DNA from: an uncultured virus (IMG/VR IMGVR_UViG_3300014159_000004)
Lineage: Duplodnaviria; Heunggongvirae; Uroviricota; Caudoviricetes
Length of the DNA stretch: 64,000 nt
Strand: one strand, 5' to 3'
Virus record (IMG/VR): IMGVR_UViG_3300014159_000004
In this document: positions 1 to 64,000 of the stretch, in pieces
How positions within the stretch are numbered: the first letter of the stretch is position 1
How the letters are laid out: the number at the start of each line of letters is the position of its first letter
Notes under the pieces: generated by a model
The model's input: the letters and a program-made list of their open reading frames with translations, nothing else
What the model was told of the DNA's origin: nothing
Databases searched by the model: none
Translations under genes and position numbers: made by a program

Positions 1-20
1 CGCCTCCGCGGAGTCGCCCG

Positions 21-338
21 ATGAACCGGCGCGACCCGAAGGTCTTGCGCGATGAGCGCAGGGAGCGCACCGAGTTCATGTGGGAGCGCGTCGCCCACGG
101 CGTGAACGATTTCGACGTCGCCATCCTCGGCACCCGCTACGGCGGTTGCTACGAGGGCGGCAACTGGATCGCGTGGGTCGGCGACCCCGAGTGGCTCGAC
201 GACTACCAGGGTGACAACGCCGACTGCCCGGCCTTCTTCGAGGACTACGCGGACGCCCCCATCGGACGCGGCGAGACGCCGCAGGCGGCGCTCGACGACC
301 TGATCCGACAGTCGCTGAGGCGGAGGGGGATCCCGTGA
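21..338 (+). CDS. hypothetical phage-type protein
   Basis: 105 aa ORF with strong GC3 bias, GGAG upstream, coupled by GTGA to the next gene; RYGG.YEGG.W and G.GETP..A..DL motifs. Confidence 0.75.
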   Translation: MNRRDPKVLRDERRERTEFMWERVAHGVNDFDVAILGTRYGGCYEGGNWIAWVGDPEWLDDYQGDNADCPAFFEDYADAPIGRGETPQAALDDLIRQSLRRRGIP

Positions 339-571
339 GCGCGCCCGACCGGGTCCTATTCAAGTGCGGCGCGTTCCGGATGATCGGGACCGTACGCGGG
401 TGCGAGCCGGAGATCGCGGAGGCGGTCCGGTGGCCGTACCCCTACCCGTGGATGTTCGAGGTGCGCGACACCGGCCGGCAGGTCATCGCCGTCTGCTCCG
501 ACCATGGAATGGCCGAGCAGGTGCTGCGTGAGCAGTTCATTCCGCCGTGGAAGCTCGAAGGAGAGGGCTAG
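335..571 (+). CDS. hypothetical protein
   Basis: GTGA overlap with the upstream stop; GC3 bias. Confidence 0.65.
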   Translation: MSAPDRVLFKCGAFRMIGTVRGCEPEIAEAVRWPYPYPWMFEVRDTGRQVIAVCSDHGMAEQVLREQFIPPWKLEGEG

Positions 572-574
572 ACC

Positions 575-1015
575 ATGACGGATAGCTGGAAGTGCCCGCA
601 CTGCGGGGCGTGGATCGGGGCGATGCAGGTGCACGAGGACTGCGCTCGCGAACAGGACGAAAAGAGGCGGCGCGAGGAGGCGGAGCGGAGAGACCGCGCG
701 ACCAATGCGTCGCCTCGGACGAAGCCGACGACAGAACTCCTCGGACTGGCGCTCGCGCTCTTGTCCGCCTGCAAGGAGGACTGCCCAACGCCGGGCCCGC
801 ACGAGATCGCCCACGACGACCGCGGGTGCGTGACGATGCAGGTGGGGTGCGACAGCATCTACTACACGCGCTGCGACGGCAGGCCGTCCACATCCGACAC
901 CGAGTGCCACTTGGTGCAGGAGGGCAAGTTCCAGCGTCGAGTGTGCTTGTCCACGTCCACCGTCGACCCCGACGACCCGGGACCGGGCTGCTGCCCGCGC
1001 GAGAGGGCGCAGTGA
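575..1015 (+). CDS. Cys-rich hypothetical protein (CPHCG zinc-ribbon start, internal lipobox-like LLSAC)
   Basis: 146 aa ORF in operon context. Confidence 0.6.
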   Translation: MTDSWKCPHCGAWIGAMQVHEDCAREQDEKRRREEAERRDRATNASPRTKPTTELLGLALALLSACKEDCPTPGPHEIAHDDRGCVTMQVGCDSIYYTRCDGRPSTSDTECHLVQEGKFQRRVCLSTSTVDPDDPGPGCCPRERAQ

Positions 1016-1323
1016 CCGCCGAGTTCTCCGTCACGCTCCGCATGTCCGCCGTCGTCCGGTCGCTCGTCGACCACGCGGCCGACGCGTGCGACCGGACCGC
1101 CACAGAGCTGGTGATGCGGGCGCTGCGCGAGAAGCTCGCGCCGCGGTGCCCCGCGTGCGGTCGCGGAAATGAAGCCATCCTCGGAGAGTCCCACGATCGC
1201 AGCGTCGTCGCCGACGTCGTCGAGGCGCACGCGGAGTTCCTGGCGCACGCGCTCGTCCGGCTCGTCGGCGTCGAGCGGGGGACGAAAATCATCGAGAAGA
1301 CCCGCTTGACGGGCGGTACATAA
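1012..1323 (+). CDS. ribbon-helix-helix-like DNA-binding protein with CPAC motif
   Basis: GTG at 1012 overlaps the upstream stop; FSVTLRMS..VRSLVDHAA...DRTATELVMRALRE resembles RHH. Confidence 0.55.
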   Translation: MTAEFSVTLRMSAVVRSLVDHAADACDRTATELVMRALREKLAPRCPACGRGNEAILGESHDRSVVADVVEAHAEFLAHALVRLVGVERGTKIIEKTRLTGGT

Positions 1324-1334
1324 ATATGTACACT
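1306..1334 (+). promoter_or_regulatory. sigma70-type promoter of the TA operon with overlapping palindromic operator
   Basis: TTGACG (1306-1311), 17 nt spacer, TACACT (1329-1334); perfect inverted repeat GTACATA-AA-TATGTAC at 1316-1331. Confidence 0.75.
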
Positions 1335-1342
1335 CTCTCCCT

Positions 1343-1699
1343 TTGACTACCACACGCTTTCCCGTCCGGTTCTTCCGCTCCGAGTCTGGAGCGGAGCCGG
1401 TACGGATCTGGCTTCAGGGTCTCTCAACCAACGCGAAGCGCACGATCGGGGCTGACCTGTTCACGATCCAGACGATGTGGCCCGTAGGCGGTCCACTCGT
1501 GGCCAACCTCGGAGACGGACTCTGGGAACTACGCAGCACACAAGACCGCGTGGAATACCGCGTAATCTTCGCGGTCGCCGCCGGCACGATCTGGGTCCTG
1601 CACGGGTTCGTGAAGAAGACGCAGAAGACTCCACACGAAGTAATACGACTGGCGACCGCTAGACTCTCTGCCGTCCGGGCGTTCTTGTTACAGAAGTAA
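1343..1699 (+). CDS. type II toxin, RelE/ParE superfamily (HigB/Gp49-like)
   Basis: FFRSESGAEPVRIWL...LGDGLWELRS...YRVIF...LHGFVKKTQKTP motifs; toxin-first order. Confidence 0.9.
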   Translation: MTTTRFPVRFFRSESGAEPVRIWLQGLSTNAKRTIGADLFTIQTMWPVGGPLVANLGDGLWELRSTQDRVEYRVIFAVAAGTIWVLHGFVKKTQKTPHEVIRLATARLSAVRAFLLQK

Positions 1700-1710
1700 G
1701 GAAAAACACC

Positions 1711-2055
1711 ATGTCATCCTCACCCGTCGGTAGTTCTCTCCAAGACGTGTTCACCTCGTTCGGACTCTGGGACGAAGTCGTTCTCCTCGGACAGAAGAGG
1801 GTCATCGCGGAACGACTTCGCCAAGAGATGGCCCGAAAGAACGTCACCAAGACGGAACTCGCTAAACGGATGGGCACCAGTCGCTCACACGTCGAGGCAC
1901 TGCTCGACCCAACGAATACCGGCCTGACGCTTCAGAGCCTGTCGCGGGCATCACACGCGCTCCACCTCGAGCCGGCTGTCACGTTCCGTCAGGCTCACGA
2001 GCGTCCCCATCAAGATGTGACGCCTCGCCGCAGTCCACGTCGGGCGCGACCGTGA
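1711..2055 (+). CDS. XRE-family HTH antitoxin (HigA-like)
   Basis: VGSSLQD...MARKNVTKTELAKRMGTSRSHVEALLDP.N.GLTLQSL; AAGGA RBS; directly follows the RelE toxin. Confidence 0.88.
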   Translation: MSSSPVGSSLQDVFTSFGLWDEVVLLGQKRVIAERLRQEMARKNVTKTELAKRMGTSRSHVEALLDPTNTGLTLQSLSRASHALHLEPAVTFRQAHERPHQDVTPRRSPRRARP

Positions 2056-2603
2056 AGAAGACGAAGAAGCCGCTCGCGCCCGCCGCCGTCGCCGAACTGT
2101 TCGAGCGGTTCTCGCTCGCCGGCTACCCGGCCGCCAAGTTCACCGACACGCTCTACCGCGCGATGTCCAACGCGTTCGGGTTCATCGCCCACTACGACCG
2201 CGCCGGCTTCTACAGCGCGCGGTTCTCGACGCCGACCGCCCGGGTCGAGACGCTGACCGTCATGTCGCAGAAAGACGAGTGGTTCTCGGACGGCCCCGTC
2301 GAGACCGCGCTCCGGGCCGTCGTCGAGCAGCACGACCTGCTGGCCGCCGCCGTCCGCGAGCGCGACGCGCTCGTCGAGCGGGGCGAGCGCGCGGAACTCG
2401 CGCGGCTGATCGGCAAGTATGGACTCCCCGATACCGCACACGTCCGCTGCGTGGGTGGTCGCTACGTCGTCAACGCTGTAACACCGTACGGCGGCGGCGC
2501 AACGATCGAAGTCGGTGCGCCACTATCTGCGAGCGCTGACAGCGAGGGTGAGGTAGCCGACCACAACGCGAGCGCTGTGCTCGAGGATGACCAGATCACA
2601 TGA
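2052..2603 (+). CDS. hypothetical phage-type protein (FT..LY..MS..FGFIAHYD..GFY motif)
   Basis: coupled ORF with GC3 bias. Confidence 0.7.
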   Translation: MKKTKKPLAPAAVAELFERFSLAGYPAAKFTDTLYRAMSNAFGFIAHYDRAGFYSARFSTPTARVETLTVMSQKDEWFSDGPVETALRAVVEQHDLLAAAVRERDALVERGERAELARLIGKYGLPDTAHVRCVGGRYVVNAVTPYGGGATIEVGAPLSASADSEGEVADHNASAVLEDDQIT

Positions 2604-3034
2604 CTTATGACCCCAACGCCGATCCCGTCATGCGCGCGGGCCTGCAGGCGATGGGCGCGTGCATCTTGCAAGAGGTGGGGCCCGGCGTCGCCTTCGCCGT
2701 CTTCATCGACTGGCGCGACGGCCGGCCCCCGTCGTACCTCAGCAACGCCCAGCGCCGCTCGGTCACCGCCGCCCTCACCGAGTGGCTGGCGCGCACCGCG
2801 CCGGCGCCGGGCGCCGAGCCAGCGCGGCGCGCCGGCGCGCCGACGCCCCTGCAGGCCAGGGCCGCCGCCCTCGTCCAGTCGATGGACGAGGAGGACGTCG
2901 GCGCCGCCATCTTCCTGTTCGGCGGCGAGCCGGGCGCGGACGGGACGGCCGGCGAGACGGCGTGGGCGGCGTCGGTCCCGGACGTGCGGGCGCGCGTCGA
3001 GCGGTGGGTGGCGGTCGAGCGGAGGCGGTCGTGA
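2600..3034 (+). CDS. hypothetical protein with internal two-fold repeat
   Basis: ATGA coupling; two similar halves (VGPGVAFAVF / VGAAIFLF). Confidence 0.65.
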   Translation: MTYDPNADPVMRAGLQAMGACILQEVGPGVAFAVFIDWRDGRPPSYLSNAQRRSVTAALTEWLARTAPAPGAEPARRAGAPTPLQARAAALVQSMDEEDVGAAIFLFGGEPGADGTAGETAWAASVPDVRARVERWVAVERRRS

Positions 3035-3153
3035 CGGTCAATCGGGGTTTGGGTACTATCGTGGCAGGTTCAACGCGCGTCTTACCCAGACCGATCAAAT
3101 CGTGCGACGTGATCAAGAACCGGCGCGCCATCCTGCGCGCGAAGGAGGACGAG

Positions 3154-3288
3154 ATGACTAGATTATCCCTGCTGATTCTCGCATTCGCCACCGCCTCCTG
3201 CGTCACCCCGCACGCCTGCTGGAGCGCATGCTATCCGGCGACGGTGCGGGTGCAGACGCCCGATCGGTGCGAGTGTTATCCGCGCTGA
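3154..3288 (+). CDS. small Cys-rich lipoprotein
   Basis: AAGGAGG RBS; MTRLSLLILAFATASC signal with lipobox. Confidence 0.55.
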   Translation: MTRLSLLILAFATASCVTPHACWSACYPATVRVQTPDRCECYPR

Positions 3289-3384
3289 TCGCGCGCTCGC
3301 CCATTGGAATATGATTCTCCGGTACTTGCCAGTCGACAAAACGAATATATTGCCAATATCGGAGTGTCGTGTAGATTGGCCACC

Positions 3385-3846
3385 ATGATGAATGCCAATA
3401 ACCGAATGGACGTGATTCGACTGGTGCGGCCGGCGCGCGGTCGGAGGCAGGCCCCGCGGCACCTGGACGTCGTCGGCCAGGTCCGGGAGGCGTTCGCGCG
3501 CGGGCCGCTCGCGACCGCGTTCGGCGCGCTGCTCGGCGCCGGTGTGCCGGCGGGAGTCTACCGGATGGCGCACTCCGAGCTGCGCGCAGAGTGGTGGGCG
3601 GATCCCAAGGCGATCATCGTCCTCGGCGGCCTGCTCTTCTCGGCGGTCAAGGTGTGGACCTGGGGGCGCGCGGCGTTCCGGTCGCCGTACTTGGCGACCG
3701 GGTTCGTCCTGCTCACGGAGGGGATCAGCGTCTTTAGCAGTCAGCCGTGCCTGTCGCTCGGCGCGCTCGCGTACCTCGTCGCGATCAATTCAATTTCGAC
3801 GGCCTGCACGATCGCGCTCGCCGACAGGGGGTTGCGGGCGCACTGA
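3385..3846 (+). CDS. membrane protein (about 4 TM segments)
   Basis: hydrophobic segments; TAGATT 7 nt before the ATG. Confidence 0.7.
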   Translation: MMNANNRMDVIRLVRPARGRRQAPRHLDVVGQVREAFARGPLATAFGALLGAGVPAGVYRMAHSELRAEWWADPKAIIVLGGLLFSAVKVWTWGRAAFRSPYLATGFVLLTEGISVFSSQPCLSLGALAYLVAINSISTACTIALADRGLRAH

Positions 3847-3892
3847 TTCCGTGCAATTTAGACGAACTCATCTGGGAAGGGTGATCGAGTCG

Positions 3893-4081
3893 ATGGCGAA
3901 CTGCGGCAGGTTCCGGTGTGCGGGGTGCGCGGGGTGCAAGCCGGACGACCCGCTGCCTGGCGAGAGCGACCCGCAGCGGCGTCGGCGCGAGGACGCCGCG
4001 CAGCGCGCGGCCGGCAAGCCGACGACGCGCGCCAAGCTGGGCGACGTGGCCAAGGTGCGCCCGAGGCGGGGCGACCGATGA
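3893..4081 (+). CDS. small hypothetical protein with Cys cluster
   Basis: MANCGRFRCAGCAGC; ATGA coupling to the next gene. Confidence 0.5.
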   Translation: MANCGRFRCAGCAGCKPDDPLPGESDPQRRRREDAAQRAAGKPTTRAKLGDVAKVRPRRGDR

Positions 4082-4683
4082 CGGTCGCGTTCGACGCGAG
4101 TCCCCACGGGCAGGCGGGTCAGGACCGGTTCGCCGTCGCCGTGACCGGACTGCGGCGGCCGGGGACGTTCCTCGACGTCGGCTCCGGCGACCCGATCGTC
4201 TACAGCAACAGCTACTACCTGGACGCCCTCGGCTGGCGGGGCCTGATGGTCGACCGGGTCGACTGCAGGGACGTCGCGCTCTACCGCAACACGCCGCTAC
4301 TTCGGGCGGACGCGATGGCGGTGGACTGGTGCGAGGTCCTCGCGGCGCACGGGCTCGGCCCGCGCGTCGACTACCTGTCGTTCGACCTCGACGACGACGG
4401 CGCCCGCGCGCTCGCGCGCCTGCCGTGGGGGCGAGTGCGTTTCTCCTCGATGACCGTCGAGCACGACGCCTACCGCGTCGGCGGGGGGCCCCGGGCCGCG
4501 ATGCGGGAGCTACTGCTCGACTGCGGCTACCGCCTGCTCTGCCCCGACGTCTCGCTCGAGGGGTTCGGCGCGTTCGAGGACTGGTGGGTCGACCCGGGCC
4601 ACGTCGACGCGGCTGTCGCGGACAGGTTCGCGACGGACGGGCCGACGGACTGGCGGGCGATCGTGGCGAAAGGCGGCGGCTGA
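4078..4683 (+). CDS. FkbM-family SAM-dependent methyltransferase
   Basis: QAGQD..., FLDVGSGDP..YSNSYYL...GWRGLMVD, VDYLSFDLD, TVEHD, FEDWWV motifs. Confidence 0.8.
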   Translation: MTVAFDASPHGQAGQDRFAVAVTGLRRPGTFLDVGSGDPIVYSNSYYLDALGWRGLMVDRVDCRDVALYRNTPLLRADAMAVDWCEVLAAHGLGPRVDYLSFDLDDDGARALARLPWGRVRFSSMTVEHDAYRVGGGPRAAMRELLLDCGYRLLCPDVSLEGFGAFEDWWVDPGHVDAAVADRFATDGPTDWRAIVAKGGG

Positions 4684-6245
4684 TGCGCATCACTCAGGCA
4701 GACATCGACCGAGTCAACCTGGAGCGGCTGCGGCCGATGATGGCCGGCGAGGAGTTCGTCTTGACCAAGGAGCCCTACCGGCTGCTCGCCCACCTGTCCA
4801 CGCAGGTGTCCGGGACGGTCTTCGACCTCGGCACGTGGCGCGGCAACTCCGCGCTCGCCCTGTCCTACGGCGGCAACCCCGTCGAGTCGTTCGACGTCGC
4901 GGACCACACGCACGGGCAGCCGCACCCGCCGAACGTGCGCTACCACCTGGAGAACCTCTACACGCCCGAGGGGCGCGGACCTTGGAGGGAGCGGCTGCTC
5001 GCGAGCCCGCTCATCTTCATCGACACCGACCCGCACGAGGGGTCCTGGGAGTTCAACTTCGTCGAGTGGCTCCAGGCCGAGGGGTACCGCGGCCTCATCG
5101 TGCTCGACGACATCTGGTACTTCAAGCAGATGCGCGACAACCTCTGGTACCGGATCGAGGGGAGGCACAAGGCCGACGTCACGAAGTTCGGCCACTGGTC
5201 GGGCACCGGCCTGGTGTCGTTCGGCGATCTGCCTGAGGTCGAGGGGGAGGCGGACACGTCCAACTGGACGCTGGTCACCGGCTACTTCGACCTCACCAAG
5301 AAGGCGGACGCGAGCCCGGAGCTCTGCGCGCGACCGGCCAGCTACTTCCTCGACGCCCACGGGTCCTCGGTGCTGTCCTGGGGGGCGAACCTCGTCGTCT
5401 ACTGCGAGCCGGACAACGAGGCGAAGGTCTGGGGCATGCGGCCGAAGCACCTGCACGCGCGCACGCGCGTCATCGCGCAGTCGTTCGAGGACTTCCCGCT
5501 CACCAGACACCGCGACCGCATCATCCAGAATCGGGGCGGCAGCCCGTGGTGCCCCACTCACCCGCGGAGCACCGCCTCGTACTACCTCTTCTGCATGGCG
5601 CGCTACGCGATGCTCAAGCAGACGATCGCGAACAACCCGTTCGGTAGCACCCACTTCGCGTGGGTCAACGTCGACATCGAGCGGATGGGCTACCAGAACC
5701 TCGTCCACCTCGACGAGGCGCTCGCCGCGCAGCGCGAGAAGTTCTCGACCTGCTTCATCGACTACGTGCCCGAGAGCACGGTGCGCGACTTGGACGCCTT
5801 CTTCGGCGGCAAGGCGTGCCTCGGACGCTGCACGATGTGCAGCGGGTTCTTCACGGGCAGCGCCGGGTACATGCGGGAGGTATGCGACCGGCTCGAGGCC
5901 AAGTTCCTCCACTGCCTCGACGCGGGTTACGGGCACTCCGACGAGCAGCTCTTCCCGATGGTGTACTTCGACGCGCCGGAACTCTTCGACTGGTACCTGG
6001 GCGACTACGGCGAGATGGTGACCAACTACGCGCGCGTCTACGACCGGGCCGACCAGCCGATCGTCAATTTGATCCAGCACAGCCTCGACGCCGGCGACCT
6101 CGCGGTGTGCGCTCGGGCGTGCGACCTGCTCTGGCAGTCGTACGCGGCCGGCACGGTCGCGATCGGACAGCCGCACCTCGACCAGTTCCTGCGCGCCAGA
6201 GACCGCGTGTCGCCGCGCGACAACCCGAGGCGCAGGTCGCGATGA
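4683..6245 (+). CDS. class I methyltransferase fused to an HtrL/YibB-like glycosyltransferase
   Basis: N-terminal FDLGTWRGNSALAL, IFIDTDPH, IVLDDI; C-terminal TLVTGYFDL, HFAWVNVD, CSGFFTG, GHSDEQL. Confidence 0.7.
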   Translation: MRITQADIDRVNLERLRPMMAGEEFVLTKEPYRLLAHLSTQVSGTVFDLGTWRGNSALALSYGGNPVESFDVADHTHGQPHPPNVRYHLENLYTPEGRGPWRERLLASPLIFIDTDPHEGSWEFNFVEWLQAEGYRGLIVLDDIWYFKQMRDNLWYRIEGRHKADVTKFGHWSGTGLVSFGDLPEVEGEADTSNWTLVTGYFDLTKKADASPELCARPASYFLDAHGSSVLSWGANLVVYCEPDNEAKVWGMRPKHLHARTRVIAQSFEDFPLTRHRDRIIQNRGGSPWCPTHPRSTASYYLFCMARYAMLKQTIANNPFGSTHFAWVNVDIERMGYQNLVHLDEALAAQREKFSTCFIDYVPESTVRDLDAFFGGKACLGRCTMCSGFFTGSAGYMREVCDRLEAKFLHCLDAGYGHSDEQLFPMVYFDAPELFDWYLGDYGEMVTNYARVYDRADQPIVNLIQHSLDAGDLAVCARACDLLWQSYAAGTVAIGQPHLDQFLRARDRVSPRDNPRRRSR

Positions 6246-7102
6246 CGGTGCGCCTGCCGGACAAGCTGGCGGTCGTGACTGTCGTCCACTTCGACGCCGC
6301 TGTCCCGAACGCGAGCCACGGCATCCTACAGAACGGGGTCGACCGGCTCCCCTACCTCCGGGCGACTGCCGCCCACCTCGCGCAGCTCGCCGAGGAGGTC
6401 ACCGTGACCGTGGTCACCAACACGGTCGACCCGGACCAGCTCGCGACGCTGCGCGGGTGCCTGCAGGACCGTGGGTTTCAGTTTCAGGTCCAGTCAGAGG
6501 TGGGGCTCGCGCACGGGTGGATGCTGCCGACTCGGGTGAGTCCGGTGCTGCGAACACTGGCGGGAGATCCGTCGACGTCGCACTTTATGTACTTCGATTA
6601 CGACATCCTGATAACGCGAGAAAATATCTCGTACTGGCTCGAGGCCCGAGAGGTGTTGAGGCGCTACGGGCTGATCCCGTCGTTCTTGCGCGTGGAGCGC
6701 AGAGTCGGCGACGCTCGCTGGTACGTCACCGACACCCCGCGCCCGCTCCAGATCTCGACGCTGCCGCGCGTGGAGCCGTCGGAGACCTCGCACTTCGTGG
6801 GGCTACCGACCCCGTTTCAGGGGGGCTACCTGCTCGATCGCGAACTGGTGACCGAGTACCTGTCTGGACTGCCGCACGTCTGGGGACAAGGTCGCCACTG
6901 GGGCGGACCGGAGGGGGAGCTCGAGGGGCTCACCTTCGCCAACGTCCCGGACGGGTTCCACGCGCGCAACGTCGTGCCGTATCTGCCGGTCGAGCGGCGC
7001 GTCGACCCGCGCTGCCTGGTCCACCACCTCCCGAACAACTACGCGAGCGGCGCTGGACCGTACGGGCAGGTGCTGCTCGAGGAGCTGCTGATCCATGGCT
7101 GA
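6242..7102 (+). CDS. putative glycosyltransferase (GT-A-like)
   Basis: HFMYFDYDILI (DxD) and VHHLPNNY; cluster context. Confidence 0.55.
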   Translation: MTVRLPDKLAVVTVVHFDAAVPNASHGILQNGVDRLPYLRATAAHLAQLAEEVTVTVVTNTVDPDQLATLRGCLQDRGFQFQVQSEVGLAHGWMLPTRVSPVLRTLAGDPSTSHFMYFDYDILITRENISYWLEAREVLRRYGLIPSFLRVERRVGDARWYVTDTPRPLQISTLPRVEPSETSHFVGLPTPFQGGYLLDRELVTEYLSGLPHVWGQGRHWGGPEGELEGLTFANVPDGFHARNVVPYLPVERRVDPRCLVHHLPNNYASGAGPYGQVLLEELLIHG

Positions 7103-7334
7103 AACACTAGGAAGTCTCGTCGACAAGTTGACGGTGTGCAACGTGCGCATCTGGCACCTCATCGACAAGCACCGCGACAAGAGCCTGCCCGACAAGGAGC
7201 GGCTCGCGGCGGCCGACGCCGCCGACCGCGTCAACCGGCAGCGCAGTCAGCTCATCGACGAGATCGACGCCTTCTTCGCGGACGCCGTCGCCGGCAAGGT
7301 CAGGGTCCTGCGCGACCCGAAGGAAAAGATGTGA
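7095..7334 (+). CDS. DUF4254-like small helical protein
   Basis: ETLGSLVDKL...IWHL...NRQRSQLIDEID pattern typical of glycan loci. Confidence 0.65.
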   Translation: MAETLGSLVDKLTVCNVRIWHLIDKHRDKSLPDKERLAAADAADRVNRQRSQLIDEIDAFFADAVAGKVRVLRDPKEKM

Positions 7335-8218
7335 CCTCCCAACTCGAGCGACGAGCGCGGCAGCGGTGGGTCACGCGGCGGAAATTGACTTCCTATCCGA
7401 TCCCACCGGGTGGACAAGGCGGGGGCGATCCGGTGTGCCAAGAAGCAGAGCGACCGTCCGGATCGTCCTCCACGCCGATCACGTACGTCGGCAGCGGGTC
7501 GCTGGGCGACTTCATCCACCAGCTCAGCGTGGTTAACGAGAAGTTCCTGACTACCGGCCGCCGGGGGCGCGTCTACCTCTCGGAGAGCGGCTTTCATTTC
7601 CGGTTCGGACTCGACCGCGCGTACGAGGACCTGCGGGAGATCGTGTCGGGACAGCCCTACGTCGAGAGTTTCCACAAGCACGGCGGCGAGCCGGTCGACG
7701 TCAACTTGAGCGCGTGGAGGGGGTCGCCACTCATCTGCAGGGCGGACTGGCGCGCGATCTACGAGGGCACCTACGGCGTGCCGTGGGGCTCGCGCAAGTG
7801 GCTGACGATGCCCGAGAGCGAGTACGCGGGCGCGATCCTGATCGGACTGTCCACGCGTCGGCAGCCGCAGGTGGACTGGGGGGTCCTGAAAGGACTGCCC
7901 GGACCCGCCACGTTCGTGACGGACGACGAGGGCGAACTCGCGAACTGGAAGGCGACGACCGGGTCCGACCTGCCGACTCACCTCTTCCCGAGTCTCTACG
8001 AACTCTACCGGGCGATCCACGGCTGCCGGCTCTTCGTCGGCAACCTGTCCTCCCCCCTCGCGGTCGCGATGGCGGCGCACCGGCCGTCGATCGGCCTGCG
8101 CTGCCGCGAGGTCGACGACGTGCACGTCGTGGGCTTGGACAAGGTCTGGCCGCACTTCCGGTTCGCGGACGGCGACCTGGCGTCCGACCTGGCGGCGCTG
8201 TGGGGGGCGACCTCGTGA
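7331..8218 (+). CDS. GT9-like (heptosyltransferase-fold) glycosyltransferase
   Basis: GSLGDFIH and LFVGNLSSPLAVAMAAHRP motifs. Confidence 0.65.
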   Translation: MTSQLERRARQRWVTRRKLTSYPIPPGGQGGGDPVCQEAERPSGSSSTPITYVGSGSLGDFIHQLSVVNEKFLTTGRRGRVYLSESGFHFRFGLDRAYEDLREIVSGQPYVESFHKHGGEPVDVNLSAWRGSPLICRADWRAIYEGTYGVPWGSRKWLTMPESEYAGAILIGLSTRRQPQVDWGVLKGLPGPATFVTDDEGELANWKATTGSDLPTHLFPSLYELYRAIHGCRLFVGNLSSPLAVAMAAHRPSIGLRCREVDDVHVVGLDKVWPHFRFADGDLASDLAALWGATS

Positions 8219-11200
8219 TCGTCCTCGGCGTGCCGACTCTCACCCGCTACGACCTGCTCGACAGGCTATTCGAGTCCGCGGAGGGCGGCGCGCTCAAGCC
8301 CGACCGCTACCTCGTCGTCGACAACGGCGGAGAGTTCACCCCAACGCCGAGCGTGCTGCGGGCCCTGGCGCGCGGCGCGCGGGTGTCGGTGCTCGCCGCG
8401 GGCGAGAACCTCGGCGTCGCGGCGAGCTGGAACGCCATCCTGAGAGAGGCCGGTGGACCGGTGGTCATCTCGAACGACGACGTCACGCTCGGCCCCGAGA
8501 CGATCGCGCGCCTGTGCGGCGCAGACGGGGTCGGCCGGCACGCGTTCGTCATCGCCGAGGGGCCGCCGCACGCCAACGGCTGGTGCCTGTTCGCGCAGAC
8601 TCCGGACTGCACCGGCCGGGTCGGCTACTACGACGACGGCTTCTACCCCGCGTACTACGAGGACACCGACTACCACCGCCGGATGACGCTCGCGGGCGTC
8701 GAGGCGTTTCGCCTGCCGACCGACCACGCGCACGAGGGGTGGGCGACCATCAAGCGGGAGGGTCACGACGGACCGACGTACCGGGGACAGCAGAAGTGCC
8801 TCGAGTACTACGTGCGCAAGTGGGGCGGCGCGCCCGGCGCGGAGCGGTTCGAGCGACCGTTCGACGGCCGGGGCCCGGCCCTGCCGGCGGCGATCCCGCG
8901 CGCGGGCGCGTGGGTGGACGTCCACAGTGGATCGACCGGCCGGCCCGCGGGGTCGGCGGCGCGGCCGACCACGCGCTACGACGTCATCAACCGGGTCCTC
9001 GAGAAAATTGGGTCCGACCGCTACCTCGAGATCGGCGTCGGCAGCGGCGAGACGATGCGGCGGGTCCGCGCGTCCTTCAAGGTCGGCGTCGACCCGTCGC
9101 CGCACCCGGACGGGACCCGGGCGACCACCGAGTCCTTCGCGCTCGCGAGCGACGCGTTCTTCGCGCGCGGCGACGCGGTCGGCAGGTTCGGCGCGGCGTT
9201 CGTCGACGGGCTGCACCACGCCGACCAGGTGTACCGCGACATCGAGAACGCCTGCCGCGTGTCCGACGTCGTCGTCGTGCACAACGCGAGCCCGCCGACC
9301 GAGGCGATGCAGGTCGTCCCCTACCGCGGCGGGAACTGGACCGGGGACGTGTGGAAGGCGGTCGCGCGCGTGCGCGCCGAGGGGCAGCACGCGGTCCGGA
9401 CGATCGACGCCGACTACGGCGTCGCCGTCGTCGTGCCCGACCGCGGCGAAGAGGTACCGGAGCTACCGCGCGAGGCGTGGGCAGACCTCGCGGCGCACCG
9501 CGCGGAGCTGCTCGGGCTCGTGGCACCGGACGCGTGGGAGGAGTGGTTCGACATGGCCAACAGGCGCGAGCGACTGGCAGCGCGGGCGACCCAGCGCAAG
9601 CTCGGGATCGAGCCCGGCAAGATCTGCCTCTGCATGATCGTCAAGAACGAGTCGGCCGTCATCGAGCGGTGCTTGGAGGCTGCGCTGCCGTTTATCGACT
9701 GCTGGGCCATCGCCGACACCGGGTCGACCGACGACACCCCGGCGAAGATCGAGCGGTTCTTCGCGGCGCGGGGCGTGCCCGGCAAGATCGGCAGGACGAC
9801 GTTCAAGAACTTCTCCCAGGCGAGAAACGAGGCGCTCGCCCTCGCCAGGACGGTGCCCGGCTGGCACTACGCGCTGCTCATCGACGCGGACATGATCCTC
9901 TCCGGCACGCTCGACCGGGCGGCGCTCGCGGCCCCGGCGTACCTGCTCGTGCAGCGCACGAGTGGCCTCGACTACTGGAACACGCGCCTGGTGCGCCGCG
10001 ACGTGCCGGCCAAGTACGTGGGAGTGACCCACGAGTTTCTGTCGGTCGACAGTCCCGCGAACCTCGCGAGCCTCGCCATCGACGACCGGTGCGACGGCGG
10101 CGCGCGCGCGGACAAGTCCGACCGCGACATCCGCCTGCTCAGCGAGGACCTCGCCGAGAACCCCAAGAACTACCGGTCGATGTTCTACCTCGCGCAGACC
10201 TACCGCGAGGCGGGGCGGTTCCATGAGGCCATCCAGTGGTACCGCCGGCACGTGGAGCTCGCGACCTGGGACGAGGAGATCTGGGAGGCCCTCTACGGCA
10301 TCGCGCAGTGCTACCGGGGCCTGGGCGACGAGCCCCAGATGACCAAGGCGTGCCTGGAGGCGTACAACGCCCGGCCGGGGCGGGGCGAGCCGCTCAAGCT
10401 GCTCGCGCAGCACCTGCGCGAGCGGGGCCAGAACGAGTCGGCTTGCCTCATCGCCGAGGCGATCCCGGACAGCACCGCGGACATCCTCTTCGTCGAGCGC
10501 GGCGTCTACGCGTGGGGGCGCGACGAGGAGCTCGCCATCGCCGGGTACTACAGCAAATTTCCGGGCAGGCGAGAGGCTGCCGGGCAGGCGTGCGCGCGGC
10601 TGACGACGTGCGCGGACGCCGGCGTGCGCGAGCAGGCCCGCAAGAACTTCGTCCACTACGTCAAGGGCGCGGGGGAGCTGTTCGGGGCCGAGGTGCGGCC
10701 GATCGACTGGGAACCGGGCGACGGCTACAGGCCGATGAACCCGAGCGTGTGTGTCGGGCCCGGGGGCCGGCGGCTCGTCCTGGTGCGGACCGTGAACTAC
10801 ACCGTGACCCAGGAGGGCCAGTACCCGACGCTCGACGGCAGCGGCATCATCCGGACGCGCAACCACGTGCTCGAGATGAGCGACAAATGGAGCCCGATCA
10901 AGTCGACTGAGATCCGCAACGACCCTGGACTGCCGGCGCGCAAGCTCGGGTTCGTCGAGGGCTACGAGGACTGCCGGCTGTGGTGGGGCGGCGACGGGTA
11001 CCGCGCGTCGTGCACGGTGCGCGACGCGCCGGACGGCGACGGCCGCTGCGAGCTGGCGGTCGTGACCCTCGACGCGGCGTGGTCCGTCACGGCGGTCGAC
11101 GAGGTCCGCGACTACGAGCACGACCGGCCCCAGAAGAACTGGATGCCGATCGTCGGCCGGCCGGGGCAGTTCGTGTACCTCTGCGACCCGACGGTCGTCG

Positions 11201-11559
11201 TCGAGCGCAGCCAGGGCGCGACCCGGGAAGTCGCGCGATCGGTGCCGGCCGCGCGGCTCGCGGACTTGCGCGGCGGCTCGCAGCTCGTCGCGCACGGTGG
11301 TGGCTGGCTCGCCGTCACCCACGAGGTCGCGTGGTGCCCGCACCGCGTCTACCTGCACCGGTTCGTGCGCTTCGACGCCGACTTCCGAGCGACCGCCGCC
11401 AGCGACCCCTTCTACTTCGTCGCGAAGGGGATCGAGTTCTGCGCGGGTCTCGCCCGCGACGGGGGCAAGCTCGTGGCGAGCTTCGGCGTGAACGACGCGT
11501 CGGCGCACCTGGCCTTCTTCGACCCGGCGGCGGTGGACCGCGCGCTGCGGTCGTGGTGA
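8215..11559 (+). CDS. multidomain protein: GT2 + methyltransferase + GT2 + TPR + beta-propeller glycosidase-like domain
   Basis: VVDNGG/NLGVAASWN/YYEDTDY; YLEIGV/FVDGLH; LCMIVKNE..IERCL/DTGSTD/IDAD; FYLAQTY TPRs; NPSV, GYEDCRL, QKNWMP, RGGSQ, IEFCAGL. Confidence 0.85.
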   Translation: MIVLGVPTLTRYDLLDRLFESAEGGALKPDRYLVVDNGGEFTPTPSVLRALARGARVSVLAAGENLGVAASWNAILREAGGPVVISNDDVTLGPETIARLCGADGVGRHAFVIAEGPPHANGWCLFAQTPDCTGRVGYYDDGFYPAYYEDTDYHRRMTLAGVEAFRLPTDHAHEGWATIKREGHDGPTYRGQQKCLEYYVRKWGGAPGAERFERPFDGRGPALPAAIPRAGAWVDVHSGSTGRPAGSAARPTTRYDVINRVLEKIGSDRYLEIGVGSGETMRRVRASFKVGVDPSPHPDGTRATTESFALASDAFFARGDAVGRFGAAFVDGLHHADQVYRDIENACRVSDVVVVHNASPPTEAMQVVPYRGGNWTGDVWKAVARVRAEGQHAVRTIDADYGVAVVVPDRGEEVPELPREAWADLAAHRAELLGLVAPDAWEEWFDMANRRERLAARATQRKLGIEPGKICLCMIVKNESAVIERCLEAALPFIDCWAIADTGSTDDTPAKIERFFAARGVPGKIGRTTFKNFSQARNEALALARTVPGWHYALLIDADMILSGTLDRAALAAPAYLLVQRTSGLDYWNTRLVRRDVPAKYVGVTHEFLSVDSPANLASLAIDDRCDGGARADKSDRDIRLLSEDLAENPKNYRSMFYLAQTYREAGRFHEAIQWYRRHVELATWDEEIWEALYGIAQCYRGLGDEPQMTKACLEAYNARPGRGEPLKLLAQHLRERGQNESACLIAEAIPDSTADILFVERGVYAWGRDEELAIAGYYSKFPGRREAAGQACARLTTCADAGVREQARKNFVHYVKGAGELFGAEVRPIDWEPGDGYRPMNPSVCVGPGGRRLVLVRTVNYTVTQEGQYPTLDGSGIIRTRNHVLEMSDKWSPIKSTEIRNDPGLPARKLGFVEGYEDCRLWWGGDGYRASCTVRDAPDGDGRCELAVVTLDAAWSVTAVDEVRDYEHDRPQKNWMPIVGRPGQFVYLCDPTVVVERSQGATREVARSVPAARLADLRGGSQLVAHGGGWLAVTHEVAWCPHRVYLHRFVRFDADFRATAASDPFYFVAKGIEFCAGLARDGGKLVASFGVNDASAHLAFFDPAAVDRALRSW

Positions 11560-11581
11560 CCGGACTCTCCGCGGGGGCCGC

Positions 11582-11965
11582 TCACCCCGCGGGTGCCGCG
11601 GGGATCGTGTCGACCGCGTCGAGCACGGCGTCCGAGAACGGCAGGCAGGCGATCATGGCGTGGGCGCTCGGGAACGATCGCATCGGCGCCTCGACGATGA
11701 CTTTCAGGGCGGCGTAGTCGCCCTCGTCGAGCGTGATCCAGTCGCCGACCTTGCTCGCCTCGAACCGGTCGATGACCGCGTGCCACTGGCGCATCCGCAA
11801 GACGCTCATCTGCCCTTGACTCGTGAACGCGCGCGGGTCGTCGAGCCAGATGTGCCGCGCGAACTTCAAGAACGAGTAGACCTCCGGTCTGGCGTCGGGG
11901 GCCGAGCCGGCGAGCGGCGCGACGGTGATGTCGGCGGGGACCTGGAACGACTTGGACTTGGACAC
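11582..11965 (-). CDS. hypothetical protein, possibly a fibre-assembly chaperone
   Basis: 3' part of the 11582..12679 ORF has GC3 bias and a GGAAAGAGG RBS; function is a guess from context. Confidence 0.6.
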   Translation of the reverse strand: MSKSKSFQVPADITVAPLAGSAPDARPEVYSFLKFARHIWLDDPRAFTSQGQMSVLRMRQWHAVIDRFEASKVGDWITLDEGDYAALKVIVEAPMRSFPSAHAMIACLPFSDAVLDAVDTIPAAPAG

Positions 11966-11987
11966 GCGGCTCACCTCTTTCCGTTGT

Positions 11988-12173
11988 TCAGGCGCCGGCG
12001 TCGCTGCGGGCGACGCCGGCCTCGCGCAGGGCGAGAGACAGGACCCAGGACGACGCGCTGATCCCGAGCTTCGCGGCGGCGGCGCCGATGATCGCGCGCT
12101 GCTCGGGGGTGCAGCGCACGTTGAGGTGCGCGTCCTTGCGGGCCTTCTTGCGCCTACCGACCACGACGACCAT
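11988..12173 (-). CDS. ribbon-helix-helix regulator (DUF1778-like)
   Basis: RKDAHLNVRCTPEQRAIIGAAAAKLGISASSWVLSLA; start may be GTG at 12164. Confidence 0.75.
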   Translation of the reverse strand: MVVVVGRRKKARKDAHLNVRCTPEQRAIIGAAAAKLGISASSWVLSLALREAGVARSDAGA

Positions 12174-12236
12174 TTGTACGCACAAGCGGCCTGTCCGTCA
12201 AGGGGGCTTGACAGGGGGCCAACTTGTGCGCACAAT
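12173..12236. promoter_or_regulatory. symmetric divergent promoter pair with two operators
   Basis: + strand TTGACA (12208)-N17-CACAAT; - strand TTGACG (12201)-N17-TACAAA; TTGTACGCACAA (12174-12185) and TTGTGCGCACAA (12224-12235) overlap the -10 boxes. Confidence 0.7.
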
Positions 12237-12242
12237 TGGAAG

Positions 12243-12910
12243 ATGCTCAGCGCTCGCGTCGCGGTCGTGGTCGTCTCCATGCTCGTCCTGTCCGGGTGCG
12301 CGTCGGTCCTCGGGATCGACCCGCCCACGCTCGTCTCCGAACTCGACACGGAGGGCGGCTCTCCGAGTGCCGATGTGGACGGCGGGGAGAGGGAGGACGC
12401 CGAGAGTCCCTCGGCGGAGGCGGCAGCGGTCGACTCGGTCGACTCGGGGGACGTCGCGGTCGACGCGGGCCGCGAGGCGGCCGCACGGGTCGTAGAGGAC
12501 GCCGAGGCTCCGAGGGAGGACGCGGGCGACGCCGGGTCGGCGCCGAAGGTCAACGCGTTCCCCGGTTCGCCGTACGGCCCGGCGACGTGCCGCGGGGGCG
12601 CGGACTGCTCGGGTGATGATGCTGGCGCGCAGGTGTGCCTCGCGAACGAGGCCGTGTCGAGCAACGGCGGGGCTGGCATCCTGACGGGTCAGACGACGTG
12701 CCGGCCGGCAGAGGGTTTTTTCGGACCTCCCAGCGTCGTCCTCTGCCTGTCCGATCTCGATTGCTCGGGGTACCCGTGCGTCGCGCAGACGTGCGAGGTC
12801 TCGGTCTACGCCCCGTACGACGCCGGCGACATCTCCGACGTGGTCGGCACGACGAACGTGGCCGTCTCCTACTGCCAGAGTCCCAGCTCCACGCCCCCGC
12901 TGGGCTGCAA

Positions 12911-12914
<4 letters not shown>
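12243..12914 (+). CDS. Cys-rich lipoprotein with DAG-rich linker (myxobacterial type)
   Basis: signal peptide with LSGC lipobox, repeated DAG/DGG/DSG, Cys-rich C-terminus. Confidence 0.75.
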
Positions 12915-18409
<5,495 letters not shown>

Positions 18410-18587
18410 TGCTTCCCTCGAACGCTTCTCTTGTCGCGAGACCTCCGAGGCGGCCCGCGCGGCCCCTCGCCTTCGAGGGGGGATCATACTCCCGATCGCG
18501 GGCGGCCCTCGTGAATTGTGCTTGCTGTCCCCGGGGGTCGAGATTCAGCGCGTTACCGCGCGCGGAAAGGCGCGTACGCTCGACGGG

Positions 18588-18962
18588 ATGGAAGTCCTAG
18601 TCGTCGAAGACGACCCCCTGCAGCGCGGGGCGATCGTCCAGGCGCTCGAGAATATGGGTCACCACGTGTGCTGGGCGGAGACCGGCGAGGGGGCGCTCGA
18701 ATTGCTGCGCACCGAGCCGGTCGACGTCGTGCTCCTCGACCTCGACCTCGGCCCCGGGATCGACGGCTGGGAGGTCGCCCGGCGCAAGCTGGCCACGCCC
18801 AAAGTGGCCCATGTCCCGGTCATCGTCGTGACGGGTCGCCCCCTCGGCGAAGTGCACGAGCAGGCCAAGAACCCGCTCGCCGGGGCCATGCTGGTCCTGG
18901 GCAAACCGACCGACCTCGTGCTCCTCGAGCGCGCGCTCGATCTGGTCGCCCGGGGCGGTTAG
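18588..18962 (+). CDS. stand-alone response regulator receiver (CheY-like)
   Basis: VLVVEDD, DVVLLDL, IDGWEVAR, PVIVVTG, KP motifs. Confidence 0.9.
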   Translation: MEVLVVEDDPLQRGAIVQALENMGHHVCWAETGEGALELLRTEPVDVVLLDLDLGPGIDGWEVARRKLATPKVAHVPVIVVTGRPLGEVHEQAKNPLAGAMLVLGKPTDLVLLERALDLVARGG

Positions 18963-19837
18963 CGCCGACGCTGGGGAGGTCGTTGCTGCGACTTCGGTGC
19001 CCCCCGACTCTCCACGCGAGACGACCGTCGAGCCTCCGCCGTCCTCTGCCAGCCGCGCGCGAGGTAGTCGTCGATGGCCTGCTCGCCGGCGGGCAGTCGG
19101 CCGACGATCGCGCGGTCGCCCGGGGCCTGCCCGTGCCAGTAGCCGCCCTGCCTCCAGACCTTCGCCTGCTCGTACTCGCCGTCGCTCGTCGGGTAGTAGA
19201 TCGTCGTGTTGGCCCCGGCGACCCTCACGTGCGTGGCGCCGCCCTCGCGTCGGGCGTGCTCGATGATCTCGGGCAAGGTCGAGAAGTCGGCGACCTGGTG
19301 ACCGCTCGGGCGGCGGTGGGCAGTCGGTCGGCGCGCCTCGCGGGCCAGCTTCGACTTGACCGCGCCCCGCAGCTCTTCACCCTGCTGCAGCACCTCGTCG
19401 GTTAGCCACGCGACGGTGCTCGGGCTCTTCAGCGCCTCGACGAAGCTGTCGAAAAACGCGCTCGTGACGTCCCGCTCCGTGATCCCGTACGTGTCCCTCA
19501 CCCACGAGGCGCTGCCGCTCTCGAACACACCCTTCGCGCCGCTCAAGTCGAGCACCTCGCGCGCACCCATCTGCCGCTTGGTGTCCCACTCGAGCTGCTG
19601 GAGCATGTTCCTGGCGGCCCGCTTCGCGCCCGCCGGGGTGTCATTCGGGAAGACGCTGCTCGGGTCGGTCGCGCGCATCCGCTCGGCCTCGACGAGTTGC
19701 TCCCAGACCCAGTCGTGGAAATGATCCCCGCCGACCTGCTCCATCGCGTAGTCGGCGCCGGCCTTGGCGGCGGCTTCGAGGATCTGCGCGCCCTCTTCTT
19801 TCGGAGAGGGTTCGCGGTTGGCCTTCTTGCGGGGCAT
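18959..19837 (-). CDS. hypothetical two-domain protein with Arg-rich linkers
   Basis: last gene of a coupled minus-strand operon; GAGGAG RBS. Confidence 0.75.
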   Translation of the reverse strand: MPRKKANREPSPKEEGAQILEAAAKAGADYAMEQVGGDHFHDWVWEQLVEAERMRATDPSSVFPNDTPAGAKRAARNMLQQLEWDTKRQMGAREVLDLSGAKGVFESGSASWVRDTYGITERDVTSAFFDSFVEALKSPSTVAWLTDEVLQQGEELRGAVKSKLAREARRPTAHRRPSGHQVADFSTLPEIIEHARREGGATHVRVAGANTTIYYPTSDGEYEQAKVWRQGGYWHGQAPGDRAIVGRLPAGEQAIDDYLARGWQRTAEARRSSRVESRGAPKSQQRPPQRRR

Positions 19838-20589
19838 CAGCGGCTCCTCGGGGGGCGGCGTGCGGGTGCTGGTTCCAGTTCCCAGTCGTAGAGCGAGTTC
19901 GGGAACGGTTTGCCGCTCTCGTCGGCGAGGTCATAGAGCGCGCTGCCGGCGTCCGAATCGAAGCCAGGGTGGTCTGCGCGACTGGTGGAGACGTGAGTGA
20001 CGACCAGTACCTGCCCACGGTATCGCTCGCCGTAGTTCTCGAGTGCATCGTCGCTCATCTGCACGCGACTGCCGACGCGGAACCGCTTGGCGAGGCGCTC
20101 GCGCAAGAATGGATTTCGGTGATGAGGTGGGTGACGAGATGTCGGTGCGCGAACGGACGACCGACGCCGCGCCGCCTCACTCACCGCACCGCGCGCCGGC
20201 TCCTCGCCCACCGCGTAGATGACCCCGTCGTCGCCGACGTAGAGCTCGAAGTCGCCGTACGACTTCGCCGCCTCGTACAGCTCGTCGTCGTGCTTCGGGA
20301 AGTTGCCGTCGCCGAACCCGGCGCCGTGGCCGTTCCTCTTGAGCCAGAAGTCGTGCCCGGCGAGCTCCCAGCGCCCCCACTTCTCGATCGCTTTCGAGTC
20401 GTCGTCCTCGATGAGCGAGCCGAAGCGCCGCTGGAAGTCGGCGCAGTCCCGGACGATCGCCGCCATCGTCTTCGCGTCGATGTCGCTCCGGTCGTAGTTC
20501 GCGTCGAGCGGCTCATCGTCGTCGTCGGACGTGCTCCAGAGCGCCGCCTCGATGTACGCGCGCGTGAAGGGGTCGAGTCTCGTCGCCAT
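19837..20589 (-). CDS. phage-type protein (AYIEAALWS...AGHDFWL.RNGHGAGF motif) plus C-terminal SH3-like domain
   Basis: motif recognisable from phage hypothetical proteins; GGAGG RBS. Confidence 0.75.
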   Translation of the reverse strand: MATRLDPFTRAYIEAALWSTSDDDDEPLDANYDRSDIDAKTMAAIVRDCADFQRRFGSLIEDDDSKAIEKWGRWELAGHDFWLKRNGHGAGFGDGNFPKHDDELYEAAKSYGDFELYVGDDGVIYAVGEEPARGAVSEAARRRSSVRAPTSRHPPHHRNPFLRERLAKRFRVGSRVQMSDDALENYGERYRGQVLVVTHVSTSRADHPGFDSDAGSALYDLADESGKPFPNSLYDWELEPAPARRPPRSR

Positions 20590-21161
20590 CACTTCCTCCC
20601 GGGCCGGCGGTGGTCGCGGGCGACTGGGCGGCGTGTGCCGCGCAGGGTCGGCCGCGGGCGGCGCTTGCTGGCCTCGCTGGGCACCCACGGCACCCCGGGG
20701 CCCCAGTTGCCCGGCTTGGCGCGCGCGGGGTACTCGCGCACGCGGCGGCGCTCCTCCACGACCCGGACGTCCTCCGCGTCCATCTGGTCGCGCACGTCGC
20801 GCTCGAGGGTCGCGAACGCGAGCGCCGCCCAGTTGACGTTCCCGTCGGTCAGGGGCGCCTCGCCGTACTCCTCGAAGTACGCGTCGTGGTGGTCACTGCA
20901 AAGGAGGACCTGGAAGTTCGCGTGCGTGTAGATGACCCAGTACGAGCCGTCGACCTCCTGGTGGACGGCGTCGTTCAGGGCGTCCTCGCTGGCGATCTCG
21001 CCCGACTTGACGCGCGCCTTGAGGTCTTCAGTGATCCCGCGGACGCCGCCGTAATACTCCTGGCGCAGGACGCGCATCGCGTCGTCGTGCTGCTGTTCCG
21101 GGTCGATGCGCGGCTCGGGGCGGGCGGGCGGGGTGCGGCGGGGCTTGGTCTTGCTGGGCAT
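20589..21161 (-). CDS. Ocr-like (T7 gp0.3-like) DNA-mimic antirestriction protein
   Basis: LKARVKSGEIASEDALNDAVHQEVDG aligns by eye with Ocr [26 protein letters not shown]; acidic core. Confidence 0.6.
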   Translation of the reverse strand: MPSKTKPRRTPPARPEPRIDPEQQHDDAMRVLRQEYYGGVRGITEDLKARVKSGEIASEDALNDAVHQEVDGSYWVIYTHANFQVLLCSDHHDAYFEEYGEAPLTDGNVNWAALAFATLERDVRDQMDAEDVRVVEERRRVREYPARAKPGNWGPGVPWVPSEASKRRPRPTLRGTRRPVARDHRRPGRK

Positions 21162-21178
21162 CTTGAAGTCTCCGTTCC

Positions 21179-22429
21179 TCAATGTTTTGTCGGCATCACG
21201 TACGCGACCCCGTCGATGACGTAACCGCCCTTGACGACGCCGCCGATCTGCCGAGCGACGCGCGCCATCGCGTCTTTACCGATGGACGCGTCCACGACGC
21301 GTGCGTCATCACGACGGGAAGACATCGCGAAGAACCAGAACTGAGCGCGATTGCCGCGGGCGTGCGCGACCGCGTCCGGCAACATGGCGTGGGCGCGCGC
21401 ACCTCTGGCTAGGAGCTGATCGACGACACTCTGAGGTTCGCGGACTCGCGACCGTCGCGACTCCTCGGTTCGAGCGGCACCGCGACGCTTCGCCCACGTG
21501 CTCGTGTCGCCGGAGGTGCCCCATGGGATCTCTTTCTGCCACCAGTCGAGCGTCTGGGCGATCTCCATGACTGTCTCTTCGGGCAGCTCCAATTGCTTGG
21601 CGACGGCGTGGACGACGTGCTCGCCGGACACCTCCTCCTCGGTGGTCGGCACGCGGCCGCCGAAGTCCGTGAGCTCGTAACCGTTCTTCTCGAGCCAGCC
21701 TTCGAGTTGCCGAACGCCGACCTCGTTCCAGAGCTTCGGGTGTTTGCCCGGCTTGATGCCGAGCGCCTGCTCCCAGCCCCTATCGACGAGGACGTCCCCG
21801 TTGACCGCCACCGCGTCGCCGAACCGCGCGATGCAGACCGCCGAGTCGGGGTCGTACCCGTCGGCCGCGATGTCGCTCAGGAGGGCGTCGCCGAGCGTGC
21901 TCCACGCCTGCGCGCCGCTGTCGTCGGCCATCCGCTCGACAGTCTCCTCGAGCGCGGAGACGATGCCGCTCTTGCCGCCGAGGTCCGCGTCGTACCGCTC
22001 CTCGGTCTCGAGCCGGGTGAGCACGAGCGGGTACTGGTCGAACTCGTGCCAGCCGTAGTGGCCGGCCCACGTTTCGTACGCGTACGCACGCTCCAGCGGA
22101 TCATTACTCACGAACGCGGCCGCGAGTTCGTCCGGATCCTGATCCGTGGTCCTTGCCACGTCTTTGATGTCGCCCCAGCTCGGCACTTCCGGGTCGAGGT
22201 CCACCCGGTAGATGGTCCAGCGCGCGTCCGGGTCGTCGAACTCGAGGTCGTCCGGCGGGATCTCGACGTACTCGACGAAGCAGTCGCCGTAGATGTCCTT
22301 CTGCTCGCCGGACTTCGGCTTCCGGCAGTAGATCGGACCGCCGTCGTACTCCGGAAAGTTCACGTCGCCGACGTCGCCGATCTGCTCGAGTTCGGGACCG
22401 TCGTCGGCTGCGACTCGGTGGCGCGTCAC
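21179..22429 (-). CDS. acidic multidomain hypothetical protein
   Basis: GTGA coupling at 22426-22429; GDVNF.EYDGG and GHYGWHEFDQYP motifs. Confidence 0.75.
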   Translation of the reverse strand: MTRHRVAADDGPELEQIGDVGDVNFPEYDGGPIYCRKPKSGEQKDIYGDCFVEYVEIPPDDLEFDDPDARWTIYRVDLDPEVPSWGDIKDVARTTDQDPDELAAAFVSNDPLERAYAYETWAGHYGWHEFDQYPLVLTRLETEERYDADLGGKSGIVSALEETVERMADDSGAQAWSTLGDALLSDIAADGYDPDSAVCIARFGDAVAVNGDVLVDRGWEQALGIKPGKHPKLWNEVGVRQLEGWLEKNGYELTDFGGRVPTTEEEVSGEHVVHAVAKQLELPEETVMEIAQTLDWWQKEIPWGTSGDTSTWAKRRGAARTEESRRSRVREPQSVVDQLLARGARAHAMLPDAVAHARGNRAQFWFFAMSSRRDDARVVDASIGKDAMARVARQIGGVVKGGYVIDGVAYVMPTKH

Positions 22430-22704
22430 GGTACCCTCCCCACCGGATTGACGGTGATCTCGAACCGCTCGAAGACGCTCGCCTCGGGGTCCTCGTTGTA
22501 CTCGTCGACGGCGTCGTCTCCGCCGTACCACTCGGCGCCCTCCTCGCTCCAGATGAGCACGTCGAGGTTGACGGGCCGGCCGTCGGACGCCCCGACCGAG
22601 ACGGCGAGGCCGGCTGCCTCGTCGAACGTCTTGAAGGTTCGCTCCTTGCCGCCCGCGTCCTCGACCGCGAACTCGACGTCGTCATGCGTCTCTTTGCGCG
22701 CCAT
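22426..22704 (-). CDS. small acidic hypothetical protein
   Basis: coupled, D/E rich. Confidence 0.75.
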   Translation of the reverse strand: MARKETHDDVEFAVEDAGGKERTFKTFDEAAGLAVSVGASDGRPVNLDVLIWSEEGAEWYGGDDAVDEYNEDPEASVFERFEITVNPVGRVP

Positions 22705-23537
22705 CAGTTGACCCTCCAGTAAACGAGACCCCCGTCGGTCGTGTACGAGTTCCCGTCATAGGACGACAGGAAGTGCGCCGGCCCGTCCACGCTCACCGCC
22801 TCCTCGGCGGCGGCGTCGACGTCGATGCCGGCGATCTCGATGGCCCTCTTGACGGCGTCCTCCTTGCCGTAGATCCCTTCGAGGTACTCCATCGGGTCCT
22901 TGAGTTCGGCCTCGGTCAGGCTGGCGGCGAGCGTCTCGATGTCCGAGTCCTCGGGCTCAGCCGGCTCGGTGGAGTAGCTGAAGTCGCCCTCGTCGTAGTC
23001 CTCGTCCGTGTTCGCCGCGACCGCGTCGTGCTTCCAGTCCTCACCCGCGTCGATGGCCTCCGACTCCGACGCGAACGTCCCAGCCAGCGTCCCCTCACCG
23101 TCCGGGCTGTCCCACTCGACGACCCACTTCTCGTCCATCCCGTCGCGCGATGCCTCTTTCCAGAAGTCCTCGGGGGTCTCGTCGCGCAATCGTTCTTCGT
23201 TACTATTTTGAACGTCGCTCTCGAGGTCGCTACGCAACCTGTCCGTGTCGATGTGCGACTCGATGAAGTTCGGCTCGAAGATCTCGGGCTGCTCTTCGAG
23301 GTCCTGCTTGACGATGGCGATGGCGAGGTCGCGCTCCGCGTCCTCGTTCTCGACCACCTGCCACTCTTTGCGACCACCACGGGTGGTGATCTCGTAGACC
23401 GTCGCGACGCCGAAGCTCGACTGTCCGCGCGCCTCCCCGATCGACAGCTCGTCCGGGTCGATGTCGAGCGCCTTGGCGACGTCCGCGAGGACCGCGTCCT
23501 CGTCGTCGAAGTCGACCTTCTTCTTGCGGGTGGCCAT
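22704..23537 (-). CDS. very acidic protein, DNA-mimic candidate (DG.AHFLSSYDG motif)
   Basis: D/E rich with short basic N-terminus; GGAG RBS. Confidence 0.75.
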   Translation of the reverse strand: MATRKKKVDFDDEDAVLADVAKALDIDPDELSIGEARGQSSFGVATVYEITTRGGRKEWQVVENEDAERDLAIAIVKQDLEEQPEIFEPNFIESHIDTDRLRSDLESDVQNSNEERLRDETPEDFWKEASRDGMDEKWVVEWDSPDGEGTLAGTFASESEAIDAGEDWKHDAVAANTDEDYDEGDFSYSTEPAEPEDSDIETLAASLTEAELKDPMEYLEGIYGKEDAVKRAIEIAGIDVDAAAEEAVSVDGPAHFLSSYDGNSYTTDGGLVYWRVN

Positions 23538-24238
23538 CAGACCCAGCTCCTCTCGATCGTGTACTCAACCTTGACGACCTTGCCGCGCTTGACCTCCGGC
23601 GTGACCGCGAGGAGATCGACGTTGCCGTGGTCGTTCACGTGGAAGACGTTCGGGAAGAAGTTCTGGTCGTTCGCCTTCTGCAGGCCCGCGATGAGAGCAG
23701 CGTCGAAGTTGCTGAACGACCCGAGGCTCTTGCCCCCCAGGGACATCGAGTATTTCCCGCCGCGCGCGTCCTTGATGATGAGGGCGTCTTCCATCTCGCT
23801 CTCGAGGTCAAAGTCGTCCTCCTCTTCCTCCTCTTCTTCCTCCTCTTCCTCCTCTTCCTCTTCTTCTTCCTCCTCCGCGGTGTCGGCCTCGATCGCCGCC
23901 CACGCCTCGTCAGCCTTCGCCTCGTCCTCGTACCAGTCGGCCTCGACGATGCCGTCCGACCGCTCGAAGAAGATGACGGCGACGCTGTCATCGAGCAGCT
24001 CTCGCTCGTCCTCGGTGAGTTCGTCCTTGTTCTCGGCGGCGACCGCCGCGACGCGCTCGCGCGTCGGCGCGTCGAGCCGCACCAGGCCGTACCAGCCCTC
24101 CCCCTCGCCGTAGCTCGCCTCCTCGTCGACGCCGTCGCCGGCGACCTCGAAGGCGAAGCTGTCGATGAGCGTGTGGAACTTGCCCGGCCCGTAGGACCGG
24201 ATGCCGTCGTCGCCCGTCTCGCGCACGATCCTCGTCAT
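23537..24238 (-). CDS. acidic protein with poly-Glu linker
   Basis: long Glu run; NDHGNV motif; GGAGG RBS. Confidence 0.75.
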   Translation of the reverse strand: MTRIVRETGDDGIRSYGPGKFHTLIDSFAFEVAGDGVDEEASYGEGEGWYGLVRLDAPTRERVAAVAAENKDELTEDERELLDDSVAVIFFERSDGIVEADWYEDEAKADEAWAAIEADTAEEEEEEEEEEEEEEEEEEEDDFDLESEMEDALIIKDARGGKYSMSLGGKSLGSFSNFDAALIAGLQKANDQNFFPNVFHVNDHGNVDLLAVTPEVKRGKVVKVEYTIERSWV

Positions 24239-24250
24239 CGCATTCCTCCG

Positions 24251-24466
24251 TCAGAACCCGATCCTGCTCACGTCAGTCAGTTGCGCGTCTTCGATGGTGA
24301 AGTCGATTTCCTCATCGTCTTCGATGCTATCGACCGCGTCCACGATGGCGTCCTGGATGGTGCCCGCATCGAGTGCTGCCTCTACGGCATCGCGCGCGCG
24401 ACTCACGTCAGGTCCGCTCACGTCGAACTCCACCGTGATCCGTAGTTTCTTAGGACCTTTCGCCAT
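24251..24466 (-). CDS. small acidic hypothetical protein
   Basis: GGAGG RBS, coupled. Confidence 0.65.
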   Translation of the reverse strand: MAKGPKKLRITVEFDVSGPDVSRARDAVEAALDAGTIQDAIVDAVDSIEDDEEIDFTIEDAQLTDVSRIGF

Positions 24467-24864
24467 CACGCCTCCCACTCGATCAGCGGCTTGATCACCT
24501 TCTTGTCGCCGACCGGCACCTGCGACGTCGAGACCCCGACCGCCTTCAGGATCTCGCGCAGGGCGTCGTACTCTTGGAGAGCCGCGTCCTCGACGTAGTC
24601 CTCCCCCGAGTCGCTCTCGACGCCCCAGAGCCCGCCGCTCGTCAGCGTCTGGGTGACGCCCTCGACGACGACCTGGGCCTCGGCGCGCACGCCGACGAAC
24701 GAGAAGTCGCCGCGCTCGTACGCCTCGCGGCGGGCCCGGTCCTGATCCCGGTACAAGTACGACGGGTCCGGGTCCTCGTCGTGCATGACGCGCACGCGGA
24801 TCGACTGCAGCTCGGGCCTGTGCCGGCTCGGCGGGACATCGACGACTCGCTTGCGAGCGCCCAT
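24466..24864 (-). CDS. phage-type hypothetical protein (RG...FVGV.A...SGGLWGVESDS motif)
   Basis: first gene of the acidic operon; GAGG RBS. Confidence 0.7.
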   Translation of the reverse strand: MGARKRVVDVPPSRHRPELQSIRVRVMHDEDPDPSYLYRDQDRARREAYERGDFSFVGVRAEAQVVVEGVTQTLTSGGLWGVESDSGEDYVEDAALQEYDALREILKAVGVSTSQVPVGDKKVIKPLIEWEA

Positions 24865-24943
24865 CGCGAAAAACCTCTCTTGTGCGGCCATCCTCGCAGG
24901 GATCTCGACCGAGCGCAAGCGGGCCTGACCACCCCTTAGCGGG

Positions 24944-25168
24944 TCACGCCCCGACGCGGTCGATCGCGAGCTTGGTGACCAGCATCGCGCCCGAGCCCGC
25001 GAGTAGGGCGCCCCAAGTCGGGGCCCGCAGGGTGTACGCCAGGAGCCCCGCCGCCGCGCCGGTCATCACCGCGGCGAGGATGGGGGTGGCGGCGGGGCCC
25101 GGGGCGTCCCCCACTCGGCCGAGTGCGAACCCGGCCACCGACCTGCCCCCGCGCGAGACGTGCTCCAT
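24944..25168 (-). CDS. small 2-TM membrane protein carrying the shared N-terminal motif
   Basis: MEHVSRGGRSVAGFALGRVGDA followed by two hydrophobic helices. Confidence 0.7.
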   Translation of the reverse strand: MEHVSRGGRSVAGFALGRVGDAPGPAATPILAAVMTGAAAGLLAYTLRAPTWGALLAGSGAMLVTKLAIDRVGA

Positions 25169-25199
25169 GGCTCGAGACTACCACGACTCCGGCGGCGAC

Positions 25200-25814
25200 T
25201 CACTCGCGCGGCAGCGTGGCGCGGGCCACTTCGGCGGCGATCTGCCGGGCGACCGCCAGCCGGTGCTGCGTCTTGACGAGCGCCGCGTCGCACCGGCCGC
25301 TCTCGACGGCCGCGAGCTCGGTGCCCTCGGGATTGTCCGCGCACCACACGCTCCGGGCCAGCCGGAGCCACCGGCGCGTGGCGAGCGAGGGGTCGCACGC
25401 CTGGTAGCGGTCGGTGTGGGCGATGGAGAGCTGCAGGTACCCCCAGCTCCTGCCGCTGTCGCCGCGCGCGCACCGGTGGTTGCCCGTCTCCCACGCCCCG
25501 TGCACGGCGATGAGCGCCATGGTCAGCGCGCGGCTCTGGTAGAGCGGGTCCATCCCGTTGACGGCGCCCACGATGGCGACGGCGATCTCGCGCGCGTCGC
25601 CGATGCGATCGTAGTGGCCGGCAGGAGGCTCGCTGGCCTGCCGGGCCAGCTCCCTCGGAGTGAGTTCGCGCTCCGGGACCCGAGCCATCGCGGCGAGCAC
25701 CTCGTCCACGGTCACGAGGTCCGCCGCCGGCGGCGACGCGTGGGCGGGCGTCCGCCCGACGAGCGTCATGGTGACCAGTACAGCGGCTTGAACGAGCGAT
25801 TGTTTCAGGTTCAT
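25200..25814 (-). CDS. secreted lytic transglycosylase-like protein
   Basis: signal peptide; WETG...GDSGRSWGYLQ resembles SLT catalytic motifs. Confidence 0.6.
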   Translation of the reverse strand: MNLKQSLVQAAVLVTMTLVGRTPAHASPPAADLVTVDEVLAAMARVPERELTPRELARQASEPPAGHYDRIGDAREIAVAIVGAVNGMDPLYQSRALTMALIAVHGAWETGNHRCARGDSGRSWGYLQLSIAHTDRYQACDPSLATRRWLRLARSVWCADNPEGTELAAVESGRCDAALVKTQHRLAVARQIAAEVARATLPRE

Positions 25815-25871
25815 CCAAACCCCTCTACCGTTTGAGCCCGGTCTAGGGCAAGCTATCTCTTCAGTAAGGCC

Positions 25872-26156
25872 ATGCCGGACGTCCCGCTCGCCGACACGTG
25901 CGTCTGCGGGGTCCCGCACTGGCACAAGTTCATCGCTCCCTCCGAGAAGCTGGCCAAGGGCGGCTCGGGCTCGATGTCCGCCGCGACGCCGTTTCTCTGG
26001 TGCCGCAAGTGCGGGTGCCTTCGCTTCATGCTCGAGTCGCACTGGCAGGTGCCGCTCGACCGCGCGGGCGACGTCGCGCACTCGGTGCCGCTCAGCGAGG
26101 AGCCCGACGAGCCGCCGACGAGTCCGGGCACCCCGGGCGCGAAGGGGCGCCGCTAG
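25872..26156 (+). CDS. small Cys/His zinc-binding protein
   Basis: CVCG..H..H and CRKCGC..F motifs. Confidence 0.6.
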   Translation: MPDVPLADTCVCGVPHWHKFIAPSEKLAKGGSGSMSAATPFLWCRKCGCLRFMLESHWQVPLDRAGDVAHSVPLSEEPDEPPTSPGTPGAKGRR

Positions 26157-26866
26157 CCGACGGGCAGCGGGACGTACGTCGCCGGGTACCATAGGCGCGC
26201 GCGGTCGTCGCCGGCGGCCACGACCGCCGCCGCGTTCTGCAGCATCAGCACCTCGCCGAGGTCGCGCGCGACGATCCCCGGGTTGACCTTCTCCTCGTGC
26301 GCGCTGGCCTCGCGCACCAGGTCCGCGGCCGCCGAGAAGTCCGGCGGGTCCGCGGCGAATAGCGCCTTGAACGCCGCGCCGTAGCCGACGCCCGCGGCGG
26401 TTTTACCGATCTTGTCCCACACGTTCGCGAAGTAGCTGCCCCACGCCCAGGCCGAGGACAGCAACATCAGCTGCGCGTCGGCCGGCAGCGTCGGGGCGCC
26501 CGGGTACTGCGCGACCAGGTACCCCCAGTCCTCGGCGACCGTCTGGTCGATGAGCCCCGTGATGGCCGCCGCGGTCAGCCGGATCGTCGTGAGCTTGGCG
26601 CACGCGGTCGACTGCACGCCCGGCCACGCGGCCTTGACGAGCGCGTACGCGGCGTCGACTTCTGCCTTCGTGCACGGCGACCCATTCTCAGGGTGGTACC
26701 AGGCGAGGGCGTCGGCGGCGGCCGCGGAGAAGAGCGCGTTGCCGGTCGCGCAGGTCACGACACCTTTGATGTCCGTGTACATGTATGGCAAACGCTGGCC
26801 TTCGAATTTGGCGAAGAGCACCGGCAACTGGTCGACGACCTCCTGCTGCAAGCCGGTGACGATCAT
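26153..26866 (-). CDS. lysozyme-fold (GH24-like) muramidase, paralog of 51511..52392
   Basis: FEG...YMYTDIKGVVT..G catalytic E/D/T spacing; PADAQL....AWAWG. Confidence 0.7.
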   Translation of the reverse strand: MIVTGLQQEVVDQLPVLFAKFEGQRLPYMYTDIKGVVTCATGNALFSAAAADALAWYHPENGSPCTKAEVDAAYALVKAAWPGVQSTACAKLTTIRLTAAAITGLIDQTVAEDWGYLVAQYPGAPTLPADAQLMLLSSAWAWGSYFANVWDKIGKTAAGVGYGAAFKALFAADPPDFSAAADLVREASAHEEKVNPGIVARDLGEVLMLQNAAAVVAAGDDRARLWYPATYVPLPVG

Positions 26867-26924
26867 GGGTATCAAACTGTAGCACTTGCGCGGAACGCGC
26901 GATCGTGCGATCAGTCTTTGCCCC

Positions 26925-27110
26925 GTGGCGCGTCGCACAAAACCCGAGCCGCTGACCCTCACGGCCTTTCGGGCGCAGCCCGGCGAATACGTGCGTGAGG
27001 TGGCGCGTGCCGGCAAGCGCTACCTCCTGACCAAGGCCGGCAAGCCCGTGGCGCTGCTCGTGCCGGCGGGTGAACTCGAAGACGGTCGGCTGACGAGAGA
27101 GACCCCATGA
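26925..27110 (+). CDS. Phd/YefM-family antitoxin-like protein
   Basis: LTAFRAQPGEYVREV....YLLTKAGKPVALLVP. Confidence 0.8.
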   Translation: MARRTKPEPLTLTAFRAQPGEYVREVARAGKRYLLTKAGKPVALLVPAGELEDGRLTRETP

Positions 27111-27787
27111 CCCTGAAGATCTTCATCGGCTCGCCCTGCTACGACTCCATGGAGCCGGAGTTCGTCGGCTCGCTGCTCGCGTCGATGGACGCCCTGCACG
27201 ACCGCGGGCACGAGCTCTGCGATTGGGGGTACGTTCGGGGCACGCTCCCGCACTTCGCGCGCAACACGCTGGCGTTCGAGGCGCTGAGCGAGGGGGCCGA
27301 CGTCATGGTGCAGGTCGACACCGACCACCAGTGGAAGTCGGGCGACCTGGTCGCGGCGATCGAGTGCGTGGGCGCGGGCCGCGTGGACGTCGTCGGCTTC
27401 GCGCACGTCACGCGCAGCGACAGCACGCTCGGCGGCGACCCGTTCGTGTCGCCCAAGATGCTGCCGGAGAAGTCGCTGCGCGCGATTCGGCACGAGGGCG
27501 TCGTCTACGTCGAGGTCCGCGCGGTCGGCGCCGGCGTGCTCGTAGCGTCCCGGCGGTGCCTCGAGCGGCTCGCTGAAGGGGCGCCGAAGGACAAGCGCGG
27601 CCAGCCGAAGCTCTTCATGATGCCGGACGAGACCGGCGAGGACGTCTACTTCTGCCAGCAGTGGCAAAAGCTCGGCGGCAGGATCTACTGCCACCGGGAC
27701 GCGATCGTGGCGCACATCGGCAAGACGACGTTCGCGGCGAGCTTCCAGCTCGCCATCCGGGACATGCTGATCGAGATCGCGGAGTGA
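27107..27787 (+). CDS. GT2-like glycosyltransferase
   Basis: ARNTL, QVDTD, VGAGVLV.SR, GEDVYFC, HIG motifs. Confidence 0.8.
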   Translation: MTLKIFIGSPCYDSMEPEFVGSLLASMDALHDRGHELCDWGYVRGTLPHFARNTLAFEALSEGADVMVQVDTDHQWKSGDLVAAIECVGAGRVDVVGFAHVTRSDSTLGGDPFVSPKMLPEKSLRAIRHEGVVYVEVRAVGAGVLVASRRCLERLAEGAPKDKRGQPKLFMMPDETGEDVYFCQQWQKLGGRIYCHRDAIVAHIGKTTFAASFQLAIRDMLIEIAE

Positions 27788-28608
27788 AGTTCGGGGTCAT
27801 CGCGCTGGGTAGCGCCGCCGAGCGCAGCGCGCTCCAGGAGATCGCCGAGACCGTCCACTACGGCCTGCTGTCCTTGGGCCACGACTGCGTGCTGACGCGG
27901 CGGTGGCTATCCGATCGCCGCCTCGTCCTCTTAGGGACGACGTCGATCCCGCTGCTCGGCGTGACGCCGCCGCCGGGGACCATCCTCTACCACCTCGAGC
28001 ACGTCCACCCCGGCTCGCCGTTCGTCACGCCGAAGATGGTCGCCATCTTGCGGCAGTACCCGGTATGCGACTTCAGCCAGAGCAACGTCGAGCGGTTCGC
28101 CAAGCTGGGCGTCCGGGCGCGCTGGCTGCCGGTCGGCTACGTCCCGGAGCTGACGCGCATCGCGCCCGCGCCCGAAGAGGACGTCGACGTCCTCTTCTAC
28201 GGCACCATGACCGACCGGCGCCGGGTCGTGCTCGACGGGATCGCGGCGCGCGGGCTGCGCGTGCAGGTGTGCTCCGGGCTGTACGGTCCGGCGCGCGACG
28301 CGCTCATCGCCCGGTCGAAGGTGGTGGTCAACATCCACGGCATGGACCAGAACACCGTCTTCGAGTCGGTCCGCGTCTTCTACCCGCTCGCCAACAAGCG
28401 AGCCGTCGTGTCCGAGCGCGGAGACGGCCACGAAGGGTTCGCGGGCGCCGTCGCGTTCGCGGAGTACGGCGAGCTCGCAGATCGCTGCGCGGACCTCGTG
28501 GCCGACGAACGCGCGCGCGCGGCGCTCGCCCAGCGCGGGTTCGAGGTCGTGTCGGCCAGGAGCGAGGGCGAGCACCTGAGGGCGGCGCTTGGAGATCTCG
28601 GCGCCTGA
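27784..28608 (+). CDS. GT-B (GT4-like) glycosyltransferase
   Basis: DVLFYG...RR, SKVVVNIH, FESVRV..LAN...VVSE motifs. Confidence 0.8.
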   Translation: MKFGVIALGSAAERSALQEIAETVHYGLLSLGHDCVLTRRWLSDRRLVLLGTTSIPLLGVTPPPGTILYHLEHVHPGSPFVTPKMVAILRQYPVCDFSQSNVERFAKLGVRARWLPVGYVPELTRIAPAPEEDVDVLFYGTMTDRRRVVLDGIAARGLRVQVCSGLYGPARDALIARSKVVVNIHGMDQNTVFESVRVFYPLANKRAVVSERGDGHEGFAGAVAFAEYGELADRCADLVADERARAALAQRGFEVVSARSEGEHLRAALGDLGA

Positions 28609-28619
28609 CGCGGGCGCCG

Positions 28620-28841
28620 TCAGCTGCCGTGGCGGATCGGTCGCAGGAAGATCGCGTAGTCGCGCGGTCGCGACGGGTTGCTCCACCCGCTGTACTTGGG
28701 GTCCCAGGTGGTGCCGATGTTGTTGAAGTTGCGCTTCTCCCGGTACGCGCACAGGTCGATGAGCGCCCGGGGGTGGCCGGCGCCGTTGCCGTTCTGCACG
28801 CCGCCGCTCTTGCACTTCAACGTGGTCTTCTTGCGGATCAT
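28620..28841 (-). CDS. small basic hypothetical protein
   Basis: GAGGAG RBS; GC3 bias. Confidence 0.55.
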   Translation of the reverse strand: MIRKKTTLKCKSGGVQNGNGAGHPRALIDLCAYREKRNFNNIGTTWDPKYSGWSNPSRPRDYAIFLRPIRHGS

Positions 28842-28846
28842 GGTCT

Positions 28847-29122
28847 TCACTCCTCTGGGGGCCCCAGCAGCTTGGATAGTACCCCATCGGCCACCTGCGA
28901 CAAGAAGCTCGTGGCGCACCCGACGACCAGGGCACCCAGCGCGCGCCCACAGCCGACGGACACGAGCCCCGTCGCGCCCGCCAGCGCCCCCACCCAGAAC
29001 CCGCTGCACTGGCTGCAGTGAAGGAGCGGCGGGTAGAGCCGGCGCACGGGCCGCAAGAGCGTGCTGCTCGTGACGATCAGCGTCGCGCCGACGAGCGCGG
29101 AGACGAGCAGAAACGAGGTCAA
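28847..29122 (-). CDS. DUF1360-like membrane protein
   Basis: LLHCSQCSGFWVG motif within hydrophobic helices. Confidence 0.65.
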   Translation of the reverse strand: MTSFLLVSALVGATLIVTSSTLLRPVRRLYPPLLHCSQCSGFWVGALAGATGLVSVGCGRALGALVVGCATSFLSQVADGVLSKLLGPPEE

Positions 29123-29313
29123 CGCTTGCCTGTCAAGAGTTCGACGAGCCGTGCGGCAGCCTCTGGCTGCAATTTGATCGTGCCGGTCGAACCGACCTCT
29201 ACATCATCGTCGGAGAGTGTCGCGCTGCCGTCTTCGAAGACGCGGATGGTGGGGCAGCACTTTTTCCGACCACACGGAAGCATCTCTTCGTGAACTACAC
29301 GAATCTCGGACAT
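29119..29313 (-). CDS. small hypothetical protein (C...CCP motif)
   Basis: GGAGG RBS; coupled to the next gene. Confidence 0.6.
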   Translation of the reverse strand: MSEIRVVHEEMLPCGRKKCCPTIRVFEDGSATLSDDDVEVGSTGTIKLQPEAAARLVELLTGKR

Positions 29314-29393
29314 GGTAACCTCCAAAATGTTGAACAGCCCCGCACCGCGTCACCGGCCGGGGCCTGGCTCGACCTCAATGAACGAGGCGAACG

Positions 29394-30059
29394 ATGGAAG
29401 CGTATCACGCTTGTCTTACATGCGGAACCTCGCTCAAGGGAAAGCGGGGAACTCGCGGACCACGAAAGTTCTGCGACAAGAGCTGTGCGCAGAGCTATAG
29501 AAATCGACTTCGAGTTGTTCGTGTTGCGGTTTCGCCTCCGCCAGAGGCGGGCGTACGATTCATCCCGCTCACACAGGGCAAGTTTGCGAAGGTAGACGAG
29601 GCGGACTTCGTCGATTTGTCGCGCTGGAATTGGCGCCTTTTCGGTCGAAGATACGCTGCAACCCATCGTACGCCAGAAGAGCAGGCATCTACCGGATTGG
29701 GTGCCACAATCCTGATGCACCGCTATCTGATGGGAGAACCGTCGGAAGAGGTCGATCACGAGAACGGCGATGGCCTGGACAATCGCAGAAAAAACCTGCG
29801 TCGAGCAACTCATGCCCAGAACATGATGAACGCGTTGAGTCGACGCGGTTCGTCTCGATTCAAGGGTGTTTTTTGGAGCGTGAACCGCTGGCAAGCGGCA
29901 ATCCGAGACGATTACAGGAAGGTTTATCTCGGGCAATTTAAAATTGAGGAAGATGCCGCTCGGGCCTACGATGATGCAGCCCGTCGTATTCATGGCGCAT
30001 TCGCTCGACTCAACTTTCCGATAGAAGGGGAGCGATCTGCCTTGCATGACGATCGATAG
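29394..30059 (+). CDS. HNH homing endonuclease with AP2 domain and N-terminal Cys motif
   Basis: IPLTQGKFAKVD, MHR, VDHENGDGLDNRRKNLR, SSRFKGV, YLG.F..EEDAARAYD, FARLNF; lower GC. Confidence 0.92.
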   Translation: MEAYHACLTCGTSLKGKRGTRGPRKFCDKSCAQSYRNRLRVVRVAVSPPPEAGVRFIPLTQGKFAKVDEADFVDLSRWNWRLFGRRYAATHRTPEEQASTGLGATILMHRYLMGEPSEEVDHENGDGLDNRRKNLRRATHAQNMMNALSRRGSSRFKGVFWSVNRWQAAIRDDYRKVYLGQFKIEEDAARAYDDAARRIHGAFARLNFPIEGERSALHDDR

Positions 30060-30092
30060 CTACCACGCGGTCACGGCGCGCAGCAACGACTC

Positions 30093-30560
30093 GTGGACTA
30101 CCCGAGACATACCCGAGGTCCCCGTGGTATCACTCGACCCATGCTCGGAACCTCCCTCGAGTTCGCGCCCGGTACGACCGAAGACTGCCAGAAACTCATG
30201 GCGCAGCTCTTCAAGCCCGGCGAGCTGCTCGGCGCGTACCGCATGGCGCGCCAGCGCTTCGGCGTCAGCGACCTCGTGCTCGTCACCGCGCAGCAGGACG
30301 GGTCCGGGTTCGAGGCGATGGTGCGCTCGCACTACGTCAGCCGGCTGCGGCAGGGACTCGGCCGCAACGGCGCCAAGATGCTCGCGGCGCTCGGCGTCGC
30401 GCACAAGTCCGCCCACCAGGTCGTGAGCCTGCCCAAGGAGTCGGACGCCTTCTGGCTCGTCATCAACCGCCGGGACGCGCTTCCGGTGATGGTAGTGCTG
30501 TTCGCGACTCAGTATGCGACCGACGCCGACGCGAGCGAGCCGACGATCCTGAGGAACTGA
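30093..30560 (+). CDS. hypothetical protein
   Basis: GC3 bias; start may be ATG at 30141. Confidence 0.65.
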   Translation: MDYPRHTRGPRGITRPMLGTSLEFAPGTTEDCQKLMAQLFKPGELLGAYRMARQRFGVSDLVLVTAQQDGSGFEAMVRSHYVSRLRQGLGRNGAKMLAALGVAHKSAHQVVSLPKESDAFWLVINRRDALPVMVVLFATQYATDADASEPTILRN

Positions 30561-30561
30561 A

Positions 30562-30864
30562 CTACTTGACGATCGCGGCTACGATGCCGCCCGCGACCGC
30601 GGTCGCGACGAGCGGCTTCCAGCTCCGCGCGAGCCGCTCGCCGGCGACGCCGAGACTGAGGCCGGTCCCCTCGCCGAAGAGGGCCGTCGCCGCGACGGCC
30701 GCCAGACCGCTGGCGAGCGTGCCGCCGAGGAAGGCGCCCATCTTGCCGGTCGGCGCGGAGAGGGCGCCGCCGTGGTCCGCGGCGGGCTTGACGTAGGTGC
30801 TCTGCGGGAACGGCGCGCTGACGCCGAACGTGACCGGCCGGCCACCGAGACGGATGCTCTCCAT
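30562..30864 (-). CDS. small membrane protein with the shared N-terminal motif
   Basis: MESIRLGGRPVTFGVSA; two hydrophobic segments. Confidence 0.7.
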   Translation of the reverse strand: MESIRLGGRPVTFGVSAPFPQSTYVKPAADHGGALSAPTGKMGAFLGGTLASGLAAVAATALFGEGTGLSLGVAGERLARSWKPLVATAVAGGIVAAIVK

Positions 30865-30897
30865 GCCGGAGAGCGTACGCCAGTTCGGGCGGGTCGT

Positions 30898-31476
30898 CTA
30901 CGCGCTGCGGCTGCGCGCGAGGACCACCAGCCCGACGCCCGCGACGACGGCGGCGCCGCCCGCGGCGAGCAGCGGGGCCCTGTTCTCCGCGAGCCAGCCG
31001 AAGAAGCCGCCGGACGGCGGCGCGTCGGGCGCCGACGGCGTCGCGGGGGCGCGGGTCGCCGCTGAGCGGCCCGACGAGGTCGACGGTTTCACCTTCGCGG
31101 CGGCGAGGCGCTGCGCCACTTGGTACTGGTTGACCATGTCCAGGGCGATGGCCTTCGCCGCGTCGACGTCGGCCTGCGTCGCTGAGGGGCCGCTGTTGAC
31201 GTTCGCGAGCTTGCCGTTGTCCACCCACGCGAGGTGGGTCGCGCCCATGACCGTCGAGTCGTTGCCCGATAGCGCGTCGATGGCGGGACCGACGGAGCCG
31301 ACGGCGGCCGTCCCTGCAGTGAGCAGCGCCGCGACCGCACCGCCCGGGTTGGTGATGGTGCCGCTAGTGTACTGCGTGACCGCGGCCTGCAGCGCCGCGA
31401 TCCCTGGGCCGATGGCGTCGGGCGCGCCCACGCCGAAGCCGGTGACCCGGAAACCGCCGCGTTGGAGACTCTCCAT
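30898..31476 (-). CDS. C-terminally anchored membrane protein with the shared N-terminal motif
   Basis: MESLQRGGFRVTGFGVGA; C-terminal TM with basic tail. Confidence 0.75.
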   Translation of the reverse strand: MESLQRGGFRVTGFGVGAPDAIGPGIAALQAAVTQYTSGTITNPGGAVAALLTAGTAAVGSVGPAIDALSGNDSTVMGATHLAWVDNGKLANVNSGPSATQADVDAAKAIALDMVNQYQVAQRLAAAKVKPSTSSGRSAATRAPATPSAPDAPPSGGFFGWLAENRAPLLAAGGAAVVAGVGLVVLARSRSA

Positions 31477-31502
31477 GCCGGTTAGCGTACGCCGCTCCGG
31501 TC

Positions 31503-32135
31503 TCAGCGTCTATGCGGTACCGCCGCCGAGAGCAGTCGGGCGTAGGGAGAGAGCACGCCGAGGACGATGACGCCGCCGACGACGCTGCCGCCGACGATGA
31601 GCGCCGTCTTGTGGTCCTTGAACCACCGGCTCAAGTCGTCGAAGGGGTTGTGGATGTTCGACGGGTCGGTGTCCGCATAAGCCTTCTCGCCGAAGGTTTG
31701 TGGCACCAGGTGCGAGGGGACGTCCTCGGGTGGTTTCGCGTCGGCGGCCCGCGTCGCCGTATCGAGGCGGTCGAAGAGGTTTTTCCAGTCTCCCTTGACC
31801 GTGGGCGCGCTGCTCGGGGGGTAACCTTGCTGTACGGCCTTCTGTAAACTTTCCCACGACGTACTGTTCAGTGTGAACGTGCCCACGTTCGCGAGTGCCG
31901 CCTGGTAGCGCGCCTGCAGAGCCTTCCAATCGCTGGTCCAGTCCGCGAACGCCTTAGGATCCAAAGACGACCACTTCGACGCGAACGCGTTGTACGCCGC
32001 ACCGAGCTTCTGCATCCGCGCGGCCCACTGCACCTTCGACGTCGCGAGGTCGTCGTCGCTCACATACAGGCCGGTCTCGGAAAAACCGACACCGAACCCA
32101 GCAACCGTCACGCCGCCGCGCCGGACGGTCTCCAT
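31503..32135 (-). CDS. C-terminally anchored membrane protein with the shared N-terminal motif
   Basis: METVRRGGVTVAGFGVG; GAGGAGG RBS; C-terminal TM. Confidence 0.75.
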   Translation of the reverse strand: METVRRGGVTVAGFGVGFSETGLYVSDDDLATSKVQWAARMQKLGAAYNAFASKWSSLDPKAFADWTSDWKALQARYQAALANVGTFTLNSTSWESLQKAVQQGYPPSSAPTVKGDWKNLFDRLDTATRAADAKPPEDVPSHLVPQTFGEKAYADTDPSNIHNPFDDLSRWFKDHKTALIVGGSVVGGVIVLGVLSPYARLLSAAVPHRR

Positions 32136-32530
32136 CAGCGCCTCCTCTTCTTGAGGAACGTCCGGTGCGCGACCTCGTCGAGGATCCAGCCCGTGATCGC
32201 TCCGGCCACGCTCATGATGACCGCCTCTTTCCACGGCGAGCGGTACTCCGGCTCCTTCGGGGCCTCCGCGCCGAGGCCGGCGTTCGTTCGCCTCCGCAAC
32301 AGTTCCGCCATCTCGCGCGCGGTGCGCTGCGTGGGCGCGATCCCGCCTCCCGGCTCGGTGCAGCCGCCGCCCTCGACGAACTCGTCGCCGCGCCCCGCGG
32401 CGACGAGCCGCTCCATCGCGGCGAGTTTCGCGCCCGGCTCGCGCCAGTTCGGCGACCAGAGGGCGCCCACGCCGAAGCCGGCGACCGAATGGCCGTTGCG
32501 CTGGACGTGCTCTTGCTGCACGCCGGTCAT
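32135..32530 (-). CDS. membrane protein with the shared N-terminal motif
   Basis: EHVQRNGHSVAGFGVGA; C-terminal TM then KKRRR; true start possibly GTG at 32521. Confidence 0.7.
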   Translation of the reverse strand: MTGVQQEHVQRNGHSVAGFGVGALWSPNWREPGAKLAAMERLVAAGRGDEFVEGGGCTEPGGGIAPTQRTAREMAELLRRRTNAGLGAEAPKEPEYRSPWKEAVIMSVAGAITGWILDEVAHRTFLKKRRR

Positions 32531-32534
32531 CGTA

Positions 32535-33140
32535 TCACCAGTCCGGCAGCTCGGGCGGATCGTTCCGAAGCTGGGCGACCAGGTAGAACTCGATGAGCCG
32601 CTGCAAGTCGGACACGTCGACGACCCCCGATGACCAAGCTCGGTCGGCTGCTTCTAGCGCCCGGTAGTACGCGCGCGGCGCGTACTTCATCCTCTGCGGC
32701 ACCGGACGCTCTCCGGGGAGCTCTCTGCCTAGCCGCTGGCTCATGACCAGGTACGAAACCGCCCGCGCGGTGCGCCCGTTGCCGTCGTCGAACGGGTGGA
32801 TCCACGCCAATCGCCACATGATGAACGCCGCTGCAAAGAGGGCGTCATTCGAGCCGTTGACGTAATTGCACGCCTCCTGCGTCAGGCGAGGCAAGTCTTC
32901 GTGTGGAGGTGGTACGTGGCTGGACCCGAAGATCTCGACGTCGTCGCTCGTGCGCCATCGGCCGGCGCTAGGGAGGATATCTCTCATTGCAGCCTGGTGG
33001 AGGCTGAGGGTCATTCGCGGGGTCAGCGTTTGATGCGCAGGCGACCGCACCCACCGCTGCACCATGCGTAACTGAGCTAGACCGCCCTCAGCCTCGAGAA
33101 TCTCCGACTCGCTCTCGTCGTCGTCGAACCCCCACCCCAT
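32535..33140 (-). CDS. fic: Fic-family protein (AMPylase toxin)
   Basis: canonical HPFDDGNGRTAR motif. Confidence 0.92.
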   Translation of the reverse strand: MGWGFDDDESESEILEAEGGLAQLRMVQRWVRSPAHQTLTPRMTLSLHQAAMRDILPSAGRWRTSDDVEIFGSSHVPPPHEDLPRLTQEACNYVNGSNDALFAAAFIMWRLAWIHPFDDGNGRTARAVSYLVMSQRLGRELPGERPVPQRMKYAPRAYYRALEAADRAWSSGVVDVSDLQRLIEFYLVAQLRNDPPELPDW

Positions 33141-33316
33141 CAACGAACCGCGCGGCGTCGCCGCATTCTCTCCGCCGCGATGTCAACGATCTCGCGCGTC
33201 ACTCGCGCGTTCTCCAGGCCGATGTTCCCTGCCACGAAGTTGCGCGCCTGCTCCTCGCGCTCCGCCTCCGTCATCGGGCGAGACTCTCGGATCAGTCGAG
33301 CGAGTTCGCGCGTCAC
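33140..33316 (-). CDS. VbhA-like Fic antitoxin, 58 aa (absent from ORF track)
   Basis: manual translation MTRELARLIRESRPMTEAEREEQARNFVAGNIGLENARVTREIVDIAAERMRRRRAVR; TGATG overlap with fic. Confidence 0.7.
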   Translation of the reverse strand: MTRELARLIRESRPMTEAEREEQARNFVAGNIGLENARVTREIVDIAAERMRRRRAVR

Positions 33317-33449
33317 GGTAGGTCAGTGTAGCTCACGCACGAGTCTGGCGCAAAGACGCGCGCCCTCTACGGGCGATCGACACCGACGCGCGGCCCGCGC
33401 GCGATCGTGCTTTCGTAGCAGCGTCTCGTAGCAGCGCCAGCATCGCACG

Positions 33450-33620
33450 CGCGGTACGCTGCGGGGGCGGTGCAGCCGCCACCCTCGACCAAATCGTCGC
33501 CGCGCCCCGCGGCGACGAGCCGTTCCATCGCGACGAGCTTCGCGCCCGGTGTGCTCCAGCCCGGCGATCGACTGGTCGTTGCGCTGGACGTGCTCCTGCA
33601 CGCGGCCCCAGCGTATCACA
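33450..33620 (-). pseudogene. decayed duplicate of the 5' part of gene 32135..32530
   Basis: colinear similarity to about 32320-32540 with substitutions and deletions. Confidence 0.75.
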
Positions 33621-34044
33621 CCTGAAGTGGGGTCGACGTCTCCGGTCGCTTGGGCCCTTTGAGCCAAGGCTTGAGGTCCATGTAGTCCGGAAGCGCGAAC
33701 ACGTTGCGCTCCGTCATGCAGGCTGGGGTCATCAGCGTCAGGCGCAAGAAGAACGGGCAGTGCTTGGCCGACCGCACCAGAAACACTGGTGCAGGTGCCG
33801 GTCCGATGCTCCGCGTCCACGCGGGCGGGTCGTCCCCGTTTCTCCACGCGAGGAGTTCCACGAGTGAGGCGTAAACGGCGCGCGCGCGAACGTACGGGAA
33901 GTCGGGGGGTGGGGCGTCCGACCACGAGAAGTCAGCACGCGAGGCGTCCTTGATGATCTGGCAGACCGTCAGGTCGCTGTCGTCGATGTCGCGCAGTGCA
34001 GCGACGACGAGTTCGCGTGGGTTCAAGGAAAATGCTGGTCTCAT
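33616..34044 (-). CDS. hypothetical protein resembling antitoxin-like partners of nucleotidyltransferases
   Basis: ASLVELLA...PPAWT...P.PVFL...TP....RNVF pattern; assignment tentative. Confidence 0.55.
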   Translation of the reverse strand: MRPAFSLNPRELVVAALRDIDDSDLTVCQIIKDASRADFSWSDAPPPDFPYVRARAVYASLVELLAWRNGDDPPAWTRSIGPAPAPVFLVRSAKHCPFFLRLTLMTPACMTERNVFALPDYMDLKPWLKGPKRPETSTPLQV

Positions 34045-34247
34045 GCCGCCGGGCCGTCCTTGCGCGCGCCGATCCTGGAGACCTGCGACGCCTCGAACGC
34101 ACGCAGGGCGTCCCGGCAGCGGTCGCCCGCCGTCCCGCGCACACTTCCAGGCTCGCGCAGCTCTTTCAAGATTGACCTCGGATCGACGTCATGTGCGGAC
34201 GACAGACGTCGAAGGACCGTGATGGGGATCAATGGGCGGTCGGCCAT
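34041..34247 (-). CDS. small HTH-like protein
   Basis: LRRLSSAHDVDPRSILK; ATGA coupling. Confidence 0.55.
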   Translation of the reverse strand: MADRPLIPITVLRRLSSAHDVDPRSILKELREPGSVRGTAGDRCRDALRAFEASQVSRIGARKDGPAA

Positions 34248-34409
34248 GCTTTCTGACGGATCATGCTCTCACGGTACGGCCTCAATGTCCACCGTGCTGT
34301 ACGGCGCGGCACCGTGCCGCATGGCGCTAAGAATCGCTGTCAGAGCGCTCGCTGATCGATTGACCCAGCCATGCGTACGACCGCAGGATGCCCCGAGTAG
34401 GACTCGAGG

Positions 34410-34619
34410 ATGCCGAGAGCAGCTCTGTACCCCGCGGTCGCGTCGGTCAAGATGAGCGCAGAGCAGATGCGCCTCATCAACCAGCGCGCCAAATTGTGCG
34501 GGGTGCGGCCGAGTGTCTGGATGCGTTCCATCCTGATGCAGGCGGCGTCTTCGGCTTCCAGGGACAAGCCGCGCGACGGCTACCTCCGCATCCGAGAGCC
34601 GGAAGGGATTACGACCTGA
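34410..34619 (+). CDS. RHH-like regulator
   Basis: SVKMSAEQMRLINQRAKLCGVRPSVWMRSIL. Confidence 0.65.
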   Translation: MPRAALYPAVASVKMSAEQMRLINQRAKLCGVRPSVWMRSILMQAASSASRDKPRDGYLRIREPEGITT

Positions 34620-35074
34620 TGGACAGATCGCAGCAGCACATGCTCGGCCTCGACCCCGAGAAGCAGGTCAAGGTCGATGTGCGCGTCTGGTTCGGGCAGA
34701 AGCTCGCGCTCTGGCGCAGCAAGGTCGGCTGGGACATCGCCGTCCGGCAGGCGGGCGAGATCGTCGCGCGCTGCCGGCACACGGACGGCTGCGACGGCGC
34801 GAAGGACGAGGGGGCGCCGTGCCTCGGAGAGTGCCCGGACCGCGAGATCCGGATGTCCGCCCTGGTCGTCTTGAACGCCGCCCGGCAGTTCGCGCCGCCG
34901 AGCGCCAGCAAGATCGCCAACCAGCCGTACACGGCGCCGAGCCGGGAATACTTCTCGGACGTCGTCGCGGAGCTCGGCGCGTGCCAGGCCGAACTCGCGG
35001 CCCTGCAGCGGGACGGTGGTTACGGCGCCGTCCGAGAACGACCCCACCCAAGCTCGAGGAGAAAAACCCAGTGA
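34619..35074 (+). CDS. hypothetical protein with Cys/His cluster
   Basis: TGATG coupling; GC3 bias. Confidence 0.7.
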   Translation: MDRSQQHMLGLDPEKQVKVDVRVWFGQKLALWRSKVGWDIAVRQAGEIVARCRHTDGCDGAKDEGAPCLGECPDREIRMSALVVLNAARQFAPPSASKIANQPYTAPSREYFSDVVAELGACQAELAALQRDGGYGAVRERPHPSSRRKTQ

Positions 35075-35463
35075 AGTTCGAACCACGCCGCGGTCAAGCC
35101 ATCGGCCGCATCGTCATCAAGCCGTCGCGATCGTCCATCCTCAGGCCGGATCAGACCAAGGGGATCTCGAAGTTCGTGATCCTCGACGCGGTCGGTCCCG
35201 ATCTCCTGGCCAAGGGCTTGAAGGTGGGTGACGTCATCGTTCCGCGGGCGGTCGGCAACGTCATGATGGACGACGGCGCCTCGTTCCGGCCGACCGTCAA
35301 CGAGGAGGACATCTTGCTCGTCGTGCGCGACTGGTCGAGCCTCGACGAGTTTCACGTGCAGGTCGACAACGGCACGAGGTACGTGCCCTTCAGCGACGCG
35401 CTGGCCGCCAAGTCGCTCGGAGCGATCAGCGAGGCGCAGGACGCCAACTCGGCGGCGGCATGA
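35071..35463 (+). CDS. GroES-like co-chaperonin
   Basis: MKFEP..., AVGPD...LKVGDVIV, NEEDILLVV match the GroES pattern; GAGGA RBS. Confidence 0.65.
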   Translation: MKFEPRRGQAIGRIVIKPSRSSILRPDQTKGISKFVILDAVGPDLLAKGLKVGDVIVPRAVGNVMMDDGASFRPTVNEEDILLVVRDWSSLDEFHVQVDNGTRYVPFSDALAAKSLGAISEAQDANSAAA

Positions 35464-36155
35464 GCCGGATCGTCAGCGCGTACGACCCGACGGCGGTCGC
35501 CCGACTGCTCCAGCGCAGCGGCGGGTGCGGCTGTCGCGAGCCCGCAGCCGCGCGCGTCGTCGCCGAGCACACGGTGCGGTCGTCGCGCCGGCGCCGGGTG
35601 AGAGACGACGCGCACGAGAACGCGCTCGCCGACGCCGGAGCCGACCCGGTCGTCCTCGGCGCGGGCAACGGGTCGAAGTGTCGGCCGTTCTTGATGGTCC
35701 ACAAGGATCCAGAGAGGTTCGCCGCGTGCAACGCGCTCGCCGACTCGATCGGGCCGCTCGACACACCGAAGAAGGCGTTCAAGTTGATCCACGAAGCCAT
35801 CGGCGACGAGGTCAACGAGGTCTTCGGGATCGTCACGCTCGACCTGCACCTGCGCATGAAGAGCGTGGCCGAGACGGGTCGCGGCGAGCCGGCCGCCGTG
35901 CTGGCGCCCATGGTCCCGACGCTGCAGGCGGCACTCATCGACGGCGCGCATGCCGTGGTTGTTTTTCATTGTCACCCCTCTGGGATAGAGGCAGAGCCGA
36001 GCGACGCGGACAAGGAGACGACCGAGGCGTTCGCGGACGCGTTCGACACCGTCGGTGTCGGTCTGCTCGACCACATCATCCTAGGAGGGTCCGTCGAGAA
36101 ACCGTCCTACTTCAGTTTCTTGGAGGCGGGTCTCTTGCCCCCGCTGCCAGAGTAG
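35460..36155 (+). CDS. radC: RadC-like JAB domain protein
   Basis: E.F, HCHPSG...PSDAD...T, LLDHIILG, YFSF.E.G. Confidence 0.88.
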   Translation: MSRIVSAYDPTAVARLLQRSGGCGCREPAAARVVAEHTVRSSRRRRVRDDAHENALADAGADPVVLGAGNGSKCRPFLMVHKDPERFAACNALADSIGPLDTPKKAFKLIHEAIGDEVNEVFGIVTLDLHLRMKSVAETGRGEPAAVLAPMVPTLQAALIDGAHAVVVFHCHPSGIEAEPSDADKETTEAFADAFDTVGVGLLDHIILGGSVEKPSYFSFLEAGLLPPLPE

Positions 36156-36229
36156 CCGCCGGCGAGCCATCTTTTTCATTTCGAACGAAGTTCGCCAAGA
36201 CCCAATTTTCATTGGAGCCAACCACTCTC

Positions 36230-36697
36230 ATGACCCAGCAACAGCATCCGAACGACCTGCCCATCCTCCCCGTGGAGCATGAGATACCCCAACCGGATCC
36301 GGACGCCACGATCCTGATCCGGCTGGCCACCCACTCGCTCGCCATTGGCGCGAGCGCCAGCCCCGAACCCATGGCCTGGGTCATGAGCCAGCAGCACCCG
36401 CTCGTCCGCACAGCGAAGATCGTGCGGATGTACCTGCGCGAGGACGGCGGGGTCGACGTGTACTGGAGCGACGGCAAGATGTACCTGCGCACGTTCATCC
36501 CGGAGCGCGCCATCATCTTCTTCGAGGAGATCATGAGCAAAGACACCTTCGTCGCGTTTATCGAGCAAGCCGAGACCGAGACCGAGTCCGAAGAGGAGGA
36601 AGAGGATCAGGGACAGGACGAGCCCGAGCCTGCGGGTCAGGTGACCGCCCCGATTCCGGACCCGAGCGAGCCGGGGCCGACGGGTCCCTCGGCGTAA
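36230..36697 (+). CDS. hypothetical protein with acidic C-terminus
   Basis: GGAG RBS; GC3 bias. Confidence 0.7.
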   Translation: MTQQQHPNDLPILPVEHEIPQPDPDATILIRLATHSLAIGASASPEPMAWVMSQQHPLVRTAKIVRMYLREDGGVDVYWSDGKMYLRTFIPERAIIFFEEIMSKDTFVAFIEQAETETESEEEEEDQGQDEPEPAGQVTAPIPDPSEPGPTGPSA

Positions 36698-36711
36698 AGG
36701 GAGGTCGACGA

Positions 36712-38703
36712 ATGCCGACCGGAGACGAGCCCGAGGATGTCGAAGAGGACGTCGAGGACGAGGACGACAGCGATGACGAGGAGGGCGGCGACGCTGGCAG
36801 CGGAGACGACGACACCATCGAGTCGGACGGTCAGCGGCTTGTCCGGCTCGACCGGCGCCGGCGCATCGCCGCCGCGCCGTCGGACCTCGCCCCGACCTCG
36901 ACCCGGGACTCGCGCGCGTCACCAAGACCGCCCGCGCCCACGCCTCGGGTCACCGCCAACCCGACCCGCCGTCGACCCAAGAAGAAGAAGCGCCCCACCG
37001 AACCCGCCGCGAACCCCACGCCCGTGACCAACCACACAGCACCTCCGCCGCCCCAACCTCCCGCTCCGGCGGCCCCGGCGCCCCCCGCCGCGAGCGCGGC
37101 GGAGGGCAACGTCTTTCTTGCGTTCGAGGAGACGGTCAAACTGCACCCGGCTGCGTCGCACACGATCGCGGTCGTCCGCAAGAGCGGCACCCCGGCGCAG
37201 TGGATGATCGCCGACCGGCCGCGCACGGCCAACGAGCTGTACGCCGCGATCCTGAGGATCCACGGGCGCAGCCCGGAGACCACCTACGAGGTCACCTTCC
37301 GCGACGGGGCCGGGCACGGCAACGGCGGCGAGGTCTCGATGCCGAGCACGGTGGACCAGCCCGGCGCGCCCATGGCGCCTGCGCCAGCGTACCCGTCGCC
37401 GCCGCAACCGCAGTACGCGCAGCCGCCGTACGCGCCGCAGTACCCGCCGCCCGCGGTCGCCGCCCCAGTCGCGCCGCAGGCCCAGCCGGGCACCCCGTTC
37501 GACGCGATGCTGGCGATGCAGAAGCAGCTCTTCGAGATGGTGAACGCGATGGCGCCGAAGCCGGTCGCCGCCCCGCCGGCGCCGCCCGCTCCACCCCAGC
37601 AGCCGCCCGCGCCGGACATCAACGCGCTGCTCGCGATGCAGAAGCAGATGTTCGACATGATCCAGGCGCTGCAGGCCCCCGTCGGCGGTTCCGCCGCTCC
37701 GCCGCCGGCGCCACCCCCGCCGCAGCAGCAGGCGCCCGCACCCGCCGCCGCTCCGGATCCGATGAGCGCGATGCTCGCGATGCAGAAGCAGGTGTTCGAC
37801 ATGATGCAGGCGCTGCAGACCGGACACCCGCCGCCGGCTCCGGCTCCTGCGCCGCCCACACCTGCGCCTGCGCCGCCTACCGACCCGACCGGCGCGATGC
37901 TCGCGATGCAGAAGCAGATGTTCGACATGATGCTCACGATGATGCAGACGGCCCAGCGAGGGGCTGCCCCGGCGGGGCCTGCCGGCCCGTACAGGCGCTA
38001 CGACCCGCGCGACCCGCGCGACCCCCGCGATCCGGGCGATCCCAGCGCGCCGCCGTACGCGCGGCCGCCCTACCCGCCGTCGCCGCAGCGGCCGCAGACG
38101 CCGACCGAGCAGCTGCAGGACGCGGTCAGGGTCGTGCGCTCGACCGTGGAAATCGCGCGCGAGTTCGCCGAGGGGTTCGGCGGTCGCGCGGCCGAGCCGG
38201 CGCCGCCGCCCGTCGACGATGACGACGACAGCCCCGTGAAGGTCATCGACATGGGCCTGGCCAAGAGCGTCATCAACCGGAGCGACGGGACCCTGCGCGG
38301 CTTCGAGACGGCGATGGCCAACCTGCCGAGCGCCCTCAAGTGGTGGGGCGAGCAGCAGGAGAAGATCCGCTCCGCGAGGGCGGAGGCCGAGGAGCGAAGG
38401 CGCCAGCAGCAGCTGCCCCCTGGGTACGTGGTGGCGACGCCGGACTACCAACCCCCGGAGGGGTTCGTCGCCGTCCCGGTCTGCAAGCACGGGCGCCCCG
38501 TCGTGGAGTGTCCCGACGAGCGGTGCCGCGCGGGGCTGAGGCAGGCTGCGCCGGCGCAGCCGGTCGCCGCCCCGCTGCCGGAGCCGCCGGCCGAGATGCC
38601 GCCGCCGATCGCCCAGCGCGAGCCGGTCCGGCCGGTCGCTGAGAGTGAGGGGACGGGACCGACGTCGTGGGGCATGCCGCCCGGGATCCCACAGAAACAG
38701 TAG
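36712..38703 (+). CDS. Pro-rich low-complexity protein with four LAMQKQxF[DE]M repeats
   Basis: GGGAGG RBS; 663 aa ORF. Confidence 0.8.
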   Translation: MPTGDEPEDVEEDVEDEDDSDDEEGGDAGSGDDDTIESDGQRLVRLDRRRRIAAAPSDLAPTSTRDSRASPRPPAPTPRVTANPTRRRPKKKKRPTEPAANPTPVTNHTAPPPPQPPAPAAPAPPAASAAEGNVFLAFEETVKLHPAASHTIAVVRKSGTPAQWMIADRPRTANELYAAILRIHGRSPETTYEVTFRDGAGHGNGGEVSMPSTVDQPGAPMAPAPAYPSPPQPQYAQPPYAPQYPPPAVAAPVAPQAQPGTPFDAMLAMQKQLFEMVNAMAPKPVAAPPAPPAPPQQPPAPDINALLAMQKQMFDMIQALQAPVGGSAAPPPAPPPPQQQAPAPAAAPDPMSAMLAMQKQVFDMMQALQTGHPPPAPAPAPPTPAPAPPTDPTGAMLAMQKQMFDMMLTMMQTAQRGAAPAGPAGPYRRYDPRDPRDPRDPGDPSAPPYARPPYPPSPQRPQTPTEQLQDAVRVVRSTVEIAREFAEGFGGRAAEPAPPPVDDDDDSPVKVIDMGLAKSVINRSDGTLRGFETAMANLPSALKWWGEQQEKIRSARAEAEERRRQQQLPPGYVVATPDYQPPEGFVAVPVCKHGRPVVECPDERCRAGLRQAAPAQPVAAPLPEPPAEMPPPIAQREPVRPVAESEGTGPTSWGMPPGIPQKQ

Positions 38704-38716
38704 GAGAACGGAAACG

Positions 38717-38899
38717 ATGCGCTTCGCCATCTTCATGAGGGTCACCGTCGACGCGTCGGGCGAGCCGCAGGCGGTCGACTGGGCGAGGAAGTTCGAGAAG
38801 CTGCTCAAGAACCCGATGGCGAAGACGGCGATCGTGGCCGAGGGGATCAAGATGGTCGGCGAGCCGGTGGCGCTGCAGCCGAAGCGGGAGGACCCGTGA
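38717..38899 (+). CDS. small hypothetical protein
   Basis: AGGAG RBS; coupled. Confidence 0.65.
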   Translation: MRFAIFMRVTVDASGEPQAVDWARKFEKLLKNPMAKTAIVAEGIKMVGEPVALQPKREDP

Positions 38900-39537
38900 C
38901 CAGGGCCGAATACGAGAAACCGGAGGGCGCGTGCTCGTACGGCTCGTGCCTCAAGAAGGCGATCGAGGGAGGCCGGTGCGGCCGGCACCACCGGTTCGCC
39001 TTCAAGAGCCGCGTGAGATTCGGCGGCGAGAGCCGCGAGAAGGTCCAGCGGGTGCGGTTCGGGACCGACGTCGGCGACCCGCGCGAGGCCCTCGTCGAGG
39101 CCCTCGCGGGAGACGACGCGCTCGCCGTCGTGGACGCGCTCGACGTCTATCTGGATATCCCGGTCGGGCTCCAGCTGTCGGTCCGAAACCCAGACGCCGA
39201 GCGGGACCAGGCGATCCGGGAGCGAGACGAGGCGGTCGCGCGCGCGGAGAGAGCCGAGCAAGGGCTGAATGGATCGCAGGTGTCCGAGCCGGTGTCGCCG
39301 GTGCAACCGGAACCGCCGTCGAGCGCCTCGTCGCTGCCACCAACGTCGCCCGACGTGTACACGCAGAACGACATCGCCAACGGCGTGCCCGAGTCGACCG
39401 ACGAGATCGTCGGCGTCGCGGACAACCTCAGGGTCGCTGCGGCTTCGCTGCGCGTGGCTGTCAGGACGCTCGCGGACGTCGCCGCGTCGAAGCTCGTCGC
39501 GGCGGTCGCTAAGTTCAAGCGCGCTCAGCGAACCTGA
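38896..39537 (+). CDS. hypothetical protein with a Cys3His motif and a copy of the putative capsid N-terminal peptide
   Basis: C-x4-C-x9-C-x2-H then GGESREKVQRV. Confidence 0.65.
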   Translation: MTRAEYEKPEGACSYGSCLKKAIEGGRCGRHHRFAFKSRVRFGGESREKVQRVRFGTDVGDPREALVEALAGDDALAVVDALDVYLDIPVGLQLSVRNPDAERDQAIRERDEAVARAERAEQGLNGSQVSEPVSPVQPEPPSSASSLPPTSPDVYTQNDIANGVPESTDEIVGVADNLRVAAASLRVAVRTLADVAASKLVAAVAKFKRAQRT

Positions 39538-39538
39538 C

Positions 39539-40033
39539 GTGGTCAAGAACGCGGAGATCGTGACCGTGAACACGGTCGGCCTGACGCGTAACCAGCGCAG
39601 GGCCCTGAAGAACCCGAAGGTCATGCGGCGCATCGTCCAGGAGTCACTCGCCGAGATCAGGGCGGGTAGAAAGGACGTGCCCGCGGACCCCGTCGTCGCG
39701 GGCGAAGACGAGGACAGGAGGGAGATGCGACTCATGGCCGAGAAGGTGAGCGATGAGTGGACGGAAGAGATCCGATCGGCGGCCGGGCGCCTGCACCTGG
39801 TCAGGGAGCAGTTCCAGGAAGAAGCTGTGGCGGCCATCCGGGCGTCGATCTCCGCGACCATCCGCTCTCCGGAGTTCAGGCGCGCGCTGGCCGAGACGAT
39901 CGCGGGTGCCGCCAAAGAGGTCGCGAAGGAGATCCTCGCCGAGGACACGCCCCACTTGGAGGCCGAGGTGCGCGCGCTCGTGCGGGCCAGGTTCGGGGCC
40001 GAGGTCGAGAAGGCGGCGAGAACGCGAAGCTGA
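39539..40033 (+). CDS. helical hypothetical protein
   Basis: GTG 1 nt after the previous stop; GC3 bias. Confidence 0.65.
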   Translation: MVKNAEIVTVNTVGLTRNQRRALKNPKVMRRIVQESLAEIRAGRKDVPADPVVAGEDEDRREMRLMAEKVSDEWTEEIRSAAGRLHLVREQFQEEAVAAIRASISATIRSPEFRRALAETIAGAAKEVAKEILAEDTPHLEAEVRALVRARFGAEVEKAARTRS

Positions 40034-40422
40034 CGCCAGAAGTGCTCGACCGAGTCCGCGCGAAGCTCGCGGACGGGTCGCACCTGCGCGCCATCGCGAA
40101 AGAACTACAGGTGCCGCTATCGACGCTGCACCGGAGAGTACCCGGATTGGCAAAGGGAGGGACTGACGAGGAGCGCGCCGGGTGGCTGCATAAGGCTTGG
40201 ATGAAGAACTGGGACAACACGACGCCCGAAGAGCGGCGAAAGCGAACGGCGCATCTCCGTATGGTGACACATGAGCAGCGGAGCGAAGCCGCCAAGAAAT
40301 CTTGGGCGTTGATGACGACTGAGCAGAAGGAACAGCGCAGGGAGCGGGTCCGAGAGACGTGGGCGCGCAAGAGAAAGCAGCGAGCCATGAAAGGTCGCGC
40401 CGCTGTTCACGGCGACCCGTAA
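40030..40422 (+). CDS. HTH plus basic TPEER-type repeats (homing-endonuclease DNA-binding remnant); start uncertain
   Basis: NAKLTPE...LRAIAKELQVPLSTLHR; repeats like those of 48184..49272; lower GC. Confidence 0.55.
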   Translation: MTPEVLDRVRAKLADGSHLRAIAKELQVPLSTLHRRVPGLAKGGTDEERAGWLHKAWMKNWDNTTPEERRKRTAHLRMVTHEQRSEAAKKSWALMTTEQKEQRRERVRETWARKRKQRAMKGRAAVHGDP

Positions 40423-40511
40423 ACCTGTCACTACACGCCGCCCGGCACCTCGTCGGCAGTGAGGAGCCGTAGCTTCTGGACGCTGCGACCGGTCGCGCGT
40501 AGGCTCGAGGG

Positions 40512-41624
40512 GTGCGCACCTACGTTGTCAAGCCCGGTGATTCGCCTGCCAGCATCGCCGCAAGAGACGAAATGGCGGGCTGTCCAAAGTGCGGGGCAGA
40601 TTTGGCGAATCCGGAGGTCAACCCACAAAAAGAAGCTGTTGTTCTCTCGAATGGGTTCCGCACCTTCAAGTCGCTCACGCCCGGTGAAGTCATCAACTTG
40701 CCCGATGCTTGGTTCCACCCGGCCCGCGAGAAGCTGCCGAAGACGTACTACCAGATCCTGCCGCACCCGGACGGCGTCACGCGCGGCACGCTCGGCGACG
40801 CGCTCGGCGACTTCCCCGATCTCGACGCCGCCGTGACCGCGGTCGCCCAGCTCGCGGCGCTGGGCGACGCCGCGTTCACGCGGGCCGTCGGCGACGCCGG
40901 CGCGAAGGTCGACGCCGCTGTGAGGGAGGCGTACCGGTCGACGATCCCCGACGCCGCCGCCAAGGCGAGGCTCGTCAAGGACGCGACGCACTGGGTCTGG
41001 CTGCGCAACGTCGACCTCGCGGCCGCCATCGCCGCGGGCGACCGGGCGACCATCGTGAAGGCGCGCCTGGACATCCAGAACGCGCTCGCGACGGCGCTCG
41101 GCAACGCGCGGCTCGCGATCCTCGCGCTCGCGCCGGGCGGTACGTCCGTCGTGTCGCCGTCCTCCGCGCCGCCTGAGCTGCTCGCGGCCGCGAGGGCGGC
41201 CGCCGCCGCCATCGCGTCCGACCCCAACTACTGCACGTCGGTCACGCACCCCGGCACGCCGGTCAACGCCGCGGTGCACCGCTTTAAGCTCGCGTGGAAC
41301 GCGACGCAGACGCCGAAGGTCCCCATCGGCACGAGCGCCTACGAGGTCGCGACGACCGTCGCGCTCGCGCAGGTGAACGGCAGCGCGCCGTCGGCGTGCG
41401 GCGCGGGTCGACGCCCGATGCCCGCACCGCCGCCGCCGCCACCGCTCACGCCCAAGCAGAAGGCAGAGCAGGAGAAGGCGCTCGCGCCGCCGAGCGAGGG
41501 CGGCTGGTCGCTGGGCAAGGTCGCCATCGGCGTCGCCGTCGCGGGCGCGGCGGCCGGCGGCATCGCGTACCTGGTGACGAGGCCGAAGAAGTCAGTGCGT
41601 CGAACGAGTCCGGGGTACGCATGA
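40512..41624 (+). CDS. LysM-domain protein with C-terminal membrane anchor
   Basis: TYVVKPGDSPASIA...N...LTPGEVINLP; C-terminal TM then RPKK. Confidence 0.8.
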   Translation: MRTYVVKPGDSPASIAARDEMAGCPKCGADLANPEVNPQKEAVVLSNGFRTFKSLTPGEVINLPDAWFHPAREKLPKTYYQILPHPDGVTRGTLGDALGDFPDLDAAVTAVAQLAALGDAAFTRAVGDAGAKVDAAVREAYRSTIPDAAAKARLVKDATHWVWLRNVDLAAAIAAGDRATIVKARLDIQNALATALGNARLAILALAPGGTSVVSPSSAPPELLAAARAAAAAIASDPNYCTSVTHPGTPVNAAVHRFKLAWNATQTPKVPIGTSAYEVATTVALAQVNGSAPSACGAGRRPMPAPPPPPPLTPKQKAEQEKALAPPSEGGWSLGKVAIGVAVAGAAAGGIAYLVTRPKKSVRRTSPGYA

Positions 41625-42295
41625 TCATCGTAGACAAGCCCGTGGAAGGCGTAAAAACCGACGCACGCATGCACCCTGCCGGTCGAGAGGGATCGCTCCT
41701 ATCGCTCAAGGAAGTCGCCGAGCGCTCGTGGAAGAGTCGGATGTCTCCGCGCTTGCGCGCGTGGACGACGCAGAAGCTCGCCGAGGTGGGCGTGTCGACC
41801 GGATCGCGCCGACAGAAGGGTCAGGCGGTCCTCGACGCGTTTCGTAAGAAGGTGCCGTACGTCGCTGACCCGGTGCTCGGCGAGTTCATGGAGACTCCAG
41901 AGCAGACCCTCTGCTTGGACGAGGGAGGTCTCTGCTTCATCGGCACCGACTGCGACGGCGCAGCCATCACACTCGCAGCCGCGATGATGTCGATCGGGAT
42001 CCCAGCGATGATCGTCGGCTCGTCGCACAAGCACCCGTACGACGTCCCGACGCACGTCTTCATGGCGTTCCAGGACGAGCAGGGCGACTGGGTCCGCATG
42101 GACGGCACGACCAAGCACCCGGTCGGGCGCGTCGGCAAGCACGAGCGCGAATTTTGGGTGGAGCCGGGCGCGGAGGCGAAGGATCGCGGCGAGGGCGACT
42201 TTGTCGGCATGGCGGGCGGCAGCGAGGTCGGCGTCGGGTCGGCGCGCGTGCTCGCCGTGAGCACGCTCGACCTGCTCTACCCGTCGTTCAAGTAA
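41621..42295 (+). CDS. transglutaminase-like cysteine protease
   Basis: YVADP..E...P..TL, DCD (Cys), THVF (His), WVRMDGT (Asp) triad order. Confidence 0.82.
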   Translation: MIIVDKPVEGVKTDARMHPAGREGSLLSLKEVAERSWKSRMSPRLRAWTTQKLAEVGVSTGSRRQKGQAVLDAFRKKVPYVADPVLGEFMETPEQTLCLDEGGLCFIGTDCDGAAITLAAAMMSIGIPAMIVGSSHKHPYDVPTHVFMAFQDEQGDWVRMDGTTKHPVGRVGKHEREFWVEPGAEAKDRGEGDFVGMAGGSEVGVGSARVLAVSTLDLLYPSFK

Positions 42296-42321
42296 CTCGC
42301 GCGACGCAGCGTCGCATCGTC

Positions 42322-42424
42322 GCTTGCAACCGTTGCATCCGCGGCTTGCAACCGTTGCATCGATGCTTGCAACCGGCGTGCTCCTGTTGCATCCGTGCCT
42401 TGCAACTGGATGCTCCCGTTGCAC
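42322..42424. repeat. intergenic array of TTGCAAC/GTTGCA inverted half-sites
   Basis: GCTTGCAACCGTTGCATC at 42322 and 42344, then two longer-spaced variants. Confidence 0.75.
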
Positions 42425-42761
42425 ACCTCCGAGCGCCGACAATCCGAACTAAGGACTACCCGGGACATACCGGAGTATTCTGTTTACGGACTGCGCATCG
42501 CGCGCGCGATCGAAATCCGAAGAGTCGATCGCGCGCCGCGCACTGACCTCTCGGTCGCGTCGCGAAGCGGCGACACGTCACGCCGGTAAGTTCACGACTT
42601 CACGGCTGTTTTTCCTGAACTCACGCGCCGCACCACCGCGCGGAGATCGGCCTCGTCAGCACTGCAATCTGCACGCGAAAATTCGAGTCGATCGCGCGCG
42701 ATCGACCAAAACTGTTTGACGCATCCAGAGCGCATTGTGAGCCTTCTTCTACGTTGAAGAC

Positions 42762-45700
42762 ATGGGTCTCTACGCGCACCGCCTCGCCGAACTCTCCGCT
42801 GCGCGCGAGCGCGCCGGACGGCGCGCACCGGTGCGCCCGAGTGGACCTACAGACCGCCGCCGCCCGTACGCGCCGCCGCGCCGCGACAGCCGCGCCGCGC
42901 CGCGCCGGCACGACGTGCGCATCGGCACCGTCATCCCGAGCACCTACGTCCCGCCTCCCCCGCCACCGCCGGACACCTACGTCGAGGCCAAGCGCAAGTC
43001 TGCGATGCAGACCCAGTCGCTGCTCTTCAGTCGCGCCGACGGCTGGACCGAGAGCAAGGCGAAAGAGTGGGCGAAGGAGCACGGGTACAAGTCGAACAAG
43101 GTGGACGTCACCGACCAGTACATCCGCCTGCGCCAACTCGACCCGAAGAAATTCACTGTCAAGCGGACAGTTCCGTTTGGCAAGGGCATCCGCGCCGTAG
43201 TCGCTCGTGAGGAACCAATGCCGACCAAGAAGAAGAAGTCGACCCGTCGTCCCGCAGCCAAGCGCACCGCCGCCAAGCGCAAGCCCGCGCCGCGCAAGCA
43301 CGCGGTGAAGCCCAAGTCGGCTCCGAAGCGGTCGGCCGCGCGCAAGCGCTCCAAGAAGGCGACGGTCGTCGCCGCGCGCCGGCGCCCGCGCATGGCCCGC
43401 GAGGTCGGTCGGGTCGTGGCCGCGAAGCGGCGCCCGGCGCGCCGCGTGCGCGAGGTCCGGGCGGCCGCCGAGGCGCGCCGGCGCAAACCTCGCGTGCGCG
43501 AGGTCCCGGTGGTCGCCGAGGCGAAGCGCAAGCCGGCCAGCTACGTGATGGCCAAGCGCCGCCCCGCGCCCAAGCGCCACCGGGCCGCCAAGCACAAGGT
43601 GCAGGCGTGGTTCGGCGACAGCGCGGGTCACAGCAAGGCCGCGAAGAAGGGCTGGAAGACGCGCAAGGGCCACAAGGCCAGCAAGGTGACCCGCAAGGCC
43701 GCCGAGTCGCGCCGCCGCCCGAAGAAGCACCACCGCGTCCGCGAGACGATGACCGTCCAGGCGCGCCGGCGCCCGAAGAAGCACCACCGCGCCCGCGAGA
43801 CGATGACCGTCCAGGCGCGTCGTCGCCCGAAGAAGCACCACCGCGCCCGCGAGACGATGACCGTCCAGGCACGCCGCCGTCCGAAGAAGCACCACCTCGC
43901 CCGCGAGGCGTCGTCGGTGGTCCGCTCGAAGGCGCGCCGCAGCTACGTCCGCGCGCCGAGCATGCGCAGCATCGGGCGATCGGCGCTCGACATGGGACTC
44001 GAGCTCGGGCTCGGGGTCGCCGGCTACCTGCTCGCCGACGGCGTCGACCGCTTCCTCGCGACCTACGACCCGGCCAACGCGGCCAAGGCCGGCCCGAACA
44101 AGTTCACCTCGGACGGCACGGGCATGCTGGGCAACTCGCTCAACGTCGCCTCGGCGCCCGACTGGAAGCGCTACGCCAGCCTCGTCGGGCTGACGCTCAT
44201 GCCGCTCGGCGGCTCGCTCTTCATCGAGAACAAGACGATCCGCTCCTCGGTGGAGGGGATCGGTCTCGGCGCCGGCATCAAGCTGGCGACGACGCTCTGG
44301 GAGAGCCTGCTGATGCCGCTGCTCGTCGGCAAGGACACGAGCGCGCCAGCCCTGCAGAAGAGCTGGGTCGCGCGCCTGTACCCCGCCGAGGTCTCGGCGG
44401 CCCTCAACGAGAAGGCCGGGAAGGCCGCGGTCTCGAGCGGCGGCGCCAACAGCACGGCCGGCACGCTCTCGGGCGGCGCCGATCGCGATGCGGGCCCGTT
44501 CGCGCTCGCCGGTCGCTTCGACCACGGTCGCGGCGGTCGCGAGTGGGTGAGGCCCAACCAGTGGCAGATGCCGGACGTGCCGGTGTACGACCCGAACGCG
44601 GTCGTCGTCGATCCGGACGCGGTCCCGGTCGCCGTCCAGCCGGCGTGGCCCGCGCACTTCGGCGAGCGGCACCGCTGGGGCCTGCGCGGCGTCGGCGACG
44701 CGGTGCAGGACGTGGCGCAGACCATCGCGGCGCAGACCGGCGTGCACCCGGCGCACGCCGTCAACGCGGCGATGCACGTGGCCGGCGAGCCGCACGACAT
44801 CACGCAGGCGCTCCGACGCGCGCTGCCGCACATCCGCCGCGAGATCCTGGCCGAGTGTGCCCGGCACGTGCACCCGCACGTGGTCCGGATGCACGGCCAC
44901 GCCCGCCACCCGCGCGAGCACGCCGAGTGGGAGGGCGAGCGGGCTGCCGAGGGCTTCCCGCCGCCCGCGCACGACGCACCGGAGCATGAGTGGCGCGAGT
45001 GGCACGGCAAGCGCGCGGCCGCGGACCTGCCCGCGGCTCCGCCCCCGCCCGAGCCGCCGGCCGCTGCCCCACGGACGCCGGAGCACCTGCGCACTCGGAG
45101 TGAGTGGCAGCCGAAGTCCGACCGCACGATCACCTTCGAACGGTTCGCGACCACCCAGCAGGCGCTGGGGATCGGCGGACCGGGAGGCCCCGCCGCGAGC
45201 GGCTACCCGGGCCAGCCGGGTCTCGGCTGCCTCGGCGACGCCTTCGCCGACGCAGCGCAGAGCGCGGCGGCCACCATCCCGGACATGCCGCTCGAGAACG
45301 CGGTCAACGTGGCGGCCCACGCGGCGACCGAGCCGTTCAGCTGCGACCGAGCGATCGAGCGCGCGATGCCGTTCGTCCGCCGCGAGCTCACCCGAGCCTG
45401 CGCGGAGAACATGACCCCGTACATCCGCCAGTTGACCGGGATCCCGCTCCCGCCCGAGGCTGCGGCCCCGCCGCCTCCGCCGCCGGGCGCGCCCGAGCTG
45501 CCCGCGCCGCCGGCGCCGCCGGTCATCGAGTTCGTGCCGTCGCCGCCTCCGCCGAGCTGGACCCGCTCGGAGGCGGAGTGGCACGACGAGGAGCGTCGCA
45601 ACTGGGACCGCACGCACGGCGGTCACGCCGTCGTGGCGGCCGCGACGCACGCGGCCGAGGCTGCGGCCGCACCGCACCCCGACGCGCAGAAGCCCGCCGT

Positions 45701-46100
45701 GCAGGCGGCCGTGCACGCCATCGCCGACAAGGCCGCGCAGGCGGCATCCGCGGCGCCTCCCGGCACGCCTCCGGCGGAGGTCCACGCCGCTGCCCACGAG
45801 GCTGCGAAGGTGGAGGCCGCCGAGCACCCGGCGGTCGCTGCGCACCCGGCCGTCAAGGCCGCCGTCGCAGCGGCGCCGCCCGCAGCGGCGCACGCCGTCG
45901 CTGCGCAAGCGGCGCCGGTGGCCGGCGTCCACGGAGTCGGCAACCCGCCCCGCAACCTGCCGGTCGGGCCGCCCAAGATCGGCAAGTCCGGCCCGCGCGT
46001 GCCCCAGCACGAGTCGGAGTGCGGCTGCCTCGACGACAGCCCGTACCTCGGCTTCGTCGGCGACGAAGTCGAAGAGGACCAGCTGTTCACCCTGAGCTGA
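42762..46100 (+). CDS. putative virion core/DNA-condensing polyprotein
   Basis: globular N-terminal domain, about 250 aa K/R-rich region, hydrophobic segments, duplicated helical domain, Ala/His/Pro tail. Confidence 0.75.
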   Translation: MGLYAHRLAELSAARERAGRRAPVRPSGPTDRRRPYAPPRRDSRAAPRRHDVRIGTVIPSTYVPPPPPPPDTYVEAKRKSAMQTQSLLFSRADGWTESKAKEWAKEHGYKSNKVDVTDQYIRLRQLDPKKFTVKRTVPFGKGIRAVVAREEPMPTKKKKSTRRPAAKRTAAKRKPAPRKHAVKPKSAPKRSAARKRSKKATVVAARRRPRMAREVGRVVAAKRRPARRVREVRAAAEARRRKPRVREVPVVAEAKRKPASYVMAKRRPAPKRHRAAKHKVQAWFGDSAGHSKAAKKGWKTRKGHKASKVTRKAAESRRRPKKHHRVRETMTVQARRRPKKHHRARETMTVQARRRPKKHHRARETMTVQARRRPKKHHLAREASSVVRSKARRSYVRAPSMRSIGRSALDMGLELGLGVAGYLLADGVDRFLATYDPANAAKAGPNKFTSDGTGMLGNSLNVASAPDWKRYASLVGLTLMPLGGSLFIENKTIRSSVEGIGLGAGIKLATTLWESLLMPLLVGKDTSAPALQKSWVARLYPAEVSAALNEKAGKAAVSSGGANSTAGTLSGGADRDAGPFALAGRFDHGRGGREWVRPNQWQMPDVPVYDPNAVVVDPDAVPVAVQPAWPAHFGERHRWGLRGVGDAVQDVAQTIAAQTGVHPAHAVNAAMHVAGEPHDITQALRRALPHIRREILAECARHVHPHVVRMHGHARHPREHAEWEGERAAEGFPPPAHDAPEHEWREWHGKRAAADLPAAPPPPEPPAAAPRTPEHLRTRSEWQPKSDRTITFERFATTQQALGIGGPGGPAASGYPGQPGLGCLGDAFADAAQSAAATIPDMPLENAVNVAAHAATEPFSCDRAIERAMPFVRRELTRACAENMTPYIRQLTGIPLPPEAAAPPPPPPGAPELPAPPAPPVIEFVPSPPPPSWTRSEAEWHDEERRNWDRTHGGHAVVAAATHAAEAAAAPHPDAQKPAVQAAVHAIADKAAQAASAAPPGTPPAEVHAAAHEAAKVEAAEHPAVAAHPAVKAAVAAAPPAAAHAVAAQAAPVAGVHGVGNPPRNLPVGPPKIGKSGPRVPQHESECGCLDDSPYLGFVGDEVEEDQLFTLS
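43710..43907 (+). repeat. 54-bp coding tandem repeat (RRRPKKHHR[VA]RETMTVQA x3 plus partial)
   Basis: units start at 43710, 43764, 43818 and 43872. Confidence 0.9.
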
Positions 46101-46198
46101 GAAGCTCGCAAAAAACCAACGACCCCTAGCGAAGAAGCAACAACCAACTCCCCGCGGCGGACCAAGGAAACGGCGGGGAAGCGAAAGAGAGAACGACC

Positions 46199-47494
46199 AT
46201 GGCGAGGAACGTGAGCGGTTTGAGCAAGAAGTCGATCAAGTACGGCGGCGAGAGCCGCGAGAAGGTCCAGCGGGTGCCGTTCGGCCTGGGCGCCCCGCCC
46301 GGCGACGAGGCGGCCGCCCAGAAGTGCCTGCGCTGCGGGTTCGGCAACGTGCCCGTGGTCGAGGAGGTGGTCTGGACGATCCCGCTGCCGCTGACCAGCG
46401 AGCAGGCGACCACGACCTTCGGCGACACGGTCAACCCGCTCAGCGGGTCCTCCGCGGTCCCCGGCGTCGCGTCGATCGACTCGACGTTCCTCATCAACGG
46501 CATCCTGCAGACCGACATCCTGACCCAGGGCATCGGCGTGCACGTGTTCTGCGAGCCGACGTCGTTCTCCACGATCGGCAACGCCTGGTCGGCGCCGTCG
46601 ACCACCACCGCTCCGCCGCCGTCTCCCGACGTGTTCACGGTCAACGACATCACCAACGGCGCGATGGGTGGACTCGTCGCGGAGGACCTCGCCTCCTTCT
46701 CTCCCGCCGTCTTCGAGTGGGGCGCGGCGACCTGGCGCGCGGGATGGAACTTCATCAACGCGTATCAATTTCAATGGAAAACGTCGCAGCGTGAGCTCGT
46801 GCTCAACGAACTCGCCGCGGACATCAGCTACTTCGGGTCCTTCGCGGACGCCGAGGCGAGCGGCACGAGCGAGCTGCCGGTCATCGAGTTCGTGGCGCTG
46901 GTCAACGCGCAGTACCGCGCGCAGGACTCCGCGACGATCTTCCTGCCGGTCAACTTCCGGCGCGTCGGCAGCGTGACGGGCGCGTTCCCGTACGTCACCG
47001 GCGACAACCTCGGCATCTTCCACCCGACGCGCGACTTCGACCTCGCGCCGGTCACCTGGGGTGGCCTCAGGTGGCAGGGGTACGGCTGCCGCGGTCAGAT
47101 GTACCGGCAGATCGAGTCGCCCTGCTTCCTCGAGCGCGGTATCCCCATCGGGATGATCTTCATTGCGCAAGACGCGGTCCATCAAGCCCAGATGATCGAG
47201 GCGCTCACGATCGACAACGAGCCGTTCGGCACGAACGTCGTGCCGGACGTGAACGTCAGCGACACCACCCTCACGTCCACCGACGTGGGTCCCGGCGCGC
47301 TGCCGGTCATGCTGGAGCAGACGCTCGACGCGACCCCGGTCAGCGTCTCGCAGTCGGTCAACGTCAACCGCCAGATCTTCAAGGGCGGCATCTTCAAGCT
47401 CGGCATCAAGATCAAGGGCTGGGAGATGCCCGGCGGGTGGAAGAGCTACTGCGCGGAGAAGGGCATCCGCGGGATGCACCACGCGGGCGCCTGA
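46199..47494 (+). CDS. candidate major capsid protein (possibly jelly-roll type)
   Basis: 431 aa, beta-rich, strong codon bias, purine-rich leader, strong terminator downstream; gene is secure, function inferred. Confidence 0.5.
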   Translation: MARNVSGLSKKSIKYGGESREKVQRVPFGLGAPPGDEAAAQKCLRCGFGNVPVVEEVVWTIPLPLTSEQATTTFGDTVNPLSGSSAVPGVASIDSTFLINGILQTDILTQGIGVHVFCEPTSFSTIGNAWSAPSTTTAPPPSPDVFTVNDITNGAMGGLVAEDLASFSPAVFEWGAATWRAGWNFINAYQFQWKTSQRELVLNELAADISYFGSFADAEASGTSELPVIEFVALVNAQYRAQDSATIFLPVNFRRVGSVTGAFPYVTGDNLGIFHPTRDFDLAPVTWGGLRWQGYGCRGQMYRQIESPCFLERGIPIGMIFIAQDAVHQAQMIEALTIDNEPFGTNVVPDVNVSDTTLTSTDVGPGALPVMLEQTLDATPVSVSQSVNVNRQIFKGGIFKLGIKIKGWEMPGGWKSYCAEKGIRGMHHAGA

Positions 47495-47525
47495 AGCGCG
47501 GAGACGCGCTTGAGCGCCTGAACCA

Positions 47526-47567
47526 GGGCGGCGTGGCGGGATGCGCCGCGCCGCCCTTTCGTTTTTT
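47526..47567 (+). terminator. intrinsic terminator
   Basis: GGGCGGCGTGGCG-ggatg-CGCCGCGCCGCCC stem followed by TTTCGTTTTTT. Confidence 0.85.
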
Positions 47568-47587
47568 GAGATACTCTGGAGGAGCGA

Positions 47588-48187
47588 ATGCAGCCGAAAA
47601 GCGAGAACGTCCGGGACCTGGCGATTTGGGCGCCGAAGATCGCCTACGCGATGGTGGTCGGGGTCCCGCGCGTCCCGTTCGTCGTCGACATCCCGATCCA
47701 GTTCACGTCGAGCGTCGTCGATGCGCCGTACATCGAGGCGAGCTTCGACAACAACCTCACGCAGGACACGCTTGTCGAGAAGATCGCGTTCACGCTCTTC
47801 CAGCAGAACTCGTTTCCTGGGAGCCCGTTCCAGAGCCTGTACTTCAACCAGTTGAAGGGGCAGACGGGCGTCGGCGTGAAGTTCGATGTCTACGGGGCGC
47901 CCCGCTACAGCGTGCAGGACACACCGATCGACCTCGCGAACATGGCCGACGTCCTGGCCGTCACGTGGCCCAACGGCTGGCCGCTCCCGAAGCAGTCGAA
48001 CGTCAAAGTGTCGGCCGTCCTGTTCCAGACGCCGGTGAGCGTACCTTTCGACGTCAACATAACTTTCCTCGGTTGGAGTGCGTTGGACGCGGAAATTGAC
48101 TCACTCTCGGACGACGATGCGCGCTGCCGGCTGCGCAAGCTCGGATTCGAGGTCCCGGACCTGGAAGTTCTTCTGACCAGGCCGTGA
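47588..48187 (+). CDS. beta-rich putative structural protein (minor capsid candidate)
   Basis: GGAGGAG RBS; alternating hydrophobic strands. Confidence 0.55.
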   Translation: MQPKSENVRDLAIWAPKIAYAMVVGVPRVPFVVDIPIQFTSSVVDAPYIEASFDNNLTQDTLVEKIAFTLFQQNSFPGSPFQSLYFNQLKGQTGVGVKFDVYGAPRYSVQDTPIDLANMADVLAVTWPNGWPLPKQSNVKVSAVLFQTPVSVPFDVNITFLGWSALDAEIDSLSDDDARCRLRKLGFEVPDLEVLLTRP

Positions 48188-49272
48188 CTACTCGATTCAC
48201 CTTCTACTGCCACACCAACCGGGTGAACGGCAAACAATACGTCGGCCAAACAGCCTGGACGATGGAGGAGCGTTGGAAATCGCACGTCACGTCAGCGAAA
48301 CTACATCAGGGCTGTCGGGTATTCGGGGCGGCCATTCGCAAGTACGGCCCGGACGCGTTCGATCACGAGATCCTCGAAGTCGTCGTCTGCACGCAGCAAG
48401 AGGCTGACCTCATTGAGACGGAATGGATCAAGCGAAAAGGAAGTCGTGTACCGTTCGGGTACAACCTTACGGCTGGCGGCGGTAGCCACGGTCTCCTCCA
48501 CGAGGACTCCAAGCGTTTGATAGGAGAAGCGTCGAGAAAACGCTTGGCTGGCATGACGCCGGAGCAGCGAACGGAGTTCTTCAAAAAGAACATTCACATC
48601 TACACGCCGGAACGTTTGGCGCGTCATGCGGAGCGGTTTCGATCCAAAGAACACCGCGAGAAGGTGACAGCCGACCAGAAATACTTTTGGTCGAAGCTAT
48701 CGCCCGAAGAGAGGCTCGCTCGCGCTAAGCATATGCACGCTGGCATTTCGGAAGAAAAGAAACACGAGCGCACGCGCAAAGCGTGGGCCAAACTGACACC
48801 AGAAAAGCGCGCAGAACGCATCCGAAACGCCAGCGAGGCCAACGTTCGGGCGTGGAGTCCAGAGAGATCGAAGAAGAGGAGCGAGGCGCAGTCTGCAAGA
48901 CACGCAGCGATTCCGCCTGAACAGCGTCGCGAGGTCGTCAACAAGGCGTGGGTCACTCGTCGCGCGAAATACGGGCAGAGCGGCATGAAGAACCCAGCAC
49001 CAGCCCGAAGTGGTTACGTCAAGCTGACTCCGGAGGAACTGTCAAAACGCCGCAGAAAAAGTTGGGCGAACATGACGCCGGAAGCCTACGACGAGCGGGT
49101 ACGCAAGACTCGGGAAGGCAAACGGCTGGCGCGTCTGGCGAAGTCCGGTCAGCAGCTCGACGCCGAACTCGTCCCCTTCGTCCGCCACTGGCACAAGCGC
49201 GGCCACTCGATCCGGTCGATCGCCCTCGCCTTCGACGTGTCCACCAATGAGATCGAGAGGGCGGTGGCCTGA
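48184..49272 (+). CDS. GIY-YIG homing endonuclease with NUMOD3-like repeats and C-terminal HTH
   Basis: FYCHTNRVNGKQYVGQT...RW.SH, AIRKYG..F, E.EWI, GYNLTAGG; lower GC. Confidence 0.9.
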   Translation: MTTRFTFYCHTNRVNGKQYVGQTAWTMEERWKSHVTSAKLHQGCRVFGAAIRKYGPDAFDHEILEVVVCTQQEADLIETEWIKRKGSRVPFGYNLTAGGGSHGLLHEDSKRLIGEASRKRLAGMTPEQRTEFFKKNIHIYTPERLARHAERFRSKEHREKVTADQKYFWSKLSPEERLARAKHMHAGISEEKKHERTRKAWAKLTPEKRAERIRNASEANVRAWSPERSKKRSEAQSARHAAIPPEQRREVVNKAWVTRRAKYGQSGMKNPAPARSGYVKLTPEELSKRRRKSWANMTPEAYDERVRKTREGKRLARLAKSGQQLDAELVPFVRHWHKRGHSIRSIALAFDVSTNEIERAVA

Positions 49273-50219
49273 TGCCCGGCAGAGACGCCAAGGCCCGAAA
49301 CTGCGGCAGCGCAGAACTCGGCGAGCGCGAGGCGAAGTTGATCCGCCTGGCGCGGTCTCCCGGAGGAATCGCGCGCGGGATCCGCACGCGCTTCTACCCC
49401 GGTCGCCACGAGGTCGTCCCCGCATCGCTCGACCCGTACGTCGCGCTGATCAGCAGCGACCCCTGGGGCTCCCCGGTCGGCACGGGACTCCTGGTCCCGT
49501 CGACGCCGACCGGGTCGCTCGTCCCTGCCGGGGCCTCGCCGTCGCAGTACCGGTACCTGTTTCTGCTCGCCCGCGAGCAGTTCGCGTCCGGCAACACGGG
49601 CGCGCGGCTCACCGGCATCCGGCAGTACGCGGAACTCATGGCGACGGTGGCCGGCACCGACGGGTCCCCGAACACCGTCTTCCGCAAGGAGATCACGAGT
49701 CCGCTCTGGCACCCGCCCGACGGCAACGTCTCCTGGCACGTGATGGTGATCGCGAAAAATCGGATGGTGACGCGCAACGTCCAGAACGCCGACAGCCTCA
49801 AGTTCCGAGACGCGTTCGGCCCGTGCCTGCTCTTCGAGACCTTCGCGGGCCCGCAGTTCGCGCCGACCGCGTACGCGCCGCCGAACGGCGGCCGCCCGTG
49901 GGGCAAGCCCCTCGGCGGCGTGAGCCTGGGCAACATGCACGACCTGCGGTACCGCTGGCGCACCGGCTACCTCGAGCAGATGCTCGACATCCCGGTGCCG
50001 CTGCCGTGCGACGTCGCGCTCTTCGCGAGCGTCCGGCAGAACGACCCGCTGACCAACCCGTGCGCGGGGATCCTGACCTCCTGCCAGCTCGCGGCGCTCG
50101 GTCCCGAGGACCAGTTCCTGACCTCGTTCTGCGGGTCCGCGCAGTACGGCCGCATTGCGGGGTCGCTCGTCTTCAGCGAGACTTCGAGGGACCCCATGGA
50201 CGAGGAGGGCGCGGCATGA
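49272..50219 (+). CDS. putative structural protein
   Basis: TGATG coupling; beta-rich; operon context. Confidence 0.6.
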   Translation: MPGRDAKARNCGSAELGEREAKLIRLARSPGGIARGIRTRFYPGRHEVVPASLDPYVALISSDPWGSPVGTGLLVPSTPTGSLVPAGASPSQYRYLFLLAREQFASGNTGARLTGIRQYAELMATVAGTDGSPNTVFRKEITSPLWHPPDGNVSWHVMVIAKNRMVTRNVQNADSLKFRDAFGPCLLFETFAGPQFAPTAYAPPNGGRPWGKPLGGVSLGNMHDLRYRWRTGYLEQMLDIPVPLPCDVALFASVRQNDPLTNPCAGILTSCQLAALGPEDQFLTSFCGSAQYGRIAGSLVFSETSRDPMDEEGAA

Positions 50220-51157
50220 CCACCGGAGTCGGAGGGTGCGGAGGCGGGTGCCGGGGCGGGTGCGGGGACCTGTCGCACGCGGTGGTCCGGGCGCCTCGGG
50301 CGCCGGGCAGGCTGACGCCGACGCCGGCGCAGGCGGCCAACATCGCGCAGAGCAACGGCTCGTACGGCGACTGGGTCACCGACGTCCCGGTCCAGGGACC
50401 GACCGACGAGGGGATCCGCAGGGCGGGCTGCTGGTGGAAGAACAACGTGCTCGACAAGGTCACCGACGACCAGGGCGCCATGGTGCCCCGGTGGACGCAG
50501 TCGTCCCTACTCTGCCTCGACGGCCGGCCGCTGCAGTCGGGCGTCGGTGGCGAGACGGTCCGGCGCCGCGGGGTGAGTGCGGGCGCGCTCGGCGCGGACC
50601 CAGCGCCCAACGCGCCGCCCGCGGCGACGACGACCAAGCCCGCGGCCTCGCTGCCCGCACCGCCCGGCATCTGGTCCAAGCTCACCGCCGACCAGTCGCA
50701 CTGGGTCGCGACCACGCTGATCGCGCTCAACGACTTCATCGTCAAGGCCGGCAACAAGCTCTGCGCGAGCTGGCCCGCGGACCTCTTGAAGGACGACGCG
50801 TCGGCGACCGCGAAGATGCCCGCGGCGGTCGGGTGCTTCCAGAGCTGGTACAACCTGAACCTCCAGCCGGACGCGCCGCTGCGCACCGACGGCACGCTCG
50901 ACGAGCGGACCGCGTGCGCGCTCGTGGCGACCACGGGCCTGCACGCGAACGACTTCCCGACGCCGTACCCGGGAGTCCTCAAGTGCGGGGGCCTGTCCCT
51001 CTACGCGAAGGTCGGCATCGGCGCCGGCGTCGCGGTCGCCGTGGGCGGGGCCATCGCGGCGGTCGCGGCGGCGAGCCACAAGAAGAAGAAGGCCGCACCC
51101 GCGGCCGCAGCGGAGGCGCGGCGCGGCGCCCAGTACGGAAGGGAGCGACGACGATGA
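50216..51157 (+). CDS. membrane-anchored protein with a peptidoglycan-binding-like domain
   Basis: AVGCFQSWYN...LRTDGTLDERTACAL; C-terminal TM then HKKKK; GAGGAGG RBS. Confidence 0.7.
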   Translation: MTTGVGGCGGGCRGGCGDLSHAVVRAPRAPGRLTPTPAQAANIAQSNGSYGDWVTDVPVQGPTDEGIRRAGCWWKNNVLDKVTDDQGAMVPRWTQSSLLCLDGRPLQSGVGGETVRRRGVSAGALGADPAPNAPPAATTTKPAASLPAPPGIWSKLTADQSHWVATTLIALNDFIVKAGNKLCASWPADLLKDDASATAKMPAAVGCFQSWYNLNLQPDAPLRTDGTLDERTACALVATTGLHANDFPTPYPGVLKCGGLSLYAKVGIGAGVAVAVGGAIAAVAAASHKKKKAAPAAAAEARRGAQYGRERRR

Positions 51158-51501
51158 ATCAGCTCGTGAGGTCCAATCTCGGCGGCGACACCCTGCGGCG
51201 CGGAGGTGTGCGGATCGGCTGGCTCGGCGACGCGCCGGCGACGAGCGCGCCGGCCACGACTCCGCCCCCGGTGCCCGCCGCGGGGCCGGCGCCGGCGACG
51301 CCCGCCGCGACTGCGCCCGCGGCCGCACCCGCGTCAGCCCCGACGAGCCCGCCCGCCGCTGGCGACAAGACCAAGGGCGACGCCGCAGCGGGTCCCCTGG
51401 CGGCCCTCGAGCGCCTGCCGACCCTCGCGAAGGTCGGCATCGGCGTGGGTGTCGCCGCGGTCGTCGTCGGCATCGGCGCGGCCATCGCGGCGGCAAAATA
51501 G
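51154..51501 (+). CDS. small Pro/Ala-rich membrane protein with the shared motif
   Basis: DTLRRGGVRIGWLGDA; C-terminal TM similar to that of the upstream gene (AKVGIG.GVA). Confidence 0.7.
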   Translation: MNQLVRSNLGGDTLRRGGVRIGWLGDAPATSAPATTPPPVPAAGPAPATPAATAPAAAPASAPTSPPAAGDKTKGDAAAGPLAALERLPTLAKVGIGVGVAAVVVGIGAAIAAAK

Positions 51502-51510
51502 CGGGGACCC

Positions 51511-52392
51511 GTGCACGTCGAGTCCTGGGAGAGCGTGACGCCGCCGAGGCGGTTCGCTCGGGCGCTGGGCCTCGCGGCCACGAGCGGTGGGCGCGCGACC
51601 CGCAACTCGGTCCTCGACGCCTTCGTCAAGGTGCAGTCGCCGTGGGAGGGCGTCGCGCACGTCATGTACACCGACAAGCTCGGTCTGGTGACCACGGCGA
51701 TCGGCTACTTGATTGATTCGAACAAGATCGCGACGCCGATGGCCGACATGAGCGGCTACGGCCCGGCGCTCGTCATCCCCTGGGTGCACAAGTCCGACGG
51801 CAAGCCCGCGACGCAGGCCGAGATCATCCAGGACTGGCAGACGGTCAAGAGCGCGCACAACCAGTCGGGCGGCTACGACCTGCCGAACGACAAGAAGATC
51901 ACGCAGCTCGAGATCCCCGATCTGGTCGTGCAGGACCTGACCGCATCGCGGATGGCCGACAACGAGAAGGTGCTGCTCCAGTCGTTTCCGAACTTCACGA
52001 GCTTCCCCGCCGACGCGCAGATGGCCATCCACGGCATGGCGTGGGCCATGGGCGCGGGGTTCGTGCCCGCCTACGGCTTTCACGCGTTCGCCGACGCCGC
52101 CAACCGCGGCGACTGGGCGACGGCGAAGGCGCACAGCGACTTCAAGGGCGTCTCGCCCGAACGCAAGGCGGGGCAGGACAAGATGTTCGACAACGCGGCC
52201 GCCGTCGTCGCGAATAAGCTCGACCCGGACAAGCTCTGGTACCCGCAGAGCGTCCCGACGACGGCGATCGGTCACGCGCTCGCCCAGCTGCGGCGGCCGG
52301 CGGTCGCGGCGGCAGTCACGCTGGCCGTCGCGGCGGTCGGCGGCGGGATCTACCTGGCGACGCGCCCGGTGCCCAGGCGGGTGCCCGCGTGA
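51511..52392 (+). CDS. membrane-anchored lysozyme (GH24/T4-like)
   Basis: WEGVAHVMYTDKLGLVTTAIG gives E-x8-D-x5-T; C-terminal TM. Confidence 0.8.
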   Translation: MHVESWESVTPPRRFARALGLAATSGGRATRNSVLDAFVKVQSPWEGVAHVMYTDKLGLVTTAIGYLIDSNKIATPMADMSGYGPALVIPWVHKSDGKPATQAEIIQDWQTVKSAHNQSGGYDLPNDKKITQLEIPDLVVQDLTASRMADNEKVLLQSFPNFTSFPADAQMAIHGMAWAMGAGFVPAYGFHAFADAANRGDWATAKAHSDFKGVSPERKAGQDKMFDNAAAVVANKLDPDKLWYPQSVPTTAIGHALAQLRRPAVAAAVTLAVAAVGGGIYLATRPVPRRVPA

Positions 52393-52712
52393 ACCGCTCC
52401 GGCAAGTCCAGCCTCTCCGCGTTCAAGTGCCCGCTGTGCGGGTGCTCGGAGTGGGGATCCAGCTACAACTTCGACGGGCCCGGCGACACGCCGGCCGACC
52501 CGAAGGCGACGGGGCTCGACCAGGGCGGCCGGTCGGCGCGGTTCGAGGGGACGTTCACGCGGCACTGCCACGGCTACGTCCCCGCTCCCGACGGCAGCGG
52601 CTACAAGTCGTGCGGCTACAAGTGGAACTCGAAGGACGACGCGAAGCACGGGGTCGAGCCGCCGTCGCAGAAGAGCGTGCACGGCTGGACGCCGCCGAAG
52701 GTGCCGTCGTGA
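52389..52712 (+). CDS. small zinc-ribbon protein
   Basis: CPLCG ... CHG ... CGYKW. Confidence 0.65.
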   Translation: MNRSGKSSLSAFKCPLCGCSEWGSSYNFDGPGDTPADPKATGLDQGGRSARFEGTFTRHCHGYVPAPDGSGYKSCGYKWNSKDDAKHGVEPPSQKSVHGWTPPKVPS

Positions 52713-53761
52713 GTCGCGAGCCCGCCCACCAGCGACCGGGCGCGCGCGTCCGGTACAACTACACGGACGGCCCGGTCCCCGCGGGCACGTTGGGTACGAT
52801 CCTCGGGTTTCTGCCGCGGAGCCAGCAGGCTCAGATCCGGTGGGACGACGACACCGTCAACAACCACACGCCCGACGAGTACGACGTGGTCCCGCGCGGG
52901 ACGAGGCGACCGATTGGTGAAGCGCAAGACGTTCTCGCCGCCAAATATTTCGAACGCGGTGCTCGACTGCGTATCCGCAGCAAGGGGGCAAACGGGCAAC
53001 CGTTCGAGGCGTTCTGGTTCTTGGTTCCGTCTGAGATGACTCCTGAGGAGGTTGCACTGCAGTTCGCGCAGACCGTGCAACCAGGCATGCTCCTCGAGAT
53101 CGAGGAAGGCGGCGGTGTGAAGCGGACATTTCGGCAGAACGGTGACGGAACAGTCACGCCCGTACCGAACGTCTCTGGGCGCCTTCGGGAGATAGGTGAG
53201 TCACGCCGCCAGACGAAGTGGTCCGACTGGGACATCCTCGACGCCGTCGAGCGCCGCCACGGGATGACGCCCGAGGCGAAAGCCCGCGCCTTCGAACTCA
53301 TCGACCTCGGGTACATCGACGCGGCGGGGACGTGGGAGCTCACGCCCAGAGGGCGTCGCGCCTGGGAGCGCGACGCGCCGAAGGGTGGGTGGTCGAACAG
53401 GCACCAGCAGGCGCCCCGACTCGAAGCGCGTCGACAGATGCGCCGGCAAACCGTTCACGCGGCACCCACTAGCGGCTGGACCTCCGGCAAGCGACCGAGC
53501 CACGCCGAGATCTGGGCGGACGGCAAGCCGATCACCGTCGCTAAATCCGGGCGCAAGTGGACGGTCACCGTCATGGGCCGACCCGTCGTCAACGGCGCGT
53601 CCGGCGGGCTCACGTTCGAGGGTCGCTCGGACTACGTCGACGGCCTCACACAGGCGAGGTTCAACAGCAAGGGCGACGCCGACTCCGTCGCGCACAAGAT
53701 CGGCCGGTACATGCTCAACCTCGGTGACTTCGTCCACACGTACGTGGAGCACGTCGGATGA
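52709..53761 (+). CDS. modular hypothetical protein (four small domains)
   Basis: GTGA coupling; SH3-like, unknown, winged-helix-like and unknown modules. Confidence 0.65.
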   Translation: MSREPAHQRPGARVRYNYTDGPVPAGTLGTILGFLPRSQQAQIRWDDDTVNNHTPDEYDVVPRGTRRPIGEAQDVLAAKYFERGARLRIRSKGANGQPFEAFWFLVPSEMTPEEVALQFAQTVQPGMLLEIEEGGGVKRTFRQNGDGTVTPVPNVSGRLREIGESRRQTKWSDWDILDAVERRHGMTPEAKARAFELIDLGYIDAAGTWELTPRGRRAWERDAPKGGWSNRHQQAPRLEARRQMRRQTVHAAPTSGWTSGKRPSHAEIWADGKPITVAKSGRKWTVTVMGRPVVNGASGGLTFEGRSDYVDGLTQARFNSKGDADSVAHKIGRYMLNLGDFVHTYVEHVG

Positions 53762-54075
53762 CCGAGTCCGTCTCCCGCGGCGGCCGCCCGGCGCCAGGCT
53801 TCGCCCTGGGCGACGCGTCGCCCGCGTGCGCCGCGTGCCCCGCGGCGCTGCCGTCCGGGTCGAGCGCGGCGGCCCTGCTCGGCGGCGACTGGCGCGCGCT
53901 GCCGCTGGCCGTCGGGCACACGGCCCTGCGCGCGACGCTCGTCGGCGCGGGTCTCTACCTCGCCGGCGAGCGCGATCCCAAGCGCCTGGTCAAGAACGCG
54001 GCGGCCGGCTCGCTCGCGATTGAGGCGTTCGTGCTCGGGTGGGCGGCTTGGAAGCTGAGGCATAGCGCGCCCTAG
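53758..54075 (+). CDS. small membrane protein with the shared N-terminal motif
   Basis: MTESVSRGGRPAPGFALGDA; hydrophobic helices. Confidence 0.7.
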   Translation: MTESVSRGGRPAPGFALGDASPACAACPAALPSGSSAAALLGGDWRALPLAVGHTALRATLVGAGLYLAGERDPKRLVKNAAAGSLAIEAFVLGWAAWKLRHSAP

Positions 54076-54099
54076 CGACTTGTACGGTAAGCTGCGCCG

Positions 54100-57069
<2,970 letters not shown>

Positions 57070-57073
57070 AGCG

Positions 57074-58399
57074 GTGACCTCTCCCGCAGTCGTCCAGTCG
57101 GCCGTCATCAACGCGGCTGGGCCGCCGATGACGGCGAACTTCTCGCTCGCGCAGACCGCCGGCAACTGGAACATCGTCGTCAGCGGCCCCCCGGGAGGGC
57201 AGAGTACCGGCATCCCGACGGACACCAGCGGCAACACCTACGAGCTGGCGGTCGTGAACCTCGCTACCGCGGGGCAGTGCCAGGACGCGTACGTCTACGT
57301 CTGCAAGGGCATCAAGGCCGCCGGCGCCGGCGCCAACACCGTCTCGATCCCGTACGCCCCCGGCGGCGGGGGGGCCCCGCCCGACTGTCTGATCCTGGAG
57401 GTCAGCGGGGCCGCCGGCATCGGTGCTATCGCGGGCGCTGGTCAGAACAACAGCGGCGGCGGCTCCGTCTCGGTCTCGCTGACGACGCTGGCCTCTAGCT
57501 CGCTGGTGCTCGCCTGCGGGATGAGTGACAACGGGTGGGTCAGCGTCTCGGGATCATTTACCGAGGTGGCGCTCACGCCGGACACGTACGGTGGTGTCTG
57601 GCAGGACTCGGTCTCGACGCCGTCGACGGTCACGTGCAGCCTCACGCAGTCGGCCGGGTCGTGGTGCATCGCGGCGATCGAGCTGACGTCGGTCGCGCAG
57701 CCGGCGAGACCGTCGCCCGTACAGCAGATCAACGGGACCGGGCTATCGCAGACATTTTACTCCGCGCAGAACGCCGGCGACTCGAACCTCTTCGTCGTGC
57801 AGCTCGGGGCGACGAGCACGCCCACGATCACGGTCGCGGACGACGCGAACGGCGCGTACGACACCGCTTCGGCGCTCGAGTACAACCCGGCGAGCGGCCT
57901 GTACTTCCAGTTTTTCTGGTACCCGAACACCGCCGCCGCCGCCGCGGGAACGAACACCGTCACGGCCACCGTCACGGGCGGCGGCACGCTGTCCAACGAG
58001 TACACGTACGCGATCGAGGTCGCGGGCCTCGCGACGACGGGGACCTTCTACACCTCGGGGCAGACGTCGCAGAAGACGACGGCGTCCGGTTACACGCCGC
58101 CGGCCACCTCGGGCTCGTACGCGACCGCGAGCGCGTACCAATTCGCGCTCGCTTGGTTCTACAGCACGGGCGACGACATGCAGCAGGGCGCCGAGAGCAA
58201 CTTGATCGGGTACCTGCCGAACGGCGGAGTAGCGGCCAATGGGCTCGAGTACCAGATCACGGGGGCGAGCGGGTCGACTGTCCAAGCGACCGCCACCTTC
58301 CAGAGTTCGGCCGACGCGGTCTACGCGCAGATCGCCGGTTTCAACGCGGCGCCCGCGACGACGACCTTCGACGCCGTCGGCTTTGGCGCCGAGGTCTGA
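57074..58399 (+). CDS. two-domain beta-rich Ser/Thr/Gly protein (spike or receptor-binding candidate)
   Basis: internal duplication (VVQ...AQTAGN / PVQ...AQNAGD; GANTV / GTNTV). Confidence 0.7.
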   Translation: MTSPAVVQSAVINAAGPPMTANFSLAQTAGNWNIVVSGPPGGQSTGIPTDTSGNTYELAVVNLATAGQCQDAYVYVCKGIKAAGAGANTVSIPYAPGGGGAPPDCLILEVSGAAGIGAIAGAGQNNSGGGSVSVSLTTLASSSLVLACGMSDNGWVSVSGSFTEVALTPDTYGGVWQDSVSTPSTVTCSLTQSAGSWCIAAIELTSVAQPARPSPVQQINGTGLSQTFYSAQNAGDSNLFVVQLGATSTPTITVADDANGAYDTASALEYNPASGLYFQFFWYPNTAAAAAGTNTVTATVTGGGTLSNEYTYAIEVAGLATTGTFYTSGQTSQKTTASGYTPPATSGSYATASAYQFALAWFYSTGDDMQQGAESNLIGYLPNGGVAANGLEYQITGASGSTVQATATFQSSADAVYAQIAGFNAAPATTTFDAVGFGAEV

Positions 58400-58474
58400 A
58401 ATTTTGGCCGCGGGAGACTCGATGTTCGGCTCTCCTGATAGCGCCGAGCACCGCTTGACGTAGGCTCGTACCCT

Positions 58475-59440
58475 GTGGCGCGCCCCGGCCTGTTCGACAC
58501 CGACGGCGTCCCGTGGGGCTGGTTCGACACCTGCGGCCAGGACCAGGGCTGGTTCGACCGCGACCTGCTCACGTACCCGGCCGCCGTACCGCCGCCACCA
58601 CCCCCGCCGAAACCGCGTCCGCGTCCGCGCCCAGTCGCCGGGGGCGGCGGCGGCGGGGGCGTCATCGTCCCATACTGCCCGCCCGACTGGCTGAAGCTCT
58701 TCTACACGGACCCGGACGCCCTGCCGGTCGAGTGCGACGACGAGCCGACCGAGATCGGGGCGGAAGCGGAGACCGACTACGCCCTGCTGTACCTGCCGGG
58801 CGGCGCCCGAGGGTCCCCCGTCCGCGCGCTCGCCTCCGGCGTCGTCGAGCGGGTCGTGGACAGCCGGGGGCGCACGGCGGTCGTGCTGACGGCCGCCGAC
58901 GGCACGCGGTACTGGTACGCGGACCTCGGCCGCGTCGACGTCGCGCACGGCGCCCGCGTCGAGGTCGACCAGGTCATCGCGCGGACCAAGCCGGGCGCGC
59001 GGCCCATCCCGACGGTGGTCCCCGCGCCGGCGGCGCCCGCGGATCCGGCGAGCGCGCCCGCGCAGTCGCCGGTCGGCGCCCTGCCGGCCGGCCCCCCGAG
59101 TCCGGCGCCGAGACTGAAGCCGGCGCAGGTGGTGTTCGTCGAGGCCCCGCCGCCGGCCGAGGAGCCGAGCCGCCCACGCGTCGAGCCGCCTGCAGGACCG
59201 ACCCGGCCCCCGGTCCAGCCCGGGGCCGTGGTGTGGATGCTCCTGCCGAAGCCCGGGACCCAGCCGGAGCCTCCCCCGGCGCCGGCGGTCCGCGCGACCC
59301 CGATCCGCGACGCGATCCTGAGTCTGAGCCTCGTCGCCGCGCTGCTCTCCGCGGCCTACTTGCTGGACCGCAGGGCGAAGGCGTCGCGGCAGAAGAGGGG
59401 GCGGAGGCGCAAGGGGCGCCCGGGTCGCCGGCGGTCGTGA
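58475..59440 (+). CDS. M23-peptidase-like (probably inactive) protein with Pro-rich linker and C-terminal TM
   Basis: GSPVRALASGVV...G..VVL...DGTRYWYADL...V..G.RV...QVIA; zinc ligands missing. Confidence 0.7.
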   Translation: MARPGLFDTDGVPWGWFDTCGQDQGWFDRDLLTYPAAVPPPPPPPKPRPRPRPVAGGGGGGGVIVPYCPPDWLKLFYTDPDALPVECDDEPTEIGAEAETDYALLYLPGGARGSPVRALASGVVERVVDSRGRTAVVLTAADGTRYWYADLGRVDVAHGARVEVDQVIARTKPGARPIPTVVPAPAAPADPASAPAQSPVGALPAGPPSPAPRLKPAQVVFVEAPPPAEEPSRPRVEPPAGPTRPPVQPGAVVWMLLPKPGTQPEPPPAPAVRATPIRDAILSLSLVAALLSAAYLLDRRAKASRQKRGRRRKGRPGRRRS

Positions 59441-59507
59441 GGCGCGGGGAAAAGCAGCGGTCACCGGAGCCGGAAGCTGGTAGGATCCCCGAAAAGGAGC
59501 GGCGCCC

Positions 59508-59825
59508 ATGGAGCACATCGTCAGAAACGGTCGCCCGGTCAGGTTCGGCCTGGGCGGCGTCAGTGACGCGGCGGCGCTCGCGCCCGTCTCCCAGAGAGTC
59601 GCCGCGAAGATCGCGTCCGTGGCGGTCGGCGCGCTGACGGTCGGCGTGCTCGGGACCATGGTCGGGGCGGGCATCTCGCTCCTGGACACCAAGAAGCTGC
59701 GCCCCGCCACGGTGGGGCAGGGCGCGGCGGTGGGCGCCGCGCTCGGCGGCGCGATGGGCCTGTTCACGGAGGTGAGCGTCCGCACCGTCCCCGCTGCGGA
59801 CGCGAAGGGCGGAGTGTCGACATGA
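59508..59825 (+). CDS. small 2-TM protein with the shared N-terminal motif
   Basis: MEHIVRNGRPVRFGLGG; AAGGAG RBS. Confidence 0.72.
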   Translation: MEHIVRNGRPVRFGLGGVSDAAALAPVSQRVAAKIASVAVGALTVGVLGTMVGAGISLLDTKKLRPATVGQGAAVGAALGGAMGLFTEVSVRTVPAADAKGGVST

Positions 59826-62161
59826 GGAAGCACCTGATCGGGGCCGGTGAGAGCATCTCCAGGAACGGGCAGTCGGTCGGCCTGGGCCTCGCGTGCTGGC
59901 CGCGCGAGTGGGAGCCCGACCCCGGCGGCGGCCGGGTCGGCGACGTCGGCGTGGGCTTCCACTTCGACGTCGGCCACCTGATCAAGGGCGCGCTCAAGGA
60001 CGTGGGCAAGGTCGCCTCCGCCCCGGTGCACATCGCGGTCGAGGCGGTGAAGGACCCGAAGAAGCTGATCCACGACATCGGCCACGTGGCCAAGGACGTG
60101 GTCAAGATCGAGAAGTTCGTGCTCGAACAGGCCGCGGGGATCTGCTCGCTCGTCCCCGGCCTCGGCACCGCGATCTCGACCGCCATCGCCGCCGGGCTCG
60201 CGGTGCTCGAGGGCGGCGGCGTGCTCGAGATCGCGATCAAGATCGCCTACGGCGCCATCCCGATCCCGCCCGGCATCAAGACCTTCACGGACCTGGTGCT
60301 CGGGGCCGTGCTCGACATCGTGAGCGCGATCCTCAAGGAGGGCACCAACCTCGGCAAGGTTTTGGAGCGCCTCATCGCCGAGGAGATGGCCAAGGCGCTG
60401 CCGGACAACGTCCGGGCCGCGGGCACCACCATGCTCACCGCCCTCACGCCGACGGTGCTGCAGGCGCTGACCGGCAAGCTGCCCGGCCTGCCGTCGGCCT
60501 CGTCGGTCGCGTCGGCGGCGGGGCTACCGGCCGTCCCGTCGGTCTCCTCGATCGCGGCGGCGCTGCCGACGCCGTCGGTCCCGGGCGTCACCGGGGTCGG
60601 CGACAAGGTCGACGACTTCGTGGCCCAGCTGAAAGCGCAGTACGCGGCGATGAACTTGCCGGCGAGCGTCAAGTCGCAGACCGACCCGGTCTTCAACGCG
60701 CTCGTCTCGATGGTCCACTCGATGAACGTGGGCCCCGCGATCCTCCTGACCGTGCGCACCGGGATCACCTCGAAGCTGCCCGCCGGCGTCGCGCGCGACG
60801 TGGGCCTGCACGTCTTCGACACGCTCGCGCACCTCATCCTGGGCAAGCTGTTCAAGGGCAAGCCGACGCAGGCCACCGTGACCACCGCGCTCACCCCGGC
60901 GCAGCTCACCGCCGTGCACCTCGCGGCCGCTCGCGGCGCGCCGCTGCCGGCGAGTGTCACGCCGATCCCGCCGACGGTGGCCGCGTACAAGCCGATCGCC
61001 AAGGCCGAGGTGGCGCAGAGCACCGTCGTCTCGGTCCCGGTCATCGCGGTCGACAGCAGCCCCTACGGGCCCTACCCGCAGCCGAGCGCCGGCGCGACCC
61101 CGTCGACCGCGGCGCCCGCGATGGCGCCGCCGCCCGTGCCTGCTGTGAGTGCGTCGACGCCGGCGACCGCCGCTGCCGCGCCCATGTCGACGCCGGCGGC
61201 CACGTCCCCAGCCGGCACGACCGCGGGCGTCGGCGAGAGCAGCTGCCCGCAGGAGCCGGTCCCGAGCGGCTGGCGCGTGTGGCAGGGTCCCGTGCCGCCC
61301 GAGCTCGTGCAGTTGGCCGTCGAGGTGCGCGACCACGTCCGGCAGTACCCGCGCGGCACGATCGCCAAGACGGTCGACTACCGGGGATCCGCGGTCGCCG
61401 CCTTCGTGAGCAGCCACACGTGGACGTACCGCAACGGCCAGCTCGTCACCGGGATCTGCATCCCCGGCGTGTCGCTGCTGGTCCGGCCGACCGCGGACGT
61501 CGGCACCAGTCGCGGCGGCGGCGGTGGTGGTGGACGCGGCGGGGGTGGTGGTCGTGGCGGTGGCGGCGGTGGGGGGCACCCCGGGCGCCCGGGAGGGCGC
61601 GGTGGTTTCGACGGGTGGGCAGGCGGCCGGGGGCGCCCGTGGGGTCGGGGCGGCTACGGCTGGGGGTGGGGCGGCGCGTGGTGGCCGTACGTCGTCGTCA
61701 CCAGCGACGCCGCGTGCGCGAGCTGGGGTGACCCGATCAGCTTCCCGGCGAAGCTGCTGTCGGCCGCGCGCGCGACGCTCACCGACTCGGGCTGGGCCCC
61801 GGTCGTCGTCCGCGGCTCGGACGGTGGGCTCTACCTGCTCAGCCTCGAGCCCGGCGTGCCGACGGGGGGGCCGGTCGCGCAGCTCGTCACGATCCGCCCG
61901 TGCGTCTCGGTGGGGGTCGGCGACGCGAACGACGACGTCCTCAAGGCGATGGCACTCGATCTGCTCGGCCAACTGCAGCGCAGCGTACCGCAGGGCGCGA
62001 CGCGCGCGGTGAAGAACTTCGCGCAGGCGTGGAACGCCGCGAGCGCCGACTCACAGATCGACACCAGCGGCAAGTACACGCAGGAGACCGCGGCGGCGCT
62101 CAACGCGGCTTTGAGCGCGCTCGCGCCTGGATCAGGGTCGGCGCCGGCGGCCGTGCTCTAG
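59822..62161 (+). CDS. large multidomain virion-type protein with GVGD/E-delimited modules
   Basis: amphipathic and hydrophobic N-terminal region, Gly/Arg-rich segment, C-terminal PG-binding-like motif. Confidence 0.7.
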   Translation: MRKHLIGAGESISRNGQSVGLGLACWPREWEPDPGGGRVGDVGVGFHFDVGHLIKGALKDVGKVASAPVHIAVEAVKDPKKLIHDIGHVAKDVVKIEKFVLEQAAGICSLVPGLGTAISTAIAAGLAVLEGGGVLEIAIKIAYGAIPIPPGIKTFTDLVLGAVLDIVSAILKEGTNLGKVLERLIAEEMAKALPDNVRAAGTTMLTALTPTVLQALTGKLPGLPSASSVASAAGLPAVPSVSSIAAALPTPSVPGVTGVGDKVDDFVAQLKAQYAAMNLPASVKSQTDPVFNALVSMVHSMNVGPAILLTVRTGITSKLPAGVARDVGLHVFDTLAHLILGKLFKGKPTQATVTTALTPAQLTAVHLAAARGAPLPASVTPIPPTVAAYKPIAKAEVAQSTVVSVPVIAVDSSPYGPYPQPSAGATPSTAAPAMAPPPVPAVSASTPATAAAAPMSTPAATSPAGTTAGVGESSCPQEPVPSGWRVWQGPVPPELVQLAVEVRDHVRQYPRGTIAKTVDYRGSAVAAFVSSHTWTYRNGQLVTGICIPGVSLLVRPTADVGTSRGGGGGGGRGGGGGRGGGGGGGHPGRPGGRGGFDGWAGGRGRPWGRGGYGWGWGGAWWPYVVVTSDAACASWGDPISFPAKLLSAARATLTDSGWAPVVVRGSDGGLYLLSLEPGVPTGGPVAQLVTIRPCVSVGVGDANDDVLKAMALDLLGQLQRSVPQGATRAVKNFAQAWNAASADSQIDTSGKYTQETAAALNAALSALAPGSGSAPAAVL

Positions 62162-62182
62162 CCCAGGGATCAGAACCCCAAA

Positions 62183-63235
62183 ATGTCCAATCCGCGCGAG
62201 ACGTGCCCGACCGGATCCGCCGGCCAAACCGGCCCGACCGGCCCGACCGGCGCGACCGGTCCGACCGGCGCGCCCGGTCCGACCGGCGCGCCCGGCTCGG
62301 CCAGCAACACCGGCGCGACCGGACCGACCGGGTTCACGGGGCCGACGGGCGTCCCGGGCTCCGCGACGAACACGGGTGCGACTGGGGCGACCGGCTTCAC
62401 GGGGCCGACGGGTGCGACCGGAGCTCCGGGCTCGGCGACCAACACGGGCGCGACGGGGCCGACCGGCTCCACGGGGCCGACGGGTGCTCCGGGCACCGCC
62501 TCGAACACGGGAGCGACGGGGCCGACCGGGGTCGCCGGACCGACGGGGGCGACCGGCGCGACGGGGGCGACCGGCGCGCCTTCGAACGTCACCGGGCCCA
62601 CCGGTTCGGGGAACACCGGACCGACGGGGCCCGCCGGTCCTCAGGGGACCGGAATGACCGGGCCGACCGGGCCGACCGGGCCGGTCGGGGGGCCGACGGG
62701 ACCGACCGGGGCGGCCGCGACCGGGTCTACGGGACCGACCGGCGCGACAGGGCCGAGCGTAGCGACGTCCATCTCGGGGACGGGGACCAACGAGTTCACC
62801 GGCGTCGGCACGCTCGTCGACATCACGTCCACCGAGACCGTGCTGGCGTCTGGAGACACGTACGCGGTCAAGGGGTTCACCGGCGAGATCCAGACGCCCA
62901 GCGACGCGTTCGTGACCATCGCGTCGTTCACCCCTCCCACCAACTCCGCGGGCGACTGGTCTGTCACGCTCCTCGGCCTCGACGTCACGGGAGCGCCGCC
63001 GGTGCCCGGCAACTTCTACCGAGCCGACGTCACGTTCTCCCACGTGCGCGCCGCTGGCGCGCCGACGCTCTACCCGGCGACGCCCGCCGCGACCAACGTC
63101 GTGTCGAACGGGACGGGCTCGACGTACGCGGTCCAGGTCGTCCTGTCGGGCAACATCATCGAGATCCAGGTCGCCGGCAACGCCGCCACGGACGTGGACT
63201 GGAGCGTCATCGGTCAGCTCCAAGCGGTGACCTGA
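62183..63235 (+). CDS. short collagen-like protein
   Basis: about 180 aa G-X-T repeats; C-terminal domain similar to that of 12911..18409. Confidence 0.88.
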
Positions 63236-63236
63236 C

Positions 63237-64000
63237 GTGCAGGTCGTCCATCCGGACCGGAGAATATGGACGCCGAGGCGAGCTAGCCCGTCGGCGGATG
63301 GGTTGTTGGCGGCTCCGCCGCCGCTCGGTCTGGGACTCAAGCAGCGGGTGAGCAAGGGGGCTTGGTACGACGCCCTGCTCAGCATCCCCGACTGCGTGCT
63401 CCTCATCGATGCCAGCACGAGCAGCAGCGTCACGCTCAGCGGTTCGCACGTGTCTGCGCTGGCCGATCTTTCGGGTCAAGGAAACAACTTCACCCAGGCT
63501 ACTGGGGCAATGCAGCCACCGTACAACTTGACCGGCATCAACGGTCTGCCGTCCGTGGACACGCGCGCAGCCGTGAGCCAGAAAATCATGGACTGCGTCA
63601 ACCCAGGCACGTCGATATTGACTGGATCTGGGGCCACGTCCGTGATCGTCTTTGACCCGGTCGCCGCCGCATCCCAAGCGGGGATCGGGGCATTCTCAGA
63701 GCACTGGGGTAATACCGGTGTAGCTCAGGACCTATTTCCTTATACGGACGGAAATTTCTACGACACATGGTTCACGACCGTGCGAAAGGCGATCTCTGGG
63801 ATCGTGCTGGGCAGCGCGTTCGCGTACGCCACCACCTCAGAGACTGGAAACTTCACGGCCTACCAAAACAACGTCCAAGTTTTCACTACGTCAAGCAACA
63901 GCACGGGATCGGACGGCAGCAACCCGAGCATGTTCGGCGATTCACTCGCGCAGGACGACTGGTGGATGGGTCTATTCAGTCTCCGGGCTGCGTGGAATCG
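63237..64000 (+). CDS. LamG/concanavalin-like domain protein, truncated by the window edge (absent from ORF track)
   Basis: manual translation from GTG 63237: ...LLIDASTSSSVTLSGSHVSALADLSGQGNNFTQATGAMQP...INGLPSV...; open to the end of the window. Confidence 0.7.
   Translation, partial: MQVVHPDRRIWTPRRASPSADGLLAAPPPLGLGLKQRVSKGAWYDALLSIPDCVLLIDASTSSSVTLSGSHVSALADLSGQGNNFTQATGAMQPPYNLTGINGLPSVDTRAAVSQKIMDCVNPGTSILTGSGATSVIVFDPVAAASQAGIGAFSEHWGNTGVAQDLFPYTDGNFYDTWFTTVRKAISGIVLGSAFAYATTSETGNFTAYQNNVQVFTTSSNSTGSDGSNPSMFGDSLAQDDWWMGLFSLRAAWN

Follow-up and report, generated by a model that had tools for sequence, protein, structure and literature searches.

Nine minus-strand genes of an uncultured phage form an operon that is a conserved yet domain-shuffled string of small acidic domains, accessory in role. 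Comparison of the sequences supports the view that the Arg-rich tags of these proteins, which sit at domain borders, are a genuine conserved peptide-level feature common to the operon and to a super-basic repeat protein encoded beside the best-conserved gene of the structural cluster. This shared spacer looks like a processing or packaging code, and it is plausible, as a tentative reading, that the operon products are packaged and processed accessory proteins in which the spacers would act as targeting-and-processing signals. The phage is temperate, has a genome of about 117 kb with about 70% GC, and comes from an uncultured lineage that may have a Myxococcota bacterium as host. Unless another record is named, positions refer to the window, i.e., the whole stretch of 64,000 nucleotides that was analysed.

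Results

Organization of the operon and its domains

The operon occupies positions 18959-24864, where nine co-oriented and translationally coupled genes (g1 to g9, all on the minus strand) encode a sum of 1,953 aa with a net charge of -170. A preliminary description of this DNA had reported nine co-oriented, mostly overlapping genes, and our gene calls agree, with overlaps of 1-4 nt at 6 of the 8 junctions, spacers of 12 and 17 nt at the remaining two, and GGAGG-like ribosome-binding sites upstream of the gene starts. Net charge per 100 aa is -8.7 in the operon versus +1.1 in 84 other predicted phage proteins. The pI lies between 4.05 and 5.23 in seven of the nine proteins; the exceptions, g7 (pI 8.7) and g9 (pI 9.1), owe their net basic charge entirely to the tails (in g7, -15 in the core and +13 in the tail). 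The basic N-termini that had been listed are present as such in g1-g9, and residues 2-9 have a mean charge of +1.9, compared with +0.14 in the 84 other proteins, for which start calls are crude (Mann-Whitney p=0.004). The conserved structural block does not include the operon, whose flanks of +/-7 kb vary between relatives.

The domains recur in different arrangements. The product of g1 (24466-24864; 132 aa, pI 4.9) begins with the leader MGARKRVVD and matches phrog_5644 weakly (E=0.0017); its orthologues, 45-69% identical and found in L002, L016-L020, L023 and L026, begin with M-T-x-RKRVVE-A. For g2 (24251-24466; 71 aa, pI 4.05, leader MAKGPKK), family searches and tblastn of the fetched relatives returned no match. 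In g3 (23537-24238; 233 aa, net -46), the leader MTRIVRE is followed by an N-domain (GIRSYGPGKF...), a run of 19 Glu (residues 122-140) and a C-domain, the two domains being separate genes in L016. Orthologues of g5 (22426-22704; 92 aa, pI 4.1, leader MARKE) in L002, L003 and L026 are 64-73% identical. Three domains make up g6 (21179-22429; 416 aa, GTG start), an N-domain at residues ~13-165, which stands alone in L002-L005, a middle domain at ~143-322, which stands alone in L016, L020, L023 and L026, and a C-domain at 333-416, preceded by the linker TEESRRSRVREP. The last gene, g9 (18959-19837; 292 aa, leader MPRKKANRE), encodes an N-domain, a linker (LAREARR...), a C-domain (VADF..GATHV..YYP..GYWH) and a tail, TAEARRSSRVESRG...RRR, and its two domains are separate genes in reversed order in L016, L018, L020, L023 and L026. 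The low-GC relatives L044 and L045 carry operon domains, including the g3 N-domain, inside polyproteins of 1,438 and 1,451 aa.

The most conserved member of the operon is g4 (22704-23537; 277 aa, net -52), with 369 homologues, of which the best 120 are 43-100% identical to it; a search of cultured phages gave no match. Its AlphaFold2 model has a pLDDT of 91.6, and Foldseek against the PDB found no match at E<=0.001 (best VIA Z 6.0 over 52 residues). The 250-aa product of g8 (19837-20589; 352 homologues) comprises an N-domain at residues 1-130 (phrog_1915), a linker, a C-domain (phrog_34111) and a tail ending in RRPPRSR. In the AlphaFold2 model the pLDDT is about 97 over residues 1-130 and drops below 60 in the linker (131-160), the sole domain border modelled, and a PDB fold search with the N-domain model returned no match. 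This N-domain occurs in 157 cultured-phage records, widely as a stand-alone accessory protein. Sequence and structure searches linked neither g4 nor the g8 N-domain to any anti-defence family. Both are strongly conserved, contain conserved polar motifs and match no known fold, a profile more in keeping with enzymes or specific binders than with generic mimics.

An Ocr-like core in g7

All nine proteins had been called DNA-mimic-like, a label that is not supported for the set, as any Ocr signal is confined to g7 (1/9), where it is weak though recurrent and lies below the family threshold. The product of g7 (20589-21161; 190 aa) has an acidic core at residues 18-133 and a basic tail at 134-190. 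It matches Pfam ocr at E=0.032 (15.1 bits; cut-off 25), its single sequence retrieves two PDB matches, both Ocr (E=0.08), and the profile of its family places Ocr on top (E=0.18) with a span of Ocr 11-116 of 117; hhalign gives the pair 11% probability. The family has 718 representatives, and 4 of 145 members match Pfam ocr at E<=0.01. A symmetric homodimer is predicted for g7, with an ipSAE of 0.73 versus 0.02 for the best control, a partner pLDDT of at least 91 and contact agreement between runs of at least 100%. Among proteins of solved structure, 20 of 30 determined as pairs reach this homodimer mark, as does 1 of 23 determined as single chains; that g7 passes may reflect memory of Ocr. T7 Ocr (gp0.3) is a DNA-mimic inhibitor active against type I restriction and BREX, and the g7 core resembles it in being acidic (-15 over 116 aa), in aligning over most of Ocr and in being predicted as dimeric. 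It differs in that the scores are sub-threshold and a 57-aa basic tail is present on g7 and not on Ocr. We regard the core as a probable dimeric DNA mimic of the Ocr type, and anti-restriction is our best guess for its role.

Arg-rich tags at domain borders

The linkers and tails described earlier in four of the genes were all recovered: TEESRRSRVRE in g6, VEERRRVRE in g7, VSEAARRR in g8, and AREARR and TAEARR in g9. On the minus strand, a bipartite tag lies at 21434-21469 in g6 (T-E-E-S-R-R-S-R-V-R-E-P), at 20727-20762 in g7 (V-V-E-E-R-R-R-V-R-E-Y-P), where it opens the tail, and at 20143-20184 in g8 (V-S-E-A-A-R-R-R-S-S-V-R-A-P), and g9 has an internal linker at 19295-19348 (L-A-R-E-A-R-R-P-T-A-H-R-R-P-S-G-H-Q) and a C-terminal tail of net +7 at 18962-19042 (T-A-E-A-R-R-S-S-R-V-E-S-R-G...R-R-R). 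When the motif enrichment test proposed in the preliminary description was carried out, E[AES]{1,2}RR was enriched in the nine proteins, with 5 sites versus 0.38 +/- 0.63 expected (5,000 shuffles, P=2e-4) and a rate per 1,000 aa of 2.56, compared with 0.19 over the remaining genome. The bipartite form, E-[AES]-R-R...[VA]-R-[AE], has 5 matches versus 0.48 expected in 150 codon-bias-filtered candidate ORFs (41,367 aa), namely one each in g6, g7 and g8 and two in the repeat protein described below. The copies use different codons, which places the selection on the peptide.

Metagenomic relatives show the same pattern. Outside the g8 N-domain, EARR is the top enriched 4-mer of the homologues (17 of 83 segments versus 1.3 expected), followed by VRAP, RSAH, VNEA and AREA, and E[AS]R falls within 40 aa after that domain in 18 of 48 extended homologues, the remainder having mostly E-x-R variants by eye. 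In L016 and L026, x-E-A-R-R stands at nearly every domain junction and at most C-termini. The expectation that homologues from unrelated phages lack the tags was borne out for the g8 domain, as all four of its homologues examined in cultured phages (of Caulobacter, Acinetobacter, Mycobacterium and Gordonia) stop directly after the domain. The leaders of stand-alone genes match the distal halves of linkers, e.g., the L016 orthologue of the g9 C-domain starts with MTRRRPSRRPLRSPHHRVADF, where g9 of the window has EARRPTAHRRPSGHQVADF. Glu also terminates leaders at conserved positions, as in the orthologues of g1 (RKRVVE-A) and g9 ((A/R)RE-P); further examples are MTRIVRE-T of g3, MAKAE-GIR and ...KKTAAE-GIR. 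Stand-alone proteins keep long tails rich in Arg and Pro, some reaching about 50 aa, which suggests that tails serve some purpose besides being cut sites. Many tails have their final 3-4 residues fixed by an embedded Shine-Dalgarno AGG codon of the overlapping next gene.

The tag in the structural cluster

Three proteins of the structural cluster carry the tag grammar of the operon. The 42762 protein (42762-46100, plus strand; its ORF opens at 42741) has a conserved N-domain of ~70 aa and about 260 aa of tandem basic units of the type (T)EARRRPKK..R(A/V)RE(T), followed by the word VRAPS, a hydrophobic region and a C-terminus rich in Ala and Pro. Its super-basic repeat region (43188-43970, plus strand) holds the two bipartite tags and three more units, ARRRPKKHH(R/L)ARE; TMTVQ follows the first two. 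The unit is repeated in 58 homologues, and the family has about 300 aa of ~18-aa tandem units that are Glu-bounded and, by eye, strongly positive. The 42762 gene lies directly upstream of the one at 46130-47494, which shows the highest conservation with G004 (84% identity), and the 42762 family is present in all four complete high-GC relatives having the tagged operon, a co-occurrence confounded by shared ancestry. The 52709 protein (52709-53761, plus strand) is multi-domain, with the linkers LREIGESRR and RLEARRQMRR; its domains recur in operon proteins of the relatives, and its GARVRYNYTDGP... domain matches the C-terminus of a 542-aa protein of L026. The 50216 protein (50216-51157, plus strand) has AVVRAPRAP near its N-terminus, a hydrophobic segment and the tail AAEARRGAQYGRERRR. 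The tag words reported earlier for these three proteins are all there; the one reported for RadC is present as SSRRRRVRD and is a poorer match to the motif.

Search for a maturation protease

Profile searches of the phage genome yielded no protease of the T4-gp21 type/S77 (PF03420; a search that had no working positive control), no S78/HK97-type protease (PF04586) and no HK97 capsid (PF05065). The sole protease-like gene (S49/ClpP-like, G000 72159-73172) was not found in any of the 5 relatives searched. The proposed cleavage of the basic tags would take place at small-x-Glu elements, which resemble the published prohead-protease sites of T4, phiKZ and SPN3US (PMC5694885); no matching protease was found. 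Since small-x-E is a low-information motif, this likeness is weak by itself.

Discussion

For the operon products we infer cleavage after Glu, packaging and delivery by the virion, and an anti-defence function. Every domain, alone or fused, has a short basic leader ahead of it and a lineage-specific polybasic spacer behind it, with the signature small-x-E-[A/S]-R-R ... [V/A]-R-[A/E]-(P), and tandem copies of this unit make up the super-basic repeats of the 42762 protein. On the tentative reading of packaged, processed accessory proteins, the spacers would tether the acidic domains either to DNA or to the basic core protein while the head assembles. Cleavage of the spacers at A/V/T-x-E would follow, by a maturation protease specific for Glu, much as happens in T4, phiKZ and SPN3US. 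The released domains would be ejected with the DNA and act early, g7 perhaps against restriction.

It is possible, and in our judgement rather unlikely, that the products are instead cytoplasmic accessory proteins for host takeover or anti-defence that are never packaged. Their basic segments would then remain uncleaved, disordered and functional, and could bind nucleic acid or ribosomes, mask acidic surfaces until a target is met, or set turnover. The place of the operon outside the structural block, its variable flanks, the very long Arg/Pro-rich tails of stand-alone proteins, the failure of the protease searches and the wide stand-alone occurrence of the g8 N-domain all point this way. However, such a role leaves unexplained the tandem tag unit in the 42762 protein and the tags in two more cluster proteins, as well as the conserved positions of the Glu-ending leaders among orthologues. 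The Glu-bounded, strongly positive units of the 42762 family would also suit an idea that we regard as improbable, namely that the basic peptides are the true cargo, protamine-like counter-ions for packaged DNA, and the acidic domains are discarded charge-neutralising pro-pieces or scaffold. The charges of acidic domains and basic segments are indeed comparable (-15/+13 in g7, -17/+7 in g8 and -6/+4 in g9), but the acidic domains are individually well conserved, as the g4 homologues illustrate, unrelated phages carry the g8 N-domain untagged and the g7 core is Ocr-like, all of which indicates that such domains have functions of their own.

Very improbable, and largely refuted, is the notion that the tags are a by-product of high GC and gene overlap with no dedicated function. 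The genome is GC-rich, and the AGG of embedded GGAGG-like sites does produce -R-x-x-stop ends in g3, g4, g5, g7, g8, L002 and L003; however, this accounts for the last 3-4 residues only. The composition-keeping shuffles and the expectation for the bipartite form fall far below the observed counts, Arg is rarer in the nine proteins (8.2%) than in the rest of the proteome (10.7%), homologues from high-GC Mycobacterium and Gordonia phages have no tags, and the motif is kept with differing codons.

Packaged and processed accessory proteins, the reading we prefer, have several known counterparts. In T4, capsid-targeting sequences are 10-20 residues long and removed after Glu, and injected IPI inhibits a restriction enzyme (PMC9026906). 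The operon resembles IPI-III and Alt of T4 in its short Glu-ending N-terminal leaders on small accessory proteins, here basic and of 5-20 residues. In contrast to the T4 internal proteins, which are described as basic, the operon domains are acidic; the tags also follow and join domains and have their own grammar, E-A-R-R...V-R-A/E-P, and the uncontrolled search found no counterpart of the prohead protease gp21. In phiKZ and SPN3US, cleavage after Glu at small-x-E affects many proteins of the head interior, and a single propeptide often contains several such sites; the motif is SXE in phiKZ and AXE in SPN3US (PMC5694885). The linkers here, A/V/T/G-x-E followed by A/S-R-R, are similar to the sites of those inner-body and ejection proteins (S/A/G-x-E or A-x-E). 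Those phages, however, have 240-280 kb, a known protease (gp175 or gp245) and long propeptides, whereas this temperate phage is smaller, yielded no such protease in the searches, and has polybasic spacers common to a repeat protein.

Polyvalent proteins, known from phages and conjugative elements, show extensive domain shuffling, and packaging and, in some cases, processing have been predicted for them (Iyer et al. 2017, PMC5512222). They share with the present relatives, whose proteins reach 1,451 aa, the joining of several unrelated conflict-type domains in one polypeptide and the shuffling. Our Pfam search found none of their marker domains, the string is here mostly split into coupled genes, and the word 'linker' occurs 0 times in the accessible text of PMC5512222. 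The same paper states that DdrB of P1 is processed before packaging. The Dar proteins are large, and the likeness to the P1 Dar system is one of concept: its antirestriction proteins are packaged in the head and injected.

Organization of the acidic operon

The nine genes g1 to g9 run on the minus strand from 24864 down to 18959, as the preliminary description had them. Six of the eight gene junctions overlap by 1-4 nt, the remaining two are spacers of 12 and 17 nt, and GGAGG-like ribosome-binding sites lie upstream of the starts. Together, the nine proteins comprise 1,953 residues with a net charge of -170. Seven of them have a pI of 4.05-5.23, and g7 (20589-21161) and g9 (18959-19837) are net basic solely through their tails (in g7, core -15 and tail +13). 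The basic N-termini reported earlier were borne out, as residues 2-9 carry a mean charge of +1.9 versus +0.14 in 84 other predicted phage proteins, whose start sites were called crudely (p=0.004), and the four proteins with linkers or tails, together with the Arg-rich words quoted from them, were all found.

The last three or four codons of g3, g4 (22704-23537), g5, g7, and g8 (19837-20589) contain an AGG Arg codon that is also the Shine-Dalgarno sequence of the next overlapping gene. These embedded sites lie at 19837-19850, 20589-20602, 22426-22440, 22704-22718, and 23537-23552, and the same pattern occurs in the counterparts of two related metagenomic loci, L002 and L003. The protein ends that hold this rare codon read E-R-S-W-V, W-R-V-N, G-R-V-P, G-R-K, and P-R-S-R, each followed by a stop. 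A scan of 18000-27500 gave no promoter-like sites, with terminator-like sites at chance level, and blastn against cultured phages matched the operon solely in a poly-Glu codon run.

A receiver-domain (response regulator REC) gene, unusual for a phage, converges on the end of the operon from the plus strand (18366-18962), between g9 and a fibre gene. Upstream of the operon lies 26153-27019 (minus strand), which maps to the same gene of the complete relative G004 as does 51502-52392 (plus strand) in the structural block, with 30% and 69% identity, respectively; judged by sequence, the two proteins appear to be paralogues.

A polybasic spacer peptide recurs at domain borders

An Arg-rich peptide of the form E-A-R-R...V-R-A/E-P recurs at domain borders, in leaders, and in tails. 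The motif E[AES]{1,2}RR occurs at five sites in the nine proteins, compared with 0.38 expected from composition-preserving shuffles (P=2e-4), which makes it 13 times as frequent as elsewhere in the genome. A longer signature, E-[AES]-R-R followed within up to nine residues by [VA]-R-[AE], occurs five times in 150 codon-bias-filtered ORFs (41,367 aa), where 0.48 would be expected; g6, g7, and g8 account for three of these matches and the 42762 protein, a very basic repeat protein of the structural cluster whose ORF opens at 42741, for the other two. The tag pattern exceeds chance or GC bias. As the copies are encoded by differing codons, the motif is conserved at the peptide level, and a DNA-level repeat can be ruled out. 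Internal translation starts after the linkers were also rejected, since GAGGAG followed after 9 nt by GTG was found in g7 alone; after the other linkers, a conserved hydrophobic residue (V, I, or M) occupies the corresponding position.

Tagged domains are shuffled among relatives

The N-terminal domain of g8 (~125 aa, phrog_1915) has 352 homologues at E<=0.001, some of them stand-alone proteins of 137-150 aa and many of them fusions. At least 25 aa extend beyond this domain in 48 of the 119 homologues examined, and 18 of the 48 have E[AS]R within 40 aa of it; on reading, most of the remainder carry near variants such as VNERRQ, VSEVRR, and VREGRR. In 83 segments outside the domain, taken from 76 of the 119 proteins, the most enriched 4-mer is EARR (17 segments versus 1.3 expected, counts that are inflated by kinship among the sequences), followed by AREA, RSAH, VRAP, VNEA, and NEAR, and the EARR motif adjoins many different neighbouring domains. 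Unrelated homologues were predicted to lack the tags, and the four cultured-phage homologues from Caulobacter RB23, Acinetobacter ABPH49, Mycobacterium Manda, and Gordonia Flapper do stop directly after the domain. Mycobacterium and Gordonia are GC-rich hosts as well.

When the nine proteins were compared by tblastn with 40 related loci, the order g1 - g3N - g4 - (g5) - g6mid - ... - g8N - ... - g9C ... g9N (N, mid, and C denoting domains) was recovered in L016, L018/L019, L020, L023, and L026, with partial versions in L002 and L003, and the flanks 7 kb to either side of the module were scarcely conserved. The domains themselves have been rearranged: the N-terminal and middle domains of g6 are found separately, the C-terminal domain of g3 lies elsewhere, and g9 is split into two genes, one per domain, whose order is reversed. 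Modules of L016 and L026 include proteins of 313-553 aa with several domains each, in which x-E-A-R-R marks nearly all junctions (ASEAGRRR, VGEARPRGRR, VDEARREQ, VAEARHIG, LAHEARRHH, and SANEARRPILRPRP), and many of their C-termini are Arg/Pro-rich tails that open in the same way. Leaders of stand-alone genes match the distal halves of linkers, as seen with MTRRRPSRRPLRSPHHRVADF in L016 and ...EARRPTAHRRPSGHQVADF in g9 of the window. Leaders of orthologues also end in Glu at conserved places, namely RKRVVE-A in g1 (RVVD in the window), (A/R)RE-P in g9, and MTRIVRE-T, MAKAE-GIR, or, inside a polyprotein, KKTAAE-GIR in g3.

In the low-GC relatives L044 and L045 (47-50% GC), operon domains are contained within single ORFs (L044:168-4484 and L045:7-4362) that encode polyproteins of 1,438 and 1,451 aa with net charges of -104 and -111. 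They contain the g8 and g3 N-domains, many other small domains, and zinc ribbons, the last being the only domains detected by Pfam. Their junctions differ in being Lys-based, e.g., KKTAAE-G and KTASRDE-E, and K-T-A-x-E, a junction motif chosen post hoc, is weakly enriched (5 and 6 occurrences versus ~1.8 expected). A g4 homologue lies ~2.5 kb downstream of these ORFs. The earlier observation extends to the whole clade.

Properties of individual domains

Searches of the nine proteins against Pfam, PHROGs, and NCBIfam returned only PHROG families of unknown function and weak Pfam matches, which at E<=0.1 were to ocr and PRP1_N alone. The profiles A1 and A2 and the 46130 protein gave nothing credible against PDB sequences, the matches being Gasdermin-B, ananain, and antibody chains at E 0.05-0.4.

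The description of all nine proteins as DNA mimics was not upheld: g7 shows a weak likeness to Ocr, and in the other eight the label has no basis beyond their acidity. The family of the g7 core numbers 718 cluster representatives at E<=0.001, and T7 Ocr is its sole consistent outside match. g7 itself misses the curated cut-off of the Pfam Ocr model PF08684 (15.1 bits versus 25, E=0.032), and four of 145 family members match it at E<=0.01 (best E 5.1e-4). With the single sequence, the only two PDB matches by phmmer are Ocr (E=0.08, query 44-132 versus Ocr 16-101), and with the family profile Ocr is on top (E=0.18, over residues 11-116 of 117); hhalign gives a probability of 11% over 59 columns, and the ESM Atlas gave no usable match. 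The predicted g7 homodimer reaches an ipSAE of 0.73 versus 0.02 for the best control, a mark reached by 20 of 30 proteins solved as pairs and one of 23 solved as single chains, with partner pLDDT of at least 91 and agreement between runs in at least 100% of contacts. This pass may reflect memory of the Ocr dimer. Taken together, these results make it credible that one of the nine operon proteins, g7, is a remote Ocr relative.

g4 has 369 homologues, the best 120 of which are 43-100% identical to it over nearly the full length. They share invariant polar motifs, e.g., D-x-D-G-x-x-H-F-L-S-x-Y-D-G near the C-terminus, and the invariant residues D251, G252, and H255, a conservation unusually high for an acidic accessory protein. 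Its AlphaFold2 model (pLDDT 91.6) had no Foldseek match in the PDB at E<=0.001. A wide VIA-align search gave a best Z of 6.0 (52 residues, 3.0 A), in the range that the tool calls common, and matches were confined to uncharacterised phage proteins in BFVD and to unnamed viral clusters below 0.8 in the ESM Atlas. An enzyme or a specific binder seems a better description of g4 than a mimic.

The g8 N-domain (20200-20589, residues 1-130), with conserved AGHDFWLTRNGHGAGFWDGDWP, is found in 157 records of cultured phages, whose hosts include Mycobacterium, Caulobacter, and Escherichia, and its annotation there is always hypothetical; one g8 homologue carries PF18823 (InPase). In the AlphaFold2 model, the N-domain has a pLDDT of ~97 and the linker and C-domain are below 60. 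Foldseek gave no PDB match at E<=0.001, and the best wide VIA-align hit (Z 4.4, 65 residues, 3.4 A) was again in the common range. On the basis of this model, this widespread accessory domain of phages may have a new fold.

The basic repeat protein and the structural block

The 42762 protein starts with a conserved N-domain of ~70 aa, followed by ~260 aa of basic units. These include two bipartite motif matches and, at 43700-43900, a further three units in tandem, ARRRPKKHH(R/L)ARE with TMTVQ after the first two. Next come a VRAPS motif, hydrophobic sequence, and a tail rich in Ala and Pro. Fifty-eight homologues are built alike, with units such as ATEARRRKRRRHKAREAAPV repeated 3-6 times; one of them is labelled 'DNA-binding protein HU-beta' in a source, a label that probably stems from basic low-complexity sequence. 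The family is present in all four complete high-GC relatives that carry the tagged operon and was not found in the low-GC relative (84% complete). By comparison with G004 (124.6 kb), the gene is directly upstream of 46130-47494, the best conserved gene of the conserved block (84% identity); the latter is a plausible candidate for the capsid gene.

The sharing of Arg-rich words beyond the operon was upheld, since two further structural-block proteins carry the spacer grammar. In the 50216 protein, AVVRAPRAP lies close to the N-terminus and the C-terminal end reads ...AAEARRGAQYGRERRR, and the 52709 protein has the linkers LREIGESRR and RLEARRQMRR and domains common to operon proteins of relatives. 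A GIY-YIG homing endonuclease gene (48100-49272, plus strand), with no tblastn match in G004 at E<=1e-5, is inserted among the conserved genes of this block. A scaffold-like ORF at 36283-38703 (plus strand), an uncertain gene call with a competing 1,061-aa ORF on the opposite strand, combines an acidic stretch with Pro/Ala-rich sequence in which AMLAMQKQ(L/M/V)F(E/D)M occurs four times.

The phage and the search for a protease

The window shares its positions 559-64000 with an IMG/VR virus record of 117,319 bp, where they form the first 63,442 bases; CheckV rates that record 100% complete, and positions 1-558 are absent from it. A source places the g4 and 42741 proteins on a 148,905-bp contig, and an integrase lies at 65265-66182 of the record, which may be a provirus cut from a longer contig. 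The genome has a GC content of ~70%, and no tRNA genes were found. Besides the integrase, it encodes several toxin-antitoxin pairs, a Dam methylase, a UvrD-type helicase, a RadC-like protein, a Fic protein, and two collagen-like (G-x-T repeat) fibre proteins of 1,858 aa (12911-18487, minus strand) and 989 aa (54100-57069, plus strand). Long spurious ORFs are present on the opposite strands or in other frames of both fibre stretches. Pfam and PHROG models recognised no terminase, portal, capsid, or HK97/T4-type protease in the record, and from these contents the virus is a temperate phage whose lineage is poorly charted. The sole host hints are g4 homologues on two contigs, which belong to a Polyangiaceae MAG and a Phycisphaeraceae MAG.

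Among the prohead protease families, PF04586 had no match in the record with working controls, and PF03420 had none either, in a search in which the controls also gave none. An S49/ClpP-like 'SDH' protease is encoded outside the window (G000:C1:72159-73172), where its neighbours are an IS1-like transposase fragment and a SocA/Panacea antitoxin. As its gene is present in none of the five relatives searched, it was ruled out as a conserved processing partner, and it is probably accessory and not a head protease.

Discussion

These data are best read as showing that the polybasic spacers act as short linear motifs with a function, which mark each domain in the set and link the set to the structural cluster through its basic repeat protein. 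How they might function is a matter of graded likelihood. It is possible, and we propose it tentatively, that the tagged proteins are processed and packaged: the spacers would attach the acidic domains to the core protein or to DNA and would then be cut after their Glu residue, and the freed domains would be injected. Cleavage after this Glu is plausible; A/V/T/G-x-E precedes A/S-R-R in all five linkers of the window. However, small-x-Glu carries little information, a matching protease was not found, and the operon lies outside the structural block. Moreover, stand-alone proteins keep long tails, which suggests that the tails act in their own right. A more ambitious form of the proposal, for an uncultured lineage of high-GC temperate phages, is a capsid-loading code in which excisable polybasic spacers are common to a protamine-like repeat 'core' and to shuffled acidic effectors; their excision after Glu would yield DNA-condensing peptides as well as free effectors for injection, and any small domain could become virion cargo in a plug-and-play manner. 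This form is rather doubtful.

An uncleaved role of the tagged proteins in the cytoplasm is somewhat unlikely, and it is improbable that the basic peptides are themselves the cargo. The embedded Shine-Dalgarno sites do account for C-terminal ends such as P-R-S-R-stop and leave the residues upstream unexplained. GC bias alone, which had been named as a possible undoing of the tags, is contradicted by the shuffles and by an Arg content that is lower in the nine proteins than in the rest (8.2% versus 10.7%). It is therefore very improbable that the tags are purely an artefact of composition or gene overlap.

If the spacers are indeed a targeting and processing code, they would mark the proteins that this lineage injects with its DNA, provide a sequence rule for finding virion-delivered effectors in metagenomes, and represent a second natural portable capsid-loading tag for foreign proteins, after the T4 capsid-targeting sequence. 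Regardless of such a code, the operon is a pool of uncharacterised small domains that are candidates for anti-defence screens, including the g8 N-domain and g4, which have confident models and no known fold, and the large Ocr-like family.

Two known systems invite comparison. PMC9026906 describes capsid-targeting sequences of T4, 10-20 residues long, that are cut off after Glu, and inhibition of restriction by IPI, a T4 protein that is injected; PMC5694885 gives the cleavage motifs A-x-E for SPN3US and S-x-E for phiKZ, with propeptides often cut at several sites. The spacers described here resemble such prohead-protease targeting in having small-x-Glu followed by Arg-Arg, in lying at low-confidence domain borders and in leaders of 5-20 residues, and in the existence of polyprotein versions. 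PMC5512222, in which the word "linker" does not occur, predicts packaging and, in some cases, processing for the polyvalent proteins of phages. Unlike these, the nine proteins gave no Pfam matches to MuF, zincin-like peptidase, ART, ArdC-N, ParB-like, and similar domains. The likeness lies in their multi-domain architecture, with three domains in g6 and two each in g8 and g9, and in the multi-domain proteins and polyproteins of relatives, which carry the same domains in other orders. The system is best placed, as a putative member, among the packaged and processed accessory (or polyvalent) proteins of phages, and it carries a spacer grammar that the cited passages do not mention.

What the first reader, a model, noticed from the sequence alone, without database searches (positions are those of the whole stretch)
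42762..46100. Core polyprotein: histone-H1/protamine-like region, membrane segment and a duplicated domain, each copy starting after G[VL]GDA
Seen: an N-terminal globular domain (QSLLFSRADGWTESKAKEWAKEHGYK...IRLRQLDP), a K/R/H-rich region with 54-bp repeats, and hydrophobic helices. Then come two homologous helical units, GVGDAVQDVAQTIAA...AVNAAMHVAGEP...RALPHIRREILAECA and LGDAFADAAQSAAA...AVNVAAHAATEP...RAMPFVRRELTRACA. An internal GAGGA RBS and in-frame ATG at 43218 would give MPTKKKKSTRR..., resembling the N-termini of the acidic-operon proteins. It is the clearest case of both shared motifs in one protein and lies directly upstream of the capsid candidate. Inference: a precursor linking DNA, membrane and capsid that is processed into several products.
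Basis: partly seen in the sequence, partly recalled or inferred. Interest (0 to 1): 0.72.

Follow-up and report, generated by a model that had tools for sequence, protein, structure and literature searches.

The report
Membrane-anchored protamine-like viral tether protein
An uncultured 117-kb bacterial virus encodes, just before its most conserved particle-module gene, a large protein that joins a strongly positive DNA-binding arm to a membrane anchor and a long variable tail; no conserved cutting site was found, so it is probably not a cut-up polyprotein.

Summary
The ORF at 42762-46100 (+, 1112 aa) is real and conserved. A homologue lies upstream of the "capsid candidate" in 27 of 29 related IMG/VR loci.

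Conservation defines these modules:
- an N-terminal helix peptide
- an optional 71-aa domain
- a universally kept internal ATG (43218) with a Shine-Dalgarno-like site
- a +84 Arg/Lys arm built of roughly 18-aa repeats
- a three-helix hydrophobic domain with invariant loops
- a variable C-terminal region
- a universal CxC...[FY]LGF[VI]GDE tail

The two "duplicated units" are true repeats (hhalign 98.3%, E 1e-14). They belong to a family-specific helical module present in 0, 1, 2 or 4 copies and always inside this protein.

The proposed cut site G[VL]GDA is found at 6 of 28 units, and it forms the start of the module's first helix. A profile of the genome's shared N-terminal tag does not match this protein (E = 17). 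Polyprotein processing is therefore unsupported, though not excluded.

The best reading is a membrane-anchored protamine-like DNA tether made in a long and a short form. This scan had already found shorter homologues in other genomes (e1-6032826, e1-5983701). New here are the long form, the copy-variable module, the separable N-terminal part and in-frame length variants in natural populations.

The parts
42716..42721 (+). Conserved TTGACG box (-35-like) about 45 nt upstream of the first ATG. No Shine-Dalgarno site lies before that ATG.
   Evidence: Alignment of 18 homologous upstream regions shows invariant or nearly invariant T, G, A, C columns. The sigma-70 consensus scan found no full promoter.
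42762..46100 (+). Whole ORF, 1112 aa (long form)
   Evidence: A homologue lies upstream of the capsid candidate in 27 of 29 loci; the two loci without a match hold almost no upstream DNA.
42762..42827 (+). N-terminal peptide MGLY[AD][HD]RLAxLSExRR (aa 1-22), predicted helix 2-18
   Evidence: Conserved at protein level with synonymous changes in 18 aligned loci. M1 and Y4 are nearly invariant. AF2 predicts helix 2-18 at pLDDT 53-58.
42828..43004 (+). Pro/Arg-rich variable linker (aa 23-81)
   Evidence: Length varies but stays in frame and open in every homologue whose start is on the locus. AF2 pLDDT is below 50.
43005..43217 (+). Small alpha/beta N-domain (aa 82-152) with a WTxxKAKxWAKxHGY helix
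   Evidence: Alignment A4 of 18 sequences has 77% mean column identity. The domain is absent from 5 of 23 homologues. Weak Ish1/HeH matches occur in 11 of 18 members, best E 0.0012, below the Pfam cut-off. It stands alone in small proteins in some of 82 database hits (12 + 12 sequences read).
43209..43220 (+). Shine-Dalgarno-like GAGGA (43209-43213) and internal in-frame ATG (43218-43220); start of the 960-aa short form
   Evidence: Met is present in 23 of 23 homologues. A match of 4 nt or more to the SD core at -18..-4 occurs in 22 of 23, against 16-30% of control in-frame positions of the same genes.
43218..43967 (+). Polycationic arm (aa 153-402), net +84, built of repeats of the form RE-x-x-V-x-A-(R/K)n
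   Evidence: Arms of the 23 homologues are 125-265 aa long with net charge +52 to +93. AF2 predicts disorder.
43605..43652 (+). Conserved AWxG(D/N)xxGHxxAA(K/R)KG(W/H) motif inside the arm (aa 282-297)
   Evidence: A282, W283, H290, A293, A294, K296 and G297 are nearly invariant. The motif is present in 22 of 23 homologues. AF2 helix 287-303 follows and overlaps its C-terminal part at pLDDT 62-74.
43708..43907 (+). 54-bp tandem repeat, 3.7 copies (18-aa units RRRPKKHHRARETMTVQA)
   Evidence: A contig of an independent lake run lacks exactly one 54-bp copy.
43968..44516 (+). Hydrophobic three-helix domain with invariant polar loops (aa 403-585)
   Evidence: All but three of the 21 invariant columns of alignment A1 lie here, for example D429, R430, Y435, P437, F448, R538, Y540, P541, E543. 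AF2 helices 403-434, 468-485 and 491-521 have pLDDT 83-90. The best structural rows are transmembrane helices of transporters, Z 9.1 or less, which is within helical noise.
44673..44903 (+). Helical module copy 1 (aa 638-714), with LPH...ECARHVHPHVVRMH
   Evidence: AF2 pLDDT is 85-92.
45210..45443 (+). Helical module copy 2 (aa 817-894); has lost most of the His residues
   Evidence: AF2 pLDDT is 53-70.
45570..45911 (+). Ala/Pro/His-rich helical region (aa 937-1050), found only in the long forms
   Evidence: pLDDT 87-94; Ala-rich helices are easily over-rated by AF2.
45939..46097 (+). Universal C-terminal tail: GPxxxGP...CGC[LIV]...[FY]LGF[VI]GDExEE (aa 1060-1112)
   Evidence: P1078 and C1087 are invariant; G1069, P1076, G1077 and C1089 are nearly invariant. 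AF2 predicts disorder.
41621..42295 (+). Context: transglutaminase-like (papain-fold) gene directly upstream
   Evidence: Pfam Transglut_core E 7.7e-5, 23.4 bits against a cut-off of 23. It is syntenic in every locus that holds enough upstream flank, at 53-89% identity.
46199..47494 (+). Context: 431-aa 'capsid candidate', the most conserved gene of the module; fold not established
   Evidence: The AF2 model has pLDDT 42.3 and is unusable. There is no PDB sequence match.

Best explanation
This is a modular protein of the conserved, presumably structural, module of an uncultured and apparently tailless bacterial virus. It most likely tethers DNA to a membrane.

Proposed working of each part:
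- The 250-residue arm (+84), disordered and built of repeats, binds and partly neutralises the viral DNA.
- The three-helix hydrophobic domain, whose loops are the most conserved part of the protein, holds the protein in a viral membrane.
- The long C-terminal region acts as a spacer or adaptor of adjustable length. In this lineage it holds two copies of a family-specific helical His/Cys-bearing module plus Ala/Pro-rich helices.
- That region ends in the universal Cys-x-Cys ... [FY]LGF[VI]GDE acidic tail, which is the likeliest docking peptide.

Two products are probably made. A 1112-aa form starts at ATG 42762, close behind a conserved TTGACG box and without a Shine-Dalgarno site. A 960-aa form starts at the Shine-Dalgarno-led ATG 43218. 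The N-terminal extension (helix peptide plus 71-aa domain) is a separable add-on.

Shown: the architecture, its conservation, the repeat relationship, the conserved internal start signals and the length variants.
Inferred: DNA binding, membrane insertion, presence in the particle, use of both starts and docking by the tail.
For: Conservation and context
- A homologue sits upstream of the capsid candidate in 27 of 29 loci.
- The gene order acidic protein, LysM/TM protein, transglutaminase-like gene, target, capsid candidate, p199, p315 is kept in every locus that holds the flanks.

The arm
- Its composition is K39, R56, H13 against D1, E10.
- Arms in the 23 homologues carry +52 to +93 over 125-265 aa, with little sequence conservation apart from one motif. 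This fits a function based on charge.
- In-frame population variants are seen in an independent lake run: one 54-bp deletion, two 21-bp insertions, and a 3-bp insertion in the Pro-rich part.

The membrane domain
- It holds almost all invariant columns.
- It has three hydrophobic helices.
- Its best structural rows are transmembrane helices (weak).

The internal start
- Met is present in 23 of 23 homologues within a linker of variable length.
- An SD-like match occurs in 22 of 23, against about 20% at control positions.
- Met and SD are kept in 4 of the 5 homologues that lack the N-domain, and in P0121, whose N-domain is internally deleted.

The N-terminal part
- It exists elsewhere as stand-alone 83-128-aa proteins.

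The first start
- The N-peptide is conserved with synonymous codon changes.
- The variable linker stays open and in frame in all homologues.

The helical module
- It is a true repeat.
- 28 units occur in 18 proteins, at 4, 2 or 1 copies. None is found in 17 of the 23 aligned homologues. The units always lie between the membrane domain and the tail.
Against: - No experiment or expression data exist, and no RNA run holds the sequence.
- Hydrophobicity of the three segments in this protein is only 1.24-1.29, below the usual 1.6 mark.
- Structural matches to membrane proteins are within the noise for helical bundles.
- The fold and role of the neighbouring 'capsid candidate' are not established, so placement in the particle rests on gene order.
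- There is a topology problem (from established knowledge, recalled). A +84 arm must stay on the cytoplasmic side of the host membrane. In PRD1-type assembly that side becomes the capsid-facing side of the vesicle, not the DNA-facing side.
- GC3 does not discriminate the frame in the first 120 nt.
- One partly fitting contig of run X5 shows a net +2 insertion at 42888-42891, inside the linker. If real, it would break the long form.
- The SD-like site overlaps the codons of the conserved ...AREE end of the N-domain, so part of its conservation could be due to the protein sequence.
Confidence: 0.55

Rival explanations
1. One reading: a polyprotein precursor. The neighbouring transglutaminase-like cysteine protease cuts at the G[VLI]G motifs before each helical unit (and perhaps elsewhere). 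This would release a DNA-binding core protein, a membrane protein and capsid-associated helical proteins.
For: - A papain-fold (Transglut_core) gene lies directly upstream and is syntenic throughout the family. A second copy lies elsewhere in the genome.
- G[VLI]G is found at the start of 21 of 28 units.
- Nine other proteins of this genome carry a shared tag near their start that contains [FL]G[LV]G.
- Long disordered linkers separate the modules.
Against: - The exact motif G[VL]GDA occurs at only 6 of 28 units, and 7 of 28 units have no G[VLI]G at all.
- The motif is the N-cap of the first predicted helix of the module, not a linker.
- The tag profile does not match the target (E = 17).
- No homologue was found with the units as separate genes. 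P0130 (274 aa) corresponds to the C-terminal part of P0134 and is read here as a likely fragment.
- 17 of 23 homologues have no unit at all, so release of the units cannot be the family's core function.
Confidence: 0.15
2. A genome-delivery (pilot or ejection) protein rather than a packaging or condensing protein. It would be carried in the particle, insert into the host envelope at infection and escort the DNA in by its basic arm, in the manner of the membrane-tube proteins of PRD1 or the internal core proteins of T7-like phages.
For: - The protein combines a membrane-active domain with a DNA-binding arm.
- A LysM/TM protein sits in the same module and an M23 peptidase gene further downstream in the window (58442-59440); both are wall-directed.
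- The conserved polar loops of the membrane domain suggest a specific partner.
Against: - Arm length and charge drift freely (+52 to +93), as expected for bulk charge neutralisation rather than a defined conduit.
- No similarity to any known ejection or pilot protein was found by Pfam, PHROGs or PDB sequence search.
Confidence: 0.15
3. A non-structural protein that anchors viral (or host) DNA to the host cytoplasmic membrane during replication or partition. This would resemble inner-nuclear-membrane HeH/LEM proteins tethering chromatin.
For: - The positive-inside rule places the arm in the cytoplasm.
- 11 of 18 N-domains give weak Ish1 (HeH-type) matches.
- One distant N-domain is fused to a PD-(D/E)XK-like part.
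Against: - The gene lies in the conserved module with the most conserved gene of the family, and far from the replication genes (AAA_24, PD-(D/E)XK, UvrD at the other end of the genome).
- The Ish1 matches are below the Pfam cut-off (19.6 against 26.6 bits).
- The N-domain is missing in 5 of 23 homologues.
Confidence: 0.1

Closest known systems
Shorter homologues found earlier in this scan (e1-6032826, e1-5983701: 'membrane-anchored protamine-like protein, nested start')
   Same: Same family. It shares the position before the capsid candidate, the Arg-rich arm, the three-helix anchor, the CxC tail and the conserved internal start. All were re-tested here.
   Different: This member is about twice as long. 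It carries two copies of a helical module plus an Ala/Pro-rich helical region inserted between anchor and tail, and its arm is richer in Lys and His.
Adenovirus core proteins pVII and pre-mu (pX), matured by the adenoviral cysteine protease (recalled, no call)
   Same: Arg-rich proteins that condense the genome of a tailless icosahedral dsDNA virus. A virus-encoded cysteine protease gene is present.
   Different: The adenoviral proteins have no membrane anchor and are small. They have defined (M/I/L)XGG-X cleavage sites, and their protease belongs to another clan. Here no conserved site was found, and there is no sequence or family match.
Ascovirus P64 family of large cationic DNA-condensing virion proteins (PMC6163548, abstract read)
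   Same: An unusually large (64 kDa, pI 12.2) virion protein. By the abstract its basic C-terminal domain condenses genomic DNA.
   Different: P64 belongs to a eukaryotic virus and no membrane anchor is reported in the abstract. No homology to it was detected or tested here.
African swine fever virus polyprotein pp220 (core shell under the inner envelope, cut at Gly-Gly-X by pS273R) (recalled, no call)
   Same: A very large protein attached to the inner viral membrane that links membrane and nucleoid.
   Different: pp220 is myristoylated rather than held by transmembrane helices. It has conserved GG-X sites and is proven to be cut. Neither feature holds here.
Inner-nuclear-membrane HeH/LEM proteins (Heh1/Src1, MAN1; Pfam Ish1 PF10281)
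   Same: A small helix-extension-helix-like DNA-contact motif combined with a membrane anchor, tethering DNA to a membrane.
   Different: Only sub-threshold matches were found (best 19.6 bits against a cut-off of 26.6). The domain is optional in the family. These are cellular proteins with a different anchor.
Phage T4 internal proteins with capsid-targeting sequence
   Same: Basic proteins loaded into the particle with the DNA. A short N-terminal address peptide could be analogous to the conserved MGLYDDRLAxLSE peptide.
   Different: The T4 proteins are small, soluble, and cut by the prohead protease. Here neither targeting nor cutting is shown.

Membership tests
Membrane-anchored protamine-like protein family of this virus group (defined in this scan, not in print) | Gene directly upstream of the conserved 431-aa 'capsid candidate' | tested here: met
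   27 of 29 loci; conserved gene order.
Membrane-anchored protamine-like protein family of this virus group (defined in this scan, not in print) | Arg/Lys arm of more than +50 followed by a hydrophobic domain with the invariant DR..ATY.P...KFT..G.G..AN.LN and ARLYP.E motifs | tested here: met
Membrane-anchored protamine-like protein family of this virus group (defined in this scan, not in print) | C-terminal GPxP...CxC...[FY]LGF[VI]GD acidic tail | tested here: met
Membrane-anchored protamine-like protein family of this virus group (defined in this scan, not in print) | Conserved internal Met with a Shine-Dalgarno-like site before the arm | tested here: met
   Met in 23 of 23; SD-like match in 22 of 23.
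Viral maturation polyprotein (ASFV pp220 or adenovirus precursor type) | Conserved short cleavage motif at module boundaries | tested here: not met
   G[VL]GDA at 6 of 28 units and G[VLI]G at 21 of 28. The motif lies inside helix 1 of the module.
Viral maturation polyprotein (ASFV pp220 or adenovirus precursor type) | Cognate virus-encoded protease | tested here: inconclusive
   A transglutaminase-like papain-fold gene lies upstream (23.4 bits against a cut-off of 23). It is not clan CE, and no activity or substrate is known.
Viral maturation polyprotein (ASFV pp220 or adenovirus precursor type) | Mature products detected | not testable with these tools
   No proteome data are available, and no RNA run holds the sequence.
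Linker histone H1 | Winged-helix globular domain (Pfam Linker_histone) | tested here: not met
   Pfam scan at E <= 0.1 gave only Ish1.
Protamine-like / sperm nuclear basic proteins (functional class) | Arg-dominated, disordered, very high net positive charge | tested here: met
   This is a compositional class, not a homology.
HeH/LEM-type domain (Pfam Ish1 PF10281) | Score above the Pfam gathering threshold | tested here: not met
   Best score 19.6 bits against 26.6. 11 of 18 members match at E <= 1. This keeps it as a lead only.
Shared tag near the N-terminus of this genome's small membrane proteins (ME[HS]xxRGGRxVxGFxLG) | Match to a profile built from the nine tag-bearing proteins | tested here: not met
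   The target scores E = 17 and -2.0 bits. The nine training proteins score 1e-14 to 1e-6 by construction.

The most novel reading that the evidence does not exclude
This virus family may load its 80-125 kb genome without a packaging motor. The DNA would be condensed on hundreds of membrane-anchored protamine-like arms and then enclosed as the membrane and shell form around it, more like poxvirus or ASFV-type assembly than like any known phage. The copy-variable helical modules would set the distance between membrane and shell, and the CxC...LGFVGDE tail would lock onto the shell.

Consistent points:
- No terminase or A32-type ATPase was found, and only a sub-threshold FtsK-like match.
- The arm's charge-only conservation.
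- The topology problem of a PRD1-type pathway.
Probability: 0.15. Interest if true: 0.85.

Novelty: new variant of a known kind. Interest (0 to 1): 0.55.

Why it matters
Basic genome-condensing core proteins are known from eukaryotic dsDNA viruses. As far as three literature searches show, they are not described for bacterial viruses, and none is described as welded to a membrane anchor.

If the reading holds, the protein gives a handle on how a large, apparently tailless group of bacterial viruses organises its DNA. By the four DNA runs laid the group occurs in wetland, lake-water and freshwater metagenomes. The protein's modular tail would be a natural experiment in spacer length.

This locus also corrects an attractive but unsupported idea, the polyprotein with G[VL]GDA cut sites.

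Tried and rejected
- tblastn of the target and of the capsid candidate against 50,697 phage records gave no match.
- Pfam and PHROGs on the target gave only a sub-threshold Ish1 match. Pfam on the 11 unit sequences gave nothing below E 0.045. PHROGs on the N-domain gave nothing below E 0.04.
- PDB sequence searches with profiles of the N-domain, the capsid candidate and the whole protein gave 0 hits.
- Foldseek of the full-length model against the PDB gave 0 hits at E <= 0.001. VIA-align against 48,161 chains gave a best Z of 9.1, which is within the stated noise for helical models.
- The AF2 model of the capsid candidate had mean pLDDT 42.3, so no fold search was run on it.
- Complex prediction of the capsid candidate with the C-terminal tail gave no verdict (score 0.02, controls not run).
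- ESM Atlas: the N-domain scored 0.91 to unnamed 70-aa viral clusters, a score that chance reaches 4-10 times in 100. There was no usable hit for unit 1.
- No RNA holder was listed among the sequencing runs.
One scan gave a distant low-GC locus, L033, where the domain is fused to a PD-(D/E)XK-like part. Whether a basic-arm gene follows the stand-alone forms therefore remains unknown.
- The sigma-70 consensus scan found no promoter in 42250-46300, and terminator-like sites were at the shuffle level.
- The idea that the unit starts and the C-tail are internal copies of the genome's shared N-terminal tag was rejected by the profile test.
- Small indels at 42883-42891 occur in single, partly fitting contigs of X5 and X6. 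They are too weak to interpret.

Full report
**What is there**

The window belongs to a single-contig virus record of 117,319 bp with 69% G+C. CheckV completeness is given as 100%. The ORF at 42762-46100 on the + strand encodes 1112 aa and has the codon-position G+C pattern of a real gene (GC1/2/3 = 0.74/0.57/0.92).

- The QSLLFSR...VVAREE domain (aa 82-152).
- A Lys/Arg/His-rich stretch (aa 153-402; K39, R56, H13, D1, E10, net +84).
- A 54-bp tandem repeat at 43708-43907 (3.7 copies, 93% matches).
- Three moderately hydrophobic segments.
- Two related helical units.
- A GAGGA at 43209-13 before an in-frame ATG at 43218.

**Family and context**

The downstream 431-aa "capsid candidate" has relatives at 65-85% identity on 29 IMG/VR loci. 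These lie on contigs of up to 125 kb. It has at least 375 relatives in the large protein collection, and none of the 120 listed carries a Pfam domain.

In 27 of the 29 loci a homologue of the target lies directly upstream. The two loci without one hold almost no upstream DNA. The gene order is kept wherever the flanks exist: acidic protein, LysM/TM protein, transglutaminase-like protein, target, capsid candidate, p199, an optional GIY-YIG endonuclease, then p315.

The rest of the genome has phage-type replication and recombination genes: AAA_24, PD-(D/E)XK, UvrD, Dam, an integrase and HNH. The ORFs scanned against Pfam gave no terminase, portal or capsid family. Whole-genome searches for a terminase family (PF03237) and Pox_A32 found nothing, and there is only a sub-threshold FtsK-like match.

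By their records, runs holding the stretch come from wetland, lake-water and freshwater metagenomes. Twenty runs of 17 studies are listed, three of them possibly the source. Four were laid (X4 and X5 wetland, X6 lake water, X7 freshwater); contigs of X4, X6 and X7 lie on all 30 bins of the stretch and those of X5 on 28.

This scan had already met shorter homologues in other genomes (e1-6032826, e1-5983701) and read them as membrane-anchored protamine-like proteins with a nested start.

**Architecture from conservation (alignment A1, 23 sequences)**

1. The first residues, MGLY[AD][HD]RLAxLSExRR, are conserved, and synonymous codon changes occur across 18 aligned loci. So the ATG at 42762 is a real start. 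It follows a conserved TTGACG box (42716-42721) and has no Shine-Dalgarno site.
2. A Pro/Arg-rich linker varies in length but stays open and in frame in all homologues.
3. The 71-aa N-domain is present in 18 of 23.
   - It is missing in L009, L014, L018, L021 and L029, and is internally deleted in the close relative P0121.
   - AF2 gives one helix and three strands at pLDDT 61-78.
   - 11 of 18 members give weak Ish1 (HeH-type) matches, best E 0.0012 and 19.6 bits against a cut-off of 26.6.
   - The domain occurs elsewhere as small stand-alone proteins (82 hits; 24 sequences read). It is then preceded either by a QLDREIAE-type helix or by a transmembrane helix. Once it is fused to a PD-(D/E)XK-like part.
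4. A Met is present in 23 of 23 homologues just before the basic arm.
   - It has a match of 4 nt or more to the Shine-Dalgarno core at -18..-4 in 22 of 23, against 16-30% of control in-frame positions in the same genes.
   - This holds in 4 of the 5 homologues that lack the N-domain, so it is not only a by-product of the ...AREE codons.
5. The arm is 125-265 aa long with net +52 to +93 (median +70) and is predicted disordered.
   - It is built of RE-x-x-V-x-A-(R/K)n repeats.
   - It has one conserved island, AWxG(D/N)xxGHxxAA(K/R)KG(W/H), whose C-terminal part lies in predicted helix 287-303.
6. The hydrophobic domain (aa 403-585) carries almost all invariant columns of the protein. It is modelled as helices 403-434, 468-485 and 491-521 at pLDDT 83-90.
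7. The region after the anchor is short in most homologues. There it is made of repeated short motifs: DSPYPDAxQALRxxAGV, YPTVQNTWGTGG and NPGQPGLS.
8. All homologues end in GPxP...CxC...[FY]LGF[VI]GD followed by acidic residues.

**The duplicated units**

The two units are aa 638-714 and 817-894. BLASTP gives E 8e-8. A profile-profile comparison of the two sets of orthologous units gives probability 98.3%, E 1.1e-14, over 73 columns at 40% identity.

A profile of all 11 units was run against 1.84 billion representative proteins. It found 14 proteins at E <= 0.001. Twelve are homologues of this same protein, and two are unrelated repeat proteins.

Counting units in those proteins and in A1 gives 28 units in 18 proteins:
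- four copies in one protein;
- two copies in seven proteins;
- one copy in ten proteins;
- none in 17 of the 23 aligned homologues.

The units always lie between the anchor and the tail. The best conserved part is (E/A)P-x-(D/N)-(I/L)...LPH...HECARH-x-HPH-x-x-R-x-H, a Cys/His pattern that suggests metal binding. Copy 2 of this genome has lost most of the His residues. No Pfam family, Atlas cluster or solved fold matches the unit.

**Test of the cleavage idea**

- G[VL]GDA occurs at 6 of 28 unit starts, all of them first units of the closest clade.
- G[VLI]G occurs at 21 of 28, and 7 of 28 have neither.
- In the model the motif is the N-cap of the first helix of the unit (helix 642-659), not a linker.
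- Nine other proteins of this genome do share a tag near their start, ME[HS]xxRGGRxVxGFxLG. In the 431-aa capsid candidate and in ORF 38704-39537 it takes the form GGESREKVQRV[PR]FG.
- A profile built from those nine tags scores the target at E = 17.
- The simple regex G[VLI]GD[AE] has 3 hits in 120 coding ORFs.

The "shared motif" therefore does not stand, and nothing in the comparative data requires processing. A transglutaminase-like (papain-fold) gene does lie directly upstream throughout the family, so cutting somewhere in the protein cannot be excluded.

**Natural variation**

Contigs of an independent lake-water run carry a strain about 97% identical that also has both units in tandem (record 20, 44038-45817). 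That strain shows, all in frame:
- one deletion of exactly 54 bp in the repeat array;
- two 21-bp insertions in the arm;
- a 3-bp insertion in the Pro-rich part.

Arm length thus changes by whole repeat units in nature while the frame is kept.

**How it most likely works**

Shown:
- the modular layout;
- which parts are constrained (anchor loops, tail, N-peptide, internal start signals);
- which parts drift (arm sequence and length, number of helical modules).

Inferred:
- The arm binds DNA by charge. At +84 per copy, a few hundred to about a thousand copies would neutralise a substantial part of the 235,000 phosphates of the genome (my arithmetic).
- The three helices sit in a membrane.
- The tail docks on another conserved particle protein.
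- The C-terminal region sets a distance.
- The long and short forms differ by an N-terminal add-on that can also be a separate gene elsewhere.

A difficulty remains. By the positive-inside rule the arm stays cytoplasmic. In a PRD1-type pathway (recalled) that face ends up toward the shell, not toward the DNA. So either assembly is different here (see the novel case) or the arm acts outside the DNA-filled lumen.

**Comparison with known systems**

Functionally the nearest systems are the basic core proteins of eukaryotic dsDNA viruses:
- adenovirus pVII and mu;
- baculovirus P6.9;
- the large ascovirus P64, whose basic C-terminal domain condenses DNA (PMC6163548, abstract read);
- membrane-attached core-shell polyproteins such as ASFV pp220.

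None is homologous, and none combines a transmembrane anchor with a protamine-like arm.

Three full-text searches returned no paper on this virus group or on such a phage protein in their listings (only the listings were read). This does not prove the group is not in print, since subscription journals are not covered.

**Limits**

- There are no expression or protein data.
- The neighbouring "capsid candidate" could not be folded (pLDDT 42.3).
- The tail-shell complex test gave no verdict.
- Single modules were not folded alone.
- The host is unknown.

Noticed in passing
window 24944-25177(-), 30562-30897(-), 30898-31509(-), 32135-32653(-), 53728-54075(+), 59484-59825(+), 59567-62161(+), 46199-47494(+), 38704-39537(+): Nine proteins share a tag near their start, ME[HS]xxR[GN]G[RF]xVx(G)F[GA][LV]G. 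Several of them are small and carry a hydrophobic stretch. The 431-aa capsid candidate and ORF 38704-39537 carry the variant GGESREKVQRV[PR]FG. This is the same kind of tag as in earlier notes e1-6061230 and e1-5324357.
   Followed up: partly
window 42716-42721 and 42740-42761: A conserved TTGACG box and a conserved CGTGAC lie just before the first ATG of the target in most relatives, and no Shine-Dalgarno site is present. This may be a family-specific late promoter with a very short leader.
   Followed up: partly
window 48184-49272 (+): A GIY-YIG homing endonuclease gene lies between p199 and p315. A match at this position is seen in only 7 of 29 related loci (L003 a short piece, L015, L016, L019, L025, L028; and this window). 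It behaves like a mobile insertion.
   Followed up: partly
window 15786-18596, 54231-56831, 62170-63015: Long stretches of about 80% G+C are open in several frames and encode [12 protein letters not shown] repeats (collagen-like or Pro-Val-Gly repeats). Which strand codes is unclear.
   Followed up: no
G000:C1:97289-97882 (-) and window 41621-42295 (+): The genome holds two transglutaminase-like (papain-fold) genes. One leads the target's module, and the other sits among the replication-side genes.
   Followed up: no
G000:C1:81125-83206 (-), locus L034: A 693-aa ORF has a sub-threshold FtsK_SpoIIIE match (E 0.006, 11.4 bits). It is the only hint of a packaging-type ATPase in the genome.
   Followed up: no
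P0141, P0142, P0144, P0160, P0158, P0169 and P0146-P0150, P0155, P0174: The target's 71-aa N-domain also exists as stand-alone proteins of about 100-127 aa. These have either an N-terminal transmembrane helix or a QLDREIAE-type helix that resembles the target's MGLYDDRLAELSE peptide.
   Followed up: partly
L006 and L019 (homologues of the target): In place of the helical module, these two carry a different insert with a His run and a conserved ...HHHHHC...YPTYTDAQLHAWC... motif.
   Followed up: no
window 32535-33182 (-), G000:C1:107264-107797 (-): The viral genome carries a Fic/DOC-domain gene and a BrnT-type toxin-domain gene.
   Followed up: no
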